Below are positions 1 to 64,000 of a stretch of DNA of 64,000 bases, piece by piece. A program made the position numbers and the translations under genes. Location: positions 88-64,087 of the forward strand of contig CAVQGX010000039.1 of NCBI GenBank assembly GCA_963712115.1, written 5' to 3'. Within the stretch, counting starts at the first letter, position 1, and the number at the start of each line of letters is the position of its first letter. This DNA is from an uncultured delta proteobacterium. Its GTDB lineage: Bacteria > Desulfobacterota > Syntrophobacteria > BM002. The notes under the pieces are model-generated. The model did not search any database. It was given only the letters and a program-made list of their open reading frames with translations, and was not told the DNA's origin.

Positions 1-108
1 GAAGAGCAATACGGACTCTGCCGCTAGTGGGCAAAACCAGCGTCTTTCCTTTCCTATGGCTTTAGAACATTCAGGCTTTCCCTGCCCCGATCATTGCGCC
101 ATCAGGAA

Positions 109-1695
109 TCAGTAGGCTGCGGTCTCGATAAAACAACCGCCGCCCGATGCGCCCGGGTTATCTTTCTCAAAATTTGAGACAGAAACAGTTGTTGAATCAC
201 TAGACTGCAAACCGCCGTCATCTGTAACTATCAACTCGAAGATGAGTGGTTTGCCACCACTGTCATCAAAACCTGGAGCCTCAAAGGTCGGTTGATCATC
301 TGTGGGATCGGAAAAGGTAACCGAAGGCCCTGCTACCTGTTTCCACTGATATGATGCAATGCCATCATCAGGATCAGATGAATTTGACCCGTCCAGGGTG
401 ACTGTAGTTTTCTCGAGCACCGTCTGATCAGATCCAGCATTTGCTGTGGGAGGATCGTTCAGCCAGATCACATTGATAATGGCAGTATCCGTTGATTGCA
501 AACTGCCGTAATCGGTCACTGTTAACTCAAAGGTAAACGAATCACCATCTGATCCTACATTCGGTGCCGAGAAGGTGGGTTGAACTGCCTCGGGATTAGA
601 TAAACTAACTGACGGCCCTGTTACCTGTTTCCAGCGATAAAACTCAATACCATCATCAGGATCAGATGAATTTGACCCGTCAAGGGTGACTTTAGCTTCC
701 TCGAGCACCGTCTGATCAGATCCAGCATTTGCTGTGGGTGGGTCGTTTTCCCCGGTAACATTGACAACAGTAGTATCGGTATCTAGCAAACCACCAAAAT
801 CAGCAACCGTTAACTCAAATTTAAGTGATTTTGATTTGCTGTCTAAAACACTAGGGCTCGTAAAGGTGGGTTTAATCGCCCTAGGATTAGATAAACTAAC
901 TGACGGTCCTGATATCTGTTTCCACTGATAAAACTCAATACCGTCATCAGGGTCAGATGAATTTGACCCATCTAGCCTTACTGTAGTTTCCTCGTCCACA
1001 TTCTGGTCAGGTCCCGCATCTGCCGTGGGTGGATCGTTTTCCCCGGTAACATTGACAACAATGGTATCGGTAGCTTTCAAACCACCAAAATCAGTAACCG
1101 TTAACTCAAATTCAAGTGATTTTGATTTGCTGTCTAAAACACTAGGGCTCGTAAAGGTGGGTTTAATCGCCTGAGGATTAGATAAACTAACTGACGGTCC
1201 TGTTACCTGTTTCCAGCTGTAAGAATCAATCCCATCATCAGGATCAGATGAGTTTGATCCATCTAGCCTGACTGTGCTTTTCTCGAGCACCGTTTGATCA
1301 GGTCCCGCATCTGCCGTGGGTGGATCATTACTTTCTATATCAAATACGTGGACTTTCGTCTCATCAGTATCTTTTTTGCCTGAAGTGGATATGACTGTCA
1401 GTTTAAAGGTAAGTGTCACGTCCTTTGAAATCTGAGGGGCAGTGAAACTCGCTATAGCTTCGTCCGCTTTCTGCAATACAACCCGTGGCCCTTTTTTGAC
1501 CTGTTGCCATTGATAAATGTCAATGCCACCTTTAAGCTTCGATTCAGATCCATCCAAAATTACCGTGTCACCCTCATCCACGGTTTGGTCTGGTCCTGCC
1601 TTAGCCTTTGCGAAAGCTTGTGAGGCTGAAAAAGTATGGAAGAGAAAAATGAAGAGGAAAGTGGTTAAGAAACGTGTTTTCATCAACATAACCAT
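109..1695 (-). CDS. Secreted multi-PKD-repeat protein ending in a CFI-box-like C-terminal motif
   Basis: 528-aa ORF with an N-terminal signal peptide (MKTRFLTTFLFIFLFHTFSASQAFA). It has five ~96-97 aa repeats of the type DPPTA[DN]AG[PS]DQTV..LDGSNSSDPDDGI..Y.WKQV.GP, which are PKD/KIAA0319-like Ig repeats. The last four repeats are also near-identical at DNA level, with a period of 288-291 bp. The protein ends GGGCFIETAAY-stop. Confidence 0.8.
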   Translation of the reverse strand: MVMLMKTRFLTTFLFIFLFHTFSASQAFAKAKAGPDQTVDEGDTVILDGSESKLKGGIDIYQWQQVKKGPRVVLQKADEAIASFTAPQISKDVTLTFKLTVISTSGKKDTDETKVHVFDIESNDPPTADAGPDQTVLEKSTVRLDGSNSSDPDDGIDSYSWKQVTGPSVSLSNPQAIKPTFTSPSVLDSKSKSLEFELTVTDFGGLKATDTIVVNVTGENDPPTADAGPDQNVDEETTVRLDGSNSSDPDDGIEFYQWKQISGPSVSLSNPRAIKPTFTSPSVLDSKSKSLKFELTVADFGGLLDTDTTVVNVTGENDPPTANAGSDQTVLEEAKVTLDGSNSSDPDDGIEFYRWKQVTGPSVSLSNPEAVQPTFSAPNVGSDGDSFTFELTVTDYGSLQSTDTAIINVIWLNDPPTANAGSDQTVLEKTTVTLDGSNSSDPDDGIASYQWKQVAGPSVTFSDPTDDQPTFEAPGFDDSGGKPLIFELIVTDDGGLQSSDSTTVSVSNFEKDNPGASGGGCFIETAAY

Positions 1696-1960
1696 AGTTG
1701 TGTTTTATTCAACTGATTAGATATTCAGCACCTATTCTGAGATTACAGAGTGATCTGAAATCGAGGACATTAGAGTGCAGGAATGTGACTTGTGTAATTA
1801 TCTGTCAAAAGTAAGCAGAAATTTGCACATAACCTTCTCAAATTATTATCTAAAAATCAATGAGTGTCAAGGGAGAGAAGCTTTTTTTTGGCAAAGACTC
1901 GATGGTTGAATAGGAGAGAGCGATCTTAACTAATGATGGGTAATGTAAACTGATCTCGAT

Positions 1961-2073
1961 AACTGCGAAAGTGTGGATTCCCTTAATCGCCACTTTCGGG
2001 TCTGGAGCGTATGATACTACATGTTGGGACGGGGCAAAACGGGCGTGAATGTGGATTAAAGTATGTATTCACA
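1961..2073 (+). repeat. Junction element copy 1 (lox/dif-like A and B sites)
   Basis: The A site is degenerate: TGTGGATT-CCCT-TAATCGCCA at 1972-1992. The B site is TGTGGATTA-AAGTATG-TATTCACA at 2050-2073. By eye the ~110 bp are about three-quarters identical to copy 3 (6741..6854). It lies in the gap after the ypfJ stop. Confidence 0.7.
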
Positions 2074-2190
2074 GCTTTGCAGTGATCAAGGTGAGGTTCG
2101 ATTTCCTGTCAGGACCATCGTCGAACCGATTCACGAAGTCTTCGAAACCCTGTCGCGTCTCACTGTTTCCCATTAACATCTCTAACAAGT

Positions 2191-3243
2191 TCATGAGTTG
2201 CCTCCTTTGAAATCTTCTGACAACCCAACCTTCCCTGCACGGGGCATACGAATCGCTCGACTCAGAAAAGAAGCATCCCTGGCGAAGTAAGTTGAATGGG
2301 TCCGTCGCTGGAACAACCATCCCCCCAGGGTGATCAGCCTCCCTCGGCTGGGGCGAATGGTTTCCGGCGGAGAAATATCTCCTAGCCGCTCAGCATTGAA
2401 GGTGTCGCACGCCTGGGGAACGCAGGACTCGAGCCCACGCCGAAACCAGCGCACCCGCTGGGCCGAAGTCCCGTGGGTAAAACCGTCTGGCACCACATAG
2501 CCCTGCGTCCGCCGCTGGATGCGGTCGTCGCCAATGGCGCTGGCTGCGTTCAGGCCTTCCTCGATGTCTCCGGCCTCAAGAATCTGGCGGGTCTTATTGG
2601 CCCGGTAAGCCCAAACCCCCGCGAGACAGTCGGCCTGCAGTTCCATCCTGACGGACAATTGGTTCGTTTCGGAAGGGCTGACCCGTGACCCGAGTGTGCT
2701 CACCTTCTGAGAGATACCCAGAAGGGTCTGGACATGATGGCCCACCTCATGGGCGATCACATAGGCCTGAGCGAAATCCCCCGGAGCCCCGAACCGCGCC
2801 CTCAGGTCTTCGAAGAAGCTCAGGTCGAGGTAGACCTTCTGGTCGAGCGCGCAATAAAAGGGCCCTACTACAGAGCCGGCGATGCCGCACGCCGACTCGA
2901 CAGCCCCCGAAAACAAGACCAGCGTTGGCGGTCGGTACGTCCGCCCCATTTTGCCAAAGGCTTCGTGCCAGACGTCTTCGGTATCGGCCGGGACCACGGC
3001 GACGAACTCCCGCAGTTCGTCGTTAACGCCGACTCGGCCACCCTGCTGAACGGAAACTGAGGGCGTCTGGATTTCTGGTCCTCCCTGCAACAGGACACTC
3101 GGGTCGATACCAAAAAACATCCCGACCAACACGATCACCAAGAGACCAAGCCCGCCTATACCACCTATCTTGGCGCCGCGAGGGATCGCCATTCCCCGGC
3201 GATCTTCGATGTTGTCGCTTTGGCGAGCACCCTTCCATCGCAT
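2191..3243 (-). CDS. ypfJ: YpfJ-family neutral zinc metallopeptidase with an atypical ~63-aa C-terminal extension
   Basis: The N-terminus MRWKGARQSDNIEDRRG matches the characteristic YpfJ start. It has an HEVGHH zinc motif and a family-typical end ...CDTFNAERL at about residue 287. The ORF then runs 63 more codons into AT-richer DNA. The gene body is visibly much more GC-rich than its surroundings. Confidence 0.85.
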   Translation of the reverse strand: MRWKGARQSDNIEDRRGMAIPRGAKIGGIGGLGLLVIVLVGMFFGIDPSVLLQGGPEIQTPSVSVQQGGRVGVNDELREFVAVVPADTEDVWHEAFGKMGRTYRPPTLVLFSGAVESACGIAGSVVGPFYCALDQKVYLDLSFFEDLRARFGAPGDFAQAYVIAHEVGHHVQTLLGISQKVSTLGSRVSPSETNQLSVRMELQADCLAGVWAYRANKTRQILEAGDIEEGLNAASAIGDDRIQRRTQGYVVPDGFTHGTSAQRVRWFRRGLESCVPQACDTFNAERLGDISPPETIRPSRGRLITLGGWLFQRRTHSTYFARDASFLSRAIRMPRAGKVGLSEDFKGGNS

Positions 3244-3634
3244 GTTGTTTTTCCTTTCTATTTATCGGTGTCTCTTGCTCGTCGTATCTGCATAGATCCA
3301 AGCATGAGGAGTGAATCTTGACGTTGTTCCGTTCTCGGAATTCTTTCTGACACCCCGGACCCATTTCAAGAATTGAGGGAATGATACATCCAAGGCACCC
3401 CTTGCTTGGTGTAATACCAGTGATGGCCTACATATTTTTAACTTATAGAAGTACGAACAACCGATCTGGATTAGCGCGCCGAAATAGGAGAATTAAAACT
3501 ATATTTAATATACCCCAAGAGACCAGCTTATGCAAATACATAAGAGCACCATATTACATATCGTTTATCAATAACCCTAAACTACCCGCAGGCAATCAGT
3601 GAGAAAGTGAGGTGGCAGCATGGAGGGGTGGAAG

Positions 3635-3746
3635 CAGAGTGTGGATAACATCCCTTAATTCACACTTTAACCTCTGGGAAGAACACTACCACATCTTGGG
3701 GCAGGTCGGAAAGGGCAAGAGTGTGGATTAAAGTATGTAATTCACA
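3635..3746 (+). repeat. Junction element copy 2 (best-preserved A and B sites)
   Basis: A site TGTGGATAA-CATCCCT-TAATTCACA at 3640-3664. B site TGTGGATTA-AAGTATG-TAATTCACA at 3722-3746. The arms are the same 9-bp inverted repeats, but the 7-bp centres differ. It lies after the stop of the ExeA-like gene. Confidence 0.75.
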
Positions 3747-4636
3747 TTCTTGTCGAACAAACAAGGAACAATACACATAGAAGATAATACTCCGGATACA
3801 AAACTGCAGGAAACTTACCATCCGAACTAGAAGGTCTGAAGCAGAAGACTCAGTATAGTAAGAATTTTGCTCAATTTTTTTAAAGCTCAAAAATATCTAG
3901 TAGGCTGAGACGTAATTTTGACTCTAATTTTCAACTGCCTTCTGGGATGAAGATCCACTCGCAGTATTCGGCTGAGATTTCGACACCACAGTTTGTGAGG
4001 ATATACTCTTCGGAATGGGAATTTTAGATCTGACGTATTGTCGATACTTGTACTTACCAATAATCGAGTAAAGATTATTTTGAAGTGGTGAAGCTAATAT
4101 TGTTCCTACGGTTGTTAGCATCAGTATTAATATTAGGTAAATGGCTTTTCTTTTAAACGGAATAATTTTTTCTATCTGCTTAAGCGCTGGGCGATCTACT
4201 CCACTAAGTTTATCTTCACCGGGTAAACTTAACTCCTTTGTACATTCATTAATGACCCTGCCATTGATACTTTGGATGTCACTTATATATCCAGACAAAA
4301 GGGCATAGTCACAAATAACATTTATTTTGCGAGGATAGCCCTTGGAAAAGGAATATATGCTATGAATTGCCTTTTGGGTGAAAATCTCTCTTCTTCCACC
4401 TGCAATCTTCAGACGATGTTCCACATATTGTTTCGTTTCGTTATTTGTCAAAGGATCTATGTTATGGCAAATGACGATTCTCTGCCTTAGGGCTCTAAGT
4501 GATTGTTTTGATAATAAAGTATTGAATTCACTCTGACCAACGAAAAAAATATTTAATAATTTGGTATCTGGTCGTTCAATATTAGAAATTAATCTAATTT
4601 CCTCTAATAACTCAAATGGAATACTCTGTGCCTCAT

Positions 4637-5913
4637 CACTGCTGTCCGGTTATAAGTAGTTAAAATTCAATGATAATTGATCACAGTTTGGCAACATGTG
4701 TTTTGTTGGTCCTGGGTCAAAGAGTTGCCATATATTTCGCCGACTAAAAAGGTTCAACTGCAGTAATTTAAGGATCTGAGAGAGGCCATAAGTCAGTTTT
4801 GCCCGGAATTTGTAGTAGGCAAGCAGAAGCAGCGTGACGATGGCAATCCAAATTTGTGTCATCACGGCATTCTTACTGGTGCCAAGGAAGCTCTTTATCT
4901 TCAAGTTTTGCTTGATCCACTTGAAAAAGAGCTCCACCTGCCACCTCTCTCGGTAGATATCGGCAATGGTCCGAGCTGAAAGATGAAAGATATTGGTGAG
5001 AAACACATAGTGCTGTCCGGTTTCTGGATCTCGATAGCCGACCCTCCTGAGTTGGAGGGGGCAATCCTTAGCTTTGGCACCCGTAAGCTCGATGGTCTGA
5101 TCCGAGGTCAGGCCCTTTGCCTTGATGACCTTGCGACGCTTAACAACCCTGTAGTTGATCCCTTTTTTTAGCCGGGTGACGAACAAGACCTTTTTGCCGG
5201 TAAGCTTATGCAACCAAGCAAAGTCCAGAAAAGCTCTATCCATAACCACCATGGACAAGGCAGGAAGCCTCAGCAGTTTGGCCACTGTATTGTCAGCTAC
5301 TTTGGCAGTGGTGACTTTGATAAATGCGGGGATGTAGCCGTCATGGTCCAAGAGGGTATGCACTTTGATGCCGCCTTTGGTGGTGCGAAAGGCGGCCCAC
5401 GGGAAAAGCGAAAGACAGAGATCTATCACGGTAGCATCAAATGAGTACAGCTTGTTTTTAAACCGAAACTTCTTTCTCGGCGCATGGGCCGCACATTTGG
5501 CGTACTGGTGGGAAAAGAGAGCTTCAAAGAACTCGGCTGGCCTTTTGTTATTGGCATCGGCAAGAGTGGTCCGCTTCACACTATTCACTCCCAGATGGTA
5601 AAGCTTGGCCCCATTGAATTTGAAATGCTGAACAATATCACGCAAGCTGGCTCTACCAGTGATCTGAGCAAACATCATGACCACAAACTGGCTCCAGCGG
5701 TCCAGGGTGCGATACTTACGCTTGGGTCGAAAGCCGTTTTTCTCGATCTGTCGAAAATCATGTCTGTTAAGAAGATCAAGCAACTGATGGAAGATTGTGT
5801 TAGAATGTGCCATGGCCTGAATCTCCTTTCGCGTCAGTGGGTTAGCGGTAACCGCACTATAACACGAAAGCCTGGATTCGGGCCTATTCTACTTTCTTAA
5901 CTGGACAGCAGTG
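4637..5913 (-). mobile_element. IS4-family insertion sequence (1277 bp) with 16-bp terminal inverted repeats and a 9-bp target-site duplication
   Basis: The left inverted repeat is CACTGCTGTCCGGTTA at 4637-4652. The right inverted repeat, reverse-complemented, is CACTGCTGTCCAGTTA at 5898-5913. The direct repeat GTGCCTCAT occurs at 4628-4636 and 5914-5922. There is a single transposase ORF inside. Confidence 0.9.
4650..5813 (-). CDS. IS4-family DDE transposase (DUF4372-type N-terminus)
   Basis: 387-aa ORF. The N-terminus FHQLLDLLNRHDFRQIEK..DRWSQFVVMMFAQITGRASLRDI and the C-terminal YRERWQVELFFKWIKQNLKIK are typical of IS4-family transposases. Confidence 0.85.
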   Translation of the reverse strand: MAHSNTIFHQLLDLLNRHDFRQIEKNGFRPKRKYRTLDRWSQFVVMMFAQITGRASLRDIVQHFKFNGAKLYHLGVNSVKRTTLADANNKRPAEFFEALFSHQYAKCAAHAPRKKFRFKNKLYSFDATVIDLCLSLFPWAAFRTTKGGIKVHTLLDHDGYIPAFIKVTTAKVADNTVAKLLRLPALSMVVMDRAFLDFAWLHKLTGKKVLFVTRLKKGINYRVVKRRKVIKAKGLTSDQTIELTGAKAKDCPLQLRRVGYRDPETGQHYVFLTNIFHLSARTIADIYRERWQVELFFKWIKQNLKIKSFLGTSKNAVMTQIWIAIVTLLLLAYYKFRAKLTYGLSQILKLLQLNLFSRRNIWQLFDPGPTKHMLPNCDQLSLNFNYL

Positions 5914-6613
5914 GTGCCTCATCAATTATCAGTAAAGTTTTCTTTCCATTTTTATACAGAAAATGTAAATACTTAGTAAAAGTTGAAATGAAATCTCCTT
6001 TATTGTCAAATTTTCTATTTATACCGAGGCTATGGGCCAAATAATTGAAGAATTCTAAACGCTCCAATTTTGGATCCGAAATTGTGGCAACGAGAACATT
6101 ATCCTCCAGACCTTTTACAAGAGCGTTTACTAGTGTGGTCTTGCCAGTTCCTACATCACCGGTGAGTAAAAGAAGTCCAACATTATTCAAAATGCCATAC
6201 TTTAGAAAAGCCAAAGCTTCTTTATGCTTTTCACCCAACCAAAGAAATTTTGGGTCCGGACTTATCGAGAAAGGCTTTTCAGTCAAATGGTATTGTGCTT
6301 CGTACATTACTAGATGCTTTTTCCACTCCGCAGTTATCTCTTAACCTTTTCTTGTAAACACTAGAAAGAAAGCGACGGCTATGAAAAGAGTAATTACGTA
6401 AGAGTCTGTCATAATAGAGCCCTTTTTTAAAAGAGTGGAGCTATCTATCCCTTATTGCTAGTAAACTAGTACAACAACTATGCCATAAGGTTGAATTGGA
6501 ACAATCATCATTTATTTCAATTACTTAAATAACACCATGGAAATAATTTGTATCCAGATCATGGCAATCACGGTTATTTTTTGGGAAAATTTATGCCAAT
6601 TAGTAGGATTTTT

Positions 6614-6637
6614 TTACGTTTTTACGTGCATACGTAA
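6614..6637 (+). promoter_or_regulatory. TACGT-repeat motif (candidate transcription-factor site), copy 1
   Basis: TTACGTTTTTACGTGCATACGTAA. By eye it matches the reverse complement of 10019..10040 (GCTTACGTTTTTACGTATATACG) at about 20 of 22 positions. It lies about 300 bp upstream of the ExeA-like start. Confidence 0.2.
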
Positions 6638-6740
6638 AGATATGAGTACTGCACGTAGGCAATTAGGGGAAAAACTGAGTGGGCAATACGGACGGGTTTG
6701 AGTGCATATGGGATCGAAAAATCTGAAGACGCCCCCCAGT

Positions 6741-6854
6741 GCAAAACTGCGGATTACATCCTGAAATCACCACTTTCGGCCTTGGAGAGCATAATACTAC
6801 ATGGAGAGGTGGTCAAAAAGGGGCGTTACTGTGCATTAAAGTATGTAATCTTCA
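6741..6854 (+). repeat. Junction element copy 3
   Basis: A site TGCGGATTA-CATCCTG-AAATCACCA at 6748-6772. B site TGTGCATTA-AAGTATG-TAATCTTCA at 6830-6854. It ends 25 bp from the LuxR-family stop codon. Confidence 0.7.
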
Positions 6855-7378
6855 GTCAGTCCAGAAGGTCAACGTAGCTTAGGTCTGAGTGTGGAGGTTT
6901 TCCTTGGCCCAAAGGGCTGCCTCCAGGCGATTGGTGACCTTGATCTTTTTGTATATGTTGTAAAGATGGGTCTTGACTGTATGACGGCTAATATAAAGTT
7001 TTTCACCTATTTCCATGTTCATTGCTCCCCGTGCAACCAAATTCACTATCTCGATCTCTCTTCCCGAAAGCACAGATGTTTCATTCCCAGATAATACTTT
7101 TGCGTTCTCAATTTCGGGAATGAATTTAGACAGAATCTCACGGGAGATCCAAATCTCCCCTTTCAAGAGTGCACGAATTCCTTTATCAAGGTTGCCCGGG
7201 TGATCATTGGCATAAAAGATGCCCTTTACTCCTCTTATCACGAGCTCTTCCTCAATTCTCAGCCCTCGGATCAAGTTGAAGACCGCCATTAAGTCCGAGG
7301 TGCCCAAATCACAATAGCAAGCTTCAACCTCAAGGAAGAGTCTTTCGTGGTCTTTGGCAAAGCAGTCGAGGAGTACTA

Positions 7379-8497
7379 GTATCTAGTTGCATAAATCAGA
7401 GTAATTTTTACTGAGCCTTTTCGGATAAACTTCTCGCTTTCGCCACTCGAAAGGGGCAGCCTCTCTGTTATAGGTGGCAACGAAAAGGTCGATAGCATTA
7501 CGAACCTGTTGTGGTGAGGTGAAACTAGCACCTTTGAGCGTTCTGCGGCTGAGGATGCTGAACCAAATCTCAATCTGGTTTAGCCAGGAGGCGTGGGTTG
7601 GCGTGTAGTGAAAGCACACTTTTTTGTGGCGAGCCAACCAGACATCGTGCTTTGGTTTATGGGTGTTGAGATTATCCAAGATCACGTGAATCTCCTGGTC
7701 GGGATAGTCAGCAATGACTTCGTTCATAAAATCGAGAAACTCCCGACGTCGCCGCCGTTTGTAGTGGCCGGCTTTGACCTGTCCTGTGGCCACATTCAAG
7801 GCGGCGAACAGGGTGGTGGTTCCGTGTCGCTTATAGCCGTGGCTGAAACCGGTAAGGGCTTTGCCATTGGGAAGCCTAAGCCACCCCTGGGCTCGCTCCA
7901 GTGCCTGGATGTGAGGCTTTTCATCCACACAGATCACAACCGCACTGTCAGGGGGCTCCAGGTAAAGACCAACGATGTCTGCCGCCTTCGGCGCAAATTC
8001 AGGGTCTGTACTGATACACCACGATCGTCGACGCTGCAAATGGATGCCATGCCGCCTGAGCACCCGCCACACCTGGTGTTTGGAGACATCTCCCAGCGTC
8101 TTGGCCAATAAGCTCCCACTCCAGGTGGCATGCCCGGCGGGAGGTTCACCGTCAACTGCCTCCAAGATCCTTCTGTCGGTGGTATCGTCATAGACCTTGC
8201 GAGCACCAGAACGCGGTGCATCTTGCAGAGCTGCCATACCGTCTTTGGCAAAGCGAGTTCGCCATTTGCTCACGGTAGCCGGCCGCACTTTAAGGTTCTC
8301 GGCAATCACCTTGGTAGCTTCTCCTTTCGCAGCCGAGAGAATAATCTGCGCTCGCAATACCAACCGCTGTTCGGTCTTGCTTGAGCGAACCCACTGCTCC
8401 AGCGTTCGCTTGTCCTCTGCTGTCAATTTGATGGGGATTGCTTTTCTACTCATGCAACCCCATATACTATATAGCGCTAAATTGTGCAACTAAATAC
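7379..8497 (-). mobile_element. IS630-family insertion sequence with a TA target duplication
   Basis: The imperfect terminal inverted repeats are GTATCTAGTTGCATAAATCAG (7379-) and, reverse-complemented, GTATTTAGTTGCACAATTTAG (-8497), matching at 17 of 21 positions. TA is present at 7377-7378 and at 8498-8499. The reconstructed empty site restores the host reading frame. Confidence 0.8.
7383..8453 (-). CDS. IS630-family transposase (HTH plus DDE_3)
   Basis: The ORF spans 7383..8489, and the likely start is MSRKAIPIKLTAEDKRTLEQW at 8453. Motifs HGTTTLFAALNVATGQV, VILDNLNTHK and HASWLNQIEIWFSIL are typical of IS630/Tc1-like DDE transposases. Confidence 0.85.
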   Translation of the reverse strand: MSRKAIPIKLTAEDKRTLEQWVRSSKTEQRLVLRAQIILSAAKGEATKVIAENLKVRPATVSKWRTRFAKDGMAALQDAPRSGARKVYDDTTDRRILEAVDGEPPAGHATWSGSLLAKTLGDVSKHQVWRVLRRHGIHLQRRRSWCISTDPEFAPKAADIVGLYLEPPDSAVVICVDEKPHIQALERAQGWLRLPNGKALTGFSHGYKRHGTTTLFAALNVATGQVKAGHYKRRRRREFLDFMNEVIADYPDQEIHVILDNLNTHKPKHDVWLARHKKVCFHYTPTHASWLNQIEIWFSILSRRTLKGASFTSPQQVRNAIDLFVATYNREAAPFEWRKREVYPKRLSKNYSDLCN

Positions 8498-8932
8498 TAG
8501 CTTGGGTTTAACACTCTCTTGATCATCCAATTCAACCACATCGTCGATAGTCTCTTTGACTACACAATTCGCACCTATCTCGGCCTCCAAAAAGGACGCC
8601 AGAAGCTCATTATTCACCCTACACGGTCCGATTACATATATCGTCCAGGATACTGAGTTCACTTGTCTCTTATCCTAACAGATTCACATGGGAGACTGCG
8701 GCAAGAGCTCTGTCTCCTCACCTGGAAGGTCAGGTTCCTCCCACTTGACTTTGCCGTTGAGCCAACCTCTCAGGAGAGGCTGCCATAAGTAATCCTCGTA
8801 TAATCTGAGTCACCATTTAAAACGACCGCCGAGTCGGCACCACAAATGCAACGGATTTAAGTTATACTGCAACCATACTCTCATAGTCACTGCCATTTCG
8901 GTGTATTTTGATTGTTATGCCAGCAGTTTCGT

Positions 8933-9172
8933 TCAATCATCAATGGTGTAACACCGTGTCCGCTGCAAACCCGGGATTCTATAGTCAGTTGAGTCTTCCT
9001 GGGTTAATAGGCAATGATGCAGTCCTTCTTTGAATTGATCTAGTTCATCACACGAAGCTGCGCACTCCAACTTGTTCTTTTCCAGACGTTCGCATTTAAG
9101 ACAGGGACTTCGTTTTTCTACCATAGGAGCCTTTCGGTTTCTCACCAAAATACTCTGCCTTGTTGTGTGCAA
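8933..9172 (-). CDS. Hypothetical small Cys-containing protein
   Basis: 79-aa ORF with a possible internal start at MVEKRSPCLKCERLEKNKLECAASCDEL. I recognised no family. It is co-oriented with its neighbours. Confidence 0.3.
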   Translation of the reverse strand: MHTTRQSILVRNRKAPMVEKRSPCLKCERLEKNKLECAASCDELDQFKEGLHHCLLTQEDSTDYRIPGLQRTRCYTIDD

Positions 9173-9378
9173 CAGAATCTATCGACATTCATGCTAAAGC
9201 TCCAGCAAACAATAATCATGCCAAATTAAGTAACTAAATTTATTTGGAAATATTTCAAAGGATTAGTCGATATACATCAGAAATTAGAAGGAACAAGATG
9301 GGAAACCAAGGTTATAAGGTTGGGAAAAAACTACCACATTGTGTTATTGATGAGTAATTCAACTTCGCTTCGATCAAA

Positions 9379-9480
9379 GCAAAAGTTGTATTACATCCCT
9401 TAATTCACAATCGCCTAGGTTACAGACTGGCACAAATTGCTGTGAGTGGTCAAAGCGGGGTTATCGAAAAAAACCCCACT
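9379..9480 (+). repeat. Junction element copy 4 (A site only)
   Basis: GTTGTATTA-CATCCCT-TAATTCACA at 9385-9409. The downstream ~70 bp align loosely with copies 2 and 5. There is no B site. It lies 75 bp beyond the PilZ stop. Confidence 0.65.
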
Positions 9481-9554
9481 GATGAGTCCAGCGATCCAAG
9501 GCCAACAGGGGTAAAGCCCTAGGGTATGGCAATGCATAAAAATGGAGGTGGAAG

Positions 9555-9893
9555 CTACAACCCTGCTTCTGTAGACTGGGCCTCCAAGATCAAGCTAATC
9601 CGGGGGCAGTCTATGAACTTAACTCCCATGCCACGGCTAATTACCTCGTCATTAGGGCGAGGCACACGTGACCAGACAACCTCAGCATGGGAGTTAAACG
9701 ATGGGTTGGAAGGAAGTTTCGCAATGACAATGATCCTCTCTCCGGGCTCAAGCGGTTTTTGGCAACGGATAAAGGCGCCATGCAGGCTAATATTCTCCGT
9801 TACGCCTTCCGTAACGCTTGTTGGAGTGACCATCCTGGCAAGTAATGTGATTGGCATTCTAGGGTGTTGCCGGTTGTCGATATCGTGAGCCAC
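9555..9893 (-). CDS. PilZ-domain protein (c-di-GMP receptor)
   Basis: 112-aa ORF with both PilZ signature motifs: RQHPR (RxxxR) and NISLHG ([D/N]xSxxG). Confidence 0.8.
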   Translation of the reverse strand: MAHDIDNRQHPRMPITLLARMVTPTSVTEGVTENISLHGAFIRCQKPLEPGERIIVIAKLPSNPSFNSHAEVVWSRVPRPNDEVISRGMGVKFIDCPRISLILEAQSTEAGL

Positions 9894-10018
9894 AGTCTTT
9901 CTCTTTTAATGCAGAAATTCTCTTTCTGGAATTGACTATGCTGAGAGAACGAATAGGCAAGTGACGTGCCGATAGTTATGGAAAAGCTAATTACAGGTAA
10001 TGCTGTCTATTTTCGTGC

Positions 10019-10040
10019 CGTATATACGTAAAAACGTAAG
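10019..10040 (-). promoter_or_regulatory. TACGT-repeat motif, copy 2 (inverted relative to copy 1)
   Basis: The forward sequence is CGTATATACGTAAAAACGTAAG. It lies about 126 bp upstream of the PilZ start. Confidence 0.2.
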
Positions 10041-10150
10041 CATCTTAGAACAATCTGACTAACTCTGTAAATCGGCAGGATGCATGATTTTGGTTTTAGT
10101 ACCCTCTAATACCAGGGAGAAACCAAGGTGGTTAGTACGGACAGGTGAGA

Positions 10151-10260
10151 GCAAACTTTATATTACATCCCTTAATTCACACTCCGCTGGAATTTTTTGT
10201 GGCACAAGATATGGGGCAAGGTCAAGGGGTAGTTTTGGTGAAGAAAAAAGAAGCGCCCCC
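10151..10260 (+). repeat. Junction element copy 5 (A site only), lying between the first cassette-like gene and the integrase operon
   Basis: TTTATATTA-CATCCCT-TAATTCACA at 10157-10181. The downstream GGCACAAGATATGGGGCAAGGTCAAGGGG aligns with copies 2 and 4. Confidence 0.65.
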
Positions 10261-10467
10261 ACCGAGGCACCCATCCCCGATGGGGGCAAGATTCGAGATT
10301 AGGCAGGGTAAAGGTGGGATCCCTGCCGAGGGGCACCGAGATCAAAATAGCATAGCTGGGGTAATTTCTGTCAATGTGAAAAAACCACCATTTTTTATCG
10401 AGATTTACTCTTTGTTACATACCATGTTGACAATATATATAATATCATATATATTATCATTACATCA

Positions 10468-10653
10468 ATGAAAGGCGGTGATCGTTTGAAACAGGTAATA
10501 GTAAGAGTTCCGGACAGCTTGCACCGCGAACTGAAGGAAGAAGCCAGGAAGGAGGGGGTTAGCCTCAATCAGCTATGCCTAACTAAATTGGCTAGACCCC
10601 TGGATTGGTACCGGCAAAAATCTATGGAAAATATGAAAGGAAAGGAGGATTGA
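10468..10653 (+). CDS. Ribbon-helix-helix (HicB/Arc-like) DNA-binding protein, a possible recombination directionality factor
   Basis: 61 aa. VIVRVPDSLHRELKEEARKEGVSLNQLCLTKL is a typical RHH strand-helix-helix pattern. Its stop codon sits 1 bp before the integrase start. Confidence 0.6.
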   Translation: MKGGDRLKQVIVRVPDSLHRELKEEARKEGVSLNQLCLTKLARPLDWYRQKSMENMKGKED

Positions 10654-10654
10654 A

Positions 10655-11890
10655 ATGGCAATCTTAGCAGAATGCCCAAGGCGTCATAACAAGCAGAGCA
10701 CCAGAAACAAGTCGTGCTCTGGCAAAAACGGGTGTGGTCTTGACCTGGACAAGGCAAAGAGATCCAAGAAGGTCAAATATTGGATCCAGTACAGGCTACA
10801 GGGTGGAAAACAGCGCAAGGAATACGTGGGTACGTCCATAGAGGAAGCCCGGGATGCTGATGGTAAGCGAAGAGTACAGAAGCGAGAAAACCGTATCTTT
10901 GATATTCTGCCGGAAGCGAAAATGACTTTCAGTGAACTCGCCGGGTGGTATCTGGAGCTTGAAAAAGTCAAAGCCCTGTCGTCATATTGGCGAGTCCAGA
11001 TTGCACTGGATAGCTTCAATTCTGAATTTGGTCATTTGCTGGTTCGTGACATAGGGTTGAGTCAGATAGAGAACTACCAACAGAAAAGGTTAAACATGGG
11101 CATGGCCCCCGGTACGGTTGACCGTGAAGTTGGTGAGATCAAGACCATGATTTACAAGGCTCATGCTGATGGCCTCCTTGGTGACCGAATCGCCATGACT
11201 TTCAAAAAGGTCAAAAAACAGCTTAGGAGAGGCTCAAATGCCCGGGAACGCACCATGACCACAACTGAGTATCTGAGGCTTACGACAGGCAAGCACAAAG
11301 TCAAAACAAAGACGGGCAAAGAGAAACTCGAAGATAACTCGCCGGCCCACCTGAAACAGATCCTTATAGTCGGATTTTACACCGGCATGCGCAAAGGTGA
11401 GCTTTTGAGTTTGAAGTGGTTACACATTGATCGTGAGAAGGGATTTATCAGGCTGCCAGTTGAAATGACCAAGGAAGGGAAACCCAAGAGTATCCCTATT
11501 AACCGGCACGTCAGAGAAGTACTGACCAGTCAGCCTCGCTCGCTGCACCACGATTATGTTTTCACCTATCGCCGGCAGCGGATCAAGAATCTTAGACGCT
11601 CTTTCGAGTCTGCATGCAAGAACGCGGGTATTCCTCACGGTCGCAAAGCGGAGAATGGACTTGTATTCCATGACATTCGAAGGACGGTCAAGACCAATAT
11701 GCTGAGGGCCGGTGTGGACAAGGCCTTAAGGGATACTATCCTGGGTCACAGCCTGCAGGGGATGGATGCTTACTACCTGAAGCCGAGTGGTGAGGATTTG
11801 AAGGCGGCAATCGACAAGTACACCACCTGGATGGATGCCCAAATCGCAAATGTTACCCAAACCGTTACCCAAGAGGCAGAAAAGGGCTAG
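10655..11890 (+). CDS. Tyrosine-type site-specific integrase
   Basis: 411 aa. The C-terminal catalytic region has FHDIRRT...ILGHS...DAYY (R..H..R..Y pattern). The N-terminus is Cys/His-rich (CPRRHNKQSTRNKSCSGKNGC). It lies immediately beside the 3' end of a tRNA gene. Confidence 0.85.
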   Translation: MAILAECPRRHNKQSTRNKSCSGKNGCGLDLDKAKRSKKVKYWIQYRLQGGKQRKEYVGTSIEEARDADGKRRVQKRENRIFDILPEAKMTFSELAGWYLELEKVKALSSYWRVQIALDSFNSEFGHLLVRDIGLSQIENYQQKRLNMGMAPGTVDREVGEIKTMIYKAHADGLLGDRIAMTFKKVKKQLRRGSNARERTMTTTEYLRLTTGKHKVKTKTGKEKLEDNSPAHLKQILIVGFYTGMRKGELLSLKWLHIDREKGFIRLPVEMTKEGKPKSIPINRHVREVLTSQPRSLHHDYVFTYRRQRIKNLRRSFESACKNAGIPHGRKAENGLVFHDIRRTVKTNMLRAGVDKALRDTILGHSLQGMDAYYLKPSGEDLKAAIDKYTTWMDAQIANVTQTVTQEAEKG

Positions 11891-11918
11891 GTGTGATCAC
11901 CTAACCCCTTGAAATAAT

Positions 11919-11995
11919 TGGTCGGGACGACTGGATTCGAACCAGCGACTTCTGCGTCCCGAACGCAGCGCTCTACCAGGCTGAGCCACGTCCCG
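11919..11995 (-). tRNA. tRNA-Pro(CGG): tRNA-Pro (anticodon CGG), CCA encoded
   Basis: The reverse complement reads CGGGACGTGGCTCAGCCTGGTAGAGCGCTGCGTTCGGGACGCAGAAGTCGCTGGTTCGAATCCAGTCGTCCCGACCA. It has a 7-bp acceptor stem, anticodon stem CTGCG/CGCAG with loop TTCGGGA, and a GGTTCGAATCC T-arm. Confidence 0.9.
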
Positions 11996-12077
11996 ATTTT
12001 TTTACCACGGCTACTCTTATCAAAAGCGCCCCATATTGTCTAGTAGAAGAAAGCATGGTGCAGAGCTGAGAGGGAAG

Positions 12078-12169
12078 GTAAGCGGTGAGCGGTAAGCAGT
12101 AAGCGGTGTACTTCTCACATGGTAGATTGCTCAAGACCTACCGCTTACTGTTTACTGCTTACTGCTCAC
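12078..12169. repeat. Low-complexity 'stutter' hairpin (TAAGCGGT-type words and their complement)
   Basis: GGTAAGCGGTGAGCGGTAAGCAGTAAGCGGT at 12078-12108 faces TACCGCTTACTGTTTACTGCTTACTGCTCAC at 12139-12169. Confidence 0.7.
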
Positions 12170-12460
12170 TTCATATAATTGCTGCCTGTTGTCAGCTGCG
12201 AGCTGTCTGCTGATTGACCTGTTTCTTAATTCTCAGGTGAACACATCCGTGCTAGAATGCGTGGGTTTTCTGTAGGAGTAAACTCCCTCCGGTCTCCGAC
12301 TCTTGAGAGTCTACGACTCGGAGAGGCCGTAGGCCCCTCTGGGCCGGAGGCTGCTTGCGATAAGAGGGTAGCTTTTTTCTTTCATTTTAGGCATTTTAGA
12401 TAATTTAGTTCACTTTAGCTCATTTGAATGCCGGGCCTCCGTGCCCGCCAAAAAAGTCTT

Positions 12461-13384
12461 ATGGCCGATATTCTCAAAACAATCTTGCCCATCTTCGCAA
12501 TCATCCTGCTAGGCTGGAGTTTGCGCCGCCTGGATTTGATGCAGGAGGGCTTTCTCAAACCTGCCAACCGGCTTGTTTACTATGTTGCCATACCGGCGAT
12601 GATCTTTCGAGAAATTGCCGAGGCCGAGCTCGTCCAACATTTCAGCCTGGTTCTGGTGGCAACAACACTGGTACCCTTGATTCTCGTAGCTCTGACCGGG
12701 TTAATTCTAGTTAGGGGAATTCAGCTGCAACGGACCAGAGTGGGGAGCTTTCTGCAATGCAGCTTCCACGGCAACCTTGGTTACATTGGTTTGGCTGTAG
12801 CCTTTTACTTCCTCGGTGACCAGGGCTTTACTCGAGCCAGCATCCTCGCCGGGTTTGTCATGTTGTTGCAGAATTTTTTGGCTGTAGTGGCACTCAGTCG
12901 TTTCAACAAAGAGCCCGACCAGAAAATTTCTACGCTCTCTCTCGTTCGCAGGGTATTACTTAACCCTGTGATTATTTCGGCCATGGCAGGTATGGCTTTT
13001 TCCCTGACGGGGCTGGACCTGCCTGTGATTTTGGATCGGAGTCTCAAAATCCTGAGTGGTATGGCCTTGCCCCTGGCCCTTCTGCTGATAGGCACCTCAA
13101 TATCTTTTGCCCAGATGCGGCAGCAATTGCGGCTTACAGCCTTGATCGGTGTTCTGAAGTTGCTACTTCTCCCGGCAACCGGCTTAATTCTATTTCATTT
13201 TCTGGACCTGCAGAGAATAGAGTATCTGCCCGCACTCATCCTTCTGGCTTCGCCCACTGCCACCGTATCCTATGTGATGGCATCGGAAATGGCGGGAGAT
13301 ACTGACATGGCCACGGCTGCCATTTCCATTACCACGCTCGTTTCGGCAGTCACTTTTACTCTGTGGCTAAGTTTGGGGAGTTGA
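12461..13384 (+). CDS. AEC-family (auxin efflux carrier) membrane transporter
   Basis: The ORF starts at 12428, and the family-typical start is MADILKTILPIFAIILLGW at 12461. It is polytopic throughout and has a two-halves architecture. Confidence 0.75.
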   Translation: MADILKTILPIFAIILLGWSLRRLDLMQEGFLKPANRLVYYVAIPAMIFREIAEAELVQHFSLVLVATTLVPLILVALTGLILVRGIQLQRTRVGSFLQCSFHGNLGYIGLAVAFYFLGDQGFTRASILAGFVMLLQNFLAVVALSRFNKEPDQKISTLSLVRRVLLNPVIISAMAGMAFSLTGLDLPVILDRSLKILSGMALPLALLLIGTSISFAQMRQQLRLTALIGVLKLLLLPATGLILFHFLDLQRIEYLPALILLASPTATVSYVMASEMAGDTDMATAAISITTLVSAVTFTLWLSLGS

Positions 13385-13446
13385 GTTTTGCGAGACGAGC
13401 GAGACGGGGGATAGATGACAGAGGACAGACGACCGAGAAGATGTTG

Positions 13447-13540
13447 GAGGTTTGAGGTTAGAGGTTTGAGGCAATAAATCGGACGAAGTAAACGAATAGT
13501 GCCTCCAACCTAAAGCGGAGCGCTCCTCCAACCTGCAACC
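13447..13540. repeat. Low-complexity 'stutter' hairpin (GAGGTTTGAGG / CCTCCAACC words)
   Basis: GGAGGTTTGAGGTTAGAGGTTTGAGGC faces GCCTCCAACCTAAAGCGGAGCGCTCCTCCAACCTGCAACC. It lies downstream of the AEC gene. Confidence 0.65.
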
Positions 13541-13691
13541 CTATGTTCCATGCGATTTGCCTACTGGATTCTGGCTCCTGACTCCTGGATTCTCAGACTT
13601 GTCTCTGCGAAATATGAATTGACAGGCGAGGTTGGATTGTTTAGTGCTTGGAGTCCGGAGGATGATTACCGGCTTCTCGGAAGGAGATTAA

Positions 13692-14780
13692 ATGGCTAAG
13701 GACTCGAGGAGGCACTCGGCTGATTTCGGTGACGGCGTGGAAGACCGCTTGGAGCCGTTAGAGAGTTTGGATGTAAAAAAAGCCGAAGACTTTGATCAGC
13801 TATTTAGGCAAATGACTAAGACCGCCTTTGCCGGCAGGAACCTAGGTGAGGCGGCTGAGGTACTCACGGAGATGGTTTCCGATCCGGACTGTCTAGTTGT
13901 GGGCACATTTTCAGGGGCCATGACAGTGGCAAAGATGGGTCTCCTCATTTGCGACATGATCGACTGGGGTTGGCTGGATATGATCATCACTACTGGGGCG
14001 CTAATGGCCCACGGGTTTGTGGAAGCTACCGGCATGACCCATTTCAAACATGATCGTCGCTTGGATGATGCTGCCCTCTACCGTAAGGGGTACAACCGGA
14101 TATATGACACTCTGGAACTGGAAAAGAACCTGGATCGTGCAGAAAGGATAATCAGTGGCATCCTAGACAGGATGGACACCACCGCACCCCTCAGTTCAGA
14201 GATATTTTGCCGCGAGTTGGGGAAGTGGCTGGCAGAAAATACCGACAAACCAGGAATACTGCAGAACGCCTATCGCAAGGATGTGCCCATTTACATCCCG
14301 GCCTTCACGGATTCTGAGCTGGCGCTGGATGTCGGCACCTGGATGGTGAAAAAGGCAATGGCCGGTGATCCGGATCTGGACATAAACCAAGCTCTCGATC
14401 AGGTGGATATTACTTTCAACCCCTTTATGGATCTGAGTTCGTATACCAGGCGAGTAATGAAGGCAAAAAGCTTAGGAATATTTACTATCGGCGGTGGGGT
14501 TCCCCGCAACTGGGCCCAGCAAGTGAGCCCCTATCTGGAAATTCTCGAAGAACGCTGCGGTAGGTCCGTTCCTATTAAGAAATTTCGCTATGGTCTGCGG
14601 ATATGCCCGGAACCTCCATACTGGGGAGGGTTGAGCGGGTGTACCTATTCGGAGGGCGTCTCCTGGGGAAAGTTCGTGGCTCCCGAGGACGGCGGTTGTT
14701 TTGCCGAGGTTCTTTGTGATGCCACCGTTGCCTGGCCTTTCCTCATCAAAGCAGTCAAACAAAGGTTGGATAAGAAGTAG
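13692..14780 (+). CDS. Deoxyhypusine synthase family protein
   Basis: 362 aa. The motifs FSGAMTVAKMG, PAFTDSELALD and TIGGGVPRNW are characteristic of the DHS/homospermidine-synthase-like fold. Confidence 0.75.
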   Translation: MAKDSRRHSADFGDGVEDRLEPLESLDVKKAEDFDQLFRQMTKTAFAGRNLGEAAEVLTEMVSDPDCLVVGTFSGAMTVAKMGLLICDMIDWGWLDMIITTGALMAHGFVEATGMTHFKHDRRLDDAALYRKGYNRIYDTLELEKNLDRAERIISGILDRMDTTAPLSSEIFCRELGKWLAENTDKPGILQNAYRKDVPIYIPAFTDSELALDVGTWMVKKAMAGDPDLDINQALDQVDITFNPFMDLSSYTRRVMKAKSLGIFTIGGGVPRNWAQQVSPYLEILEERCGRSVPIKKFRYGLRICPEPPYWGGLSGCTYSEGVSWGKFVAPEDGGCFAEVLCDATVAWPFLIKAVKQRLDKK

Positions 14781-14789
14781 ATTTACAAT

Positions 14790-15000
14790 GAGAGGTCAGA
14801 GGTCAGGTTTTACTAGGCACTAAGCAGTAGGCACTAGGCACCAAGTCTCAAGGTGTCAGGTTTCAGGTGTCAGGGAGGAGAAACACAAAAGCTGAAACCT
14901 GAAACCTTAGTCCTTGCTCCATGCCCTGTGCCTTCCGCAATCTGCAATCTCAAATCTAAAATCCTCACCATTCCAATATTCCATGATTCCATCATTCCGA
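14790..15000. repeat. Cluster of low-complexity 'stutter' repeats and hairpins
   Basis: Successive word-repeats are present: GAGGTCAGAGGTCAGG, CACTAAGCAGTAGGCACTAGGCACC, GGTGTCAGGTTTCAGGTGTCAGG facing GCTGAAACCTGAAACC, CCATGCCCTGTGCCTTCC, GCAATCTGCAATCTCAAATCTAAAATC and TTCCAATATTCCATGATTCCATCATTCC. Confidence 0.7.
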
Positions 15001-15064
15001 CAAAAAAGGCCGCGGTTTTCAGTGTTTTGCCGCGGCCTTTGTCTCTCTAGAAAAATCTCAGGTG

Positions 15065-16210
15065 CTATTGGTACTCTTTCCCGTTTTTCGCCTCCAGAAT
15101 AGAAACCAACACTACAATAATAAATGCCTGGCACAGCAAAAGAAAACCGGCGAAAGGAGTGGAGTAACGGAGTAGCAGGGCGCTCAAACCCAGGCAGATG
15201 GTAAGGAGGTAAATAAAAAGAACACTCTGAGTGGCACCACCAAGTACCCGGGCCAGACGATGGTGCAAATGGTCGTGACCAACATACTCGATCCATTCAC
15301 GGAAGGTACGGGTTTTGCCTCTAATCACTCTGAATAGGGTAATGTGGGCCATATCAAAGATGAGAATCCAGAATATTAAGATGGGAGAAAAGATCGAAAC
15401 TACAGGATTAAAGTCAGCCCAATCGCTATATATTGCTAGAGAGCCCAAAACGAAACCGATGGTAGTGCTTCCTGCATCGCCAAGAAAGATGAGGGCTTGC
15501 TTCCACGGTCGGAAGTTATATGGCAGAAATCCGAGGCAGGCGCCCAGCATGGCCACAGCCGCCCAGCCTACAAAGGGAGAGTCCATCTGCATGGCGACAA
15601 TGGCCAGAAAGAAAGCAATAATTGCTGAGACCCCGGCGGCAAGTCCGTCCATGCCATCGAAAAAATTCATGGCATTGGTGATACCGACGATCCAGATCAC
15701 AGACAGAAGACGATTGACAATGCTGCCGAGTAGGGCAGTTTCGGGAAAAAGGACAAGCCGGACTCCAACGAAGGTCAGACCAACGGCAAGAACAATTTGA
15801 ACAATCAGTTTGACATGGGCCTTCAAGTTCAAGGTGTCATCAAAGACCCCCAAAACAAAGAGGATCATGGCAGCGACCAGGATGCCCCCGAACTCGCGGC
15901 TGAAGATGCCATTGATGAGGAGTGGCAGGAAAAATCCGAGAAAAACAGCAGCCCCACCCAAGAGAGGCGTAGGTTCCTTGTGGATCTTGTGCCCACTGGG
16001 GTTATCTACTAACCCCCAGTTCATGGCGAGAAGCCTGCAAATTGGTGTGGTCAACCCGCTGAAGCTGAAGGCTAAAACCAGGATATAAAGCCAGCGCCTG
16101 CCTGTATACACAAAAAAATGACGAGTGGCAGGGTAAAAGGCAAAGCCAAGCAGAATAAGGGCCAAGAAGTAATACCAGGCGGGTAGGAGAAGTTGATGAT
16201 TTTTTTTCAC
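15065..16210 (-). CDS. Polyprenyl-phosphate HexNAc-1-phosphate transferase (MraY/WecA family, GT4 membrane)
   Basis: Motifs NAMNFFDGMDGLAAG and FLGDAGS, in a polytopic protein. The likely start is GTG at 16210, preceded by GAAGGAGA and overlapping the upstream TGA. The track ORF extends to 16249. Confidence 0.85.
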   Translation of the reverse strand: MKKNHQLLLPAWYYFLALILLGFAFYPATRHFFVYTGRRWLYILVLAFSFSGLTTPICRLLAMNWGLVDNPSGHKIHKEPTPLLGGAAVFLGFFLPLLINGIFSREFGGILVAAMILFVLGVFDDTLNLKAHVKLIVQIVLAVGLTFVGVRLVLFPETALLGSIVNRLLSVIWIVGITNAMNFFDGMDGLAAGVSAIIAFFLAIVAMQMDSPFVGWAAVAMLGACLGFLPYNFRPWKQALIFLGDAGSTTIGFVLGSLAIYSDWADFNPVVSIFSPILIFWILIFDMAHITLFRVIRGKTRTFREWIEYVGHDHLHHRLARVLGGATQSVLFIYLLTICLGLSALLLRYSTPFAGFLLLCQAFIIVVLVSILEAKNGKEYQ

Positions 16211-17268
16211 TGAGAGTTCTCCTTCAAAGCCTGATGCAAAGCCTGGCACACCCGATGCACATCCTGGGACGTGAGGGATGGATGGATTGGCAGTGATAGA
16301 TGAGACTTCCAGGCCATTTCAGCACCGGGATAATCCTCCAGGTTAAAGTACCGGTGTAATGGTCGGTAAATCGGTCTTGCAACCTCTATGCCCGTATTCA
16401 ATAGTTTTTGGATCAGTTCCCTGACATTTCCCTGACTCGAGACCACATACCGATAATAGATTCTGCCCTCTTGTGATGGAGGTAGAGTGCAAGGAATCGT
16501 TGCCAGTTGTTCGTTGTAAACTCCGGCCAATGCTTCTCTCTGGCCCAAGAATCTTTCAAGTTTTTGTAGTTGACTGCGACCCAATGCCGCCTGAAGATCT
16601 GTCATTTTATAGTTGAAGCGCACCTTGAAATCGTTCTTTTTGTCGTAATCCCTGAGATCTCTTGCTCTTTCCAGTAGAGCGAGGTCTTGGGAGAGGAGCA
16701 TTCCTCCTTCTCCGGTGGTGATGATCTTGGTTGCATAAAATGAGCATATGGCCAAGTTACCGAGAGTCCCAACCTTTTCACCTCCCAATTCTGCCCCTAA
16801 TGCCTGAGCGCAATCTTCGATCACTGGAAGACCCAAGGTTAATATCTCATTCAGGTTTGCAGGCAATCCAAAGAGATGAACCACAATGATCGCCTTAGAT
16901 TTGGGGGTAAGCCGTCTTTTAAGATCATTCGGATCCATGTTGCCGGTTGCCGGGTCTACATCAACCAGCACCGGTGTCGCTCCAGAGTGATAAACGGCAT
17001 GTAGCGGGGCGGAGCACACATAAGAGGGCAGAAGAACCTCGTCACCCCGGCCAACACCCAAGGAGAGTAAAGCCATATGGATAGCGGCCGTGCCCGATGA
17101 GGTGGCGACTCCAGGGGGAAGTCCATGAAAAGTTCCCAGATCTTCTTCAAAACCTCTCACTTGTGGGCCTTGGGCGAGTTGGCCGGAGGTAAGGACATCT
17201 TGAAGAAGGCGGATTTCCTCATCGTCCAGAGAAGGGCGGGAATGAGTGATAGTCACCTTTTGTTCCAT
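16207..17268 (-). CDS. DegT/DnrJ/EryC1/StrS-family sugar aminotransferase
   Basis: 353 aa. It has the family-typical layout: N-terminal LLQDVLTSGQLAQGPQV, then SGTAAIHMAL, and SFYATKIITTGEGGM carrying the PLP lysine. Confidence 0.85.
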   Translation of the reverse strand: MEQKVTITHSRPSLDDEEIRLLQDVLTSGQLAQGPQVRGFEEDLGTFHGLPPGVATSSGTAAIHMALLSLGVGRGDEVLLPSYVCSAPLHAVYHSGATPVLVDVDPATGNMDPNDLKRRLTPKSKAIIVVHLFGLPANLNEILTLGLPVIEDCAQALGAELGGEKVGTLGNLAICSFYATKIITTGEGGMLLSQDLALLERARDLRDYDKKNDFKVRFNYKMTDLQAALGRSQLQKLERFLGQREALAGVYNEQLATIPCTLPPSQEGRIYYRYVVSSQGNVRELIQKLLNTGIEVARPIYRPLHRYFNLEDYPGAEMAWKSHLSLPIHPSLTSQDVHRVCQALHQALKENSQ

Positions 17269-17281
17269 TGCACCTGACAGA

Positions 17282-17908
17282 TCAGATATTTATGAAGAGT
17301 CGCAAAGGCGCAAAAGCTTCAGCGAATTTTACCCTGCCTTGTATTCCCCTGAAAGTGGCGTTTGCTCTTGCGAGTTCAACAATGGACATGTTCTTGATGT
17401 TGGTCTTCATAACCTGAGATTCATGTGCCTCCAGGACCTGAAATTTGCGTTCTAGAGTGTCGGAGATGTCAACAAAGACCTGGGGGTTGAAGTTCTGAGT
17501 AGTTGGTACCTCGAAGAAGAGGACATTGCGAACATACCGGGTGGCAGACATGGTGGCTTCGGTGAGTACGCGATGATCCTGGTGGGTGTCGTCCCCGTAG
17601 TTGACGAGAATAAGATCCGGTTCTACATCCACAAGTACCTCTTCAATCTTGTCGATCAGTTCTTTATTGAGAGGCATCTGGGTGTCACGATACCCTCCCC
17701 AGAAGACCTGCTTAGCCCCAATAATTTCGGCCGCTGCAAGCTGCTCCTCATGGCGCACCTCGCTTTCGCCTCCCTTTTCACCTCTAGTAAGGACCATGAG
17801 GTGAATGCGGTGATCTCGTTCGGCATATTTGATGAGCGTTGCAGCACAACCGTACTCGATGTCATCGGGGTGTGCCCCGATTGCCAGGATGTTCATGCGT
17901 TTGATCAT
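17282..17908 (-). CDS. PIG-L/LmbE-family deacetylase
   Basis: ILAIGAHPDDIEYGCAATL and the HQDH motif. Confidence 0.85.
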   Translation of the reverse strand: MIKRMNILAIGAHPDDIEYGCAATLIKYAERDHRIHLMVLTRGEKGGESEVRHEEQLAAAEIIGAKQVFWGGYRDTQMPLNKELIDKIEEVLVDVEPDLILVNYGDDTHQDHRVLTEATMSATRYVRNVLFFEVPTTQNFNPQVFVDISDTLERKFQVLEAHESQVMKTNIKNMSIVELARANATFRGIQGRVKFAEAFAPLRLFINI

Positions 17909-18598
17909 TTATTCTGCCTCTCTGATGATGGCCAAACTCTCCGGGCCACAGTTGAATAGAAGATCTATAACAGACATATTAGGTTCAAATGGCGGCGCGT
18001 AGCACTGGGGATATTGTGGGTGTTTGAAATCCTGAAAAAGGACCTCGATTTGGTTATTCTGGAACATATCAACATCCATATACTTGGCACCGTCTATGCC
18101 GCTAAGATAGAACTCTCCCCCCAGGATCTTGCAAATTTCCACTAAACGGAGAGTGGGGTCTTCTGTTTCCACGGGAAGGGATGATGCCAGGAGTAACTTG
18201 CTCTCGAGTCCCAAAAGCTGCGCTAGCAGGTCGATAGATGCCAAATTGACGTCTACTATCATCTCATAGGACTTCTGGTAGAACTCCTCAAAGCTTGCAT
18301 AACAGGTGTCAAAAAATGGGGCTTTACTGTAGTTGGTTTTTAACGCCTGCAGATGTTTCCGCTGCCAGTCCACCGTTTGATTAACTCCCACCTCATTAAT
18401 TCGCTGAGAAAAACGATAGGTCACGGGAACGGTGAGCCATTGCCAGCCATCAGCAGTCTTGATCCGGTTACGATTCTGAAATTCGTTTTTCTTGTACTGA
18501 ACCGTGTCCAGCAAACAGAAGACATCACAGCGGTCCAGCTTGTCGAAATAGCCCAGCCAGGGGAGATACTGCGGCTGATGTATGGCGACCACTGTCAT
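17909..18598 (-). CDS. WbqC-family protein
   Basis: The N-terminus VAIHQPQYLPWLGYFDKL...NEFQNRNRI is the WbqC signature. Confidence 0.8.
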   Translation of the reverse strand: MTVVAIHQPQYLPWLGYFDKLDRCDVFCLLDTVQYKKNEFQNRNRIKTADGWQWLTVPVTYRFSQRINEVGVNQTVDWQRKHLQALKTNYSKAPFFDTCYASFEEFYQKSYEMIVDVNLASIDLLAQLLGLESKLLLASSLPVETEDPTLRLVEICKILGGEFYLSGIDGAKYMDVDMFQNNQIEVLFQDFKHPQYPQCYAPPFEPNMSVIDLLFNCGPESLAIIREAE

Positions 18599-18617
18599 GG
18601 AAACTGTAACTCCTGGA

Positions 18618-19928
18618 TCATTTAAGCTCTTCGCTGTGTTTATCTAGCAAAAATCGGACCCGAGAATCTCGGTTGTGGGCGTGCTTTTTTAAAAGCTCTG
18701 TGTATAGATCATCGATTTGTTCCACCATCGCTTCGGCGCTGTAAGGACGGCACATCTTTTTACCAGCCTCTCCCATTCGCTTCCGTTGCGCCTTATCCTT
18801 GAGGAGAGTGCAAATGCTTTTCTCCAGGGCAGAAGCATCCGCAGGAGGGACTAGTAGGCCATTTTTGCCATCAATTACAAGGTCAGGAATACCGCCGACA
18901 CGGCTGGCCACAATGGGCAAACCTGCTGCCATGGCCTCCACCAAAACCCTGCCCATTCCCTCATTTAAAGATGGTAAAACGAAAATGTCGAAACAGCTTA
19001 TTACCTCATCCACATCAGGGCGCCAGCCCAGGAATCGAACCTTGTCCGCAAGCCCGGCTCTTTCCACCTGCTCTTTTAACTTGATCTCCTCCTCACCCTT
19101 GTCATCTCCTTTGCCAACCAGGACTAATAGACTTTTGGGGTATTTTCCCGCGACTTTTGCCATGGCACTGACCAAATAGGTGACCCCTTTGATTGGGATG
19201 AGCCAACCCACGTACCCTATCACGAGCGAATCGGGTGGGATGCGTAATTCCTTTCGTTTCCTGGTGCGCTGCTTTGCTCCCTTGCTAAATCGGTGGAGGT
19301 CTATTCCGCTGTGGATCACGGTGGTGTTGCTGTGTTTTGACACTCTCAAGCCCAGATAGTCATTGCATTCTTCCAGGGTGAGCGCAATTTGATGATGGGT
19401 TATTCTGCCAAGCAGTTTTTCCATCTGAAGAAATATCCTGGACAGCGATCTGCCGAAATGACCGTAAAAGACGTGTCCGTGGGGGGTGTGAATGATGATG
19501 GGCACCCGGGCCGTCCAGGCAGCCAACCTACCCAGTACTCCAGCCTTTGAGGTGTGGGTATGAACGATGTCCGGCCTCGATCTCCGAAGAAATCGAACAA
19601 TGGAAATGAAAGCCTTAATGTCATTGAAAGGAGAGATACGCCGGACCAATGAGGGGAGATCAATGACTTCTATGCCATGTTTTCGTCCATCTGCCAATCG
19701 GTCTCTTACGAGTTGAGTTTCCGCCTCGGTCATGGCAGACTCGTGCGTGGAGCCCTTGATTAGACTCACGCTGTAACGCTGCGGATCATGGTTTAAAGCA
19801 GTAAGCAGAGTGTTTTGGGCTGAGCCGCCCATGTCCAGGCGGGTGATTATGTGGATGACTTTAATATGCTTGTTCACTTTCGACCTGAATACCAGTGCTG
19901 GAAAACGATTAGATTCCACAGAAACCAC
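18618..19928 (-). CDS. Glycosyltransferase family 4 (GT-B)
   Basis: IKVIHIITRLDMGGSAQNTL at the N-terminus and a C-terminal EGMGRVLVEAMAAGLPIVASRVGGIPDLV (E-x7-E region). The exact start is uncertain. Confidence 0.8.
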   Translation of the reverse strand: MVSVESNRFPALVFRSKVNKHIKVIHIITRLDMGGSAQNTLLTALNHDPQRYSVSLIKGSTHESAMTEAETQLVRDRLADGRKHGIEVIDLPSLVRRISPFNDIKAFISIVRFLRRSRPDIVHTHTSKAGVLGRLAAWTARVPIIIHTPHGHVFYGHFGRSLSRIFLQMEKLLGRITHHQIALTLEECNDYLGLRVSKHSNTTVIHSGIDLHRFSKGAKQRTRKRKELRIPPDSLVIGYVGWLIPIKGVTYLVSAMAKVAGKYPKSLLVLVGKGDDKGEEEIKLKEQVERAGLADKVRFLGWRPDVDEVISCFDIFVLPSLNEGMGRVLVEAMAAGLPIVASRVGGIPDLVIDGKNGLLVPPADASALEKSICTLLKDKAQRKRMGEAGKKMCRPYSAEAMVEQIDDLYTELLKKHAHNRDSRVRFLLDKHSEELK

Positions 19929-20248
19929 GAAGTGTCTCGACGATTTTTTTAAAATAGCTCTTCCGATTCATTAAAGAAGCACACAATAATTGAACTTCCG
20001 TGTAAATTGTTGTGCATCTAAATCCCATGACTCTGAATTTCTCCTCTATCCTTGTTCGACGGGTCTGACCAACTCTCTTAGCATGATATGGGTAACTCTA
20101 AGCAAAGGGCTTCACTCGTAAGACGATATACCGGAAGAGATTCACTGCTGGATTAAAATTTCTTAAGAGCGGTAAGCCCCTTACTCTGCCGGACAAGTTT
20201 TTCTGCAAATACGCGATATATTATGTGCATAGTGTCGACGAACCATTC

Positions 20249-21148
20249 TTATTGCACTTTATGCGAGTAAGGCTTTTGGGCCCAAACCAAAAGAGACGGG
20301 CCTATAACTAACTTGCCGCGGCTCAAAGAAAAAACGGATCTAGAGATAATCTCAATGGCAAGTTTTGCAGCCTGAGCCAATTCAGCAGAACCAAAATGCC
20401 CATAAGGATCTGCTTTACTCAGGGGAGAGTTGATAACACGAATGTTCTTGAATCCTGCACGTCGTATAAGTTGGTAGATCGATTTACTGCCAAAAGAGTA
20501 TTTATGAAACACGTAAGGTGCTTTCATACTCAACTTCGAAACTATCTTGTTGAGATAAGAGTAGGTTTTGTAAGCAGCCATTTGAAAAAAAACGTTTCTC
20601 ACTCTAATGCCCAAAATTCCGCCCTCTTTCATTACCCGGAAGCATTCTTTGAGCTCCGTGAAAGGATTTTCAACAAAGACCAAGACGTCCCATAGAGTAA
20701 TTACGTCGAAAAAATTAGCTGGATATTTGGCTTGCCTTAAGGTTCCTTGAAATATATTCTCATCTCCGAATTTTCCCCTGGCAGCTAGCACTGCCTCATG
20801 CGCAATTTCGACTCCGAAGGGCTGCCATCCTTTTATTGCTGCCAACTCTAGGAAATAACCGAATCCACAACCCACATCGAGAATCATTTTTTTCGAGGTT
20901 ACGTGATGACAGGATATATAATCTATGACTGTGTTGAAGAAAGATTCTTTGGATTCTGCTATTCTTTCGTGGGGATCTAATTTTTCATAATGATGTACTA
21001 GGCCTTCGCGAAGGTGCCCTTCATCTGCCACAATGGTGAAAACAAAGTCACAAGAAAGGCACCTGTAGTATCTCTTAAGTCCAGATGGTTCATTAATAAT
21101 TTTTCCGGAACAACAACAGATACATTGCATAAGATAACATCTAAGCAA
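20249..21148 (-). CDS. Class I SAM-dependent methyltransferase with an N-terminal Cys4 zinc ribbon
   Basis: CICCCSGK...YYRCLSCDFVF, followed by the SAM motif ILDVGCGFGYFLE. Confidence 0.8.
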   Translation of the reverse strand: MLRCYLMQCICCCSGKIINEPSGLKRYYRCLSCDFVFTIVADEGHLREGLVHHYEKLDPHERIAESKESFFNTVIDYISCHHVTSKKMILDVGCGFGYFLELAAIKGWQPFGVEIAHEAVLAARGKFGDENIFQGTLRQAKYPANFFDVITLWDVLVFVENPFTELKECFRVMKEGGILGIRVRNVFFQMAAYKTYSYLNKIVSKLSMKAPYVFHKYSFGSKSIYQLIRRAGFKNIRVINSPLSKADPYGHFGSAELAQAAKLAIEIISRSVFSLSRGKLVIGPSLLVWAQKPYSHKVQ

Positions 21149-21213
21149 AAATAAAATAAATAAAATGTCAAAGATATTATGATGCTAGCTTTTTACTGTC
21201 AGGTTTATGAGCT

Positions 21214-22425
21214 TTAATTACTTGTTGCTTTGTTAAAATCTATAATTTCATGTTTTAATTTTTTTAAATGTCTTTGCCATGAATATCTATCCTCTACATA
21301 AGTTCTACAGCGACGTCTTAGTACTCCATATTTTTTTTCCTGACTAAAATATTCATCAATAACTGTTTGAATTCCCTCAGCGATAGCCTCCGCTGAAGTA
21401 TCTCTGAAAAGAAACGACTGGGCAAAATCTGATAATATCTCCTTGGTTCCTCCTACTGGCGTTCCTAAGACAGGAGTTCCACATGCCATGGATTCGGGTG
21501 TCACTAGACCAAAGCCCTCCAACCTGCGTGTAGGGAGAATGAAAAAGTCAGATGCCCCGTAGTATTTAGGTAAAAGCTCTTGTGGAATGAATCCTGTCAT
21601 AGTAATTTTATCGGCCAGGGTAAAATCTTTGGCTAGTTTTTCGAGCTTTCGCCTCTCAGCACCTTCTCCAGCTAACGTCAAATGAACGGGGATGCCATTT
21701 TTTGCCAGCAGATACATGCATTTCAGCAAATTCTCAAGACCCATTCTCGGCACAAGATTTCGTACTGTCAGTAAATGGACCTTGCCTCTTGGCAAGCCCA
21801 ATTCTTTCTTTAGTTGGAGACGGTCGTGTGGAGGCTTAAAGCGATCTAAATCAACTCCACCGGGATTAACTATAATATGATGTGGCAGTATGCGGTGAAT
21901 AGATACCAATTTGTTCTTCATATAATTGCTGAGGACCATTATGCGTTTTGTCCTTTTAAGGCAAAAACCTTCGACAATGCGGCGACCTAGCACCTGTGGG
22001 AAGTTCGATAGCCAGCCCTTGCCCTCGTTCGACACCAAATATTCCTCATGACTGGGTGAATGAAATACGTAGAAGATTGGAACCTCACGCAGCTTTCCCT
22101 TACTCAGAAGGGCGAGGCTCGTGAACGGCTGATGACATATTACGGCATCAAAGGGACCTTTCTTTATAAAATGCCTATGTAAAGTGGAAGGTTTTTTCAA
22201 AAGGGAAACAAGGAACCCGGTCTTACTTTTGGGATCCGCGCCGTAGCATGCCTCCGTAACTCCTTTAACATTTCTAATGGCTATGCGAACTGGCCTATCT
22301 TCGCGTGTGATCGCACAGACCTCCATGCCCATCTGGACAAGGCCAAAGGCCTGTTGATAAAGAACCTGTTCGGAACCACTAGTTGGATTGTTTAGGGGGA
22401 CGTCGGCTAGAAAGAGGATTCTCAT
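21214..22425 (-). CDS. Glycosyltransferase family 4
   Basis: The likely start is MRILFLADVPLNNPTSGSEQV at 22425, directly after the upstream stop at 22428. It has a C-terminal EGFGLVTPESMACGTPVLGTPVGG. Confidence 0.8.
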   Translation of the reverse strand: MRILFLADVPLNNPTSGSEQVLYQQAFGLVQMGMEVCAITREDRPVRIAIRNVKGVTEACYGADPKSKTGFLVSLLKKPSTLHRHFIKKGPFDAVICHQPFTSLALLSKGKLREVPIFYVFHSPSHEEYLVSNEGKGWLSNFPQVLGRRIVEGFCLKRTKRIMVLSNYMKNKLVSIHRILPHHIIVNPGGVDLDRFKPPHDRLQLKKELGLPRGKVHLLTVRNLVPRMGLENLLKCMYLLAKNGIPVHLTLAGEGAERRKLEKLAKDFTLADKITMTGFIPQELLPKYYGASDFFILPTRRLEGFGLVTPESMACGTPVLGTPVGGTKEILSDFAQSFLFRDTSAEAIAEGIQTVIDEYFSQEKKYGVLRRRCRTYVEDRYSWQRHLKKLKHEIIDFNKATSN

Positions 22426-22427
22426 AT

Positions 22428-23375
22428 CTAAATCTGGTCCCTGTATATCAGGTAACCCCAAACAAACCCTGCAGCATAGGCAAGGGATGCTGAAACATAG
22501 ATCCAATGTCCTCTGAGAACCTTCTTCACTAAATTCACAGCATAACGCGCCATTCTAAAAAAAAGGGGTCTTCTAGGGTTAAAATCAGAAATATGATTAT
22601 CCGGAGTCTCGATGATCCATTGAGGAAAAAATCTGTTGCAAAAGCCAGCCTGTTTGCCATTGCGATAGAATTGTTTTATTAATTTGAAGAACATTGTTGG
22701 CGGTAGATGGGAGTATTCAACTCCGGGGACCACAACGACCCTATACCCCGCTTTTCTGAACTCGTGCCGAAGATACGGGTCCAGCCCTCGTGGAAGCAGT
22801 TCATTTTCTCCGCCAACTGTCTTGAACACATCTTTTCTCATCATCAAGAGGCCGTGTTCAGCTAGGTCCGAATCAGTTACTTTTTTTACTGGCGGTGTAG
22901 AGCGGCGGGGGATTTCCTCCATTGCCCGTCTGACAAAACGGGGGACATCTGGTGGTATTACATTAACGCCTCCAGCCATGCCTATAGTCTCATCTTTCTC
23001 CATGGCCTCGACCAATTTTTGCAGCGCATCTTGGGTAACTAGCCTGGTGTCATCATCGAGGGTCATGATATATTTCCCCCGAGAGATGTCGGCTCCGGTG
23101 TTGATTGCTCTTCCTTGCCTCGAATCAGCCTTGATAATTATTATTTCAAAATTCTGATATGTTTGTTCTGAAAGCTGCTTCAGTAGTGCCGGAAAGAGGC
23201 CGTTTCGATATCCATCAACGGTGGGAATAATTATGGAAGCCTTGGGATAGTCTCCAAGGTGGCTTGATTCAGTCTCAGCCACTTCTATAGTTCGATGGGG
23301 TGGAATTCCGGTGTCATTCCTGTGAAGGACGAATTGTCTGCTTCCACTCATAAGTATGTCAACATCTGTATTCAT
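22428..23375 (-). CDS. Glycosyltransferase family 2
   Basis: SIIIPTVDGYRNGLFPALLKQL...YIMTLDDDT (the DxD region of the GT-A fold). Confidence 0.75.
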   Translation of the reverse strand: MNTDVDILMSGSRQFVLHRNDTGIPPHRTIEVAETESSHLGDYPKASIIIPTVDGYRNGLFPALLKQLSEQTYQNFEIIIIKADSRQGRAINTGADISRGKYIMTLDDDTRLVTQDALQKLVEAMEKDETIGMAGGVNVIPPDVPRFVRRAMEEIPRRSTPPVKKVTDSDLAEHGLLMMRKDVFKTVGGENELLPRGLDPYLRHEFRKAGYRVVVVPGVEYSHLPPTMFFKLIKQFYRNGKQAGFCNRFFPQWIIETPDNHISDFNPRRPLFFRMARYAVNLVKKVLRGHWIYVSASLAYAAGFVWGYLIYRDQI

Positions 23376-23389
23376 GCGGAAACTAAGGC

Positions 23390-25336
23390 TTAGACAGCCA
23401 TTTCCTGCAATGAAATTTCAGGTGGCGAACTGATCTTTTCATCAAGATAAAGCCTGGACCATATTTCGAAAACTACTAAACTCCAAATTCGATGCCCCAA
23501 CTCTTGCTTTCCACGACGATGTTCTTCCAACATCCATTGTAGCTGTTTCTTTTCAAATAAATCCCTTTTTTCAAGAGATTTACTCATCAGAATCTTGAAT
23601 GCCATATTGCCGAGATCATCTCTCAACCATGCTGAAATAGGTATGGTGAAGCCCTGTTTCCTTTGTTTGAGAATTTCTTTTGGCAAGTAACGAGCGAAAG
23701 TCTTTTTTAAGATGTATTTCGAGGTTAGACCTTTGATTTTATAGTCAAACGGTATCCTGGCAGCAAACTCTACAATCTTTTTATCTAAGAAAGGTACCCT
23801 CACTTCAAGCCCATGAGCCATGCTCATCCGGTCTACCTTAAAAAGACAATCGTCGGGAAGAAAAGACATGGTATCCACATGGAGCATTCTCTCGCGATCA
23901 TCCATTACCTGTGCATTTGAAAAAAGTTGACGCCGATAATCAGCAGCATCAAAATCTCTCAACTCATCTCGAAACGCCTGCGAGTAGAGCATCTGACGAA
24001 ATGGCAGAGAAACCGAGGTCCGACGCAGGAAACCTGTTTCTGTATCTGTGGTCAAATCGCTAAAAAGGCGACGAGCTCTTGTTGCAAGTTTTTTTGAATA
24101 AAAATCTTCTGGTTGTAAATGCGTACTAAATTTCGCAAAAGACTTCTGAATAAAACCAGGTATCGTATTGAAAACTGTCTTGTATTGGTGTCGCCTAGTC
24201 CATTCATATCCCCCAAAAATCTCATCACCCCCGTCACCGGATAACACAACCTTTGCTTTGGCCCTAGCCATTTTGGAAATGTAGTAAGTGGGTATTATTG
24301 AATTGTCAAAGAAGGGTTCGTCCAGTTGCCACAAGAGTTTGGGGAGTACTTTGGTCATATCGGGGGCAACTCTGAATTCATGATGGTTAGTTCCCAAACG
24401 ATCAGCAACTGAAGCGGCATAATGTAGTTCGTCTTTCCCACCCGACTCGTACCCAAGAGAAAAAGTTTCAATAGCCTCAGTTTTCACCTTATCCATCAAA
24501 GCCACAACAATGCTAGAGTCTACTCCCCCGCTCAAAAAAGCTCCAACAGGGACATCACTAACAAGATGTCTCTCAATCGCTTCTATAAATTTGCTATGGA
24601 GGGTCTCAATTAATTCAGTTTCAGAGAGTTGGTGTTTGGGTAAGTACCGGATAGACCAGTAGGAAGTGATGTGGATTTGCTTATTCTCAAGGACCAGATA
24701 GGATGAGGGAGGTAACTTCTTAATATCCTTAAATATTGTGCGAGATTCTGGAGTGTAACCATAGGTGAAGTAATAATCCAGAGCTTTGAAATCGATTTCT
24801 CTTGAGACATCGTCAATGGCAAGAAGAGCTTTCATTTCTGAAGCAAAGTAAAAATTATTATCCTTGAAAACATAATAGAGTGGCTTGATACCAAGGCGAT
24901 CTCTTGCCAATAAGAAACGATCCCTTTTTTTATCCCAAACAGCAAAGGCGAACATGCCATCTAACTTGTTCACACAATCATCTTCTAAATCCTCATAGAG
25001 ATGAAGAATCACCTCTGTATCGCTATGGGAACGGAATGTATGTCCTTTTTTCGTGAGTTCATTGGTCAATTGCTTATAATTATAAATCTCCCCGTTGAAC
25101 ACGACGACTGTCGAATCATCTTTGTTTATCATAGGTTGATTCGCATTGTCAGAGAGATCAATTACGGAAAGCCGTCGATGACCCAGTCCGACTCTTTCTT
25201 CCCTCTCATCAGCATAATAATACCCCTCGCCATCAGGGCCTCGATGAGCAAGAATGTCGGTCATATCACGTAGAAGACGTTTGTGATTTACAATGCTGCT
25301 TCCGCGTGCAATTCTGAATCCACAAAGACCACACAT
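23390..25336 (-). CDS. asnB: Asparagine synthase (glutamine-hydrolysing), EPS-locus type
   Basis: It starts MCGLCGF (Ntn Cys2) and has the PP-loop motif FLSGGVDSS. At 648 aa it is full length. Confidence 0.85.
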   Translation of the reverse strand: MCGLCGFRIARGSSIVNHKRLLRDMTDILAHRGPDGEGYYYADEREERVGLGHRRLSVIDLSDNANQPMINKDDSTVVVFNGEIYNYKQLTNELTKKGHTFRSHSDTEVILHLYEDLEDDCVNKLDGMFAFAVWDKKRDRFLLARDRLGIKPLYYVFKDNNFYFASEMKALLAIDDVSREIDFKALDYYFTYGYTPESRTIFKDIKKLPPSSYLVLENKQIHITSYWSIRYLPKHQLSETELIETLHSKFIEAIERHLVSDVPVGAFLSGGVDSSIVVALMDKVKTEAIETFSLGYESGGKDELHYAASVADRLGTNHHEFRVAPDMTKVLPKLLWQLDEPFFDNSIIPTYYISKMARAKAKVVLSGDGGDEIFGGYEWTRRHQYKTVFNTIPGFIQKSFAKFSTHLQPEDFYSKKLATRARRLFSDLTTDTETGFLRRTSVSLPFRQMLYSQAFRDELRDFDAADYRRQLFSNAQVMDDRERMLHVDTMSFLPDDCLFKVDRMSMAHGLEVRVPFLDKKIVEFAARIPFDYKIKGLTSKYILKKTFARYLPKEILKQRKQGFTIPISAWLRDDLGNMAFKILMSKSLEKRDLFEKKQLQWMLEEHRRGKQELGHRIWSLVVFEIWSRLYLDEKISSPPEISLQEMAV

Positions 25337-25410
25337 ATTAATAGATGCCGGTTTATTAATTGTTAAGTAGTTTTACATACATCTTAAAAGATGGACATCT
25401 ATTCGGATTC

Positions 25411-26580
25411 CTAGTTAACATTGTCTATAAATTCAATCATGCGGGTTACGGTATGCCTCCAGGTGAAATTAGCCAATACAACGTCCCTTCCTGATTCACC
25501 CATTTCTTCCCTTTCTTCTCGATTTCCTGTAATTTTAGTTATGGCGTCAGCAAGAGCATTGTTATCATCAGGAGGGATGACGATACCGCAACCTGCATTC
25601 TCGACAATGTCACTAACCCCTTCTGCGTGAGTTATGATTACTGGAGTGCCAGCGGCCATATATTCCAAGGTTTTCATAGATGATCTATACCTGCCGATTC
25701 CCTTTTCACCTACATAAGGCGTAATACCAACATCAAAAGCGTTACAATAAAGTGGAATCATATCCCACGGTTGATAACCTGTGAAAATAAAGTTGTGTTG
25801 TACTTGGTGTTTGAGAGTGAGGCTCTGAAGATGTTTACCCCAATGCCCGTGGCCAACGATTATGAATGATACATCAGGTAATTTTGAGACCACCTTTGAG
25901 GCTGCTTCGATGAGTGATTCCAAGCCAGACCAAGGATATAAATAGCCAATAAAGCCCACATAGTTTTTCCCCTGCGGTAAATCAAGAATGCTAAAGACTT
26001 CATCACGATTCATCGGCCGACAAAGATCGGCATCAACTCCGTTGAAAATAAAAACCATCTTGTCTCGAGGCACCTTGTAATGACTGCGCACTTTTTCAAC
26101 AATGTACGGAGTCACGCAAAACAAACCATTACTCAACCTGTAGTTAAGCCTTTGAAAGAACTCAACCATTTTGAGTCGAGGCCATGAGTGCCCTCCCATT
26201 TTCATTTCTTCAGGGCTGAAACCATGTATGGTCATAAAATGTCTCTTGCGAAAGAGTTTAGCTATTATGATGCCGGTAAGGGAATGACTGATATCGTTTT
26301 CATAAATGATGTCGCAGCCATGCTTTAAGATATAGATTGCGAGTACCAGGAAAAGATTGATAGGAAATGAAATAGTGCGAAGATAACGCACGTGCAGGAT
26401 AGGAACATAGACGATCCTAAACGGAACATCATGAGGATAGACTCCATAATTGGGTACGAATAAGGTTACTTGATGTCCTAGTATACTGAGATTGCGACAT
26501 ACTTCTATGACGTGCACTACCCCTCCAGGCGTGGTCAGTCGTCCTGTTATATCACCCCCGAAGGTTACAAAAATCTTCAT
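25411..26580 (-). CDS. Glycosyltransferase family 4
   Basis: GT-B layout with C-terminal SMKTLEYMAAGTPVIITHAEGVSDIV. Confidence 0.75.
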   Translation of the reverse strand: MKIFVTFGGDITGRLTTPGGVVHVIEVCRNLSILGHQVTLFVPNYGVYPHDVPFRIVYVPILHVRYLRTISFPINLFLVLAIYILKHGCDIIYENDISHSLTGIIIAKLFRKRHFMTIHGFSPEEMKMGGHSWPRLKMVEFFQRLNYRLSNGLFCVTPYIVEKVRSHYKVPRDKMVFIFNGVDADLCRPMNRDEVFSILDLPQGKNYVGFIGYLYPWSGLESLIEAASKVVSKLPDVSFIIVGHGHWGKHLQSLTLKHQVQHNFIFTGYQPWDMIPLYCNAFDVGITPYVGEKGIGRYRSSMKTLEYMAAGTPVIITHAEGVSDIVENAGCGIVIPPDDNNALADAITKITGNREEREEMGESGRDVVLANFTWRHTVTRMIEFIDNVN

Positions 26581-26608
26581 CTCGTTACTTTTCTGTAAGT
26601 ATCTATGG

Positions 26609-27796
26609 TTATAGTCGATTGTTGTGAAGTACCTTGCGACGTATTATTTCTTTCAGCTGATTGACTTTTACGGTCCAAGAATTGGTGTGAGCAACCACCT
26701 GATGACCTCTTTGTGCTATATCATTTCTAAGTTTGGAATCTTTTAAGAGTTCGATAATACTTTTTCCCATTGATTCATGGTCTCCCGGAGTAAACGTCAG
26801 GCCAAGATTATGGGATTTTAACACTTCTCCAATTTCTCCTGTATCGCTGCCGATAACCGGCTTGTTACAGGCAAGATAAGCATAGAGCTTTTGCGGTGAG
26901 GTGCCGCTCGCGAGAGGAACAACAGATAAGATGGCAATATCGAAAGTGCTGATAAAAAATGGGGCTTCAGACCATGGAATCGTACCGAAGAACCTAAAAT
27001 GGTTTTGGAGTCCTCTGTTCTCTGCTTCTTGCTTGAAGTTGTCCAAATAAGGCTGTTGTCCACCTCCTATGAGAAACTCAACTTGAGAAAATTCTTCCAG
27101 AACTTTGGGAGCGCATTGAATGAGTAACTCGACACCACACCAAGGCGTCAGGGTTCCAAGATATCCCACATATAATCTTCCTTCCTCCTCTAAATGAAAA
27201 CGAGTTCGCGCTTCTTTGGGTTTCTTAGGATTAAACCGACGGGTGTTCGTACCGTTCGTGACCACATCCACTCTGTAGGGATTGATACGGTAGGTTTTAA
27301 TTAACCATTCTCTAATGTCCGTAGTAACTGAGATGATTAGACTACTATATTTCAGATAAAAAGATTCACACCACTGAACTACTTTAATTCTCAGTGGTGA
27401 TTCTCCGCCCAGTTTGAGTTCCCCTGCCACTATGCCATTAACTTCAACGATTAGTGGGATACCGATTAATTTTGATATGATGGCAGTAATCACTGTTGAC
27501 ATTGAAGCGCGTTCGTAGATGATATCTGGCCGTTTCTTTAAACACCAAACAGGGAGTAAGATCATCAATAATAAGGAATAACATAAACGATTTAATAATC
27601 TAATGTTTATAACTGGGATGTTGATTAGATTTATCTTATCCAGCCATGTGCAATTTCTTAAAAAAGACCATTTTATTGAAGTTATTAATGTTATATTATG
27701 ATTTTGATAAACAAGTTCTTCTACTACATCGCTCACGTGTATAGGCATATCTTCATAAGAGTGATAATATACATAAAATATATTTAATATCTTCAT
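26609..27796 (-). CDS. Glycosyltransferase family 4
   Basis: GT-B layout with C-terminal SPQKLYAYLACNKPVIGSDTGEIGEVL. Confidence 0.7.
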   Translation of the reverse strand: MKILNIFYVYYHSYEDMPIHVSDVVEELVYQNHNITLITSIKWSFLRNCTWLDKINLINIPVINIRLLNRLCYSLLLMILLPVWCLKKRPDIIYERASMSTVITAIISKLIGIPLIVEVNGIVAGELKLGGESPLRIKVVQWCESFYLKYSSLIISVTTDIREWLIKTYRINPYRVDVVTNGTNTRRFNPKKPKEARTRFHLEEEGRLYVGYLGTLTPWCGVELLIQCAPKVLEEFSQVEFLIGGGQQPYLDNFKQEAENRGLQNHFRFFGTIPWSEAPFFISTFDIAILSVVPLASGTSPQKLYAYLACNKPVIGSDTGEIGEVLKSHNLGLTFTPGDHESMGKSIIELLKDSKLRNDIAQRGHQVVAHTNSWTVKVNQLKEIIRRKVLHNNRL

Positions 27797-27836
27797 ATTA
27801 AATCACTAAGATTTTATGGCAGATAATTTTATAAAA

Positions 27837-29273
27837 CTAAGTAAGAACAGATGGGAAAATCTGCTTGAATAATTTATTGTATACTCTTCGACAAAAATGT
27901 AAGGAACGAATAACGAGATATAAAATACTAGTAAACGGGGCCGGTAGAGATAACATAAATAAACCAAAAAGACTGATTACGAAATTTTTGTAATTGGTAA
28001 GCACATATTGCGCTAGTAGAAGTTCACGATGCCTATTTCCTGAGAAAGTAAGTGCAGATTTTGTGTAATACTCGGTTGGCATGGGTGTGTGGGCATCAAA
28101 GAGTCCTTCCCCAACAACTTTTTCATAAAGTTTTGTCTTCCTAAGAGGATAAAAAATAGTGGTTTGCATTATCTCTGGTTGTACTTCATTGACAAGCTTA
28201 TAGGTTTTCTTGATGGAATCTCTGCCTTCTCCGGGAAACCCTATCATAGTGAATGCATGAGTGATAAGACCATGTTTTTTTGCTGTTCTGAAGGCAGAGA
28301 TGATTGTCTCTTGCGAGTGTTTTCTATTTAGTAGATTCCTTCTAATATTCTCATCTCCGGATTCAATACCGATTGAAACCATTTGCGCACCGGCCTCTCT
28401 GATAATGCGAACCTTTTCATCGGTCATATTTTCCGGCCGCTCCATAAAGACAAATGGGGTTCCTATTTCCGATCTATAAAGATCGCGGAATCTTCTCAAG
28501 CGGTCAATGTTTGTTAACATTACTTCGTCAATCCAGTACACACAGTCAAGACCATACTCATCGCGAAACATGCTTACCTCTTGGAGAATGCGCTCCGGCG
28601 ATTTTTCTCGACGCCACTTTCCCTTGCCTCTGTATAATGAGCGAACGTAGTCATTCGTACAATAGGCGCAAGCATATGGACATCCTCTACTGGCCTCAAA
28701 TGCACCGGCAATATTAGCTCCTTTGAAATGGCGTTTTATGAATGAACTACTGTAATGAATATCATCAAAAATCCGCCAATGAGGAAAAGGTAGTTCATCA
28801 AGTGCTGAGATGACATGGGTCACTTCATTCTTAAAAATCTTATCATCTTGTTTAACCCAACAACCCGCGATGCCATTAGTATCCTCACGGTGGTCTATTT
28901 TTTTCAGTATTTGTGCAAAAGTTTCTTCTCCTTCTCCAATTACCAGAATGTCTGCAATCTTTATAACCTGTTCTGGGGCAACAGTTGCATGCGGTCCACC
29001 AAAAACCTTGGGTATGCCTTCAAGATTAACAGATTCAAATAGTTGTTCTAAAAAAGACCATTCGTTGCTTCGGCACGATACAGCCAGTAAATCAGGAGCA
29101 AAACTCTCAAGTTTTGAATGAAAAGCGGGGATTTCTTCGCCTTCGGGAATAGTTGTCAAATCGTATAAACTACACTCATGTCCTGACTGACGCGCCACGC
29201 CGGCAAGCATACATATCCCTAATTGTGGGCTTGTCGCTCGAGTAATATTGGGATAGATGAACAATATTCTCAT
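27837..29273 (-). CDS. B12-binding-domain radical SAM protein
   Basis: The likely start is MRILFIYPNITRATSPQLGICMLAG (a B12-binding-like N-domain) at 29273. The radical SAM cluster motif is SRGCPYACAYC. The C-terminal tail is hydrophobic. Confidence 0.8.
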   Translation of the reverse strand: MRILFIYPNITRATSPQLGICMLAGVARQSGHECSLYDLTTIPEGEEIPAFHSKLESFAPDLLAVSCRSNEWSFLEQLFESVNLEGIPKVFGGPHATVAPEQVIKIADILVIGEGEETFAQILKKIDHREDTNGIAGCWVKQDDKIFKNEVTHVISALDELPFPHWRIFDDIHYSSSFIKRHFKGANIAGAFEASRGCPYACAYCTNDYVRSLYRGKGKWRREKSPERILQEVSMFRDEYGLDCVYWIDEVMLTNIDRLRRFRDLYRSEIGTPFVFMERPENMTDEKVRIIREAGAQMVSIGIESGDENIRRNLLNRKHSQETIISAFRTAKKHGLITHAFTMIGFPGEGRDSIKKTYKLVNEVQPEIMQTTIFYPLRKTKLYEKVVGEGLFDAHTPMPTEYYTKSALTFSGNRHRELLLAQYVLTNYKNFVISLFGLFMLSLPAPFTSILYLVIRSLHFCRRVYNKLFKQIFPSVLT

Positions 29274-29292
29274 AGATGTTCCCGAACCTCTC

Positions 29293-30588
29293 TTAAGGTG
29301 CGACAACCTCCACTTGAGATCTTTCCTTAGTCCCACGGCTGACAGTCAGATAGAAACCGATAGCCGTAAAGAAAATCGCTGTGTACGCTATGCTGGAAGC
29401 TAATGCAGCGCCTAAAACCGCATAACGAGGAATGAGAACTAAGTCGAGCACGATTGTCAGCACCAGGGCAAGACCGGCGTTAATGGAGTTGTATTTAGGG
29501 TAACCCCTTCCGGCTATTTCATTGGCCAGAACTTTTGCCCCGCCCAAAAAGATCACACCAGGAAGAAGTACCAGCAGAGGGACATAAGCGCCAGAAAATG
29601 CCGACGAGAAGACGAAATTGATCACAGGCTGACCTACGAAGGCTAGAATTAATGCTCCAAGCGCCGTCAACCCGAGGGTTATGCGAAAGACGCGAGGCGT
29701 GAATATGTTCATCTCTTCAGACTTGGTAGCTGCTGCCTTAGGAAAGATAACAAATCCCACAGCATCCGGAAGGTACCAAAGAAGCTCTGCGAGCCTTACA
29801 GAGACAGTATAGATTCCTACATTAGCAGGACCCAAAAAGTAGTTCAAAATAAACATGTCCAGACGGTAGTTGAAAAATTGAAGCACATTTCCTATCTGAC
29901 CTTGCAATCCAAAAGATAGTGTGGAGCGCAATACGGGGTATGACCAACTGGGAGTCAAGACAATACCTTCGCGATGGAGTAATATCCCCAAGATAATAAG
30001 ACTCAGGGCTCCAGAAGCGATCGGAGCTAAAACAGCGCCCAGTATCTCCATTTTACAAGCTATGACAAAAAGTAGGGTCAGCGCGAGCGTTAGAACGCCC
30101 TGTGAAAGGTTAATCAGATTAACTGTGACGATCCGCTGTAGCCCCTGTAAGATGGAGCTGAGAAAGCCACTGAGCAGGCCTGTTGGGAAGCCTAGCATGG
30201 CCACTAGAACAATCCACACGGGGACTCCTGGTACCAGAGCTTGCAGCAATCCAAAAGTGGCAAGGCCGATTACCACTGCGAACCCAAGAATTGTCACCAG
30301 CAGCGCGATTCCCACGGAGTTTGCTGTCAGGGCGGCCACGTCCAAACGACGGGAGCCGGCAAAATAGACATTGGCAAGCCCAATACCACCACTTAGGAAT
30401 ATGCCTAACATTCCTGGTATTAACAGGGCTAAGGCCAGTGTCCCCTTTCCCTCCGGCCCTAACCATTGAGCAACGATAGCTGCTGTGGCAACTGAAAGCA
30501 CAATTTTGACAACTTGAGTCAAAAAGGTGACTATCACGTGTTTTTGGAAATTAGATGAATCAACCGGTCTGTTAAAAATCTTTGTCAT
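29293..30588 (-). CDS. wzx: Wzx-type oligosaccharide flippase (MOP superfamily)
   Basis: 431-aa polytopic protein with the usual Polysacc_synt-like pattern and its typical position in an EPS locus. Confidence 0.75.
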   Translation of the reverse strand: MTKIFNRPVDSSNFQKHVIVTFLTQVVKIVLSVATAAIVAQWLGPEGKGTLALALLIPGMLGIFLSGGIGLANVYFAGSRRLDVAALTANSVGIALLVTILGFAVVIGLATFGLLQALVPGVPVWIVLVAMLGFPTGLLSGFLSSILQGLQRIVTVNLINLSQGVLTLALTLLFVIACKMEILGAVLAPIASGALSLIILGILLHREGIVLTPSWSYPVLRSTLSFGLQGQIGNVLQFFNYRLDMFILNYFLGPANVGIYTVSVRLAELLWYLPDAVGFVIFPKAAATKSEEMNIFTPRVFRITLGLTALGALILAFVGQPVINFVFSSAFSGAYVPLLVLLPGVIFLGGAKVLANEIAGRGYPKYNSINAGLALVLTIVLDLVLIPRYAVLGAALASSIAYTAIFFTAIGFYLTVSRGTKERSQVEVVAP

Positions 30589-30604
30589 TGCAGTTAAAGA
30601 ATCT

Positions 30605-32410
30605 TCAGAATAAAACTTTCACGTCAAAATTTTCGTCAAATTTAAAAGATGTATAAGTAAGAGGACGCAAGATTCGAGATCGCCAACACTTACCAATGAA
30701 CCATGACAAAGTAGAGAATATAATAATCAGTACTTTACTCTTGGGTTTTAGTGTCCATCGTGCTCTATTCCCGTTTACATAGAATATAGCGTAAAAGATG
30801 TTGCTAATTATTTGTAATAGGCCACTGTTCTCGGTTTTCTTTTTGAATAGCAGCGACTTTCCTTTCTTCAGCACAACCCAAGAATGGAATGGTTCTCCGA
30901 GTAGAAGTTCTCCTAGAAGACCTGGACATTCAATGTAACCTCCAGAGGCAACTCTTTGTATCTCTTTGCAAAATGCTATTGGATTTAAGGCGTGCTCTGC
31001 GACTTGAGACGCAATTACGTAATCAAAACACAGATGTTTGAAGGGTAGGTATTGTGCATCCCCAATAACAAATGGACGTTCATCGCGAACTGCAATTCTT
31101 CCGCTCCTTTCAATACTAGAGTAGATATTCTTGTCTAAAAGAATGTCGGCCCGACGGTGAGGATTATGGCCGCTTCCTATATCTAAGACGCGCCAGTGTT
31201 TTTCGATACCAATTTTCTCACCTGCACAACCCACTTCAAAAGTGTCGATAGCTGAACCTTTTAGATTTCGATATATATTGTGTATCTGGACACCAACGCG
31301 CCTATGCGAAAATCGGTTTGCAGCATAATGGGATATGCGATTGGTAGCAAAACGGCTTAAATCGTCGAGCATATGATCAAGCTCCTTGCCTAGGACTTTT
31401 GCGTCTCCGGGAGGCACTAATACACCCACATCACCGGTTATAAACTCCTCCGGACCCCCACAGCGTGTAGATAATACTGGAAGCCCGGTTGCTAAAGCTT
31501 CAGCGGCTACTACCGAGAAGGTTTCGAAAAGGCTCGGAAGTACAAAGATGTCTGCTTGGCGCATCAATTCTCTGACCTCTTCTTTGGTCTTGAAACCACG
31601 GAAAGTAATCTTGTCAACCAGGCCTAAGTCCGCCGCCATGCGTTCATATTCCTGCCGCGCAGGCCCATCCCCTACTAGATCAAGGCACCAGTCGTCTCTG
31701 TGCTCCTTCAGGCGTGCTAGGGCATGGAGCAAAAGGGGTAAGCCCTTTTTGTGAGAAGGATCAAGTAAGCCAACAAAGAGCAGCCGTTTAGGGCGATTAT
31801 CGGGGCGAGAGTCAAAACTGGGATGGAATAAACTTGAGTCTACTGTGTTGGGAACGATTTGGAAGCGAGCTTTGACACCATAATTCTCAATTGCCGTTTG
31901 TAGAGAAAGGCTTACCGGCAAAACCATATCAGCCTTACTAAAGGCGAACCGGGCCATCCTCACGTCTTGGCGAGGCAGTCGCCTCATTGGAAAAGCTGTA
32001 GAGTGTTCTGTAACCACGACTGGAATTCGATATGCCTTTCCAATTAGGACGGCCGGCACTGCGGCTTCATAGACATGGGCGTGAATAATGTCCGGGCGAA
32101 AACCTTTTGCCACAATAGATCGAAAAGCTTGAAAGAGACTCCAAAGGTAGATTGCATACCAGATTTTGGGAATTGTGAAGGGCCGATACCATACCCGATA
32201 AGTTGGAATGCCTTCAGTCAGGCTTTCATCCGTCTCTTGCTGTATGCGCCATAGGCTCTTTAGATTTGGGTCTCGTCCGACACAGTTAAGGACAACAACA
32301 TTGTCATAAAGCCCCACAGCCTTAGCATGCTCCCTTACGAACACGCCTACCAGTGGGTTTTGTTTCGTGGGATACCAGGAAGTGATGAATAGGGTTTTCA
32401 GACGCTCCAC
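30605..32410 (-). CDS. Fusion protein: glycosyltransferase family 4 (N-terminal) plus class I methyltransferase-like domain (C-terminal)
   Basis: The N-terminal ~380 aa have ETFSVVAAEALATGLPVLSTRCGGPEEF. The C-terminal region has VLDIGSGHNPHRRADILLD and ...ASQVAEHALNP.... Confidence 0.7.
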   Translation of the reverse strand: MERLKTLFITSWYPTKQNPLVGVFVREHAKAVGLYDNVVVLNCVGRDPNLKSLWRIQQETDESLTEGIPTYRVWYRPFTIPKIWYAIYLWSLFQAFRSIVAKGFRPDIIHAHVYEAAVPAVLIGKAYRIPVVVTEHSTAFPMRRLPRQDVRMARFAFSKADMVLPVSLSLQTAIENYGVKARFQIVPNTVDSSLFHPSFDSRPDNRPKRLLFVGLLDPSHKKGLPLLLHALARLKEHRDDWCLDLVGDGPARQEYERMAADLGLVDKITFRGFKTKEEVRELMRQADIFVLPSLFETFSVVAAEALATGLPVLSTRCGGPEEFITGDVGVLVPPGDAKVLGKELDHMLDDLSRFATNRISHYAANRFSHRRVGVQIHNIYRNLKGSAIDTFEVGCAGEKIGIEKHWRVLDIGSGHNPHRRADILLDKNIYSSIERSGRIAVRDERPFVIGDAQYLPFKHLCFDYVIASQVAEHALNPIAFCKEIQRVASGGYIECPGLLGELLLGEPFHSWVVLKKGKSLLFKKKTENSGLLQIISNIFYAIFYVNGNRARWTLKPKSKVLIIIFSTLSWFIGKCWRSRILRPLTYTSFKFDENFDVKVLF

Positions 32411-32503
32411 GCCAACGAGTTCTCGACTAATAGTAAGTCGCTCCTAAGAGGTCAGAATCGATATCGTAAGGAATTAAATAAATATGATTATCTCACCAGG
32501 GCT

Positions 32504-33766
32504 TTAAATCTTGAAATAATCAGATATATAAGGCGATTCCCCTAAAAGCAATATAAGGCTGTTGAGAGCGACTATTGTACCTAGCCATAGCCACCTGCGA
32601 CGATTTCGCCAGACCCAAAAAGCTCCCACAGCCGCGAGTACTACGATGAAGGGATCAAAAGGAGCGCGCATCCTGGGTGATCCGTAAAAAATGATCGAGG
32701 TCAATAGCGGAGCACCTAAGGTAAAAATCACGAGAGACAAACGATGTCGAACATAAGAAGTCTGAGCAATCACCGCGAGTACCGCGAGGGACGCAGTTAA
32801 CCCCCAAAAGATGTTGTATCTAAATGGGAACTCTTGATGTATCCATTTCATGTCAAATGGGTAGCCAAGAAGACCTAATTTCATTGGGATTAATTCCAGA
32901 GCCCGCCAGGGATGATGTTTGATGTGCTGCGCGGTAACGTGGGTGAGGTATCGGCTTCTGTCTGCTTCATTGGTAATTGAGAAGTACTGATCATGTTCGT
33001 TTCTAATCTCATTGAAACCTAGACCTTTCTCAGGGATGAAATAGGAATTATAAAAAGTAATACCAGTTGTCGAGGCTGTAGGTATGAACCGATGAAATAC
33101 GATACCGTTTCTTACAACCCACGGCGACAGAACAAGGATCATAAGAAGGAGAAAAGCGGCTAAGTGCCGCAAAGATTCAGGTCTATCGTAGCGATACCAG
33201 ATCCATAAAAGCAGAAAAGCTGCCACAACGACACCATTAGGACGTACAAGCGTAGCAATACCAATTACGAAGCCTGCCGCCCCTGAAAACCAGCTGTTTG
33301 ATTGATTAATCGCCAATAAGAGTAGTGAAGTCACAACAAAGAATGTAAATAGTGTTTCCGTGAGCACGGCTAGAGACCAAAATGCCATTGGAACATAAAG
33401 TGCTAATAACAGACCACATAATGCCCCTTGGGATTTATCGAGTAGTAACCGGGCCAAGAAATAGATCAATAGGCACGTTAGAGAGTCTATAATAATTTGA
33501 AGAATCTGAATCGTTCTCACCCCGGCTCCAGGTGAAGTTAAAATGCCTGCCAGAAACAATGGATATAGTGGCATGCGCGTGGAGGTGGGGTCCTTACCGT
33601 TTAAGCTGAAGCCATTTCCCTCTCTAAGAGATTCCGCTATTGCCAAATAGGCCTGTGAATCGCCCCCAACAGGAATAGTACCATCGTCAAAACAAAGCAA
33701 AGCGAGTCTGACAGCAAGGGCGACCAATATTATCAATAAAGGGATGGCGATCTTGTGCTTTGTCAT
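32504..33766 (-). CDS. ArnT/PMT-like membrane glycosyltransferase (GT39/GT83-like)
   Basis: 420-aa polytopic protein. The N-terminus ALAVRLALLCF..GDSQAYLAIAESLREGNGF is typical of PMT_2-type enzymes. Confidence 0.6.
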   Translation of the reverse strand: MTKHKIAIPLLIILVALAVRLALLCFDDGTIPVGGDSQAYLAIAESLREGNGFSLNGKDPTSTRMPLYPLFLAGILTSPGAGVRTIQILQIIIDSLTCLLIYFLARLLLDKSQGALCGLLLALYVPMAFWSLAVLTETLFTFFVVTSLLLLAINQSNSWFSGAAGFVIGIATLVRPNGVVVAAFLLLWIWYRYDRPESLRHLAAFLLLMILVLSPWVVRNGIVFHRFIPTASTTGITFYNSYFIPEKGLGFNEIRNEHDQYFSITNEADRSRYLTHVTAQHIKHHPWRALELIPMKLGLLGYPFDMKWIHQEFPFRYNIFWGLTASLAVLAVIAQTSYVRHRLSLVIFTLGAPLLTSIIFYGSPRMRAPFDPFIVVLAAVGAFWVWRNRRRWLWLGTIVALNSLILLLGESPYISDYFKI

Positions 33767-34289
33767 AGATGAAAATTGCTATCGCTTTCAAGGCAAGTGG
33801 TTAATGAGGGCCCTTACCTTGAAGATTGTTAGCCAAATAGAAAAACGATTCTCCGGGACGTTGCTTTAATAAATTCACTCTCAAGAAGATTCCCCAAGCT
33901 CTCTACTTAAATCTTTGTTAGCGATTTTCCCTTGCCCCCTTTTTCAAAACACAGCTCCGCCAACTCGGTTACATGTAAACCGAAGCTTAAGCCCGTGATA
34001 TGGAATATAGCTTTCCATTATTCGGGTTGTACCAACATTCTTAACAATGAACCCACATAGAATCGATATCGGCTTTTCTGAACATATCGGTCAAGCGAAT
34101 CTAAAGCTGCAAAATTTATTCCTCTAAGATATGCGCTGCAAATCGGGCTAATGACGAATTAGTCGGCAGGATAAATCGAAACTCAGCAGAAATGACATAA
34201 GAAGCGACAAGGCAATTATAAGACAAAAGTCCCGGGCGCCAAAAGCGAGAAGATACGGTGAATTTTGGGTGAGCCTGTATCATGAATCT

Positions 34290-35684
34290 TTACGCTTCAG
34301 CAACGACTCTGCTTTCTTCATCCATTGCGTCTAGAGAGATGAGGATCCCGGTAAGAAACCAGAACGGTTCCATGATGCGAACGATGATGAATGTATTGGC
34401 ACCGGCGGCGTGTACAAGCAACCCTACTAGTCCAGCAATGAGGCCCACAGATAGGCCTCGAAGGAGGTCGCTCTGTTGGTTTCTCCAGACTCTGAGCCCT
34501 ACGAGGAAAAGGACATAGATTAACCAACCAAAAGAAAGCATGCCGATAATCCCTGTTTCCACCAAGATTCTGGGATACTGGGCATCCATAAACTTGTGGC
34601 CGGTTACCCCATAGCCGAGAATGGGTCTATTGCGCCATTCCGAAAGGCCCTCTTTCCAACTTATAATACGAGCCGACAATGAGGTATCAAGACGAAGTTT
34701 CCCTATTTGGATCTGATCCTCACGTGATGGCTGTGTGAAGGTGTAAGCAATTCTGTTCTTAGCCACGTGAGGAAGAATGAATGGACTCAGCACAAGGATT
34801 ACGATTAGCCCGGCTACAAGGTAGAATCTTCGACGGCTAAAAAGAGATATAGCCAGATAAGCTGGGATCACCGCCAAGTAAGAGGCCCGAGACTGGGTGT
34901 AGATGAGACTTATAAGGAGGACAAGTAGAAGCACAGTCAACCCCAGTCGTACTCGCATATCCTTCAGGTGGACTATCAATGCGAATGTCACTGCCCCCAT
35001 GAATACCAAATAACCACCAAATGTATTGGGTTCTCCTACCTCTCCTTCGAAAGGGGCGCTGACTCTAATGCCGCTGGGTATTTGTGTTAATCCGTATATG
35101 GAAACAATGAAACAGGTAAGAAATAGACAGAACAGTAAACGCTTTGCCTGGTCAGGAGTGTTTACGTAATTAACGACCATGAAAAAGACAATCATGTACT
35201 CAAAGTATTTCAAAACGAAGAAAAAACCGGCACTCCCTTCAACATTACCGGTCATTTTGCCCCAGAGGGTGGCCACAAAGCAGACAACAATGTAAGCAAC
35301 GATGGGTTGGTTCAGAGGCGTCTTGCGAAAGAGACCTGTAGTCTTATCCACAGCAGTTCTGGCAAACCAACTGAGGCCAATAAACACCAAAAGAAAATCC
35401 TCTAGTCTGAGAGTCATTCCGCGACCAAGAGTAGCTTTTCCGCTAACGTCTCCGGCGATTATTTCCGGGGAAAGGAGCATAGAGAAGATGACTACATAGA
35501 GACCAGCCTCGGGCCAGATAAAGGTGCAAAAGAAAACCAAAAGCAGGATAATGAGAAGGAAACCATGGATGGCACTAATCATCGTGAGGAGGTAGCCTAC
35601 TAGAAGAGCGCCAATCAAGATTAAAATCAGGGTTGCAGGGGGAGCGCCGATTTTAAGAGTAGTCTTGGAGGACAATCTTGGCAT
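34290..35684 (-). CDS. O-antigen ligase / Wzy-like polymerase family membrane protein
   Basis: 464-aa polytopic protein with a Wzy_C-like segment LISLIYTQSRASYLAVIPAYL and a large loop. Confidence 0.7.
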   Translation of the reverse strand: MPRLSSKTTLKIGAPPATLILILIGALLVGYLLTMISAIHGFLLIILLLVFFCTFIWPEAGLYVVIFSMLLSPEIIAGDVSGKATLGRGMTLRLEDFLLVFIGLSWFARTAVDKTTGLFRKTPLNQPIVAYIVVCFVATLWGKMTGNVEGSAGFFFVLKYFEYMIVFFMVVNYVNTPDQAKRLLFCLFLTCFIVSIYGLTQIPSGIRVSAPFEGEVGEPNTFGGYLVFMGAVTFALIVHLKDMRVRLGLTVLLLVLLISLIYTQSRASYLAVIPAYLAISLFSRRRFYLVAGLIVILVLSPFILPHVAKNRIAYTFTQPSREDQIQIGKLRLDTSLSARIISWKEGLSEWRNRPILGYGVTGHKFMDAQYPRILVETGIIGMLSFGWLIYVLFLVGLRVWRNQQSDLLRGLSVGLIAGLVGLLVHAAGANTFIIVRIMEPFWFLTGILISLDAMDEESRVVAEA

Positions 35685-35693
35685 ATCAAGTAT

Positions 35694-38600
35694 CTATCCT
35701 TGACCGGAAAGGAGTTGCCAGTTTTCCTTAACGATGGTCCAGCGGTTGTCATCGTATCGAAGATGAAGAGTTTCTGTGCCCAAGTCTCTATGGTTTGCTG
35801 TCTGATAACTTTGGGTGAAAGTGACCACTGCATTGGAGCCGTTAGCTTGAACTTGCATATCACTGATCTGAACATTCCGTTTTGCAGAACGTCCAAAGAT
35901 TTCCTGCTTGTAACGCTTCCAGGCGTGATAATGCATCTCATCTGTTTCGAAGTGCTGATGGTAGCACGCGATATAGCCTATAAAGTCTCCTTTTTCCCAG
36001 GAGCTACGCCAATTTTCAACGAAATGCTGTATCTCGACCTCAACCGGTTCGGTCATGGCGGGAAGGGACTCGTAGGATTCCTCTAAAATGGCCCAATTAC
36101 CCTCGTAATTAGAGAGCTGAAACGTTTTCAAGCCGAGCCCCTTGTAGTTCTTGGTCTGATAGCGCTGTCTAAAGGTGACCAACGCGCGCGAACCGTTAAG
36201 TTCAACCCTAATGTCGCTGATTTTTACATCCCTCTCCGGAGTACGGTCAAACAAGTCCTGTTTGTAGTCTTTCCAGGCCTGGATATTCATGCCACGTGCT
36301 TTGAAGTCCGGGTGGTAACAGCCAATGTAAGCCTGCAAGTCACCCTCTTCCCAGGAACGGCGCCATTTCTCAACGAAAGGTTCTATGGATGATTCTGGAG
36401 ATAAGGCTTGCGCTTCAGCCGGCTTCTTCTCGGCGACAGTCCGATCCTCTGCAACTGGAGTACGGGCAACTACCACCGCCTCTCCGGTCGGTTGTCCTTC
36501 AGTGGACTGATCTGGTGGCTTGATCGTCTCTTTGCCGCGCGTTTGGTATGCAACCGGTTGGTCAGATTTGATTTCTTTTTGTTCAAGGATTTGCCCTTTT
36601 GGATGAGTCTCTATCGATCCAGTTCTTTGGGATTGAGCTGCAGGAGATACATCAGAGCCAACCGATTCTGTGAGCTTCTTTGTAGCTGGGGATGCAGGAA
36701 GAATAGGCTTTTTCTGTGCTACGTTCTGATCCCTGAACTTTTTCTGATCTGGACGGCTATGAATTGAAGACGTGATTTTTGGATAATTGTGCCAAACAAC
36801 ACCGGCAAGAGCGAGAATGCCGACAAATAGAAGCAGGCTAATTGCAGTTCGTTTCCCCTTGGCTTCAACCGCAAGCCTGATTTTGCCAATGATATTTTGA
36901 AAAGTACGAAGAGGCTGGCGAACTAATTCATGCCAACGAGAATGAGGGCCTGATTTTTCGCCGCGATCCTCATCACTATAGTAGTAGTCTGTCCGGTAAC
37001 GATAGAAATCAGGGGCCACATCGGGTTTAACATTGTTGAGAATTACACCAAGTACATTGGTGTTTACATTTTCAAGCTGTATCTTGGCTCTCTTTAGAAT
37101 TCCTCGCCCTATTCGGCCCACTTCGTAAACCAGGATGACGCCATCCACCTCAGGAGCCACCTCGAAGGCATCAGCCACGGGCAGAACCGGCGGTGTATCT
37201 ACAATTATGATTTCGTAGTGTTCCCTTACCTCATGGAGAAACTCCTTGAACCTGGGTGATCTAAGGATTTCAGCAGGGTTGAGCAGACTTTGCCCCGCAT
37301 TGATGATATGCAAATTATCCAGCCCCGGTGTTTTCAGGATGTCATCAATGCCAAACTCGCCCAGCATTAAATCAATGATGTTGTTAGTTACGTTTTGCCA
37401 GCCGTTATCAGTCTGCACGGCGTTGAAAGTCAAAGTTGTGTCGAGTACAATAGTGTTCTCCGGCCTTGTTTCCAGTTCACCTGTTCCCACGATGAAGTCT
37501 GTAAGCCCTGGTTGTCTCTCCAGGCCGAAAATATGGTGGACTGTTGGTCTGCGCAAATCAGCGTCTATCAAGAGGACTTTTTCTCCAGCCTGGGCCAGAC
37601 TCAGGCTCAGGTTGACCACATTGTAAGTTTTCCCTTCCTGCAGGGAAGAACTGGTAATCAGGTAAACTTTCGCCTTCTTATCCGTACGGATAAATTGGAG
37701 ATTCGTCCTCAATGAGCGGTAAGCTTCTGACACGGGAGAACGCGGGGCAAAGTGGGTTACCAGCGGCTCACCTCTTGGTTTAACCCCGGTTTCATCTTTC
37801 TCAGTAAAGGCAAATTCCTGAACAGATGGGATAATGCCGAGTACAGGTATACCCAGAATCTCCTCCACATCTTCGATGGTGCCCAAGGAGGTGTCCATGG
37901 TCTCTACAATCAAAGCAAGCACCAGGCCGACAACGAGTCCAATTATTCCGCCAGTGACGGTGTTGATCAGAGTGTTAGGCATATTTATAGGATTACTTGG
38001 CTCCAGAGCAGGTTTGATGATTTTAACCTCTTCTATTAGGCCCGATTCCTGGATCATCACTTCTTGATACTTGGATTTGAGCTGGGCAAGAAGATCCCCG
38101 TTTAGCTCCACCTCGCGGCGCAGCCTGGCGAGGGTAAGAACACTGTCCGGAATTGCCATTGCCTGACTCCGTGCTGTTTCGAGCCGTCTTTCCCAAGTCC
38201 TGCAAGCGACCGTCCATTGTGGTCAGCATGGACCTCAGTTCTTTTTCCATTTCTGAAAGCAACATTCGCCAGCTCCGCATCCACCGCGTCTACTTCGGGG
38301 TGCTCCTTGGTGTAGTCATTGAGCAGGACTTCGCGCCGCAAGCTGAGGTCTCTGAATTTGGCTGTGAGCTTGGCTAGCTGGGGAGGAGGGCTTCTCGACA
38401 AAGAATGCTTCTTGGCTGACAATCTGTTTCCCCTCACGGAATTGTTTGAAGCAGTCCAAGCTGTCTTTTGACTTCAGCCTCTTCTTTGCTGTAGATCGGC
38501 CACTTCATTCTCGAGGCTGATAAGACGATTAATGGCAGCTGTGGTCTGAGCGTCAATGGCTACCAGTTTGGTGTCTTTTTCGTAATTGCGAAGATTTTGT

Positions 38601-39180
38601 TCAGCTTCCTGCAGGCGTCTTTCAACAACTTCCAACTGCCTCTCAATGAACTCCCTGGTTTCTCTGACCTTCTTGTTCCGTCTCATCAACGTTATTCTGG
38701 CGGTAGACTTCGGCAACTGTGTTGGCGAGCAGCGCAGCCTCAGTGGCCTTTGAAGAGTTAGCGGTGATGTTTATGATGTTGGTGTTACCCTCCTGCTCGG
38801 TTTCGATCTGCGATTTGAGTCCATTTACTACTTCGAGATATTTATGGATACTGCGGACCTGGGCTGAGGAGATATTTTCAGGGATCAGCCCCATCTGTCG
38901 TGCTGATTGTTCGATGACTGGAAAACTGGTAATAATCACCGCCTGAGTTGCCACGTTGTCCCAAGAAGTCCAGGAGACGGTGCCGAGGAGTAAGGTGGTG
39001 AGATCAGTGGCTTTTTCTACTTTGACGGCGGAGGTCGCCTCGTAGATGGGTTCAGGAGTGCGAATCACCGCAAAGAGATAGCTGAAGACGGTGAACAATT
39101 ATGGTCGACAGGATGACAACAGTTCTGCGTTTGCGGATGATCCGCCAGTAATCGCGTAGATTTATGTCATATTTTGCCAT
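35694..39180 (-). pseudogene. Wzc-type chain-length-determinant/BY-kinase paralogue with a frameshifted N-terminal domain. An 821-aa ORF remains open.
   Basis: The start region 39121-39180 is identical to that of the intact paralogue (45023-45082). Fragments 38643..39098, 38474..38716 and 38102..38437 match consecutive parts of the intact N-terminus in three different frames. By manual alignment I see single-base indels near 39096, 38683, 38260 and 38187, and a net +2 in 38420-38480. ORF 35694..38159 keeps the kinase domain (Walker A SLQEGKT, LLIDADLRRP, IIVDTPPV), the Tyr cluster YRYRTDYYY, a further TM helix and two NTF2/SnoaL-like repeats. Confidence 0.75.
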
Positions 39181-39253
39181 GAATAAGTTTGCTGGTTATC
39201 CAATCCGGTAGTAAGTGAGTTCACTATCCAGCTAACCGGGTCTCCTTTTGTGC

Positions 39254-41476
39254 CTATTTAAAAGGCGCCTCACCCTTGTAGCCGTCCCAAACTTTTGCCG
39301 GCCAAAGAATGAAATCAAGAATGGGCTGTATTTCCCGCAGGAAGTCGCTTATCCTGCCAATAGTGTTCTTGGGTACGTAAAGGACATCTCCGTTGTGCAA
39401 GGTAATATTCTGACTCATATCACCTCGTTTCAGGAGTCTGTTCAGGTCACAGGCTATTACCTCGGGTCTGGTCATATCGCCCCGCAATATCTTGGCATCA
39501 CCCAGTACGGCTCTCTGCTCGAAACCACCCGACAGAGCAATTGCTTCCATTACGGTGATCTCGCCTCGGGTAGGAAAGACGCCGGGGTTCCTGACCTCTC
39601 CGAACACGAAGACCCTATTTCTGGGATCTTCAGCAACGGGAGGAACCAGCACAGTGTCACCAGCGTCCAGTACGATGTTTTGGCTAACATCTCCCTGGGT
39701 AATAACCTTATTAATATTCACGGTGACAGCCTGCCCTGTCTCCCGCCTTATATTTACCTGGCGCAGGTTGGCCTGCTCAGTAGGACCACCAGCCCGGGCT
39801 AAAGCCTGGAGAACAGTGGTTTTTCCAGTGAGGGCATAGCTCCCGGGCCCCGAACGAGAACCTCTCGGAGTATCAGGTCCATAAATAACTCCACTTGTAG
39901 TAGTGATTGCGCCCAGAAAGGAGACGAATTTGCTGTTGAATTCTTTCACCCGTACCGTTACTCGGGGTCGTCTGATATAATTGCTCAGTTCTGTGGTGAG
40001 CAGGTCATCCACTTGTTGGGCTGTAAGGCCTGATACCTTGATGTCCTCGAGGAAAGTAAAAGTGATCATGCCGTCGGGGCGGACCGGCACGAGGTATTTC
40101 GTTTCCTCCACTCCTTTCCACAGGCTGATCTCCAGCAAATCCTCCGGACCGATCTTGTATTGAGGCTGTCCGGCAATGGTCACAAAGACCTCATTTTCCT
40201 CGGGATTAATGGGGAAGACTTCCTTTCTATCGTTAGTGTATGATGCTCCAAAACCACTGAAGGATACGGATGCAAAAGACCTTGTTTGCGCCTGCTTGGC
40301 CCATATGCTCACCCCTTGGCCGTCGCTGGCGGCCACCAGGTCTTGCTGGCCGTCTGAATCCAGATCGCTCAGTACCATGTCGTAATAAGTGCCGGAGGAC
40401 CCGTAAAAGTCAGACAGGGGAGAAAGGCTTCCATTGTTCCATTGCCAGACCCAAATTCCCTGAGAATCCATAGAGGAAGCAAAGAGTTCCTGGCCGCCGC
40501 CATCTTCAACTCCCCCCGAAATTACTTTCCAAAAACTACCCTTATTCACGGGGGAGCTAAGTCGGGCGAAGCCGCCCCGGCCGTCCCCCAAAAAGACCCG
40601 GATACCGCTCTGATATGTCCCGGCAAACAGGTCAATGTGCCCGTCTCGATTGAGGTCTCCAATCGTGAGTGCATAAAAATTGCCCAGTTCAAGTGGTTCC
40701 AGTTCGGACCAGCCCCCCTCGCTGTCCCCCAACCAAACCCGGATTCCACCATTCGGTCTGATAGACGAGCCGCCAATGTCCAGATGGCCATCCTCGTTGA
40801 AGTCCGCCACCTCAACATCTATATACTCATCGCGAGCAGTGGGACCAACTTCGGCATGCCAGCCACCCTGACCGTCTCCGAACCACACCCTGATGCCACC
40901 ATTTCCATCAAGGCCCACTGCCGCAGTAATCAAATCAGGGTTGCCGTCTCCATTGATATCTTCGGTGCGCATACCGTTGAATTTACCGGTATCAGCTGGT
41001 GACTTGCCCTTTTCCCAGCCTTCTTGGCCACTGTTCATCCAGACCTGAATTCCAGGGTTGTCTCCCTTGATGCTGAAGGCGAGATCGGGACGTCCATCTG
41101 TGTCAAAATCAGCCAGTGCAATGGAGCGGACGTCTCCCTTTACCGCGAGGAAAGTGGGAAAGGACCAGGCCCCTCGGCCATTTCCGTACCAGATAGCTAC
41201 TGTACCCGGCACAGAAGAACCACCGACAATGTCCTGGTGCTGGTCCCCATTCAAGTCCCCCACCGCAACCGTTTGATAAATGCCTGAAGTTGCCAGACTC
41301 CAGGGCTTTATCTGGTAGGACTCGGGATGTTTTGCAGTGGCCCTTCTTTGGATAGTGCAGGCTGGCTGGACAGCGAGAAGAAAGACCAGTCCAAGGAGAG
41401 CTTGGAAAGGAATGTTATTTTTTCCTGATATCAACGACATGGTTCCAATCCACCTCAATTGGTTGAGGTCTGGCAC
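39254..41476 (-). CDS. Lipoprotein fusion: seven-bladed FG-GAP/VCBS propeller plus a Wza-like polysaccharide export (Poly_export plus SLBB) domain
   Basis: The signal and lipobox are LLAVQPAC. There are seven repeats of the type D[LF][ND].DG..D...G......GI.VW.GDG.GGW. The C-terminal region YKIGPEDLLEISLWKG...VPVRPDGMITFTFLEDIKVSGLTAQQV is the OPX signature, followed by SLBB-like segments. Confidence 0.8.
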   Translation of the reverse strand: MPDLNQLRWIGTMSLISGKNNIPFQALLGLVFLLAVQPACTIQRRATAKHPESYQIKPWSLATSGIYQTVAVGDLNGDQHQDIVGGSSVPGTVAIWYGNGRGAWSFPTFLAVKGDVRSIALADFDTDGRPDLAFSIKGDNPGIQVWMNSGQEGWEKGKSPADTGKFNGMRTEDINGDGNPDLITAAVGLDGNGGIRVWFGDGQGGWHAEVGPTARDEYIDVEVADFNEDGHLDIGGSSIRPNGGIRVWLGDSEGGWSELEPLELGNFYALTIGDLNRDGHIDLFAGTYQSGIRVFLGDGRGGFARLSSPVNKGSFWKVISGGVEDGGGQELFASSMDSQGIWVWQWNNGSLSPLSDFYGSSGTYYDMVLSDLDSDGQQDLVAASDGQGVSIWAKQAQTRSFASVSFSGFGASYTNDRKEVFPINPEENEVFVTIAGQPQYKIGPEDLLEISLWKGVEETKYLVPVRPDGMITFTFLEDIKVSGLTAQQVDDLLTTELSNYIRRPRVTVRVKEFNSKFVSFLGAITTTSGVIYGPDTPRGSRSGPGSYALTGKTTVLQALARAGGPTEQANLRQVNIRRETGQAVTVNINKVITQGDVSQNIVLDAGDTVLVPPVAEDPRNRVFVFGEVRNPGVFPTRGEITVMEAIALSGGFEQRAVLGDAKILRGDMTRPEVIACDLNRLLKRGDMSQNITLHNGDVLYVPKNTIGRISDFLREIQPILDFILWPAKVWDGYKGEAPFK

Positions 41477-41737
41477 CCCGTTGATTTCCGGCGGACCCTA
41501 CTAGATTTAATAATAGATGTCAAGCCGGCCAGGGAAAATCCATGCCTCAACAGTTTATGTTGGTTAATGCTCATCCGAAAACGGCCGTTTTCAGATGAGC
41601 GCGATCAGTCCCGCCACGGCGGGACGCTCAGCCATCAGCTGATATCAATGCCCACAAGTCTTGATCCCTCTTTTTGTATATCCCCTATCTCGTTTAATTA
41701 TTTAAAGCGTAAATGGTCTACCCAGATTGAGTCTTGG

Positions 41738-44700
41738 CTAATCTGAATAGACCAGGGCAACTTCACTGCCGTTTTGCATTGCGGAGAGAACCTCTTCTGC
41801 AAAGCTCGAACCTTGCATCACATTTGTTTTTACAGAAAAGGGCTCTGTAATCCCCTTCGATCCTCTGAGCACGGTGAACGGCTTTTCTACAAGCTCTCGT
41901 TCAGGCTGCGCCAGGCTGTGATAGATCCAGCCGGTGTTTCCGTTTCTTAGTTGAAGCTTGAGCCAATCTCCATTTCTGCCCACTACCTGAAGCCGTGTTC
42001 CCCTCTGAATCAGTCGGAGCAAGGGAGCGTGAATGCTGGGCCCTGATCTGATCTTGGCTACATTGGGTAGACTAACGTAAGTTTCAGCTAAGTTCTGCCT
42101 TGGGGAGCGCGCCTCTTCTGCTGAACTCGCCTTTTTAATCATATTCGGTTGTGCTGCTATGGGTCCTGAAATCACCTTCGATTTTTTCACAGCAGTAATC
42201 GGCTTTCTTACATGCTCTCGTTCAGGTTGCGCCAGGCTGTGATAGATCCAGCCGGTGCTTCCGTTTCTAAGCTCAAGCTTGAGCCAATCTCCATTTCTGC
42301 CCACTACCTGAAGCCGATTTCCCCTCTGAATGAGGTGGAGTATTGGGGTGTGAAAGCCCGGCCCTAATCGGATCTCCGCTATTTGGGGCAGACTTTCCCA
42401 GGTCTGGGCTTCACTCAGCTGCGATGGGATAAATTGGTTTGGCTTATTCACTACCCTTGGTTTTACCGCTACCAGTTCTGCTTTTTCAGCCGATTGTTTA
42501 GCCGTGCCCGAGAGCTTTGCTTGACCTTGCTCAGGTTCAGGTCTCCTCACCGCCTCTTCCACCTTGACCTCCGGTGCAGCCTTGCTGGACTTCCTGGGCA
42601 ATTCGCTGCTCGCTTTGCTGACGCTGGCGGGCACGACTATTTTGGCTCTTTGGCTTTGGGACTTTATAGTTGGGGGGCTGGGATTTGAAGACTTAAACCA
42701 CAGGAGACCTCCTATTAGCACAAGCCCCATTAGTACCGACAAAATAAGTAGATTTAATCCTTTGCCCTCCGTTGCCGAAGTCAGTCGCTTCTTACTGAGG
42801 ATGGTGCGTATCCTTCCTATTCCCTGGCTAAAGATGTCTTTCCAGCGGGAGAGTGGTGTTGCGGCCCCCTGGTCACTTTTTTGCTCATAGTAATAATCCG
42901 TGCGGTAACGATAGAAATCCGGGGCCACATCAGGTTTGACATTGTTGAGGATTACCCCCAGGACATTGCTATTCACATTTTCCAATTGCACCTTGGCTCG
43001 ATGGAGAATCCCCCGGCCAATGCGACCTACCTCGTAAACCAGGATAACCCCATCCACTTCAGGAGCCACCTCGAAGGCGTCGGCCACGGGCAGCACCGGT
43101 GGCGTGTCTATGATGATAACGTCGTAGTTTTCCCTCACCTCATGCAAGAACTCTTTAAACCTGGGTGAACGAAGGATTTCAGCGGGGTTGAGCAGACTTC
43201 GGCCCGCATTCATAATATGCAAATTATCCATCCCCGGAGTTTTGAGGATTTGATCAAATTCGAACTTGCCGAGCATCACATCGATGATGGTGTTGGTCAC
43301 GCCTTTCCAACTGCCATCTAACGTTCGGAATTCCGGCACACTGCCCATTTCCAGTTCATATGCATCCTCTCCGGGATGTTTCAAGTCGCTGATTCCCACA
43401 ATGTAATCTGTAAGCCCTGGTTCCCTTTCAAGGCCGAAAATATTATGGGTTGAGGGTCTGCGGAGATCAGCATCGATGAGAAGCACTTTTTCTCCCGCTT
43501 GGGCCAGACTCAGGCTAAGGTTGACCACATTGTAGGTTTTCCCCTCCTGCAGGGACGAACTGGTGACAAGAAAAACTTTTGCTTCTATTTCCTTCCAGAT
43601 AAATTGCAGATTGGTTCTCAAGGACCTGTATGCTTCAGAAACTGGAGAGCGCGGGGCAAAGTGAGTTACCAGCGGCTCACCTCTTGGTTTAACCCCGGTT
43701 TCATCTTTCTCACTAAAGGCAAATTCCTGAACAGATGGGATAACGCCGAGTACGGGGATACCCAGAATCTCCTCCACATCTTCGATGGTGCCCAAGGAGG
43801 TGTCCATGGTCTCTACAATCAAAGCAAGCACCAGGCCGACAACGAGGCCAATTATCCCGCCAGTGACGGTGTTGGTCAGAGTGTTGGGCATATTTATAGG
43901 ATTACTTGGCTCCAGAGCAGGTTTGATGATCTTAACCTCTTCTATTAGGCCCGATTCCTGGATCATCACTTCTTGATACTTGGATTTGAGCTGGGCAAGA
44001 AGATCCCCGTTTAGCTCCACATCCCGGCGCAGCCTGGCGAGGGTAAGAACACTGTCTGGGATTGCCATTGCTTGACCCCGCGCTGCTTCGAGCCGCTTTC
44101 CCAAGTCCTGCAAGCGGCCGTCCATTGTGGTCAGCATGGACCTCAGTTCTTTTTCCATTTCTGAAAGAACATTCGCCAGCTCCGCATCGACAGCATCCAC
44201 CTCGGGGTGCTCCTCTGTATAGTCGTTGAGCAGGATTTCGCGCCGCAAGCCCAGGTCTCTGAATTTGGTTGTGAGCTTAGCTAGTTGGGGTGAGGGATTC
44301 TCGACGTAGAATGCTTCTTGGCTGACACTCTGCTTCCCCACACTGAATTGTTGAAGAAGTCCTAGCTGTCTCTTGACTTCAAGCCTCTTTTGCTGTAGAT
44401 CGGCCACCTCATTCTCGAGGCTGATAAGACGATTAATGGCAGCTGTGGTCTGAGCGTCAATGGCCACCAGTTTGGTGTCTTTTTCATAATTGCGAAGATT
44501 TTGTTCAGCTTCCTGCAGGCGTCTTTCAACAACTTCCAACTGCCTCTCAATGAACTCCCTGGTTTCTCTGACCTTTTTGTTCCGTTCATTAACGTTATTC
44601 TGGCGGTAGACTTCGGCAACTGTGTTGGCGAGCAGCGTAGCCTCAGTTGCATTTGAAGAGTTAGCGGTGATGTTTATGATGTTGGTGTTACCCTCCTGCT

Positions 44701-45082
44701 CGGTTTCGATCTGCGATTTGAGTCCATTTACTACTTCGAGATATTTATGGATACTGCGGACCTGGGCTGAGGAGATATTTTCAGGGATGAGCCCCATCTG
44801 TCGTGCTGATTGTTCGATGACTGGAAAACTGGTAATAATCACCGCCTGGGTTGCCACGTTGTCCCAAGAAGTCCAGGAGACGGTGCCGAGGAGTAAGGTA
44901 GTGAGATCAGTGGCTTTTTCTACTTTGACGGCGGAGGTTGCCTCGTAGATAGGTTCGGGAGTGCGAATCACCGCAAAGAGATAGCTGAAGACCGTGAAAA
45001 TTATGGTCGACAGGATGACAACAGTTCTGCGTTTGCGGATGATCCGCCAGTAATCGCGTAGATTTATGTCATATTTTGCCAT
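41738..45082 (-). CDS. wzc: Wzc-type polysaccharide co-polymerase/BY-tyrosine kinase with an extra C-terminal TM segment and two SH3-like domains
   Basis: 1114 aa. It has a Wzz-like N-terminal domain with two TM helices and coiled coils. The kinase motifs are SLQEGKT, LLIDADLRRP and IIIDTPPV, and the Tyr cluster is YRYRTDYYY. It then has a TM helix (LNLLILSVLMGLVLIGGLLWF), a Pro/Ser/Lys-rich linker, and two repeats of ...GP..H.P.L.LIQRG.RLQVVGRNGDWLKL.LRNG.TGWIYHSLAQPE (bacterial SH3-like). Confidence 0.85.
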   Translation of the reverse strand: MAKYDINLRDYWRIIRKRRTVVILSTIIFTVFSYLFAVIRTPEPIYEATSAVKVEKATDLTTLLLGTVSWTSWDNVATQAVIITSFPVIEQSARQMGLIPENISSAQVRSIHKYLEVVNGLKSQIETEQEGNTNIINITANSSNATEATLLANTVAEVYRQNNVNERNKKVRETREFIERQLEVVERRLQEAEQNLRNYEKDTKLVAIDAQTTAAINRLISLENEVADLQQKRLEVKRQLGLLQQFSVGKQSVSQEAFYVENPSPQLAKLTTKFRDLGLRREILLNDYTEEHPEVDAVDAELANVLSEMEKELRSMLTTMDGRLQDLGKRLEAARGQAMAIPDSVLTLARLRRDVELNGDLLAQLKSKYQEVMIQESGLIEEVKIIKPALEPSNPINMPNTLTNTVTGGIIGLVVGLVLALIVETMDTSLGTIEDVEEILGIPVLGVIPSVQEFAFSEKDETGVKPRGEPLVTHFAPRSPVSEAYRSLRTNLQFIWKEIEAKVFLVTSSSLQEGKTYNVVNLSLSLAQAGEKVLLIDADLRRPSTHNIFGLEREPGLTDYIVGISDLKHPGEDAYELEMGSVPEFRTLDGSWKGVTNTIIDVMLGKFEFDQILKTPGMDNLHIMNAGRSLLNPAEILRSPRFKEFLHEVRENYDVIIIDTPPVLPVADAFEVAPEVDGVILVYEVGRIGRGILHRAKVQLENVNSNVLGVILNNVKPDVAPDFYRYRTDYYYEQKSDQGAATPLSRWKDIFSQGIGRIRTILSKKRLTSATEGKGLNLLILSVLMGLVLIGGLLWFKSSNPSPPTIKSQSQRAKIVVPASVSKASSELPRKSSKAAPEVKVEEAVRRPEPEQGQAKLSGTAKQSAEKAELVAVKPRVVNKPNQFIPSQLSEAQTWESLPQIAEIRLGPGFHTPILHLIQRGNRLQVVGRNGDWLKLELRNGSTGWIYHSLAQPEREHVRKPITAVKKSKVISGPIAAQPNMIKKASSAEEARSPRQNLAETYVSLPNVAKIRSGPSIHAPLLRLIQRGTRLQVVGRNGDWLKLQLRNGNTGWIYHSLAQPERELVEKPFTVLRGSKGITEPFSVKTNVMQGSSFAEEVLSAMQNGSEVALVYSD

Positions 45083-45231
45083 AGCTAACCATCCAGTTAT
45101 TTTTCAATACGCAGTAGACCGATTTCCAAGATCGAATGAAGAGCACTGCTACACTACCAGTCCTCAGACCTGAAGGTGCACCTCTCCGTGGGTAGATGGT
45201 TATTTTCTACCTTTAATTCCGCAATCATACA

Positions 45232-45249
45232 TTGCAAACACTATGCCGC
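45232..45249 (-). promoter_or_regulatory. Candidate sigma-54 (-24/-12) promoter upstream of wzc
   Basis: The minus strand reads GCGGCATAGTGTTTGCAA, with GG and GC at the canonical 12-nt register and a TTGCA -12 box. It lies about 150 bp upstream of the wzc ATG. No enhancer-binding protein is seen in the window. Confidence 0.3.
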
Positions 45250-45460
45250 AATTTCCAGCGATTAAATACTGAGGTCTCCCCACCTGAGAATTGCTATAGA
45301 TAAGCTTAAATAACAATTATTTAAATATATTGCCCGGTATTTGGCTGTTAAAATGGATAGTGAGCCCTGTCTGAGATGTGCCATTTGACGCATAAATCCT
45401 ACTAACTTGAGAGAGTACCAGTAGGTAATGGCTTTAAGACATGGGGCATAGGGAAATACA

Positions 45461-45640
45461 GCTGACAGCAGGCAGCTGGCAGAAGACGGAGGTCGGAGGT
45501 CAGAGGTCGGAAGTCAGAGGACAGATGTTCCCTAGGCACACGAAAGGCAAGAGACGCATGGCGTAGGGCATAAGGATAAGATAAGCTTTATTTGATTTTT
45601 TTTGCCTTGCGCCTTGTGCCCTGTGCCTTGCGCCTTATGC
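45461..45640. repeat. Low-complexity 'stutter' repeats and hairpin
   Basis: GCTGACAGCAGGCAGCTGGCAG and GGAGGTCGGAGGTCAGAGGTCGGAAGTCAGAGG are present. AAGGCAAGAGACGCATGGCGTAGGGCATAAGG faces CCTTGCGCCTTGTGCCCTGTGCCTTGCGCCTT. Confidence 0.7.
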
Positions 45641-45853
45641 AGGTATTATAAAGAAGAAAAGGGAAGGGGACATAGCCCGGACATTGCATCAATTGCAGTC
45701 GCGAGACCGTGAAGATGGGCTTGCCACCGGGCAACCACAGGGTGTTGGACCTGAGGCGTACCTGAACGGTACGTCGCAAGGTGCGACACCCGAGGACGCC
45801 CTGAAGAACGGCCATATCCGCGGTCGCAGCATGTGATTGATGAAACGTCCGGG

Positions 45854-46498
45854 CTAGAATATCAAGGAGAGGGTGAAGATGGCCAGGTTTCCCAGTGCAT
45901 GGATGGTGATGGGGACAATCAGGCTGCCGCCGAACTCATAGGCCAGAGCAAAGAGAAGCCCCCCCACCAAACGGGTGACGGGGATTCCATGACTAATGGG
46001 GTGGCAGAGTACGAAGATCAGGGTGCTGAGAATAAGGGCCACAATTACCCCCCATCGTCGCAAAAAACCATAGAGTATTCCCCGAAAGAAGACCTCTTCC
46101 GCTACGGGTCCTAAAATCCCGCCAACAATGAAAAAAAGAACAAGATCACCGGTCTGCGTGGGTAGGCGGGCTTTTATTAAGGTGAGAGGATTTATGGAGG
46201 CAGCGAACAATCCAACACAGGCAACGGAACCGATCGCTCCAAAACCGGCCGACCAGAGCAGCCCTTTTTTCAAACCAGAGACCATCTCGGATCGAGCCAA
46301 GCCTATGGAAGGTAATCCTTTCCCCCAGGTCACAACAATCAGGATAATCAGGAGTATTTGGAGGAGACGGGCGCCAGCCAGAATAAGCATGGGGAGGTAG
46401 CCGGACTTTGAAGTCACCACCCATGTACCCAGTTCTACGGCAATTACTGCAGAAAGGCAGAAGAACAGGGTTCTTAATTCGATTTTCTTTGCTTCCAT
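45854..46498 (-). CDS. CPBP-family intramembrane glutamic endopeptidase (CAAX/Abi)
   Basis: Motifs GPVAEEVFFRG (EExxxR), FVLCH (FxxxH) and IHALGN (HxxxN). The likely start is MEAKKIELR at 46498; the track ORF starts at 46531. Confidence 0.8.
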   Translation of the reverse strand: MEAKKIELRTLFFCLSAVIAVELGTWVVTSKSGYLPMLILAGARLLQILLIILIVVTWGKGLPSIGLARSEMVSGLKKGLLWSAGFGAIGSVACVGLFAASINPLTLIKARLPTQTGDLVLFFIVGGILGPVAEEVFFRGILYGFLRRWGVIVALILSTLIFVLCHPISHGIPVTRLVGGLLFALAYEFGGSLIVPITIHALGNLAIFTLSLIF

Positions 46499-47976
46499 CC
46501 TAGGGCCCGCAAGGCTTTGTAAGCATACCATTGGTTGTACCAGTGATCAGATGTTTTGATCCTTGTTAGAATTTCGCTGACACCCCTGCTATCTCCCCTC
46601 CGCCCGAGCCCATGAAAGGCCATTGAAACCACATTGGGATGGGGATCATCCAGAAAGGCCAAGAGATCTCTGTAGGTTTCAGGTCGGCGGCTTACACCCA
46701 GTCCCCTCACCAGCCAGTAGCGCTCTGCTATGTGTGGGCTTGCCAGCAGCCTTGAATAGGTCGGAAAGCTGCTTACTTCCAGCCCTTTTCGCTCTATGAT
46801 CCTCAAGGCGGCAACTCTCTCTTGCCAGGACTTTGATGCCAGAGCCCGGGGTACATCCTTAAAATCCATATCTGTCCATCTCGTGTGTTGGAATGGGATC
46901 AGGATGCTCAGGCCAACAATTAGACAAAGGATTGAAGCCATCAAAGAAGAGATCCTAACATCCAGAAAAAAGCAACAGAGGAGACGGATCAGAGCATGGA
47001 GGAGAAGATAGAGGGTTGGGGGCAATCCCATGACAAGAGAGTAGAAGGTAAAATGTCGGAAGAAACCGTGTCTGTCACTCTTAGCAGAGAATTCTTCCAA
47101 TGCAGTTGCCGGTTCGGAGAGAAAATCTGCAAATGTGGTCAGGAGAATTGTCCTGCCCTCATGGTTGAAGGCCAGCATACCACCATCTTGTACCACCTTA
47201 AGGTCAACTGCATCATCTGTTTCCACAGCAAGGTAGTCACGGTCGAGCAATTCCATCTCCACCCGCGCCAGCAGGGCACCCTTTTTAAGGTTTTGCAGAC
47301 TGCAAGTTTTGAGAAGCTTCTGGTCCAGAGACTTGAAGACCTCCGCAGGGTAGAGGGTATAGTCATAGTAAAAATCGTTAACCTTTATCCCAACTGGATT
47401 TGAAAGGAGGAAAATGTCTCTGAAGTCCACGAAAAAGTTTTTGTTAATTTGGGATGCCCACAAAAGTGCCAGGACCACAACCGGGATGGTGTGTAGCGCT
47501 CCGTGGACCCACCCCCTATTACCGGGACGTGGGGGTATCCATCTGAGGGTAGCGAGGAAAACCACAGGGGGTATGACAAAAAAATAACATGTGGCCCCAA
47601 AGGAAAAGCCCCGGTGATTCAGCTCCACCAGAGAACCAAGCCAGAACAGCAAAAAAACGATCAAAATATATCGGTTTCGGGAAAACACCCGATTCCATAG
47701 CCAGGCCGCTCCGATGGAGAGTAGGGTTAGACCTGCACCTACACTTAGAGTGAAAAAAAGACCGCCAAAGAAGGCGGGAGCGAATTCCTGGAGGCTGGGC
47801 ATGGTGCGTTGGTTCGGTATGGTGAGGTAGCCGGCAGCTTTTATGATCGATAGGTTGCGGTAGAGATCGAGGTTGGACAGGTAAACCTGGATGGCAGCTA
47901 TAACCTGGGCTACAAGGAGGCCCAGCAAAAGCGCTCTGGCCGTGTAGGGAAGTCTATTTTCTAAGTTTTGGCTCAT
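46474..47976 (-). CDS. Polytopic membrane protein with C-terminal HEAT-like repeats
   Basis: 500 aa. The N-terminal ~330 aa contain multiple TM helices. The C-terminal SWQERVAALRIIERKG...DPHPNVVSMAFHGLGRRGDSRGVSEILTRI...WYAYKALRALGW is a HEAT/PBS-lyase-type repeat pattern. Confidence 0.6.
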   Translation of the reverse strand: MSQNLENRLPYTARALLLGLLVAQVIAAIQVYLSNLDLYRNLSIIKAAGYLTIPNQRTMPSLQEFAPAFFGGLFFTLSVGAGLTLLSIGAAWLWNRVFSRNRYILIVFLLFWLGSLVELNHRGFSFGATCYFFVIPPVVFLATLRWIPPRPGNRGWVHGALHTIPVVVLALLWASQINKNFFVDFRDIFLLSNPVGIKVNDFYYDYTLYPAEVFKSLDQKLLKTCSLQNLKKGALLARVEMELLDRDYLAVETDDAVDLKVVQDGGMLAFNHEGRTILLTTFADFLSEPATALEEFSAKSDRHGFFRHFTFYSLVMGLPPTLYLLLHALIRLLCCFFLDVRISSLMASILCLIVGLSILIPFQHTRWTDMDFKDVPRALASKSWQERVAALRIIERKGLEVSSFPTYSRLLASPHIAERYWLVRGLGVSRRPETYRDLLAFLDDPHPNVVSMAFHGLGRRGDSRGVSEILTRIKTSDHWYNQWYAYKALRALGWKQRKSN

Positions 47977-47990
47977 TGGACAAAGAATAA

Positions 47991-48110
47991 GGTTTCAGTG
48001 TTCAGTGTTCAGGTTTCAGCTTTAGATTTATTTTTTATTTTTCTCTTTCCTGACACCTGACACCCGAAACCTGAAACCTATAGCCCTCACACCTGAAACC
48101 CTGAAATCTG
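47991..48110. repeat. Low-complexity 'stutter' hairpin
   Basis: GGTTTCAGTGTTCAGTGTTCAGGTTTCAGC faces CCTGACACCTGACACCCGAAACCTGAAACC, and further CCTGAAACC words follow. Confidence 0.7.
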
Positions 48111-48224
48111 GTTCTTGTCGCTTGGGATTTCATAAAATCCATCACTCCAGGAGACTCCCGCATCAAGGAAACACTTTTAAAGCCTCCTCTGGGGCGGCAA
48201 AGTCCTAAGGACCCGAAGTCTTAA

Positions 48225-49100
48225 TTACCACTTGCTGATCTTTTTTACCAGTGCGAGGACGCTCTTTTCCGGTCTGAAGCTGAGTTCTTGACATGGGACC
48301 TGAGCTGCTAGCTGGCTGAAGAACTCCAGAACAAATTGCATCCCTTGGAAGTCCCACAGGGGGGGAAAGGAACAGGTGAGGAGGTGCGATACCGGATCGA
48401 GCCCTTTCATATCTTTGACCGAATTCTCCTGTCCATGGCTCAGGAAGAAAATTCTTTCTAACTTGGCTTCCCGAGGCGAACCGAATGCGGCCTCGCCATG
48501 CCAGGGCGTGCCGTAAATCCTGAACTCACGACCCTGTTTTCGCACAATAACTCTGTCGTCGCTGAGTATATCAACACCATTTTCTTGAGCCCACATCCTC
48601 GCCAGCGTGCTTTTACCAGCCCCGGATTCCCCCAAAAAAAGGATTCCTCTATCCTCAATTACGATGCCGCAGGCGTGAAGGATGACTCCCCTTTCCTGTG
48701 CCAGGTAATGGATGAGCAAAAGTTCCATAGTGGGACCAAAGAAGGGGTCGATGAAGCGGATACAGTTGTCGGCAAAGTAAAGGTCAGCGTGTTTGAGATG
48801 GTGCGGCAAAAAGAGGGTTCTCTGGAGGTCAGCCATTTCCGGGAAAAGTCTGATCAATGACGTACCGTTTTCACGGTACAGAGTCCAGATCGGGGGGGAC
48901 TCGAAAACTTTTTCTCCAACCACCATGTCAGGGATCCCGAGGTGCAGTTGAAGGCTGATGTCGGTTTTTCCTCGGGCGACAAAGGGAAGATAGGCCGGCG
49001 CTATTTCCCCAAAGACTTTTCCTGCAATGGAAATAGCCACGTCTCCAATTCTGATGGCCACGTTTTTTTGCGACATAAGCATTAAGGTTAAGTGAACCAC
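48225..49100 (-). CDS. HPr-kinase-like P-loop protein (RiPP cassette A)
   Basis: 291 aa. ILHACGIVIEDRGILFLGESGAGKSTLA resembles the HprK/P C-terminal domain P-loop (GxSGxGKS). It is a paralogue of 57928..58854. Confidence 0.7.
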   Translation of the reverse strand: MVHLTLMLMSQKNVAIRIGDVAISIAGKVFGEIAPAYLPFVARGKTDISLQLHLGIPDMVVGEKVFESPPIWTLYRENGTSLIRLFPEMADLQRTLFLPHHLKHADLYFADNCIRFIDPFFGPTMELLLIHYLAQERGVILHACGIVIEDRGILFLGESGAGKSTLARMWAQENGVDILSDDRVIVRKQGREFRIYGTPWHGEAAFGSPREAKLERIFFLSHGQENSVKDMKGLDPVSHLLTCSFPPLWDFQGMQFVLEFFSQLAAQVPCQELSFRPEKSVLALVKKISKW

Positions 49101-49172
49101 GAAGAGTACGAAGATGTTAATATCATTATTTAAATTTGCTTTATGCGATTCTTTGATAAAGGGAAAAAATCT

Positions 49173-49682
49173 TTAATTGCCCCCCTTTACAAAAGGGGGA
49201 CTTTTATGATCCAGTTCCCGTAAAAACCTCTGAAAAACACTCCTCTTCAACCGAGCAAGCCACAGGTAAAGCATGCTCCACAGTCTGACTCTCCAGCGGT
49301 AAGGGTCGATGGTGCGATGACCTCGCTCCAGCCAAACAACCTTGCCCAGGACCTGTTGCGCTTCCACCGGGCAATCGCAGGTCGTGGAAGCGTCCCCCCG
49401 CAGGATAAAGGTGAGTCCAGAACCGTTTCTTTCCTCTATATTCACTATGCGATGGGCAATCAAACCGCTCTGAAGGCGAAAGAGAATAATGTCTTTCTTT
49501 TTGAGCTTGGCTGGCGCTGCAGGCTCAACCGTGATCACGTCACCATGGCGAATGGTGGGATGCATGCTTGTTCCAGGGGCTCGGAAACGCACTCCTAAGC
49601 CGAGGCTCAACACCTCACCACTCAATTGACCAAAACTCGGCGATGAGATCCGAGTTTTCAATGCAAGGTCCGCCTTATTCAC
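49173..49682 (-). CDS. SipW/archaeal-type S26 signal-peptidase-like protein without a membrane anchor (cassette A)
   Basis: GTG start. GTSMHPTIRHGDV (Ser box), IAHRIV (His box) and RGDAS..CD (the GDN-type box). No N-terminal hydrophobic helix is evident. Confidence 0.7.
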   Translation of the reverse strand: MNKADLALKTRISSPSFGQLSGEVLSLGLGVRFRAPGTSMHPTIRHGDVITVEPAAPAKLKKKDIILFRLQSGLIAHRIVNIEERNGSGLTFILRGDASTTCDCPVEAQQVLGKVVWLERGHRTIDPYRWRVRLWSMLYLWLARLKRSVFQRFLRELDHKSPPFVKGGN

Positions 49683-49703
49683 GGTGTCAATAGCCTCGAA
49701 CCA

Positions 49704-49868
49704 TCAAGAGCCTGGGCCGGAGCAGGGTGAGGCCGGCAGACCGCATTCAGCGCCGTCAGGGCCGAGACTTCCAGAGCTTTTGCAAAAGGCCAGGACGGCA
49801 CACTTGGCGTCTAGACTCACCCGCTTAACTTCAGGCTTCTTATATTCTTTCTTCTTACTTTTCTCCAA
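49704..49868 (-). CDS. Candidate RiPP precursor peptide A (54 aa, TTG start), not in the ORF track
   Basis: My translation of the minus strand is (M/L)EKSKKKEYKKPEVKRVSLDAKCAVLAFCKSSGSLGPDGAECGLPASPCSGPGS-stop. An in-frame TAA lies 4 codons upstream. AAGGA sits 6 nt before the TTG. The ORF ends 21 bp before the S26-like gene. The leader EYKKPEVKRVSL parallels KYEKPLIIPFNSL of precursor B, and both cores have 4 Cys. Confidence 0.55.
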   Translation of the reverse strand: MEKSKKKEYKKPEVKRVSLDAKCAVLAFCKSSGSLGPDGAECGLPASPCSGPGS

Positions 49869-50151
49869 GGTTTTTCCTTACAAAAGTTAGAACCAAGTTT
49901 CGCTTGCGATTTGAAGGCTCCTACCTCTTACAATAAATGACAGCGCTACGCTGTCATTTATTGTAAGAGGTAGGGGTCAGGGGTCGGGAGTCAGGGATCA
50001 GTATAAAAATAGTTCCTAAGTATTAAATAATTTTATAATTTTTATACAAAGTTTTACCTCTGCAGGTTGTGCTGTTTGGGGCTAGGATTTGCTTGACACA
50101 CTTGAATGAAGTATTTACTATGGATTAAAGTAAACACTTGGAGGAAACAAA

Positions 50152-50415
50152 ATGGGAATAGTGACGGCCAAACAACTGAAACAAAGAACAGGTGAAATCA
50201 TTAAGCGACTAAAATCAGGTGAAAGCTTCACCCTGACACACCGAGGTAAACCCGTTGCAGTTATTAACCCTTCTTTATCAGAAGAGGAAAGAATCTCTCC
50301 GGGCTTGAGATCATTCGAGGAAGCGTGGGAGGATATTGAAAGACAGTTGGAGAAAACTAAACCTCCATTCAAGAGCTGGAAGGAGGCAACCAGGTGGGCT
50401 CGAAATCGGGTGTAG
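50152..50415 (+). CDS. Phd/YefM-type antitoxin
   Basis: MGIVTAKQLKQRTGEIIKRLKSGESFTLTHRGKPVAVINP is the typical Phd/YefM N-terminal fold. It overlaps the downstream PIN gene. Confidence 0.7.
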   Translation: MGIVTAKQLKQRTGEIIKRLKSGESFTLTHRGKPVAVINPSLSEEERISPGLRSFEEAWEDIERQLEKTKPPFKSWKEATRWARNRV

Positions 50416-50846
50416 TTTTAATTGATACTAATATTTTTGTCATAGACCTGCGATACAGCAGGGATATTCACTATAACGAGAATCTTGCATTTCTCAATGT
50501 CGTAGCTGAAAAGGGAGTAGGTTTTACGACTATTGTTAATCTGTTGGAGCTTTGCGGAATTCTTTCGTTCAATCTCAACGAAAAGCAATTGCTCGAACTG
50601 TGGTTCTATTTTCAGGATAAATACAAGGTGACTGTACTCCCCACCCCTGACCTCACGAGTAATTTTCCCACCATAGGAATTCAAGAGCTATTCGATGTTT
50701 TACAAAATCGGGCTTCACTTGGTGATGCCTTGATGATCACTGTTGCGGCAAAGTATTTACCTTTCATTACCACACTGGTCACTTGGGATGATGAACACTT
50801 CAAAGGTAAATTCCCTGGTAATGTCATGACTCCAGAGGAATACTAG
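50394..50846 (+). CDS. vapC: PIN-domain toxin (VapC-like)
   Basis: VVLIDTNIFV carries the first acidic residue, and the size and the overlap with the antitoxin gene fit the family. Confidence 0.65.
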   Translation: MGSKSGVVLIDTNIFVIDLRYSRDIHYNENLAFLNVVAEKGVGFTTIVNLLELCGILSFNLNEKQLLELWFYFQDKYKVTVLPTPDLTSNFPTIGIQELFDVLQNRASLGDALMITVAAKYLPFITTLVTWDDEHFKGKFPGNVMTPEEY

Positions 50847-51218
50847 ACCCCAGGTCCCACCGGTCTGTGATCTGCTTCGCCGGGATCTGGCGCACAGCTC
50901 TTGTTTGATCTACAGCTAATTGGTGTCCATCTGGAAACTACCCAGTGTTATTCTCAGCCCTTCGGCAAGACCTGCCGACGAACTCAGGTCGAGTCGCTCA
51001 GGGCAGGCTCCGAGAAGAGACGCTCTGTCATCCTGAAGCCTTCGGCAAGCTCAGAGCCTGCCCTGAGCCTGTCGAAGGGATAGACTCCGCGAAGGATCTT
51101 GAGATTCTTCGTCGTCCCGCATAAGCAGGACTCCTCAGAATGACAATCCAAAAGAGGTGTCTCCCGATGGAGACAAACTAGTTTGAGGAACGGCCTTCTT
51201 TATGCTAGGTTGTTTCGC

Positions 51219-51680
51219 ATGAAGGTTCTGTCAAGGAAAAAGTTGGATCAGAAAGAGAAAGATCTCTTGATTTCGCAGCTCAGGGAGTTGCTTTCGGGAA
51301 AAGAACCTGTTTTGTTTGCCTATCTTTATGGGTCTTTCTTAGGGGAGGGATTTTTCCAGGATATCGACGTAGCAGTGTACTTTGATTCGCCTGCCTTCAA
51401 GGATAGTAGCGACATGTTGAATTACTCCCTCGCCTTGAGTGCAGAGTGCGATATGGCCACCACTGGTGTGACCTTCGATCTCAGGCCTCTCAATTTGGCT
51501 CCCCTTCCATTCAGGTTCGACGTCGTGACCCAAGGGCGAGTCCTTTACACTAGGGATGAAGAGCTTCGGGTTGATTTTGAGGCGCGCACTCGAAGCCTCT
51601 ACTTCGACTTTTTACCCCATCTGAGGTTTTACTTTAGGAACATCGTCTTAGGAGAATCGGATGAACGACTTGGAGAATAG
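51219..51680 (+). CDS. mntA: MntA-type minimal nucleotidyltransferase antitoxin
   Basis: LFAYLYGSFLGEGFFQDIDVAVYF (GSx10-11DxD motif). The likely ATG is at 51219. Confidence 0.7.
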   Translation: MKVLSRKKLDQKEKDLLISQLRELLSGKEPVLFAYLYGSFLGEGFFQDIDVAVYFDSPAFKDSSDMLNYSLALSAECDMATTGVTFDLRPLNLAPLPFRFDVVTQGRVLYTRDEELRVDFEARTRSLYFDFLPHLRFYFRNIVLGESDERLGE

Positions 51681-52095
51681 TGTTCTGAACCGCCTATTCA
51701 CAGAGATGGATGAATCCCTCCGTAAGCTTATAAGTCTTTCGAAGCTTTCAGAAGATGAATTCCTAAGCCACTATGAAAAGATCGATACCTCCAAATATAA
51801 TTTCATTGTAGCTATTGAAGCCATAATAGACATCTGCAATCGAATCATTTTAAAGCGAAAACTTGGCTTTCCACAGGACTATTCCGATGTCATCAAGCTT
51901 ATGAGTCAGCAAGGGGTGTTGGAAGGGGATCTGGTCGGGCGGTTGTTGGAGATGGTCAAGTTCAGAAACATGCTGGTCCATCTTTACTGGAAAATAGAAA
52001 ATGACAGGCTATACAAGTATTTAAAGGAAAACCTCGGCGATTTTGAAGCATTCAAAGAGGCTATCAGGAAGTACCTCAAGAAAAGTTCATCATAA
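51661..52095 (+). CDS. hepT: HepT (DUF86) RNase toxin
   Basis: FRNMLVHLYW matches the Rx4HxY catalytic motif. The gene overlaps mntA by 20 nt. Confidence 0.75.
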   Translation: MNDLENSVLNRLFTEMDESLRKLISLSKLSEDEFLSHYEKIDTSKYNFIVAIEAIIDICNRIILKRKLGFPQDYSDVIKLMSQQGVLEGDLVGRLLEMVKFRNMLVHLYWKIENDRLYKYLKENLGDFEAFKEAIRKYLKKSSS

Positions 52096-52176
52096 CCTCC
52101 CACGCATATCTCACATCTCACATTCTTGTCTTCTACTAAGATCGCCCGCTGGAGCTGGAAGTGAGGTCAGAGGAAG

Positions 52177-53313
52177 TCAAGGGAGGCGGGTTTTAAAGAG
52201 GAGTTCTACAGTATTCGCAATCGCCATGGGGGGAACGGTCAGGCCGAGGGCATGTGCCCGGAGATGGGCTACGCGGCAGAGAAAATCCACGGGCTCTTCC
52301 GGATCTTTGTTCTCTAACTCGCCATTGGCCGGGCACATGCCACACATTGCCTTGATCGCACAGGCAAAACACTTGGTCTGCCTGGTGATCTTTTTCTGCC
52401 GGATCTCCGAGATAAAGTCTTCCCAGCCATCTCGGAAACTGCCTTGTCGCAGGTCGTAGGTGTCATTGGCAGACATCCCGCACAGACTGAGGTTTCCTGA
52501 AGGATCAATGGCAAAGGAGCCCACCCCACCACCGCACTGATAGAGATCATCGGAATGGTTTGGGTCTAAACGAGGTGCTGCATAGCGCTCACAGAACCGG
52601 TCCCACTCTGCCAACCGTTCAGAGTCCTGCACATCGAGCTCCACCACCTCTTCCGGTGTGAGCCTGAGGGCTAGAGGAACCTGAGAGCCGTCAAGCCGCG
52701 GGTTGATCATGGCATCGAACCTGAATTCCAAGCCCAGGTCCTCCTCCACAAACCGCTTCATCTCCCAAATCTCATGCCTGTTTAAGGTCATGGTAACGGT
52801 CTTGAGCTTCACGGGCATCCCACGCTCCATGAGCAACCTAATCCCTCGCAGGCAGCAGTCGAAAGAACCTGGTTTGCCGGTTATCTTTTCGTAGGTCTTC
52901 TTGGTGTGCCCGTACAGAATAATTTCAATGTAATGAGGCGGGTACTCGGCTAGAGAATCTGCAATCTTTTCATTGATCAGGATTGCATTGGTAAACAGGG
53001 TGATGAGTAACCCTTTCTGCTTTGCGTACTTGTAGATAACAATGAAGTCCGGTCTGGCGAAGATCTCCCCGCCCGTGTACAGGAGCCAGAAGCAGCCCAA
53101 CTCCACAATCTCATCCAAAATACGACAGTGCTCGTCGTAGGAAAGTTCGCGGTCAAGGGCCTGTTGATTCGCTATGGGCAGATTGTTGTAACAGTGGGCA
53201 CATGCCAATGGACAGCGACGGGTTACCTCAATGGTCCCCCGTAAGGGGATGCGCTTGCCTGAAACCCGGTGGGAGACGCCAAGGGCAAAGTCCTCATAGC
53301 TAACCGTTTCCAT
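52177..53313 (-). CDS. Radical SAM/SPASM peptide maturase (cassette A)
   Basis: The cluster motif is RRCPLACAHC (CxxxCxxC). The C-terminal SPASM cysteines are CGGGVGSFAIDPSGNLSLCG and CFACAIKAMCGMCPA. Confidence 0.85.
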   Translation of the reverse strand: METVSYEDFALGVSHRVSGKRIPLRGTIEVTRRCPLACAHCYNNLPIANQQALDRELSYDEHCRILDEIVELGCFWLLYTGGEIFARPDFIVIYKYAKQKGLLITLFTNAILINEKIADSLAEYPPHYIEIILYGHTKKTYEKITGKPGSFDCCLRGIRLLMERGMPVKLKTVTMTLNRHEIWEMKRFVEEDLGLEFRFDAMINPRLDGSQVPLALRLTPEEVVELDVQDSERLAEWDRFCERYAAPRLDPNHSDDLYQCGGGVGSFAIDPSGNLSLCGMSANDTYDLRQGSFRDGWEDFISEIRQKKITRQTKCFACAIKAMCGMCPANGELENKDPEEPVDFLCRVAHLRAHALGLTVPPMAIANTVELLFKTRLP

Positions 53314-53549
53314 GGTTTATCTCTAACCTGAGAGTGTTCAATAATTCAGTCTTGCATGCCTTGAGGCTTCGACCTAACTGGATCCCCGCCTGCGCGGGGA
53401 TGACTGGTGATGGCATGGCATCGTCATTCCCGCGAAAGCGGGAATCCAGATCATATGCAGACATTCATCTAGTCATTATCAGGGGAAACTATTCATAATA
53501 TAATTTTGTAACTAGTTGATTTGTTAACTTAAAGAAATATTTAACAGTT

Positions 53550-53849
53550 TCAAGTTGCTCCAGACGGCTTGATCAGTCCGGAACCTTCGAGAGATCGGAG
53601 GAAATCCAAAAGGTCTTTTTCCGCCTCCACGGCCCCAACATCGTACTCGTTTTTCACAGCTTCCATTAGCTGCCGAACGGTTTTCTGCCCGTCGATGAGT
53701 TGCCAGATCATGGCGCCCACTTCACTAAGGGTAAAAACTCCCTCCAGATCACCCACGTGACCCTTGATGGGCACAATAATTATCTCACCAGCAACATCTC
53801 TGGTAACGAGTTCCTTCTCTTTGGCAAAACACGTGTCTAAAGTGTTCAT
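53550..53849 (-). CDS. PqqD-family peptide chaperone (RRE), cassette A
   Basis: 99 aa. ...EIIIVPI...VFTLSEVGAMIWQLIDGQKTVRQLMEAVKNEYDV..AEKDLLDFLRSLEGSGLI is the canonical PqqD pattern. Confidence 0.85.
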   Translation of the reverse strand: MNTLDTCFAKEKELVTRDVAGEIIIVPIKGHVGDLEGVFTLSEVGAMIWQLIDGQKTVRQLMEAVKNEYDVGAVEAEKDLLDFLRSLEGSGLIKPSGAT

Positions 53850-53891
53850 GTGAATTCTCCAGGGAGCGATTTTAAATACATCTTATTTTTT

Positions 53892-54012
53892 CCCCTCCCC
53901 TGGCGGGAGGGGATAAAGGGGGGTCTGAACCTGGTACATAGGTTACCCATGTCCGTGGTTGCACGGGGAGGGGGTCACCCCCACCCATACCCTCCCCCGT
54001 CAAGGGGGAGGA
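53892..54012. repeat. GC-rich palindromic REP cluster (CCCCTCCCCTGGCGGGAGGGG / CCCTCCCCCGTCAAGGGGGAGG units)
   Basis: It contains hairpin units plus GGTCTGAACCTGGTACATAGGTTACCCATGTCCGTGGTTGCACGGGGAGGGGG. An inverted copy lies at 54611..54762. Confidence 0.8.
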
Positions 54013-54610
54013 GATTTTAGTATTTCCGGATGGGCACTAACTTTCCACAAGCTTTGTTTCCTCATAGACTCCTGCAATTCTTGGGCCGAGACGTTTCACT
54101 GTCATTTGCCTTCGGCGTCATTGGGTCATTACGCTGCGCTGTCATTGGTTGTAATAGGTAGGAGCCTTCAAGTCGCAAGCGAAGCTTGCTCCTACACGAC
54201 ATTGTAAAGCTAAGATTTCTTGCTGCCAGTTGCTAGCTGTCAGCTGCCTGCTGAATACAACCGGCAAAACGGACTTAACTGGCTTAAAAGTCTTAGGGCA
54301 GCGGGCAGGGGACCACTAGGCACTACACAGAGGGAGTAAGTGTTAAGTAGTTGAGAATAACTCAATTTTGATTGTCTTTCCTTACTGGCTCCTGGCTCCT
54401 GACTCCTGGCTCCTTGTCCCAAGGGTTGTAATTGCGGATATTATCGTTTATAGATCTCTAAATTTTTATTATTTGCAATCATGGGAGCACAAACTGAGAG
54501 TGCCAATGCAGCCTCTTTCGGCCCCGATGTCCGACCTTCTGTTTTTATCCTGTCTTTTCCACTTCGAGCGCAAGCACCATCCCGAGAGGCTTTCCGATAA
54601 CCTTATAGAT

Positions 54611-54762
54611 CCCTCCCCCTTGACGGGGGAGGGTTAGGGTGGGGGTGAAAAATAAATGTATTTCCAGTTATTTTATATCCCCCCTCCCCGTGCAACCACG
54701 GACATGGGTAACCTATGTACCAGGTTCAGACCCCCCTTTATCCCCTCCCGCTAGGGGAGGGG
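54611..54762. repeat. Inverted copy of the GC-rich REP cluster
   Basis: It contains the exact reverse complement of the 53925-53975 segment (CCCCCCTCCCCGTGCAACCACGGACATGGGTAACCTATGTACCAGGTTCAGACC), with a ~30-bp AT-rich insertion. Confidence 0.8.
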
Positions 54763-54911
54763 AAGGGGGTTGTCGGACAGCCTCTCCCGTTTGTTTTCGT
54801 AAGAAAGAGATGCAAAACCAACGGCACGAAGTTTGCTTGAAGTTTATAGGATTGGAGTATTGGAGTATTGGAGTATTGGAGCAGCAAATTGTTTGAAGGG
54901 GAGGTTATCCC

Positions 54912-55199
54912 GTGATGCAAACTGAAAATCCCATAGCCAATCCTCTGATCGTACTTCGGGAGGAGTTTGATGACTGGGCTATACTTTTTGATCCTGATAC
55001 CGGTGATGCCTTCGGCCTCAATCCCATAGGCGTGCACATCTGGAAGCGATTGGATGGTAATCATTCAGTCAAAGACATCTTGCAAGATCTGCAAGAGGGT
55101 TATGAAGATGTGCCGGACGAGGCAGAGGGTGATCTCCAAGAGTTCATTGAGGATTTGGTCCAGCGTGGACTAGCAGGATACGAGATTCAGAAGGATTGA
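54912..55199 (+). CDS. PqqD-family peptide chaperone (RRE), cassette B
   Basis: 95 aa. ...WAILFDPDTGDAFGLNPIGVHIWKRLDGNHSVKDILQDLQEGYEDVPDEAEGDLQEFIEDLVQRGL. GGGGAGG lies upstream of the GTG-ATG start. Confidence 0.85.
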   Translation: MMQTENPIANPLIVLREEFDDWAILFDPDTGDAFGLNPIGVHIWKRLDGNHSVKDILQDLQEGYEDVPDEAEGDLQEFIEDLVQRGLAGYEIQKD

Positions 55200-55206
55200 T
55201 CCGATC

Positions 55207-56310
55207 ATGCAATTAATGAAAACCCCCAGATCTGTGGATCTGGCTATAACCGCCCGATGCAATCTGCGGTGTACTTACTGCAGCCATTTCACCGGTGCGG
55301 GCGACGTGGGTCAGGATCTCCCCAAGGAAGAATGGCTCCAATTTTTCGAGGAATTGAATCGCTGTGCAGTCATGAATGTGACAATCGGGGGAGGAGAGCC
55401 TTTTTGTCGGAAAGATTTACGCGAGCTCATTGAGGGGATTGTCGGCAACCGGATGCGGTTCAATATTCTAAGCAATGGAACATTGATTAATGATGAGATG
55501 GCAGCTTTTCTGGCTTCGACCGGACGCTGTGACGGGGTACAGGTCTCCCTTGATGGCTCGGTTCCGATGACTCATGATGCTTGCAGGGGAGAGGGGAATT
55601 TCATAAGAGCCATGGAGGGCATCAAGTCCCTCCAGAAATATGGCGTTCCTGTTCCCGTCCGGGTGACAATTCACAAATATAACGTAAGGGATCTTGAAAA
55701 TGTTGCCAAACTTCTATTGGAGGACATTGGTCTTCCAAGCTTATCCACCAACGCTGCCTCATATATGGGTCTCTGCCGGCAAAATACTGAACAGATCCAA
55801 CTCACTGCTGAAGAACGCTCCCTGGCCATGGAAACCCTTCTAGAACTCGACAAAAAATACAATGGCCGCATCAGCGCTTCCGCCGGTCCTTTGGCTGAGG
55901 CAGGAAATTGGCTCGAGATGGAAAAGGCTTGTCAGGAAGAGGAAGAAGGTATCCCGGGACGGGGCTATCTTACCAGTTGCAATGGACCCATGAGTCAAAT
56001 CGCCGTGCGTGCTGATGGGGTCATGGTGCCATGCATTCAAATGAGCCATATAGAGTTGGGTCGGATCAACAGAGATGATCTTAAGGAGATCTGGCAGGAA
56101 AATCGTGAACTGAAAAGACTGAGGGAGAGGCATAAAATTGCATTGAGCGAATTCGAGTTTTGTCAGGGGTGTGATTACATCAACTACTGTACCGGTAACT
56201 GTCCTGCTCTGGCCTATACGATTCTAGATAAAGAGAATCATCCGAGCCCGGACGCCTGTCTGAAGCGATTCCTGGAGGCAGGGGGAAGGCTACCGGAGGG
56301 GATTTTTTAA
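55207..56310 (+). CDS. Radical SAM/SPASM peptide maturase 1 (cassette B)
   Basis: ARCNLRCTYC (CxxxCxxC). The SPASM region is CNGPMSQIAVRADGVMVPC and CQGCDYINYCTGNCPA. Confidence 0.85.
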   Translation: MQLMKTPRSVDLAITARCNLRCTYCSHFTGAGDVGQDLPKEEWLQFFEELNRCAVMNVTIGGGEPFCRKDLRELIEGIVGNRMRFNILSNGTLINDEMAAFLASTGRCDGVQVSLDGSVPMTHDACRGEGNFIRAMEGIKSLQKYGVPVPVRVTIHKYNVRDLENVAKLLLEDIGLPSLSTNAASYMGLCRQNTEQIQLTAEERSLAMETLLELDKKYNGRISASAGPLAEAGNWLEMEKACQEEEEGIPGRGYLTSCNGPMSQIAVRADGVMVPCIQMSHIELGRINRDDLKEIWQENRELKRLRERHKIALSEFEFCQGCDYINYCTGNCPALAYTILDKENHPSPDACLKRFLEAGGRLPEGIF

Positions 56311-56336
56311 CCGCAGAGAGCGCAGAGAGCGCAGAG

Positions 56337-57494
56337 ATGTCAAAGTCAAGTGTTGAAAAAATGAAAGAAGAACGAGAAAGGCGCAAATACCCATTGAATC
56401 AGATTTATTTTTATCTGACTGAGGGGTGTAACCTTCGGTGCCGGCATTGCTGGATTGCGCCTAAATATCAGAGCGAGGATAACTCCTATCCAGCGCTGAA
56501 CCTGGATCTTTTCAAGTCGATTATTGAACAGGCCAAACCCTTGGGTCTAACCGGGGTCAAATTGACAGGTGGTGAGCCGTTACTCCACCCTCAGATTCAC
56601 GAGATTTTGGGGCTTATTCAGAAGGAAGACCTCAGCCTTAATGTTGAAACCAATGGAATTCTGTGCACGCCCGAGCTAGCAAGCAAGATGGCTACTTGCA
56701 AAAAACCCTTTGTTTCAGTGAGCTTGGATGGTGCAGACTCAGGGACCCACGAGTGGGTGCGGGGCGTCACGGGCTGTTTTGAGGCTGCTTTGAAAGGCAT
56801 TCAAAATCTCGTCGAAGCAGGCTTGAGACCCCAAGTGATCATGTCCATCATGCGCCATAACAAAGAGCAGATGAAGCAGGTCGTAAGGCTTGCTGAGCGC
56901 TTGGGTGCCGGGTCGGTCAAGTTCAATATCGTGCAACCGACCGCCAGGGGAGAAAGAATGCATGACTCTGGCGAAGTCCTTAGCATTAGAGAGCTTGTGG
57001 AACTGGGAGGATGGGTGGAGAATACTCTTTCGGCCTCAACGTCCTTGCGTCTTTACCACAGTCATCCTATTGCTTTTCGCCCCCTTGGGAAGATGTTTGG
57101 CAACAATGGTGACGGGTGCGGGACCTGTGGAATTCTAGGTATCCTGGGCGTTCTGGCCAACGGCTCTTATGCTCTATGCGGCATAGGGGAAACGGTACCC
57201 GATCTTGTCTTCGGGCGTGCAGCCACGGATCTTCTAGAAGATATCTGGACTAAGACACCCATCCTCTTGGAGCTTCGCGAGGGACTTCCTCAGCGCTTTG
57301 AGGGGGCGTGCGGCAGTTGTCTCATGAAACACATTTGTTCGGGCAACTGTGTTGCCCAGAATTACTACCTCAGCAAGAATATATGGGCGCCATACTGGTA
57401 CTGTGAGGAAGCGCATAATCAAGGGCTTTTTCCTGAGGCTCGTATGCTTCCGGAAGGGACCAAAAGGAATCATAGGGATTATGATATGGGTTGA
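56337..57494 (+). CDS. Radical SAM/SPASM peptide maturase 2 (cassette B)
   Basis: EGCNLRCRHC. The SPASM region is CGTCGILGILGVLANGSYALCG and CGSCLMKHICSGNCVA. Confidence 0.85.
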   Translation: MSKSSVEKMKEERERRKYPLNQIYFYLTEGCNLRCRHCWIAPKYQSEDNSYPALNLDLFKSIIEQAKPLGLTGVKLTGGEPLLHPQIHEILGLIQKEDLSLNVETNGILCTPELASKMATCKKPFVSVSLDGADSGTHEWVRGVTGCFEAALKGIQNLVEAGLRPQVIMSIMRHNKEQMKQVVRLAERLGAGSVKFNIVQPTARGERMHDSGEVLSIRELVELGGWVENTLSASTSLRLYHSHPIAFRPLGKMFGNNGDGCGTCGILGILGVLANGSYALCGIGETVPDLVFGRAATDLLEDIWTKTPILLELREGLPQRFEGACGSCLMKHICSGNCVAQNYYLSKNIWAPYWYCEEAHNQGLFPEARMLPEGTKRNHRDYDMG

Positions 57495-57583
57495 GTCCCC
57501 AAGGCCTCAAGCGTGATAAGAGGATAGAGAGCCTTGGAGAATAAATCAAAGATTGAAGGTTTAAACCCTAGGAGGAAGCTATT

Positions 57584-57772
57584 ATGTCTCCTAAATATGA
57601 GAAACCATTAATTATCCCGTTCAACTCCCTTAAAGATGAAACTGGGCTCGGGCTTTGCAAGCCGCTTGGTTCAACAGATGCCGGGCAGTGTAGAACTGGT
57701 AGTACGGCAACACCGGGTGCATGCAAAAATGGTAGTACTGCAGGCGGTTGCAATAGCGGTAGTTCTCCATAG
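57584..57772 (+). CDS. Candidate RiPP precursor peptide B (62 aa)
   Basis: MSPKYEKPLIIPFNSLKDETGLGLCKPLGSTDAGQCRTGSTATPGACKNGSTAGGCNSGSSP. There are four C-x2-3-G-S-[TS] repeats, with Cys at 25, 36, 47 and 56. A strong AGGAGG lies 8 nt upstream of the ATG. The gene sits between the maturases and the kinase-like gene. Confidence 0.7.
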   Translation: MSPKYEKPLIIPFNSLKDETGLGLCKPLGSTDAGQCRTGSTATPGACKNGSTAGGCNSGSSP

Positions 57773-57927
57773 GCAGTTGCGCTAATGGAAGATTCGTGTC
57801 TGGTTCTTGGGCGGCATAGGGCTCGTGGTAAAGTTCCCTGATACTTTGGGAATGAAAGAGTTTTTTTGATACATGGAAGCACTTTGAATTAACTATCATC
57901 TGGTTTTAGAGTATTAAAAGTTGTCAA

Positions 57928-58854
57928 ATGACTACAATCGAAACACCACTAAAAGGTAACATAGGATATTCTTTGCGTTTGGCCAATGGCCAGTCGTGGC
58001 ACATCATAGCCACAGATGGGGTAAAGCCGTGGGTAGCGAAGCTAGCCTCAGTAATGGAACTTAAACCGTGGGATGGGAATGGTTATCAAAAGTTGATCTT
58101 CATGCGGAGAGGGACAGACAAGAAAAGTTGGCGGAAGTCTGGATCCTCTCTGCCCCCAGAGATTCAAAAGAATCTTCATGAGAGCAATGGCGAGGTTCGT
58201 GGATCTCCTGTCATCCAAACCTGGTCCCACTATGGCACCCAAGACGTCTTCTGCGAGATTGGAGATGAGCAGGGTTACGAGCGGGATATTGCCGGGATGT
58301 TGGTGGCAATTTATCCTATTTTTGAAAGGGCGCAAAACTCGGGTGGACTCGCCTTGCATGCTGCTATGCTTGAACGGGATGGGATCGGAGTTTTATTGGC
58401 AGCTCCAGGAAATACGGGAAAATCGACCTGTTGCCTTAGACTTGGCAGCCCGTGGAGGTCCCTTTGCGATGACGAGACCCTGGTCGTACGGGATCATCAG
58501 CAACAATATCTGGCACACCCTTTCCCAACTTGGAGCGATTACCTCTTGAAACGCTACAAACGCACATGGAACACTGAATATCATATTCCGTTAACCGCGA
58601 TATTCTTTATAGAACAGGCTATGCATGACGAGGTGCTTCCCATTGGGCAGGGGGAAGCAGCGGTATCCATCCACCATTCAGCGATGCAGATGTGTCGTCG
58701 CAGATTGTACCATCTGGGTCGCAAAGAGTCTAAGTCTTTAAAACTGAAGCTGTTTGATAACGCCTGCGAAATCGCCAAAGCTATCCCGGCTTTTAAGCTA
58801 AAAGTGAGCTTAAAAGGACGGTTTTGGGAGAAGATTGAAGCGGTTTTGCCATAG
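57928..58854 (+). CDS. HPr-kinase-like P-loop protein (cassette B; possibly ScmC-like)
   Basis: 308 aa. ALHAAMLERDGIGVLLAAPGNTGKSTCC resembles the HprK/P P-loop region. It is a paralogue of 48225..49100. Confidence 0.65.
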   Translation: MTTIETPLKGNIGYSLRLANGQSWHIIATDGVKPWVAKLASVMELKPWDGNGYQKLIFMRRGTDKKSWRKSGSSLPPEIQKNLHESNGEVRGSPVIQTWSHYGTQDVFCEIGDEQGYERDIAGMLVAIYPIFERAQNSGGLALHAAMLERDGIGVLLAAPGNTGKSTCCLRLGSPWRSLCDDETLVVRDHQQQYLAHPFPTWSDYLLKRYKRTWNTEYHIPLTAIFFIEQAMHDEVLPIGQGEAAVSIHHSAMQMCRRRLYHLGRKESKSLKLKLFDNACEIAKAIPAFKLKVSLKGRFWEKIEAVLP

Positions 58855-58871
58855 ATAACCAAAGAGAAGAA

Positions 58872-59513
58872 GTGGAAGAGACGCAACCAATAAAACCAAT
58901 AGAGTTAGGTTCAATAAATTACATTGGCCCCAGCATGAATCCAATTCTTAAAGCTGGAGATGTTCTCCGAATTGTGTCTTATGAGGGGCAAGAAATCCGA
59001 CGGGGAGATGTGATTGTTTTTGTTGCTCCCGGAGGTGATTTTAAGGTCATTCACCGCGTAGTAGCCCTAGATTCGCAAGGAATTAGAACCCGAGGTGATA
59101 ACTCCACTGATGTCGACCCGTGGATCCTTAAACCAGATCAAGTCCTTGGTCGTGTAGTTTGCGCCCGAAGGCGGAATAAAAGGCTGAGAGTATTTGGAGG
59201 GCCAAAGGGGAGCTTGGTTGCTACAGTCATCAGAACCATTAACTGGATCGATTCGAGCGTGTCGAAGTTGCTGCGGCCACCATGTAAACGACTGGCCAGG
59301 ATAGGTTTATTCAAGCAGCTGTTGCCCGAGAGTGTGGAACTACAAGTTGTTTCGTTTAGCCGACCGTCAGGAACAGAGCTGCAACTGCTCATTGGGGGAC
59401 GCGTGATAGGCAGATGGCCAGCGGGAAAAAGTGGATGGAACATCCGGCGCCCTTTTCGGCTTTTTGTGGATGAAAATTCTCTGCCCGAAAATCCGTCTAA
59501 ATTGGGGCAATGA
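58872..59513 (+). CDS. SipW/archaeal-type S26 signal-peptidase-like protein without a membrane anchor (cassette B)
   Basis: GTG start. GPSMNPILKAGDV, VIHRVV and TRGDNSTDVD. No N-terminal TM helix is evident. Confidence 0.7.
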   Translation: MEETQPIKPIELGSINYIGPSMNPILKAGDVLRIVSYEGQEIRRGDVIVFVAPGGDFKVIHRVVALDSQGIRTRGDNSTDVDPWILKPDQVLGRVVCARRRNKRLRVFGGPKGSLVATVIRTINWIDSSVSKLLRPPCKRLARIGLFKQLLPESVELQVVSFSRPSGTELQLLIGGRVIGRWPAGKSGWNIRRPFRLFVDENSLPENPSKLGQ

Positions 59514-59580
59514 AGGTATAAGTCAAGTGGTGTGAGTGGTTGACATTGGTAATCTAAAATTTTCCGAGGAACTTAGATAG

Positions 59581-60120
59581 ATGGCTAGGACAAATGACAT
59601 AGAAAAAAGACTGTTAAAGGATATGCAGTTGGCGAAAAGAAAGTTTGAATGTTATGAAAAAATGTATATTGGTTTGAGTGGAGACGGAAAGAAATATCTT
59701 CAAGCACAATCTAGACGATATAAACGGAAAGTATCTGAGATACAAAAAATTATTCTCCCTGCTTTAAATGATATTTGTCCTACATGTATTAACTGTTGTA
59801 AATTATATACTCCAGAATTATCTATATATATTGCAGGTAGTATAGGTTGTTTTCAGTTTATAGATTATGTATTGGTAAGATGTAATAATATATTACCAAA
59901 TCCTTATTTTGAAAATATTAAGCATAATCTATGTCCATTTTGGGCTGAGGGTTGCATTCTACCAAGCGATTCTAGAAGCTATCTATGCACCAAATATTTT
60001 TGCGATAAACTCAAAAAAGAACTTGATATGAGAGTTATCTCAGAACACTTGGAAGTTTTGAAATCTATCATAAAGGATTTTTCAATTAAAAAGTGTTTGG
60101 ACTTGAATCCAGAAGCTTAA
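59581..60120 (+). CDS. YkgJ-family CxxCxxCC cysteine-cluster protein
   Basis: 179 aa. CPTCINCC is the CxxCxxCC signature of the putative Zn/Fe-chelating domain, and further Cys residues follow (CPFWAEGC, CTKYFC). The gene is markedly AT-rich compared with its neighbours. Confidence 0.55.
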   Translation: MARTNDIEKRLLKDMQLAKRKFECYEKMYIGLSGDGKKYLQAQSRRYKRKVSEIQKIILPALNDICPTCINCCKLYTPELSIYIAGSIGCFQFIDYVLVRCNNILPNPYFENIKHNLCPFWAEGCILPSDSRSYLCTKYFCDKLKKELDMRVISEHLEVLKSIIKDFSIKKCLDLNPEA

Positions 60121-60153
60121 TGTAAAAATGTAGATCAAGTATGTTATTTACCA

Positions 60154-61458
60154 ATGATTAGAGACAATAAGTATACTATGGATCGATTCACTTGTATAAA
60201 TCCGTCGACAGCATTGGCGCCAGAAAAGGCCATCCAAGAAATATATCCTGGTCTGAGGTTATGTGGAACCTCAGATAAATATTTTCTTGATCTTTCAGAT
60301 GAACTGTTGACCTATGTAAGGTCAGTTTTGAAAGATGAATCCCCCCAAGCTCCGGGGGCATCGTTAGATGAATGGTCCGGGCTGCTAAATTTCCTCCGAT
60401 CTAACTGGATAATCCCTTTTGTTTATCGAAAAATTGGCTCTTTGCCGCCGGAATGTCGCCCACCGGAACCGATCACCGATGAAATGAGACAGGATTTTCT
60501 CGTCAGTGTTGTACGTTCTCTTCACATGGAGAGGCAGCTCCAGGAAATTATCGAAGCGTTCCTGCAACAAGGTGTTCGAGTGCTGGTTTTGCGGGGACCT
60601 GCCCTGGCATTTTCACTGTATACAGATCCGGCGATGAGGTCCAGCTGTGATCTTGACCTGTTGGTGATTCCGGAGCAAGTGGTTCAGGCGCGAGATATTC
60701 TGGAAAGCTTGGGCTACAGATGTTTGGCCAGAAGGTTCGAAACCGCCAGGGACTTTTTCCGCGAGGAGTGCTTTGTCCATCAAGGAAATCAGGGTAACAA
60801 GTTTCCGGTTGATCTCCACTGGGTCCACTGGGAACTACACCCCTTTTTTAAGGGCAGTGAAGAGGTTGACATAGAGGATCTTTTTCAGAGGGGTTGGAAG
60901 GTTGAGACCCCAACTCTCGCTTTCGAAACCCTGCACCCAGTAGACTATCTCATTCATTCGGCAATTCACTTAGTAATGATCCATAAAAATGAAATGCGGT
61001 TAAGTTGGATTTATGACACGGCATTGCTTGCCCAACAACTTCAAGTGGACAATGACTGGGCAACATTGCAGGAGAGGAGCGTCGCCTGGAGGGCTCGGCT
61101 ACCATTAGAACATTGCCTGAAAATGGCTCAAGTTTGGGCTGGGCTCGAGCTACCGGACGGATTCGATGACTTTTCCACCTGGCCACGACCCACAGAGGAC
61201 GAGTCTGCTGTTTGGGCAGATACCATGCGGCACCATTGGGTGACTATATTGTTGAAACGGTCGCTGGCGAATCCCTCCCTTCTTCTAAAGAGGGTTCCGT
61301 CTTTGCTCCGTTTGCTCTTCCCACATCCTGAAATTGTGCGATTTTGCTACCCGACCTCCAGTAATTGGCTGCTGCCGTTCTCTTATGTGAGAAGGTGGTT
61401 TAGATGGATTGATGATCTGGTTATTAATAGGATTGGTGCGTTGAAACAAAAATCTTGA
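60154..61458 (+). CDS. Nucleotidyltransferase family protein (uncharacterised NTP_transf_5-like type)
   Basis: 434 aa. VLVLRGPALAFSLYTDPAMRSSCDLDLLV resembles the KG..Y......R...DiDlLV signature of this family. Confidence 0.55.
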   Translation: MIRDNKYTMDRFTCINPSTALAPEKAIQEIYPGLRLCGTSDKYFLDLSDELLTYVRSVLKDESPQAPGASLDEWSGLLNFLRSNWIIPFVYRKIGSLPPECRPPEPITDEMRQDFLVSVVRSLHMERQLQEIIEAFLQQGVRVLVLRGPALAFSLYTDPAMRSSCDLDLLVIPEQVVQARDILESLGYRCLARRFETARDFFREECFVHQGNQGNKFPVDLHWVHWELHPFFKGSEEVDIEDLFQRGWKVETPTLAFETLHPVDYLIHSAIHLVMIHKNEMRLSWIYDTALLAQQLQVDNDWATLQERSVAWRARLPLEHCLKMAQVWAGLELPDGFDDFSTWPRPTEDESAVWADTMRHHWVTILLKRSLANPSLLLKRVPSLLRLLFPHPEIVRFCYPTSSNWLLPFSYVRRWFRWIDDLVINRIGALKQKS

Positions 61459-61485
61459 AAAGTAATAATTTGTAAGAGACTCAGT

Positions 61486-61626
61486 CTCACCCCCACCCCG
61501 CCCGCCTCGCCTGAGCGAGAGCGATGGCGGGCAGGCCTAACCCTCCCCCGTCGAGGGGGAGGGAACGTTTTGTGCACGCTATGATTCCCCCTCCCCTGGC
61601 GGGAGGGGGTTAGGGGGAGGGGGAAG
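61486..61626. repeat. GC-rich palindromic REP cluster
   Basis: Contains CCCCGCCCGCCTCGCCTGAGCGAGAGCGATGGCGGGCAGGCC, CCCTCCCCCGTCGAGGGGGAGGG and CCCCCTCCCCTGGCGGGAGGGGG. Confidence 0.8.
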
Positions 61627-61656
61627 CGTCATGATAGAAAATGTCAGGGTTAAATC

Positions 61657-63513
61657 GTGAAGAACAGCTGGTGGACATATTTAAAATCAGGGCTTTCGCG
61701 AAAGTTCCCGGAGGACCGTATTGGTGGTCAGGACAGCCACGGGTCTTTAAAGACCAGCCTTGAGAACCTCCACCCTTTTATCGGCCTCCATTGGCGCAAG
61801 GGCGCAGTGGGTGTCCTCGTCATCATGGTCAGCTCTTTTCTCGGCATCCCTCAACCACTCATCATGCGTTATCTGGTTGACGATGTGATCCTAAGTCGTG
61901 AGCTGGGGTTCCTGGCAGTAGCCATTCTCCTGCTGGCCGGAATCTCCCTGGCGGAGAAACTAACAGGCCTCTTGCAGCAATTCTATTTTGCTCGCTTTGA
62001 GCAGGAGGTTACCCTCGACATCCAACAAGATCTTTTCAGCCATGTCCTGCGCTTTCCCAAGGCTTTCTTCGATGAAAAACAGACAGGCTACTTGATTTCC
62101 CGTCTCTCCTCCGACGTGGAGGGGCTGCGCTGGTTTTTTTCAAGCACAATTGCTTACATAATCAGTAATCTCCTGCGATTTGCCGGTGGAGTGGTTTTGC
62201 TTTTCTACCTGGAATGGAGACTTGCCCTTGGTGTCCTTTTAATCGTCCCCGGCCTGGTGCTTTGTATAAAGTACTTCTCAAGGAAAGTTCACGTCCTCAG
62301 CCACCAGGATATGGAACAACAGGCCAATGTCACGAGTAATTTGCAAGAGTCACTTTCTTCGGTATCCTTGATCAAGGCCTTCTCCACCGAAGCGCGCACG
62401 GTCAAACGTTTCACCTCCCAACTGAAAGAGGCATTTCAGATTTCACTTGAGCAAACCACGGTAAGTTCCGTTGCCAATCTAGTAATCAATTCTATGCCAG
62501 GAATGGCAAAGGTCACTGTACTGGCCTTGGGGGCTTACTGGGTGATTCAGGGCCATTGGAGTCTGGGTTCTTTACTGGCTTTTATAGCCTACCTGGCCTA
62601 TGTATTTGGCCCGGCTCAGTTTCTGGCCAGTGCTAACCTGCAATTACAAAATGCACGAGCGGCACTGGAACGAGTTTCGGCTCTCTACGACATCATCCCA
62701 GAAGAGAATGTTGGCGCTGGTGAAAAAACAGAAAGGCTAAGAGGGGAGATTGATTTCAACAACGTCTCATTCTCCTACGACGAGCGTGAGCCGGTGCTCA
62801 ACAATATCTCCTTCCGCATTCAACCCGGAGAACGGGTAGCCATTGTGGGGCCCAGCGGCGAGGGTAAAACAACCCTGTTGAGCCTTATCCTCCGTTTCTA
62901 CAAACCCAGTGCAGGAGAAATCTGCTTTGATGGGAGGCCGGCAGAGCACTATGAAGTGGGTTCACTGCGGAGACGGATCGGCTACGTGTCCCAGAGCGCA
63001 CTCCTTTTGGCCGGCACCATTAGGGAAAACCTCCGATACGGTAATCCTGAGGCTAGGGAGGAGGAGATTGTTCGAGCGGCTACTGTGGCGGATATCCATG
63101 ATTTTATCGTGAGCCTGGCGGGAGGATATGAGACCGAAATTGGTGAAAAGGGAGTTAAACTCTCGGAAGGACAGAAACAGCGGCTGTCCCTTGCCCGGGC
63201 AATAGTCAAAGATCCGGACATTCTGGTACTGGATGAGCCCACTTCTGCCCTGGATAGCCAGACGGAAAAGACTATTTTCCAGTCTCTCCCATCTATTATC
63301 AAGAACAAGACCCTCTTCGTGGTGGCTCACCGCCTTTCTACTATCATGAATTCCGATCGCATCTTCCTTTTAGATCAGAACCGCCTCATTGCCATTGGCA
63401 CCCATGAGTCACTTTTGCAGAGCAATGATTACTATCGTTCCATAGTTTCCCACCAGCAGGTCCAGCCGGAACAGGATTCTACAGATACTAGGCGGTATTA
63501 TAGGGTTGTCTAG
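61657..63513 (+). CDS. ABC exporter, fused permease/ATPase (MsbA-like type I exporter)
   Basis: Six-TM N-terminal half. Walker A GPSGEGKTT, signature LSEGQKQRL and Walker B ILVLDEPTSALD. No N-terminal C39 peptidase domain is present. Confidence 0.9.
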   Translation: MKNSWWTYLKSGLSRKFPEDRIGGQDSHGSLKTSLENLHPFIGLHWRKGAVGVLVIMVSSFLGIPQPLIMRYLVDDVILSRELGFLAVAILLLAGISLAEKLTGLLQQFYFARFEQEVTLDIQQDLFSHVLRFPKAFFDEKQTGYLISRLSSDVEGLRWFFSSTIAYIISNLLRFAGGVVLLFYLEWRLALGVLLIVPGLVLCIKYFSRKVHVLSHQDMEQQANVTSNLQESLSSVSLIKAFSTEARTVKRFTSQLKEAFQISLEQTTVSSVANLVINSMPGMAKVTVLALGAYWVIQGHWSLGSLLAFIAYLAYVFGPAQFLASANLQLQNARAALERVSALYDIIPEENVGAGEKTERLRGEIDFNNVSFSYDEREPVLNNISFRIQPGERVAIVGPSGEGKTTLLSLILRFYKPSAGEICFDGRPAEHYEVGSLRRRIGYVSQSALLLAGTIRENLRYGNPEAREEEIVRAATVADIHDFIVSLAGGYETEIGEKGVKLSEGQKQRLSLARAIVKDPDILVLDEPTSALDSQTEKTIFQSLPSIIKNKTLFVVAHRLSTIMNSDRIFLLDQNRLIAIGTHESLLQSNDYYRSIVSHQQVQPEQDSTDTRRYYRVV

Positions 63514-63540
63514 AAAGTCTTCTCTGACAAGAGATAAAAT

Positions 63541-63740
63541 CCCCCCAAAGAGGCCTGTCCGACAATCCCTTTCCCCTCCCCTGGCGGGAGGGGATAAAGG
63601 GGAGGGGGACACACCCCCACCCTAACCCTCCCCCGTCAAGGGGGAAGGGATTATAAGGTTATCGGACAGCCTCTAAAGGGGGATTTAGGCCTGCCCGCCA
63701 TCGGCTTCGCCTTCAGGCGAGGCGGGCGGGGGGATTTTGA
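63541..63740. repeat. GC-rich palindromic REP cluster (same units; part is inverted relative to 61486..61626)
   Basis: Contains CCCCTCCCCTGGCGGGAGGGG and CCCTCCCCCGTCAAGGGGGAAGGG. GGCCTGCCCGCCATCGGCTTCGCCTTCAGGCGAGGCGGGCGGGG is the inverse of the 61493-61545 unit. Confidence 0.8.
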
Positions 63741-63770
63741 TCCGGGCTAGGGTAAGGCGGTGCCCGGTGA

Positions 63771-64000
63771 TCACTGAAGATCCTTCCAGGCATCCTCAAC
63801 GATTTCATGACTGACGATAGTCTTGTCCGCCAGATAGGTGGCAAGGAGGCTGCGATCGCAGAGGTTGTTAATTTCCCGAGGGATGCCCTTGGTAAATCTG
63901 AAAATAGCCTCCAGAGCCTCGGCAGTGAAGGGCAATCTCTTGCAACCTGCCACAGTCAAGCGATGCTTGATGTAGTAAAGAGAATCTTTATAAGGGAGGG
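63771..64000 (-). CDS. ExeA/GspA-like ATPase, C-terminal part only (5' end beyond the window)
   Basis: The frame is open to the window edge: ..LPYKDSLYYIKHRLTVAGCKRLPFTAEALEAIFRFTKGIPREINNLCDRSLL.... This parallels KQYVEHRLKIAGGRREIFTQKAIHSIYSFSKGYPRKINVICDYALL in the IS-disrupted copy. Confidence 0.7.
   Translation of the reverse strand, partial: LPYKDSLYYIKHRLTVAGCKRLPFTAEALEAIFRFTKGIPREINNLCDRSLLATYLADKTIVSHEIVEDAWKDLQ

Follow-up and report, generated by a model that had tools for sequence, protein, structure and literature searches.

Paired HprK-like proteins and anchorless S26-like peptidases in two adjoining RiPP cassettes suggest a route of peptide phosphorylation and intracellular leader removal

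Among the closest described systems are the lasso-peptide clusters. Their kinases PadeK, ThcoK and PsmK belong to the HprK superfamily, and the His-Lys-Asp-Asp motif was shown by mutagenesis to be essential in lasso kinases (PMC9266682). PsmK and the nucleotidyltransferase PsmN convert Ser of a lasso peptide to phospho-Ser and hexosyl-phospho-Ser, and decoration of the phosphate in pseudomycoidin requires PsmN; the original prediction had correctly named this precedent, an HprK kinase together with an 'uncharacterised nucleotidyltransferase' (PMC6993621). The two cassettes in our window, a stretch of 64,000 nucleotides from an uncultured delta proteobacterium, likewise combine an HprK-superfamily protein carrying His-Lys-Asp-Asp with a PqqD-family partner, with genes for an 'uncharacterised nucleotidyltransferase' and an ABC exporter alongside, as is often the case in lasso clusters. 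The conserved C-terminal Ser of lasso precursors is common to the precursor type of cassette A but not to the ScmA type of cassette B. Unlike lasso clusters, the cassettes have an S26 peptidase in place of the Cys-protease leader peptidase, and radical SAM/SPASM enzymes with Cys-rich cores instead of a cyclase and B2 protease. Neither lasso cyclase nor B2 protease was found among the ORFs typed from 41 to 64 kb, as had been noted from the sequence at the outset. Ranthipeptide/sactipeptide-type RiPPs (e.g. those with PapB and SCIFF maturases) share with the cassettes the PqqD-type recognition, the SPASM maturases and a Gly/Ser/Thr-rich core in which Cys motifs recur; to our knowledge, neither an HprK-type kinase nor an S26 leader peptidase is known in them.

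Another close system is SynChlorMet (Scm), a curated set of families (TIGR04248-TIGR04252) on which a literature search found no paper. Cassette B, spanning 54.9-63.5 kb, has the customary gene order of ScmD, ScmE, ScmF, ScmA and ScmC, followed by S26, nucleotidyltransferase and ABC genes. ScmD, ScmE, ScmF and ScmC exceeded the curated NCBIfam cut-offs, and the ScmA-like precursor scored below its own.

54912-55199 (+), ScmD, PqqD family; TIGR04248 134.7 bits, cut-off 100
55207-56310 (+), ScmE, radical SAM/SPASM; TIGR04250 645 bits, cut-off 400
56337-57494 (+), ScmF, radical SAM/SPASM; TIGR04251 620 bits, cut-off 400
57584-57772 (+), ScmA-like precursor B, 62 aa, KYEKPL leader; TIGR04252 28.1 bits, cut-off 35
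57928-58854 (+), ScmC (HprK-like B), 308 aa, P-loop GNTGKST; TIGR04249 312 bits, cut-off 125
58872-59513 (+), S26-like B, 213 aa; TIGR02228 54.3, cut-off 51.85
59581-60120 (+), Cys-rich protein, 179 aa; no Pfam/NCBIfam match
60154-61458 (+), PF14907 'uncharacterised nucleotidyltransferase'; 7.2e-46, D166-x-D168 motif
61657-63513 (+), ABC exporter; ABC_membrane and ABC_tran domains only

By these family matches, cassette B is the curated, biochemically uncharacterised SynChlorMet cassette (ScmD/E/F/A/C). The original prediction did not recognise it as such, and at this level the combination of genes is not new. The S26 peptidase, although as frequent as ScmD, ScmE and ScmF (see below), is not modelled in the curated set.

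Cassette A is a deep paralogue within Pfam PF27840, the "ScmC" family, and the two adjoining RiPP cassettes are paralogues within this family. It represents a related system with a single radical SAM/SPASM enzyme and another precursor type, and its kinase is distant from ScmC (only 25% identity across 60 aa).

45854-46531 (-), CPBP (Rce1-like) intramembrane protease, distal end of the cassette; PF02517 3.4e-17
46474-47976 (-), polytopic membrane protein, 500 aa, C-terminal HEAT repeats; PF13646 8.2e-9, 52 hydrophobic windows
48225-49100 (-), HprK-like protein A (PF27840 'ScmC' family), 291 aa, P-loop GESGAGKST; HprK_rel_B 5.8e-10, Hpr_kinase_C 2.8e-5
49173-49682 (-), S26-like A (SEC11/SipW-type), predicted cytoplasmic leader peptidase, 169 aa; TIGR02228 53.6, cut-off 51.85
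49704-49868 (-), precursor A, 54 aa, KKEYKKPEV leader, Cys in core, ends ...SGPGS
50152-52095 (+), two toxin-antitoxin modules (Phd/PIN and MntA/HepT), between maturase and precursor
52177-53313 (-), radical SAM/SPASM maturase; PF04055 1.4e-21, full-length SPASM maturase matches, no equivalog match
53550-53849 (-), PqqD-family leader-binding protein; PF05402 1e-16

Both cassettes thus place a precursor beside an HprK-like P-loop protein and an S26-like peptidase, and the ORFs, P-loops and peptidase boxes were recovered where they had been predicted. The precursor A stop lies 21 bp ahead of S26-like A, and precursor B lies 155 bp upstream of its HprK-like gene.

We favour, with moderate confidence, a pathway of radical SAM cross-linking, Ser phosphorylation and then S26 leader removal, each step of which we infer. 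The leader, [KR]x[YW]x[KR]PxL, would be bound by the PqqD protein, and the Cys-rich core would be cross-linked by the radical SAM/SPASM enzyme or enzymes. The HprK-like protein would act as an ATP-dependent peptide Ser kinase, in cassette A on the invariant C-terminal Gly-Ser, like lasso-peptide kinases; in ScmA the Ser/Thr of the C-x-x-G-S/T repeats may be the acceptor. The phosphate may then be decorated by the PF14907 nucleotidyltransferase, by analogy with PsmN in pseudomycoidin. The leader would be cut off in the cytoplasm by the anchorless Ser-His-Asp S26 peptidase, in ScmA probably after a small-x-small motif ending two residues ahead of the first Cys, and the product would be exported by the ABC transporter, whose N-terminus, about 50 aa ahead of the transmembrane domain, carries no C39 peptidase domain. 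Comparative data partly support the hybrid route of the original prediction: the kinase and peptidase residues, the missing anchor and the fusions speak for it, and the terminal-Ser argument fails for ScmA.

The original prediction had allowed that the HprK-like proteins might lack catalytic residues. Both keep the full His-Lys-Asp-Asp set (H142, K163, D181 and D182 in HprK-like A; H144, K165, D181 and D182 in ScmC), and both are predicted on this basis to be ATP-dependent peptide Ser kinases. Across 20 ScmC homologues of 46-65% identity, H144, G164, K165, T167, D181 and D182 were invariant, and these align with the His, P-loop and Asp-Asp of L. casei HprK/P. HprK/P chains were the sole PDB sequence matches for ScmC. 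Its model has a PEPCK-like fold (pLDDT 80.6), and PEPCK, of the same superfamily, ranked over HprK in the structure search; against the HprK/P equivalog the HprK-like proteins scored 21 bits, far under the cut-off of 240. PF27840 is also present in homologues of HprK-like A, and since these are about 282 aa long as compared with the 291-aa ORF, its translation probably begins at an internal ATG. These proteins could instead serve as scaffolds or chaperones that bind ATP, or as phosphorylases, and in that way offer the precursor to the radical SAM partners. Radical SAM::HprK-like fusions (L103, L106), the conserved N-terminal half of ScmC, to which no function is assigned, and the lack of a conserved terminal Ser in ScmA are consistent with such a role. 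We consider it unlikely, however, as the invariant His-Lys-Asp-Asp set would be needless in a pure scaffold and the C-terminal Ser is invariant in A-type precursors.

We then turn to the S26-like proteins, which had been described as lacking a membrane anchor. The peak 19-residue Kyte-Doolittle mean was 0.99 in S26-like A and 1.36 in S26-like B, both below the threshold of 1.6 for a transmembrane segment, and none of the 11 cassette S26 domains compared had such a segment. Both ORFs are maximal, and therefore hide no upstream anchor; the description stands, with no cryptic signal anchor. A failure of the active-site residues to align had been raised as a possible objection, but the HMMER alignment with human SEC11A/C covers the Ser, His and Asp boxes of both proteins. 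These are SMHP at 39, HRIV at 77 and GDAS at 96 in S26-like A (catalytic set S39, H77, D97), and SMNP at 21, HRVV at 61 and GDNS at 75 in S26-like B (S21, H61, D76). In the S26B family alignment H61 and D76 show no variation and S21 almost none, and Ser-His-Asp is kept in 11/11 cassette S26 domains compared, the Asp of S26C lying within a variant PDAS box. The minimal core is that of SEC11/archaeal/SipW-type signal peptidase I (MEROPS S26B), with Ser-His-Asp in register. In contrast to those enzymes, the cassette proteins lie near no Sec-type substrate and are found joined to cytoplasmic enzymes in fusion proteins, and S26-like B adds a conserved C-terminal extension of about 110 aa that is specific to its family and has no structural match. 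The best Foldseek matches of its AF2 model were SEC11C, SEC11A, SipA (4n31, in third place), LepB and SpsB.

Co-occurrence across genomes, proposed earlier as a check, bore out the association. In other genomes, 58 ScmC loci spanned 12 kb or more; 47 of these had S26, as compared with 48 for ScmD, 45 for ScmE and 45 for ScmF. Downstream sequence of 700 bp or more was available for 78 full-length ScmC homologues from other genomes. In 49 of them an S26 ORF followed directly on the same strand (median gap 5 bp), in two S26 was fused to the following gene, in 12 it lay within 5 kb and in 15 there was none within 5 kb. Next to HprKA-like genes, S26 lay within 1.5 kb in 13/29 loci of the same phylum. 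The ScmC-S26 linkage extends over several phyla and archaea, recurring in many anaerobic bacteria and archaea, and is beyond chance. A single protein (P0482) fuses HprK-like and S26 domains with both catalytic sets intact, and S26 is fused to PF14907 nucleotidyltransferase (L005, L035), GNAT (L090) and methyltransferase (L091). The cofactors acetyl-CoA, SAM and NTP are cytoplasmic, and therefore the fused S26 domain works in the cytoplasm; the sequences of the nucleotidyltransferase, GNAT, methyltransferase and kinase fusions support its placement there, in the same pathway as the tailoring enzymes. The pairing probably marks an uncharacterised route in which a cross-linked peptide is phosphorylated and its leader is removed intracellularly.

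A soluble S26-family enzyme with a dedicated substrate has a precedent in SodX (TIGR02754), the NiSOD maturation protease, which trims a short N-terminal pro-sequence from one adjacent-encoded protein. Its model matched the S26-like proteins weakly (26.9 and 18.7 bits, far below the cut-off of 63.25); here, unlike in that system, sodN is absent and the substrate would be a RiPP precursor. The S26-like proteins might also have a different task: chaperoning without proteolysis, as in S. pyogenes SipA, transpeptidation or macrocyclisation, or the cleavage of some other protein of the cassette. The leader would then be cut by another enzyme, such as the CPBP protease encoded in cassette A. The rank of SipA among the structural matches and the presence of that protease would suit this view. 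So would the absence of S26 from 15/78 ScmC loci and from the A-type loci L058 and L085, by which the peptidase is dispensable or replaceable. Furthermore, Phe immediately precedes the conserved Cys-Lys in precursor A and, if cleavage occurs there, fits the P1 preference of signal peptidases poorly. We nevertheless regard it as improbable. Ser, His and Asp are kept throughout the cassette domains, the CPBP protease accompanies the cassette only in close relatives (the C40 copy and L083) and occurs in 0/80 ScmC loci, and the GNAT and methyltransferase fusions fit a newly exposed N-terminus.

As for the acceptor residue, the proposal that a C-terminal Ser is the target held for the cassette-A family, in which 14/14 related precursors end in Gly-Ser, but not for ScmA, where merely 8/45 end in Ser. 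Precursor B has four Cys-led repeats of consensus C-x-x-G-S/T and ends ...SGSSP. Of the 45 precursors from which the ScmA consensus was drawn, 31 have G or A two residues ahead of the first Cys, and 38 have one of A, G, V, T and S four residues ahead of it. Phosphorylation in lanthipeptide classes II-IV is followed by elimination, and by that precedent the Ser/Thr of the repeats could be activated only transiently, eliminated to dehydro-amino acids and closed by Cys addition in a lanthionine-like manner; of the 223 ScmA repeats, roughly one in three has Ser/Thr at +4 after Cys, and a similar share has it at +5. This seems very unlikely to us, given that Pfam/NCBIfam domain typing found no lyase or cyclase domain in the cassette, that two radical SAM/SPASM enzymes already explain Cys cross-linking, and that A-type precursors indicate a terminal Ser, which is incapable of such a ring. 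It is scarcely credible that the S26-like proteins serve general secretion as signal peptidases and lie near RiPP genes by chance: both clear the 'signal peptidase I' cut-off of TIGR02228 by about 2 bits, but the linkage to ScmC across phyla and the hydrophilic, Lys-rich leaders of the adjacent precursors, which have no hydrophobic core, argue against it, and the missing anchor and the cytoplasmic-enzyme fusions effectively exclude it.

The remaining genes are less constant. The nucleotidyltransferase was found in 31/58 large ScmC loci, and an 88%-identical copy adjoins cassette A' on C40; together with the ABC exporter, it may ancestrally belong to cassette A rather than B. The Phd/PIN and MntA/HepT modules are an insertion outside the pathway, and in the C40 copy this place is taken by another insert, of 9 kb. 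The 500-aa HEAT-repeat membrane protein is conserved in close relatives only, and the 179-aa Cys-rich protein is a sporadic accessory with homologues in only 2/80 loci (L013 and L022).

Analysis of the window by ORF listing and family scans revealed two cassettes in divergent orientation, cassette A on the minus strand and cassette B on the plus strand.

Features of cassettes A and B, in listed order
53550-53849, minus strand: PqqD-family protein (PqqD_A), cassette A
52177-53313, minus strand: radical SAM/SPASM protein, cassette A
50152-52095, plus strand: two toxin-antitoxin modules (Phd/PIN and MntA/HepT) inserted in cassette A
49704-49868, minus strand: precursor A, 54 aa
49173-49682, minus strand: S26-like protein A (S26A), 169 aa
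48225-49100, minus strand: HprK-like protein A (HprKA), 291 aa
after HprKA, minus strand: membrane protein with HEAT repeats, 500 aa, cassette A
last in cassette A, minus strand: CPBP intramembrane protease
54912-55199, plus strand: ScmD (TIGR04248, 134.7 bits against a cut-off of 100)
55207-56310, plus strand: ScmE (TIGR04250, 645 bits against 400)
56337-57494, plus strand: ScmF (TIGR04251, 620 bits against 400)
57584-57772, plus strand: ScmA-like precursor, 62 aa (TIGR04252, 28.1 bits, below the cut-off of 35)
57928-58854, plus strand: ScmC, HprK-like (TIGR04249, 312 bits against 125)
58872-59513, plus strand: S26-like protein B (S26B), 213 aa
59581-60120, plus strand: Cys-rich protein without family match, 179 aa, cassette B
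60154-61458, plus strand: PF14907 nucleotidyltransferase
61657-63513, plus strand: ABC exporter without C39 peptidase domain

The ScmD, ScmE, ScmF and ScmC genes are contiguous (54912-58854) and all four exceed the curated cut-offs. Therefore, cassette B is the curated SynChlorMet (Scm) cassette, an identity overlooked in the original prediction, which had regarded the gene combination as unfamiliar. The ScmA-like precursor falls below the TIGR04252 cut-off, yet its leader motif and C-x-x-G repeats match those of the 45 ScmA-like precursors described below. In cassette A no Scm equivalog scored above its cut-off (HprKA gave 18 bits against TIGR04249, and PqqD_A 30.7 against a cut-off of 100), and its radical SAM enzyme matched no equivalog. 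PF27840, a newer Pfam family also named ScmC, was found in homologues of both HprK-like proteins, weakly in some of those of HprKA. Of 80 ScmC loci, just two (L013 and L022) have the Cys-rich protein at this position, which makes it a sporadic accessory.

We examined whether the kinase-like and S26 genes co-occur across genomes. The 80 loci encoding ScmC relatives came from a pattern scan that took one genome per species; they lie in Desulfobacterota, Aminicenantes, Omnitrophota, Brocadiaceae (anammox Planctomycetota), Chlorobi, Saganbacteria, Aerophobetes, Methanothrix and Methanocella. All ORFs of these loci were translated and searched with the proteins of the window and an S26B-family HMM. 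Full-length ScmC genes followed by at least 700 bp of sequence numbered 78; an S26 ORF lay immediately 3' on the same strand in 49 (median gap, 5 bp), elsewhere within 5 kb in 12, and fused to the next gene in 2; the other 15 had none. In the 58 ScmC loci of at least 12 kb, S26 was present in 47, ScmD in 48, ScmE in 45, ScmF in 45, PF14907 in 31 and the ABC exporter in 32. Since S26 is as frequent as ScmD, ScmE and ScmF, it is a core component as much as the named Scm genes. A scan with HprKA of 401 genomes of the phylum of the window gave matches in 63; of the 29 HprKA-type loci listed, for which the flanks extended only 1.5 kb, 13 had an S26-like ORF and most had a radical SAM gene. In a public metagenome contig (L083:9319-9819), an intact S26A homologue was missed by the gene caller, the source annotation placing a 64-aa ORF on the other strand in its stead. 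Counts of co-occurrence that rely on annotation would thus come out too low for these peptidases. At some loci (L033, L064, L042 and L014), two to four ScmC paralogues stand in tandem, accompanied by several long ScmA-like precursors (as many as 14 Cys and 129 aa), which suggests local expansion of kinase-precursor pairs.

The S26-like proteins were then compared with signal peptidases of the SEC11/SipW type (S26B). In HMMER alignments both matched human SEC11A/C across the Ser (GSMEP), His (IVHRV) and Asp (KGDNN) boxes, so that the Ser-His(-Asp) residues are in register. In the family alignment of S26B (22 members), H61 and D76 are invariant, S21 is nearly so, and a C-terminal extension of about 110 residues is strongly conserved. 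The AF2 model of S26B has a confident N-terminal domain and a poorly modelled stretch at residues 130-154; its top Foldseek matches were SEC11C, SEC11A, SipA, LepB and SpsB, with modest E-values, and the extension gave no structural match in this search. Unlike these signal peptidases, both proteins lack a membrane anchor that would place the active site outside the cytoplasm, as the original prediction had it: the highest 19-residue Kyte-Doolittle means were 0.99 and 1.36, no hydrophobic segment was present, and both ORFs already begin at the first possible start codon after the upstream stop. The adjoining precursors likewise differ from secretory substrates in having Lys-rich hydrophilic leaders rather than a Sec-type hydrophobic core. 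GxSMxP, HR[IVL] and GD[AN] are kept in all cassette S26 domains compared, except that S26C has PDAS as its third box; a convincing TM segment is absent from all of them. The NiSOD maturation protease SodX is also unlike the two proteins (TIGR02754, 26.9 and 18.7 bits against a cut-off of 63.25), and no sodN gene was found in the region.

Several proteins from the surveyed genomes, given by their locus or protein handles, join the domains of these cassettes in a single chain.

Fusion proteins
L005:11351-13387: S26::PF14907, 678 aa
L035:10840-12831: S26::PF14907, 663 aa
L090:462-1493, minus strand: S26::GNAT acetyltransferase, 343 aa
L091:300-1493, minus strand: S26::SAM-dependent methyltransferase, 397 aa
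P0482: HprK-like::S26, both catalytic sets intact, 463 aa
P0371: methyltransferase::HprK-like, 652 aa
L103 and L106: radical SAM::HprK-like, 773 and 669 aa

Because the fused partners need acetyl-CoA, SAM, NTP or ATP, the S26 domain must, judging from these domain architectures, work in the cytoplasm. An ordinary secretory signal peptidase can be rejected, as the protein has no anchor and occurs in fusions with cytoplasmic enzymes. Instead, we predict with moderate confidence that the S26 protein is a leader peptidase. Fusions to GNAT and methyltransferase domains would be expected if the N-terminus newly exposed by cleavage were subsequently capped.

The HprK-like proteins were inspected for catalytic residues. 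The P-loops and S26 boxes quoted in the original prediction were all found at their positions. In ScmC, H144, G164, K165, T167, D181 and D182 are invariant across 20 homologues of 46-65% identity; the corresponding set in HprKA is H142, K163, D181 and D182. When the ScmC profile was compared with PDB sequences, HprK/P chains were the sole matches, with the His, P-loop and Asp-Asp in register, and the AF2 model of ScmC (pLDDT 80.6) matched PEPCK in a structure search. The PEPCK superfamily includes HprK. Both window proteins thus resemble HprK/P in P-loop, catalytic His and Asp-Asp, but differ from it at the family level, with TIGR00679 giving HprKA 21.4 bits against a cut-off of 240 and ScmC no match. 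They also hold the His-Lys-Asp-Asp motif of lasso-peptide tailoring kinases, in which it is conserved and, by mutagenesis, all four residues are required (PMC9266682, review). None of the features named in the original prediction as counter-evidence (hidden anchors, active sites out of alignment, loss of catalytic residues) was found. We consider it quite likely, from this conservation, that the HprK-like proteins are active phosphotransferases. The 291-aa ORF of HprKA has a GTG start and is probably overlong: homologues are nearly all 281-283 aa, and the copy on C40, a second contig of the same genome, aligns from residue 10, indicating an internal ATG (MSQKNVAIR...).

We collected precursors of both types. 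The 45 ScmA-like precursors, from 42 ScmC loci, share a leader motif [KR]x[YW]x[KR]PxL followed 10-27 residues on by a core with 2-14 Cys. Gly stands at +3 of Cys in 181 of 223 cases, forming a C-x-x-G repeat; positions +4 and +5 are often Ser, Thr or Gly, and +6 is often Ala. Counting back from the first Cys, the second residue is G or A (31/45) and the fourth A, G, V, T or S (38/45), a small-x-small pattern that would be compatible with a signal-peptidase-like -3/-1 preference. In the ScmA-like precursor of the window, the predicted cut would fall behind ...ETGLG, with one residue left ahead of the first Cys. The A-type set (window, C40 copy, L004, L058, L083, L085, L088-L093, L095 and L096; kinases 32-91% identical) has a conserved ...E-A-V-L-x-x-C-K... 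junction in common, precursor A of the window having Phe before the conserved Cys-Lys. All 14 of these precursors, which adjoin HprKA-type kinases, end in Gly-Ser, mirroring the C-terminal Ser that is "extremely conserved" in substrates of lasso kinases (PMC9266682). This is the strongest single argument that HprKA would phosphorylate the terminal Ser, and by this analogy the C-terminal Ser is a reasonably likely phosphate acceptor of the A type. In contrast, only 8 of the 45 ScmA-like precursors have Ser at their C-terminus. The C-terminal Ser therefore remains a candidate kinase target for the A type but is rejected, for the ScmA family, as the general target of ScmC, and the paeninodin-type logic does not extend to cassette B.

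The PF14907 protein of the window carries an RGPA...D166-x-D168 motif. The lasso cluster for pseudomycoidin encodes PsmK, an HprK-type kinase that phosphorylates the C-terminal Ser, and PsmN, from a "family of uncharacterised nucleotidyltransferases", which is required for hexose addition to the phosphate (PMC6993621). In the window, cassette B, bounded on its cassette-A side by a long inverted repeat, separates cassette A from the PF14907 and ABC genes; on C40, an 88%-identical PF14907 copy and its ABC partner directly adjoin the duplicate cassette A'. Because of this arrangement, the nucleotidyltransferase and exporter may serve cassette A, or both cassettes. At L042, an S26-less ScmC locus, a group-1 glycosyltransferase lies directly 3' of ScmC (L042:2043-3263) and recalls a cyanobacterial lasso cluster in which a glycosyltransferase neighbours a PsmK homologue (PMC6993621). 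Unlike lasso systems, the cassettes have no lasso cyclase or B1/B2 proteins nearby: none was found among the ORFs typed at 41-64 kb, in agreement with what had been noted for the cyclase and the B2 protease.

We propose a scheme of five steps, which as a whole we hold to be fairly probable. PqqD would bind the precursor leader, and the radical SAM enzyme would cross-link Cys. The PF27840 protein would then phosphorylate Ser in an ATP-dependent manner, at the terminal Ser in the A type, with optional decoration by PF14907. Finally, the S26 peptidase would remove the leader in the cytoplasm before export. The main loose ends are the absence of S26 from 15 of the 78 loci and the Phe in precursor A. 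Phosphorylation might instead be transient, serving elimination. S26 might also have a role other than leader removal; a substitute protease was looked for among the neighbours of S26-less ScmC loci and none was found (a DUF512 radical SAM enzyme, glycosyltransferase, ETF and sensor proteins were present). The HprK-like proteins might also be scaffolds rather than kinases, against which stands that both ScmC and HprKA keep the catalytic residues.

The gene family itself is already curated (TIGR04248-52, PF27840). To our knowledge, HprK-type peptide phosphorylation has so far been shown only in lasso peptides. Literature searches gave no publication on the SynChlorMet cassette and nothing on this system for combined HPr kinase, radical SAM and S26 leader peptidase in RiPPs, and a 2025 list of phosphorylated bacterial natural products, RiPPs included, has no radical SAM system (PMC12639078). 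New would be a radical SAM RiPP pathway with predicted HprK-type phosphorylation and an S26 leader peptidase. More tentatively, anchorless Ser-His S26 proteins could form a new class of dedicated cytoplasmic RiPP leader peptidases and, with PF27840 kinases, define a large family of phosphorylated, radical-SAM-cross-linked peptides in anaerobic bacteria and methanogenic archaea, with a C-terminal phosphoserine in the A type and a phosphate that is possibly decorated. Clustered at 50% identity, the family numbers 11,326 clusters at E<=1e-3 and, at E<=1e-10, 3,827. If the proposal is true, RiPP leader peptidases, so far a short list, gain a new protease class in S26 (Ser-His), HprK-type peptide phosphorylation extends to radical-SAM cross-linked peptides, and the long-orphaned SynChlorMet cassette, large and phylogenetically broad as a family, gains a testable pathway. 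The fusion proteins and the invariant C-terminal Gly-Ser would then offer concrete starting constructs with a predicted mass shift.

A-type and B-type cassettes co-localise in L003, L004 and L058, and the genome of the window has two further cassettes on C40. One is the duplicate of cassette A, 82-97% identical, with a different insert at the same position. The other (C40:927-5524, L001) is ScmD/E/F-like, with two PqqD-like genes and ScmE-like, ScmF-like, HprK-like and S26-like genes; its HprK-like protein (323 aa) has Asp-Glu replacing Asp-Asp, and its 150-aa S26-like gene is overlapped by a convergent methyltransferase gene. In both copies of cassette A, an insert separates the radical SAM gene from the precursor, and this position looks like a recurrent insertion hotspot. 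The C40 insert of about 9 kb (L002, about 3800-12600) encodes a giant secreted protein; it is related to a product of 6078 aa that carries a C25 peptidase domain, as in L083. The inverted repeat (53890-54011 / 54612-54764) lies in the 1-kb spacer between the divergent cassettes; about 600 nt separate its arms, which measure 85 nt (complementarity 99%) and 37 nt (95%). At 49888-49946, adjoining the toxin-antitoxin insert, a related arm of 59 nt occurs again, and the repeat resembles a MITE- or REP-type element that marks points of rearrangement.

Follow-up and report, generated by a model that had tools for sequence, protein, structure and literature searches.

In the sactipeptides and ranthipeptides (subtilosin/AlbA, SkfB, freyrasin/PapB, SCIFF), PqqD-type recognition and SPASM maturases are combined with repeated Cys units, and PapB closes a small thioether ring in each CX3D repeat of freyrasin. 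N-terminal trimming is known from enzymes of another kind: type I signal peptidases recognise small residues at −1 and −3, and the S26 enzyme SodX, the Ni-SOD maturation protease, works in the cytoplasm, where it removes a propeptide from the N terminus of its substrate. Lasso peptides have leaders with a conserved YxxPxL motif (PMC10368454), and HPr-kinase-like proteins of a homologous type, encoded in RiPP clusters, phosphorylate precursors (PMC8498205, PMC10368454). For the lasso kinase BsfK, phosphorylation is strongly enhanced by the recognition element (RRE) BsfB1, and mutagenesis showed H148, K169, S170, D186 and D187 to be important (PMC10368454). The lasso peptide pseudomycoidin is decorated by a kinase and nucleotidyltransferase pair (PMC8498205). 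Here we analyse an operon with likenesses to each of these systems, found in a 64,000-nucleotide stretch of DNA from an uncultured delta proteobacterium (the window).

Layout and conservation of the SynChlorMet operon

The nine co-directional genes that an earlier note on this DNA had marked at 54912-63513 were recovered at the same coordinates, all on the + strand, with intergenic gaps of 7, 26, 89, 155, 17, 67, 33 and 198 nt from 5′ to 3′. In HMM searches, ScmC (TIGR04249, 312 bits, cut-off 125), ScmD (TIGR04248, 134.7 bits, cut-off 100), ScmE (TIGR04250, 645 bits, cut-off 400) and ScmF (TIGR04251, 620 bits, cut-off 400) all score above the curated NCBIfam cut-offs. The gene order is D-E-F-A-C, which is the usual order of the SynChlorMet (SCM) cassette, and all five Scm components are present. 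The earlier note had proposed that the first part of this RiPP cassette is SynChlorMet and had suggested searching with these four models; the models are matched and the gene set recurs in other genomes, the two points on which it had let the proposal depend. We confirm that 54912-63513 is a real, complete nine-gene SCM operon for a cysteine-repeat RiPP. The family is already catalogued, precursor included, and the window operon is a further member of it, not a new type of system. No description of the SynChlorMet cassette or its product was found in the literature searched, a library of limited coverage, which agrees with the view that the product is undescribed. The family is an orphan, and the window operon is a good experimental target.

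Neighbourhoods were counted over 80 ScmC-seeded genome loci, taking genes within 9 kb of ScmC and informative loci as the denominator. An S26 peptidase lies near ScmC in 61 of 72 loci, an NTP_transf_5 protein in 37 of 57 and an ABC exporter in 31 of 53, so that each of the last two is missing in about 40% of such loci; the exporter is found in most close relatives of the window cassette. The Cys-rich protein of the window was seen in only 2 of 43. Thus, of the extension proposed in the earlier note, the peptidase, the nucleotidyltransferase and the exporter stand as genes that recur in other genomes, and the Cys-cluster protein is reduced to an occasional accessory. Bacteria and archaea alike carry the set ScmD-ScmE-ScmF-ScmA-ScmC-S26, and every host of the family is an anaerobe (Desulfobacterota, Syntrophia, Chlorobi, anammox bacteria, Methanocella, Methanothrix).

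The ScmA precursor and its proposed recognition by ScmD

Between ScmF and ScmC, where the earlier note had placed the precursor, lies a 62-aa ORF (57584..57772, + strand) with an AGGAGG ribosome-binding site 8 nt 5′ of its ATG. Its match to the ScmA model TIGR04252 falls short of the cut-off of 35, with 28.1 bits (E=1.8e-6); it fits the pattern of leader and repeats that emerged from the 79 candidate precursors which we collected from 51 related loci. The precursor of the cassette had been taken as unidentified so far; this view has to be given up, because TIGR04252, which the window peptide matches, is already listed in NCBIfam/TIGRFAMs as 'SynChlorMet cassette protein ScmA', so the window precursor is no discovery. 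With a limit of E<=0.01, the curated model picks up only 17 of 58 candidates. The predicted leader covers residues 1-23 (57584-57652, + strand) and the predicted core residues 24-62 (57653-57769, + strand), the boundary between them being placed by inference. The core contains four C-x(2,3)-G-S-[TS] repeats, one for each of Cys25, Cys36, Cys47 and Cys56.

The 79 candidates give the leader logo K-[LIM]-K-Y-E-K-P-x-L-[IV]-x-L, and 51 of their genes begin no more than 900 nt upstream of a ScmC gene. Of 80 peptides, 66 have the leader Pro 14-17 residues ahead of the first Cys, 68 have G, A, S or T at position −2 from that Cys, and 61 end 6-8 residues after the last Cys; at position −4 from the first Cys, A and G predominate. 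Core repeats are about 10 residues long with the form C-x-x-G-[ST], and the most frequent Cys-Cys spacing is 10. Otherwise the core sequences are hypervariable, with 3-17 Cys, and 13 of 51 loci encode several different precursors. Cys is the sole invariant side chain of each repeat and its conserved partner is Gly at +3 (84% of Cys). At each variable position from −4 to +6, no less than 7% of residues are Gly. Ser or Thr is found at +4/+5 in just 65% of repeats, leaving 35% without.

ScmD (54912..55199, + strand, 95 aa) is a stand-alone PqqD-family RRE, with a match of 69 bits to PF05402 in addition to its Scm model. It shares 30% identity over 73 aa with the lasso RRE BsfB1, and lasso PqqD models match it at 28-36 bits, under their cut-offs. 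The ScmA leaders in turn bear the lasso-type YxxPxL motif, as Y5-E-K-P8-L-I10 in the window and as Y-E-K-P-x-L in the family logo. From this likeness, ScmD would bind the YEKPLI leader and hand ScmA to ScmE and ScmF.

Proposed maturation, leader removal and export

The two radical SAM/SPASM maturases, ScmE (55207..56310, + strand, 367 aa) and ScmF (56337..57494, + strand, 385 aa), carry their CX3CX2C motifs at C18/C22/C25 and C31/C35/C38. Both have complete sets of SPASM cysteines (C258...C276 and C319-X2-C-X5-C-X3-C332 in ScmE; C264...C281 and C325-C338 in ScmF), and neither has its own fused recognition domain. They are no close paralogues, with a cross-score of 86-97 bits. Among solved structures, the thioether-forming SkfB is the closest relative of ScmE. 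The next-best models are WgkB (Lys-Trp crosslink, 148 bits), GeoRSP and AhbD for ScmE and AhbD, NirJ2 and MftC (111-142 bits) for ScmF, all far under their cut-offs; the AlbA, SkfB, StsB and PapB maturase models give 60-92 bits against cut-offs of 300-850, so neither protein counts as a member of these families. The locus has the features by which sactipeptides and ranthipeptides are recognised, namely a SPASM maturase, a recognition element and a Cys core. ScmE and ScmF may act once per repeat on the ScmA core. Most probably they would join the sulfur of each Cys to a carbon no more than six residues further on, so that small thioether rings follow one another along the peptide. A link to C-alpha, of the sactionine type, is favoured since, Gly+3 aside, no fixed position always bears a side chain, as the share of Gly at the variable positions shows. 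The type of bond made by the two enzymes, and the need for two of them, are guesses.

ScmC (57928..58854, + strand, 308 aa) is a P-loop kinase-like protein of the PEPCK/HPr-kinase fold, and the Pfam family PF27840 'ScmC' is precomputed on identical and near-identical proteins. Its AlphaFold model has a pLDDT of 85, and the best 50 Foldseek PDB matches of this model are all PEPCK or HprK/P (E 8e-8 to 8e-4), in line with the 'HprK-like' label of the earlier note. The P-loop A159-x4-G164-K165-S166 is intact, the Asp-Asp pair D181-D182 is conserved, and H144, G164, K165, S166 and D181 are invariant or nearly so in 117 family members. The BsfK residues H148, K169, S170, D186 and D187 align with H144, K165, S166, D181 and D182 of ScmC, and hhalign over the catalytic core gives a probability of 59% and E=9e-5; the resemblance of ScmC to proven peptide kinases is weak and extends over about 70 residues (PDB profile E=0.06). 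By analogy with the RRE-assisted lasso homologues of HPr kinase, ScmC would use ATP to phosphorylate a Ser/Thr hydroxyl of leader-bearing ScmA. Because only 65% of repeats offer a Ser/Thr at +4/+5, phosphorylation once per repeat is impossible.

The gene directly after ScmC, here as in 49 of 77 loci, encodes a soluble S26-family Ser/His peptidase of the SEC11/SipW type (58872..59513, + strand, 213 aa), a putative leader peptidase. It scores 54.3 bits with TIGR02228 (cut-off 51.85) and 27.3 bits with PF10502 (cut-off 22.9), SEC11C is its best solved relative, and it weakly matches the SodX model TIGR02754 (26.9 bits). The GpSMnP (Ser21), HRV (His61) and TRGDN motifs are kept over 56 homologues; the protein has no hydrophobic segment or membrane anchor, and its C terminus carries a conserved extension of about 100 aa. 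We infer that this peptidase acts in the cytoplasm and cuts the ScmA leader at G21-L-G23|L24, a small-x-small site one residue before the first Cys. The preference of the family for small residues at −2 and −4 from the first Cys matches the −1/−3 rule of signal peptidases. We know of no RiPP for which a soluble homologue of the ER/archaeal-type signal peptidase has been described as the leader peptidase.

Pfam and NCBIfam matches bear out the identities that had been read from the sequence for this peptidase, the nucleotidyltransferase and the ABC protein. The Cys-rich accessory protein (59581..60120, + strand, 179 aa) has no Pfam or NCBIfam match and 75 homologues, all unnamed; its CxxCxxCC motif (C66, C69, C72, C73) is invariant in 21 homologues, as are C118, C125, C136, C141 and C172, and the protein is also encoded in an Scm-like cassette in L081. 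The nucleotidyltransferase-fold protein (60154..61458, + strand, 434 aa) matches NTP_transf_5 (PF14907) at 157 bits, has a G-x(n)-DLD motif at residue 148, and gave no solved relative in our search; the lasso-associated nucleotidyltransferases are presumably also PF14907. It may further decorate the phosphate or a hydroxyl, with nucleotidyl or glycosyl groups both possible. The ABC protein (61657..63513, + strand, 618 aa) is a fused permease (PF00664, residues 52-319) and ATPase (PF00005, residues 381-530) with the Walker A sequence GPSGEGKT at residue 398. There is no space for a C39 domain ahead of its transmembrane domain, which begins at residue 52; the earlier note had likewise described the exporter as lacking one. 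This transporter would export the finished product.

Weighing of readings and comparison with known systems

With somewhat better than even confidence, we read the operon as a pathway in which ScmA undergoes leader-guided radical SAM crosslinking (probably to thioethers), phosphorylation, possible decoration, leader removal by the S26 peptidase and export. The same cassette logic would hold if ScmE and ScmF made no thioethers and instead catalysed epimerisation, C-C or C-O crosslinks or anSME-like conversion of Cys to formylglycine, or if one enzyme made thioethers and the other did something different. This is possible, though we doubt it: the next-best models of the two enzymes are functionally diverse and their low cross-score suggests two different reactions, but Cys alone is invariant in each repeat, no conserved aromatic, Lys or acidic residue is available for the known C-C or C-O crosslinks, Cys-repeat cores with SPASM enzymes are the sactipeptide/ranthipeptide pattern, and the closest solved structure to ScmE belongs to a thioether-forming enzyme. 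Far less probable is a lanthipeptide-like route, in which ScmC would phosphorylate the +4/+5 Ser/Thr and elimination followed by Cys addition would give (methyl)lanthionine, with the radical SAM enzymes doing something else. A kinase is indeed among the core genes of the cassette, and in 65% of repeats the distance from Cys to Ser/Thr is 4-5 residues; however, the remaining repeats have no such residue, the invariant partner of Cys is Gly+3 and no hydroxyl residue, the nine proteins contain no lyase or cyclase domain and no LanB, LanC or LanM in Pfam and NCBIfam searches, and both SPASM enzymes would be left without a role.

In another reading, ScmC would be no peptide kinase and would bind ATP to assist the S26 peptidase as its partner or chaperone, so that leader removal is ATP-dependent or gated and the product carries no phosphate. 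The frequent direct adjacency of the two genes speaks for such a partnership, as do the unconserved Ser/Thr positions of the core and the recurrence of an HprK-like and S26-like pair in the unrelated cassette A of the same window (48225-49682, minus strand). We nevertheless think it unlikely, given that the catalytic His, the P-loop Lys-Ser and the Asp-Asp pair, which BsfK needs for phosphotransfer, are invariant or nearly so in ScmC, and that homologous RiPP-cluster proteins do phosphorylate their precursors (PMC8498205, PMC10368454). We give still less credence to the idea that the product is an intracellular redox or metal-binding peptide or a cofactor of strict anaerobes, comparable to mycofactocin or PQQ from related systems of PqqD and SPASM proteins. 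The restriction of the family to anaerobes, the 22 of 53 informative loci that have no exporter and the presence of MftC and AhbD among the distant matches of ScmF would fit a cofactor, but hypervariable cores with very different numbers of Cys and multiple precursors in one locus are marks of secreted RiPPs that cofactors do not typically show, and both the window operon and most of its close relatives encode a dedicated ABC exporter.

As a tentative suggestion, the SCM product may represent a new RiPP class. A lasso-type leader and RRE would recruit two different SPASM enzymes, a PEPCK/HprK-fold kinase and often a nucleotidyltransferase, the C-x-x-G repeats of about 10 residues would become a chain of small sulfur-to-backbone rings bearing phosphate, phospho-nucleotidyl or glycosyl groups, and a soluble signal-peptidase-like enzyme would cut off the leader. 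Relative to the SCM cassette as catalogued, the S26, NTP_transf_5 and ABC genes of the window lie outside the Scm models yet are common cassette neighbours; no Scm-specific NCBIfam model matches these three proteins or the Cys-rich protein.

The kinase-type lasso clusters (paeninodin PadeK, pseudomycoidin PsmK/PsmN, Bradymonas BsfA/B1/K/N/D) resemble the operon in several parts: their YxxPxL leader motif lies about as far from the core, and they too have a PqqD-like RRE, a nucleotidyltransferase, an ABC exporter and an HPr-kinase-like protein whose catalytic residues are those of ScmC. Unlike them, the SCM cassette has no Asn-synthase-like C cyclase and no transglutaminase-type B2 protease (neither domain was found in the nine proteins with Pfam and NCBIfam), roles that would fall to the radical SAM enzymes and the S26 peptidase, and its core is Cys-rich and lacks macrolactam features. 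The only Asn synthase of the window (23390-25336) was rejected as a lasso cyclase; it is a full GATase-AsnB protein in a polysaccharide locus 30 kb away. With SEC11/SipW and SodX, the S26 protein shares the boxes GxSMxP, HRV and GDN, but it differs in having no membrane anchor, an extra C-terminal domain, a gene coupled to ScmC and, as its presumed substrate, a RiPP leader in place of a signal peptide. In contrast to the sactipeptides and ranthipeptides, whose PqqD-type recognition, SPASM maturases and repeated Cys units it shares, the SCM cassette has two non-paralogous SPASM enzymes with a stand-alone recognition element, a C-x-x-G repeat with no conserved acceptor side chain, and, in addition, a kinase-fold core gene and a putative leader peptidase of the S26 type.

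Family membership and distribution of the operon

The nine open reading frames that the earlier note had read from the sequence at 54912–63513 were all found on the + strand, in the order ScmD, ScmE, ScmF, ScmA, ScmC, S26-like peptidase, Cys-rich protein, nucleotidyltransferase and ABC exporter, with gaps of 7, 26, 89, 155, 17, 67, 33 and 198 nt. The note's statement that the gene set includes the SynChlorMet (SCM) cassette is confirmed by the curated NCBIfam models, whose family-specific cut-offs are all exceeded: ScmD scores 134.7 bits against TIGR04248 (cut-off 100), ScmE 645 bits against TIGR04250 (cut-off 400), ScmF 620 bits against TIGR04251 (cut-off 400) and ScmC 312 bits against TIGR04249 (cut-off 125). 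The 62-aa open reading frame at 57584–57772 has an AGGAGG ribosome-binding site, and its sole family match is TIGR04252, "SynChlorMet cassette protein ScmA," with an E-value of 1.8e-6 and 28.1 bits, below the cut-off of 35. The note had regarded the SCM precursor as unidentified and this 4-Cys peptide as new, which does not stand, as a curated ScmA model exists and the window peptide matches it. Because there is such a model, and ScmC is also a named family in the newer Pfam release (PF27840), the SCM cassette and its precursor are already catalogued, and the window operon is a further member of that family, precursor included. The identity of the locus as an SCM RiPP operon is close to certain. 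Membership among the lasso peptides or lanthipeptides was rejected, as the class-defining enzymes are absent from the nine proteins in NCBIfam and Pfam searches. The claim that the product is undescribed agrees with the outcome of our literature search: 7.7 million open-access papers and bioRxiv, a coverage that leaves most subscription journals outside, yielded no study of the SCM product, of SynChlorMet, of the TIGR accessions or of Scm genes in this sense, and experimental work on SCM appears to be what is missing. There are no Rfam families in 53300–64000, and the ScmA-ScmC spacer has no unusual RNA structure (z = −0.2) and, in our scan, no terminator-like site.

We scanned 185,579 species, each represented by a single genome, with a ScmC profile, which gave 143 relatives, and examined 80 loci. 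The ScmC-bearing loci belong to strict anaerobes of many phyla and both domains, with hosts in the Desulfobacterota, Syntrophia, Chlorobiaceae, Brocadiaceae, Aminicenantes, Omnitrophota, Methanocella and Methanothrix. Partner genes were counted within 9 kb of ScmC at informative loci, meaning those with enough flanking DNA. ScmD is present at 54 of 62 such loci, ScmE at 47 of 60, ScmF at 53 of 65 and the S26-like peptidase at 61 of 72, and the last of these lies immediately after ScmC in 49/77 loci. The nucleotidyltransferase (37/57) and the exporter (31/53) are less constant, and the Cys-rich protein was counted in 2/43. The S26-like peptidase is best seen as a near-core component of SCM, the nucleotidyltransferase and exporter as frequent accessories, and the Cys-rich protein as an occasional one. 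The CxxCxxCC motif of the latter is invariant, the protein matches no known family (in Pfam not even at E ≤ 5), and its family has 75 unnamed members, one of them in the Scm-like cassette of the related genome locus L081. Expanded Scm loci occur in the related loci L003, L015, L021, L028, L058 and L080, which variously hold three to six distinct ScmA genes, peptides with as many as 17 Cys, and several ScmC copies; another form of expansion is a mini-cassette of ScmD and ScmF with its own precursor. These loci show that duplication of precursors and kinases is a way in which the family diversifies.

The precursor family and the maturation enzymes

Our set of candidate ScmA genes numbers 79, drawn from 51 loci; 51 of these genes start no more than 900 nt before a ScmC gene, and several candidates are present at 13 of the loci. 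The curated ScmA model finds only 17 of 58 candidate peptides and is therefore narrow. The leaders share the consensus K-[LIM]-K-Y-E-K-P-x-L-[IV]-x-L, with the Pro 14–17 residues ahead of the first Cys in 66/80 peptides, and the cores are abundant in Gly, Ser, Thr, Ala and Asn, with 3–17 Cys. Gly stands at +3 after 84% of all Cys, the only position biased by our selection for at least three C..G per peptide, and Ala or Pro occupies +6 in roughly half. The most frequent Cys-Cys spacing is 10 residues (9–11 in 267/373), and the tail past the last Cys measures 6–8 residues in 61 of 80 peptides. The +3 Gly, the spacing and the tail length together point to a modified unit C-x-x-G-x-x-x, probably of seven residues. 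At each variable position from −4 to +6, Gly accounts for at least 7%, and there is no fixed offset with a constant side chain; because of this Gly content, a C-alpha (backbone) acceptor for the Cys crosslink would be favored over a side-chain acceptor, if the position of the crosslink is fixed.

The CX3CX2C motif and a complete set of SPASM cysteines are present in ScmE as well as in ScmF. An N-terminal recognition domain is absent from both, so that they should depend on ScmD. They score 86–97 bits against each other, which is below their scores against AhbD or WgkB, and they are therefore not close paralogues. SkfB, an enzyme that forms thioethers, is the best relative of ScmE among solved structures. 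The peptidase is matched by TIGR02228 at 54 bits and by PF10502, and its Ser box GPSMNP (Ser21), His box HRV (His61) and GDN box are kept in 56 homologues. The His box resembles that of SEC11/SipW-type enzymes, and the protein is without a hydrophobic segment and has a conserved C-terminal extension. Type I signal peptidases prefer small residues at −1 and −3 of the cleavage site. Relative to the first Cys of ScmA, 68/80 peptides have G, A, S or T at position −2, and A or G predominates at −4, a pattern that fits this rule and would place cleavage of the window ScmA at G21-L-G23|L24, one residue before the first Cys, leaving a predicted core of 39 residues. As the note had read it, the exporter lacks a C39 domain: its membrane domain begins at residue 52, and it therefore cannot hold that peptidase. 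The nucleotidyltransferase belongs to NTP_transf_5 (PF14907, 157 bits).

Cassette A and the DNA around the cassettes

A second RiPP-like gene set, cassette A, lies upstream on the − strand (45854–53849), with an architecture as in cassette B, the Scm operon, and without a curated family. It comprises a PqqD (53550–53849), a single radical SAM/SPASM protein (52177–53313), a candidate 54-aa precursor (49704–49868; MEKSKKKEYKKPEVKRVSLDAKCAVLAFCKSSGSLGPDGAECGLPASPCSGPGS) whose KEYKKPEV leader has the same Y-x-x-P motif, an S26/S24-like peptidase (49173–49682), an HprK-like P-loop protein (48225–49100), a HEAT-repeat protein (46474–47976) and a CAAX/Rce1-like protease (45854–46531). Cassette A has both, so the pair of HprK-like and S26-like proteins is not confined to the SCM family. 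Near the Scm cassettes of L001, L002, L011, L013, L035, L053 and L081 there are also PqqD or HprK-like genes resembling those of cassette A. Two toxin-antitoxin pairs on the + strand (50152–52095) interrupt cassette A between the radical SAM gene and the precursor, and the operon may be split by them. One is a MntA/HepT pair (51183–51680 and 51661–52095); the other consists of a small antitoxin-like open reading frame (50152–50415), its Phd/YefM resemblance read from the sequence alone, followed by a weak PIN-domain protein (50394–50846).

Four copies of a palindromic, GC-rich repeat, its core being CCCCTCCCCTGGCGGGAGGGGATAAAGGGGAGGGGGA...CCCTCCCCCGTCAAGGGGGAGG, lie in the 64-kb window, all beside or inside cassette B: 53890–54040 (+), 54585–54764 (−), 61515–61624 (+) and 63555–63710 (+). 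Those at 54.6 kb and 63.6 kb form inverted repeats on either side of the cassette, and the repeat also occurs in or beside Scm cassettes of distantly related genomes (L001 near 7291, L033 near 6477 and 8013, and L013 near 1928). It has no Rfam match and is found in both orientations, and for these reasons it looks like a REP/MITE-type element. An 85-nt inverted repeat (53890–53974 and 54680–54764, 99% complementary) surrounds 705 nt of the divergent intergenic region from which cassette A runs leftward and cassette B rightward, a geometry that resembles an invertible promoter segment. Immediately ahead of the precursor gene of cassette A lies a 59-nt element (49888–49946). It has a second copy of 88% complementarity at 54136–54194, some 720 nt upstream of ScmD and pointing to cassette B, and may be a promoter or operator common to both cassettes.

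Elsewhere in the window, a polysaccharide biosynthesis and export locus (13000–45100) carries GT4 glycosyltransferases, a Wzy-like ligase, a Wza-like exporter with FG-GAP repeats, an AsnB-type asparagine synthase and two Wzz/BY-kinase genes. Two 0.7-kb stretches of it, 38485–39180 and 44389–45082, are 98–100% identical at a spacing of 5.9 kb, a sign of recent, partial duplication. A functional tie of Scm cassettes to polysaccharide genes was rejected, as such neighbors occur in only a handful of 82 loci. The start of the window, with a PKD-repeat protein (109–1695, with four DNA repeats of ~291 nt at 269–1429), a DDE transposase (4650–5813), a phage-type integrase (10655–11890) and three copies of an 89-nt repeat (1979, 3651 and 6759), looks like a region rich in mobile elements.

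The proposed pathway and the lasso-peptide parallel

The note's description of ScmC as HprK-like is borne out by the fold of its predicted structure. A confident model from a 117-sequence alignment (pLDDT 85, pTM 0.84) replaces an earlier one from 15 sequences that was unusable (pLDDT 50), and each of the 50 best PDB matches of this model is a PEP carboxykinase or an HPr kinase/phosphorylase. Single-sequence and profile searches against solved structures gave marginal HprK matches only (E 0.06–0.9).

In the pathway that we propose, ScmD would bind the ScmA leader via YxxPxL, ScmE and ScmF would form one thioether ring per repeat, ScmC would phosphorylate the peptide, the NTP_transf_5 nucleotidyltransferase would decorate it further, the S26-like peptidase would cut off the leader, and the ABC transporter would export the product. 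Taken as a whole, we put this sequence of steps at somewhat better than an even chance. The crosslink type is its weakest step, and other radical chemistry in place of, or besides, thioethers is a possibility that we would take seriously while thinking it the less probable outcome. A kinase-driven lanthionine route would be very improbable, since the lyase and cyclase are both absent and 35% of repeats have no hydroxyl residue (Ser/Thr) at +4/+5. The tight pairing of the ScmC and S26-like genes, seen again in the unrelated cassette A, prompts the reading that ScmC is no peptide kinase but works with the peptidase as its ATP-dependent partner, a role that we consider rather unlikely. We give little credence to the product being an intracellular cofactor or metal-binding peptide, as the ScmA cores are hypervariable and multi-copy.

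SCM hosts, among them syntrophs, green sulfur bacteria, anammox bacteria and methanogenic archaea, are hard to grow, and the window operon, which is compact and intact with one precursor and all accessory genes together, is suited to heterologous expression. Its value is a clean experimental entry to an orphan radical SAM RiPP family with specific testable predictions, namely, leader recognition through YxxPxL, a seven-residue repeat unit, a kinase with known catalytic residues and a predicted cut site. If the chemistry is new, it would add a further type of radical SAM crosslink and a novel type of leader peptidase for RiPPs, and it would show that a recognition and tailoring module is common to lasso and radical SAM pathways.

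This module can be compared with BsfA, BsfB1 and BsfK, the precursor, RRE and kinase of a Bradymonas lasso-peptide cluster. Lasso leaders conserve Y-x-x-P-x-L at positions −17 to −12 (PMC10368454), and some ScmA leaders are near-identical to that of BsfA (KLIYKKPALYDL in the related locus L035 versus KLIYKKPQLTY in BsfA). ScmD is 30% identical to BsfB1 and matches lasso PqqD models below their cut-offs. The residues conserved across the ScmC family, H144, the P-loop A159-x4-G164-K165-S166 and D181-D182, align with H148, K169, S170, D186 and D187 of BsfK, which are important by mutagenesis (PMC10368454); a profile comparison of the two gave a probability of 59% and E = 9e-5 over the core region only. 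In lasso clusters, HprK-like kinases phosphorylate the leader-bearing precursor (PMC8498205, PMC10368454), phosphorylation by BsfK is strongly enhanced by BsfB1 (PMC10368454), and in the case of pseudomycoidin a neighboring nucleotidyltransferase puts hexoses on the phosphate (PMC8498205). SCM and kinase-type lasso clusters thus have five elements in common, the leader motif, the recognition protein, the kinase, the exporter and a nucleotidyltransferase, for the last of which our literature search for PF14907 gave no confirmation that the lasso-associated enzymes are members. They differ in that SCM has two SPASM enzymes and an S26 peptidase instead of the lasso cyclase and B2 protease.

Follow-up and report, generated by a model that had tools for sequence, protein, structure and literature searches.

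A divergent ScmA-type repeat precursor, probably modified by the SynChlorMet cassette that surrounds it, in an uncultured delta proteobacterium

The window analyzed here (the whole 64,000-nucleotide stretch from an uncultured delta proteobacterium) carries, at 57584..57772 on the forward strand, a small open reading frame (ORF) that runs from ATG to TAG and encodes a peptide of 62 amino acids plus stop, MSPKYEKPLIIPFNSLKDETGLGLCKPLGSTDAGQCRTGSTATPGACKNGSTAGGCNSGSSP. The four cysteines occupy residues 25, 36, 47, and 56 (spacings 11/11/9), and the peptide contains the motif C-x2-3-G-S-[ST] four times, with starts at 57656, 57689, 57722, and 57749; none of 200,000 composition-preserving shuffles of the 38-aa core reached four matches to this motif. 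Residues 1-23 (57584..57652, forward strand), MSPKYEKPLIIPFNSLKDETGLG, are the putative leader, with a YxxPx[L/I] motif (Y5, P8, and I10) and a C-terminal G-L-G, and residues 24-62 (57653..57769, forward strand) would form a core of four repeat units, each with its Cys codon at one of the four motif starts just given. In the first repeat the Gly lies at C+4 rather than C+3, so the rings need not all be of one size. The core contains no aromatic residue, which argues against Trp/Tyr-type C-C crosslinks in this peptide, and the C-terminal residue is Pro. Three of the four core units contain the codon pair GGTAGT (at 57698, 57731, and 57758), which suggests recent internal duplication or conversion. 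Upstream, the Shine-Dalgarno sequence AGGAGG at 57570..57575 (forward strand) is separated from the ATG by an 8-nt spacer, read directly, and GGAGGAA is found at the identical distance from the start in 7/7 homologous loci. An earlier reading made from this DNA alone (below, the sequence-only reading) had described this ORF, its translation, the Cys spacing, and the AGGAGG with its spacer, and all are as it reported them. No terminator or attenuator was called 3′ of the gene (fold z-score -0.2).

ScmF and ScmC flank the peptide ORF, and the SynChlorMet cassette around it is complete, with ScmD, ScmE, ScmF, ScmA, and ScmC followed by genes for an S26 peptidase, an NTP_transf_5 protein, and an ABC exporter; the ScmC, ScmD, ScmE, and ScmF products all exceed the curated cutoffs of their families. 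The first gene, ScmD (54912..55199, forward strand), encodes a PqqD-family peptide-binding protein, or RRE (TIGR04248, 134.7 bits with a cutoff of 100; PF05402, E 4.3e-19), which also matches the lasso PqqD models weakly. It is followed by two radical SAM/SPASM enzyme genes, ScmE (55207..56310, forward strand; TIGR04250, 645 bits, cutoff 400; Radical_SAM and SPASM Pfam domains) and ScmF (56337..57494, forward strand; TIGR04251, 620 bits, cutoff 400). ScmE has CNLRCTYC at residue 18 and a 7-Cys SPASM pattern, and ScmF has CNLRCRHC at residue 31 and a 7-Cys SPASM-type pattern; the two SPASM enzymes that the sequence-only reading had recognized are thus borne out by both family scores and Cys patterns, and a PqqD protein accompanies them. 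Since ScmE and ScmF begin almost at their CxxxCxxC motifs, neither has a peptide-binding domain at its N-terminus.

Downstream of the peptide gene, ScmC (57928..58854, forward strand; TIGR04249, 312 bits, cutoff 125) encodes a putative kinase, a P-loop protein of the HprK/PEPCK fold. It matches HprK_rel_A with E 1.5e-7 over residues 139-188, and its P-loop GNTGKS (residue 161) and the CDDE that follows (residue 180) line up with the corresponding P-loop and Asp-Asp segments of HPr kinase; as a PDB sequence match, the similarity to the HprK P-loop region is weak (E about 0.04). An AlphaFold2 model of ScmC (pLDDT 77.7) has PEPCK proteins as its best Foldseek matches (E 4e-8, TM 0.44-0.49), and PEPCK and HPr kinase have a nucleotide-binding fold in common. 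Kinase activity is predicted from the fold and the P-loop only. Next comes a soluble peptidase of the S26 (signal-peptidase-I-like) family (58872..59513, forward strand; TIGR02228, 54.3 bits, cutoff 51.85; PF10502) that has SMNP, the SMxP catalytic motif, at residue 21 and no hydrophobic or membrane segment (maximum Kyte-Doolittle 1.36), and we consider it a candidate leader peptidase. Downstream of it lie a gene for a Cys-rich protein with no family assignment (59581-60120), an NTP_transf_5 nucleotidyltransferase-family gene whose product is a candidate tailoring enzyme (60154..61458, forward strand; PF14907, E 7e-46), and a gene for a fused permease/ATPase ABC transporter (61657..63513, forward strand), a candidate exporter identified by the ABC ATPase motifs in the ORF translation.

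The peptide type is already present in NCBIfam as ScmA (TIGR04252), part of the catalogued SynChlorMet cassette; the sequence-only reading had missed this. TIGR04252 is the sole NCBIfam match of the peptide and covers model positions 1-49 of 49 (E 1.8e-6), and a Pfam scan of the peptide gave no match. At 28.1 bits the match falls short of the curated 35-bit cutoff, so annotation pipelines would not name the peptide, and it has no name in the protein collection. This sub-threshold score reflects the model rather than the peptide, because TIGR04252 is narrow: ScmA-like ORFs beside bona fide ScmC genes in Chlorobium, Methanocella, and other genomes range from no match to 27.5 bits (up to 19 bits in Chlorobium and Methanocella), and E <= 1e-3 is reached by only 46 of 143 profile-found relatives. 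Like ScmA, the peptide is small and has a conserved short leader followed by a Cys-containing core of C-x2-G repeats, it lies in the same cassette, and it matches the model end to end; it differs in belonging to a distinct leader subfamily, MSxKYEKPhhhP[FL], found in 40 of 145 representatives. On these sequence features it would be best filed as a divergent ScmA, a new and unannotated member of a family that is bioinformatically defined and experimentally unexplored. Our literature search, which lay largely outside the subscription journals, found no paper on the SynChlorMet cassette or its product, and the cassette is not mentioned in two surveys of radical-SAM RiPPs.

Relatives of the peptide and of its neighbors are numerous. 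Five close protein homologues (53-85% identity) have near-identical leaders and invariant Cys at all four positions, and a profile built on the peptide and run, with no word index, over 1.84 billion protein cluster representatives matches 148 of them at E <= 1e-3, nearly all 50-130 aa long. ScmC relatives occur at 144 stretches of a 185,579-species genome set (pattern-based scanning) and are common in metagenomes; the carriers, among them Desulfobacterota, Chlorobiaceae, Methanocella, Methanothrix, Omnitrophota, Aminicenantes, and anammox bacteria, are strict anaerobes and difficult to cultivate. From species-representative genomes we retrieved, by ScmC protein alignment, 80 loci with ScmC, in which the S26 peptidase is found 62 times (following ScmC), ScmF 55, ScmD 50, ScmE 48, the ABC transporter 34, and NTP_transf_5 31 times, and the order D-E-F-(A)-C-peptidase recurs. 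Where ScmF and ScmC are adjacent, 36 of the 44 gaps hold a ScmA-like ORF. Seven of the eight gaps that hold none are <200 nt and the eighth has masked sequence; in five loci with such short gaps (L027, L028, L036, L039, and L055) a ScmA-like ORF is found elsewhere in the locus. Some loci have several precursor copies, the number of repeats varies from 2 to 14 across the family, and in L028, L059, and L078 ScmA-ScmC pairs have been duplicated as modules, a hint that each ScmC is matched to its precursor.

Comparison of the DNA of four of the five close homologues and of two more distant syntenic loci indicates that 57584..57772 is very probably a genuine ScmA-type precursor gene. In 7/7 relatives this frame is uninterrupted on the sense strand and the ATG start is kept, and the indels among the relatives' ORFs are all whole codons. 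Leader substitutions show a third-position bias (90/77/157 at codon positions 1/2/3), and the codons of the invariant Cys and Gly residues differ synonymously among relatives. In the core, codon differences among the seven homologues amount to 395 nonsynonymous and 136 synonymous ones, so that it is hypervariable, and in the leader there are 118 and 91, respectively. The sequence-only reading had proposed a real precursor-type gene and had allowed that homologous loci might lack a comparable ORF; the conserved sense frame and the 36 of 44 occupied ScmF-ScmC gaps support the gene and speak against that reservation.

The register of leader and core is well defined among the 145 family representatives, which contain 679 core Cys and 675 repeat units. 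Gly is found at C+3 in 92% and at C+4 in 7% of cases, together 98.5% of the 679 Cys, and Ala (58%) or Pro (13%) occupies the third position after that Gly (G+3) in 71%. Successive Cys are most often 10 (299 cases) or 11 (145 cases) residues apart. At G+1 the residues include Ser (32%), Thr (17%), Gly (15%), Asn (13%), and Ala (7%), and at G+2 they include Ser (19%), Thr (16%), and Gly (15%), so that Ser/Thr make up only 49% and 35% of these positions. An aromatic residue is present in 157 of the 675 units of relatives. Even in the five closest homologues, in which Cys, Gly, and the Ala at G+3 are invariant, GST is replaced by GAT, GVT, GGT, GGQ, GTL, GIT, GGA, and GNV, and the family register is therefore C-x2-G-x2-[A/P]-x3-4 with a period of 10-11. 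By this alignment G-S-[ST] in all four units is a peculiarity of this allele. Thus, of the C-x-x-G-S-T register that the sequence-only reading had put forward, the Cys-Gly part is conserved and the S-T part is dispensable; the regular Cys...Ser/Thr periodicity it had noted is real in this peptide and is not a conserved feature, and its suggestion of Ser/Thr as crosslink partners or potential kinase targets does not agree with the frequencies given above, nor with the 63 of 675 units that have no Ser/Thr at all.

In the leader, Y5, E6, K7, P8, L9, I10, P12, F13, N14, T20, G21, and G23 are invariant among the close homologues, and the wider family has the consensus KYEKPxL, that is, Y-x-x-P followed by hydrophobic residues. 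The distance from this Tyr to the first Cys in the 145 representatives is 17-22 residues (mode 20), and two residues before the first Cys there is most often Gly (50%) or Ala (16%). Signal peptidase I follows a small-residue rule at positions -3 and -1, and since G21-L-G23 fits this rule, we propose that the leader is cleaved after Gly23 (G-L-G / L-C).

Parts of the cassette resemble lasso-peptide biosynthesis. YxxPxL at -17 to -12 is the motif by which RREs recognize lasso-peptide leaders (PMC10368454), and in some lasso clusters phosphorylation of the precursor by an HPr-kinase homologue depends on the RRE, after which a nucleotidyltransferase adds hexoses (PMC10368454, PMC8498205). The paeninodin, pseudomycoidin, and bsf lasso clusters share with the cassette a YxxPxL leader (here Y5-E-K-P8-L-I10), a PqqD/RRE protein (here PqqD-like ScmD), an HPr-kinase homologue (here HprK-like ScmC), a nucleotidyltransferase, and an ABC exporter (PMC10368454, PMC8498205). 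Unlike those clusters, the cassette has two SPASM enzymes and an S26 peptidase in place of the cyclase and B2 protease: scans with NCBIfam and Pfam of the eight proteins encoded at 54912-61458 found neither an asparagine-synthetase-like lasso cyclase nor a transglutaminase-like B2 protease, and the peptide is therefore not a lasso peptide. In addition, the lasso kinases act on a C-terminal Ser, whereas the peptide ends in Pro, and a C-terminal Ser is found in only 22 of the 145 relatives.

The core has its closest parallels among radical-SAM peptides. Streptosactin, a type II sactipeptide, contains the unnested i to i+3 sactionines Cys25-Ser28 and Cys31-Gly34 (PMC8172795); its GggA/GggB system likewise uses a SPASM enzyme, and its i to i+3 rings match the C-x-x-G spacing here. 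Streptosactin has two rings made by one enzyme, whereas here there are four units (2-14 in relatives) and two SPASM enzymes, and the cassette also encodes a stand-alone PqqD protein, a kinase-like protein, and a nucleotidyltransferase; for our peptide the linkage is a prediction. Freyrasin has six Cys-Asp links (PMC8172795), and in it (PapA/PapB) as in the SCIFF ranthipeptides a SPASM enzyme converts a repeated Cys motif ring by ring, but the acceptor Asp is absent from our peptide and the leader differs. For thuricin CD and ruminococcin C, too, two radical-SAM enzymes are encoded beside Cys-containing precursors (PMC12093266, PMC8188230). Those peptides are nested hairpins with the Cys clustered at one end, whereas the donors here would be spread evenly over tandem repeats.

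The best explanation of these observations, to which we assign a probability of roughly 0.7, is that the ORF encodes a ribosomally made ScmA-type precursor that is the substrate of the surrounding SynChlorMet cassette. By analogy with the systems above, leader residues 1-23 (Y5-x-x-P8-x-I10) would be bound by the stand-alone PqqD/RRE protein ScmD, and, as ScmE and ScmF have no RRE ahead of their radical-SAM motifs, ScmD would present the core to them. They may then install one Cys-sulfur radical-SAM crosslink per 9-11-residue C-x2-3-G-x2-[A/P] unit, to give four small unnested rings. Two linkages are candidates, a sactionine from Cys to the alpha-carbon of the Gly at +3/+4, as in streptosactin Cys31-Gly34, and a ranthipeptide-like link from Cys to a side-chain carbon at +4/+5, as in freyrasin. 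The peptide could be tailored by ScmC and the NTP_transf_5 protein, as in some lasso-peptide clusters, the soluble S26 peptidase would cut off the leader at the site after Gly23 proposed above, and the ABC transporter would export the product. That ScmC phosphorylates the peptide is a possibility that we hold tentatively. The hypervariable core, the range of 2-14 repeats, and the multi-precursor loci suggest, from sequence comparison, a secreted product rather than a cofactor.

With respect to the chemistry, we lean slightly towards a Cys-derived thioether as the modification, and the four thioether links suggested by the sequence-only reading are plausible. A thioether is the best guess because Cys and Gly are the sole near-invariant core residues, the core of the peptide has no aromatics, and the nearest solved relative of ScmE is SkfB, a sactisynthase (E 4e-21, over the radical-SAM core only). 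That the linkage is specifically from Cys to the Gly alpha-carbon, as in streptosactin, is a good deal less probable, and we put it forward as one option; conservation would favor chemistry at Gly or position-independent alpha-carbon chemistry over a Ser/Thr-specific one.

We rejected an assignment of the chemistry from enzyme similarity, as what ScmE and ScmF share with NCBIfam models and PDB structures is generic to SPASM families. ScmE falls far below the family cutoffs of StsB (91.5 bits, cutoff 625), SkfB (85.5, cutoff 300), and PapB (76.7, cutoff 340), as does ScmF below that of AlbA (76.8, cutoff 850; it scores 92 with StsB), so by these cutoffs neither belongs to a characterized sactisynthase family. 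The WgkB, AhbD, MftC, and PqqE models score ScmE as well as or better than the SkfB, PapB, and StsB models do, and the nearest solved structures to ScmF are BlsE, PqqE, SkfB, and SuiB. CteB (5wgg) matches ScmE with E 1e-6 only, and the peptide and its enzymes have the features of neither a SCIFF-type precursor nor a PapB/CteB-family maturase.

A ranthipeptide-type product of the kind suggested by the sequence-only reading, in which each Cys sulfur is joined to the beta- or gamma-carbon of a Ser, Thr, or Asn at C+4 or C+5, has perhaps the same modest chance as the Cys-Gly linkage. Repeated links from Cys to side chains have a precedent in freyrasin (PMC8172795), G-S-[ST] is present in all four repeats of the peptide, Ser/Thr lie at C+4 or C+5 in 442 of the 675 units, and Ser, Thr, and Asn occupy 32%, 17%, and 13% of G+1 positions. 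Against it, G+1 is Gly in 15% and Ala in 7% of units, 63 of the 675 units have no Ser/Thr and 28 have neither Ser/Thr nor Asn, and in the closest homologues GST becomes GGT, GGA, GVT, or GNV. The 76.7 bits of ScmE, set against the PapB-family cutoff of 340, likewise speak against this chemistry.

It is improbable that the Cys are not donors at all, that is, that the peptide binds a metal or cluster, acts in redox, or is a cofactor precursor, with the radical-SAM enzymes acting on other atoms (e.g., by epimerization or at Gly alpha-carbons). Cofactor-making SPASM families (PqqE and MftC) do score about as well as the thioether synthases, and evenly spaced Cys could bind metals. However, cofactor precursors have conserved cores and this one is hypervariable, with varying repeat number and multi-copy loci; the 10-11 spacing is unlike CxxC-type metal sites; and the presence of a putative exporter and leader peptidase suggests that the product is secreted.

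Still less probable is a lanthionine-like route in which ScmC phosphorylates Ser/Thr, elimination of the phosphate leaves dehydro-amino acids, and Cys adds to these, while the radical-SAM enzymes act otherwise. The HprK/PEPCK-fold P-loop of ScmC, the frequency of Ser/Thr beside the conserved Gly, and the co-duplication of ScmA-ScmC pairs in L028, L059, and L078 are in its favor, but Ser/Thr are not conserved in each repeat, and this route would leave two conserved SPASM enzymes without a role. The operon proteins scanned, moreover, contain no lyase or cyclase domain and include no lanthipeptide dehydratase/cyclase (LanB/C, LanM, LanKC, or LanL).

Finally, the proposal that one of two antisense ORFs (57568..57882, reverse strand, 104 aa; 57630..57899, reverse strand, 89 aa) is the real coding sequence, or that the region is non-coding, is almost certainly wrong and is rejected on the stop codons of the relatives, for although both ORFs are longer than the sense ORF, a run of GGN, GCN, ACN, and TGY codons is expected to leave a frame open on the opposite strand, the 104-aa frame has stops in 3/7 and the 89-aa frame in 7/7 relatives, the sense frame is open in 7/7 with start and Shine-Dalgarno sequence conserved, and the sense-peptide profile has its 148 matches among the cluster representatives. 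The sequence-only reading, which had called these ORFs probable artefacts and had considered that conservation might follow the antisense frame, was right about the former, and conservation follows the sense frame.

Taking the ScmA-type precursor as the substrate of its cassette, we offer a wider and more speculative suggestion. The ScmA type may be a RiPP class, found in anaerobic bacteria and archaea and so far unexplored by experiment, in which each C-x2-G-x2-A unit of 10-11 residues would become a small unnested thioether ring of a 'beads-on-a-string' poly-sactionine with 2-14 rings. The product would then be phosphorylated or nucleotidylated/glycosylated by ScmC, an HprK-fold enzyme paired with its precursor and taken over from the lasso-peptide toolkit. 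This precursor alone leaves established views unchanged. What it provides is a four-repeat precursor with a defined Cys/Gly register, a predicted leader motif and cleavage site, and a complete co-linear operon, which is a compact basis for rebuilding the pathway in a heterologous host and might bring new radical-SAM peptide chemistry to light.

We also note some minor features of the window. The sole match in an Rfam scan of its whole length is a tRNA at 11922-11995, and a tblastn search of the window for a second precursor copy found no true paralogue. A small ORF at 49704..49868 on the reverse strand, which has no family match and is otherwise different from the peptide, begins with a leader that resembles that of the peptide.

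The window holds a second cassette, encoded on the minus strand and oriented divergently from the SCM operon. Its small ORF (49704..49868, minus strand) encodes a 54-residue peptide, MEKSKKKEYKKPEVKRVSLDAKCAVLAFCKSSGSLGPDGAECGLPASPCSGPGS, that has no match in NCBIfam; it carries a YxxP leader like that of the ScmA-type precursor and a core with four irregularly placed Cys residues. After this ORF, the translations show one for an S24/S26-like peptidase (49173..49682, minus strand) and another with a P-loop, GAGKST (48225..49100, minus strand). NCBIfam and Pfam place a single radical-SAM enzyme (52177..53313, minus strand) and a PqqD protein (53550..53849, minus strand) nearby.

The two cassettes have in common a 59-nt element, found at 49888-49946, where it directly precedes the second small ORF, and at 54136-54194, about 720 nt upstream of the PqqD-family gene scmD. 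The two copies are 88% complementary (the match can be extended to about 75 nt), and therefore have the same orientation relative to each divergent cassette. No Rfam family matched the element; it may be a promoter or regulatory leader common to both cassettes. GC-rich palindromic repeats (CCCCTCCCCTGGCGGGAGGGG...) bracket the SCM operon in intergenic DNA at 53889-54040, 54585-54780, 61585-61624 and 63555-63676; in one pair, the arms span 85 nt and are 99% complementary. In the stretch that separates the peptide cassettes, two gene pairs (50152-50846 and 51183-52095) look by eye, from their translations, like toxin-antitoxin modules, one with a small antitoxin-like ORF and a PIN-like ORF, the other with nucleotidyltransferase-like and HEPN-like ORFs.

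Among the 80 homologous loci collected by ScmC alignment, L028 (3035-9407), L059 (3090-7419) and L078 (5539-9824) have ScmA-like ORFs and ScmC genes that are co-duplicated as modules; L028 carries three ScmC genes and six or more precursors. ScmD, ScmE and ScmF remain single copy. Such joint duplication suggests that each ScmC is paired to its own precursor. Variant loci L005, L008, L052, L054, L067, L069 and L075 have ScmD and ScmC, but ScmE/ScmF homologs were not detected within their 6-kb flanks, and most of them are without a typical ScmA-like ORF upstream of ScmC.

In the window's own ScmA-type gene, the Gly-Ser of core repeats 2–4 is encoded each time by the codon pair GGTAGT (at 57698, 57731 and 57758), and that of repeat 1 by GGTTCA. 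This repeated GGTAGT suggests recent intragenic duplication or conversion, which may be the cause of the unusually uniform G-S-[ST] of this allele.

The SCM operon also encodes a 179-residue Cys-rich protein (CPTCINCC..., 59581-60120, plus strand), which has neither a Pfam nor an NCBIfam match; homologs lie at the equivalent position in only two of the 80 loci (L011 and L019).
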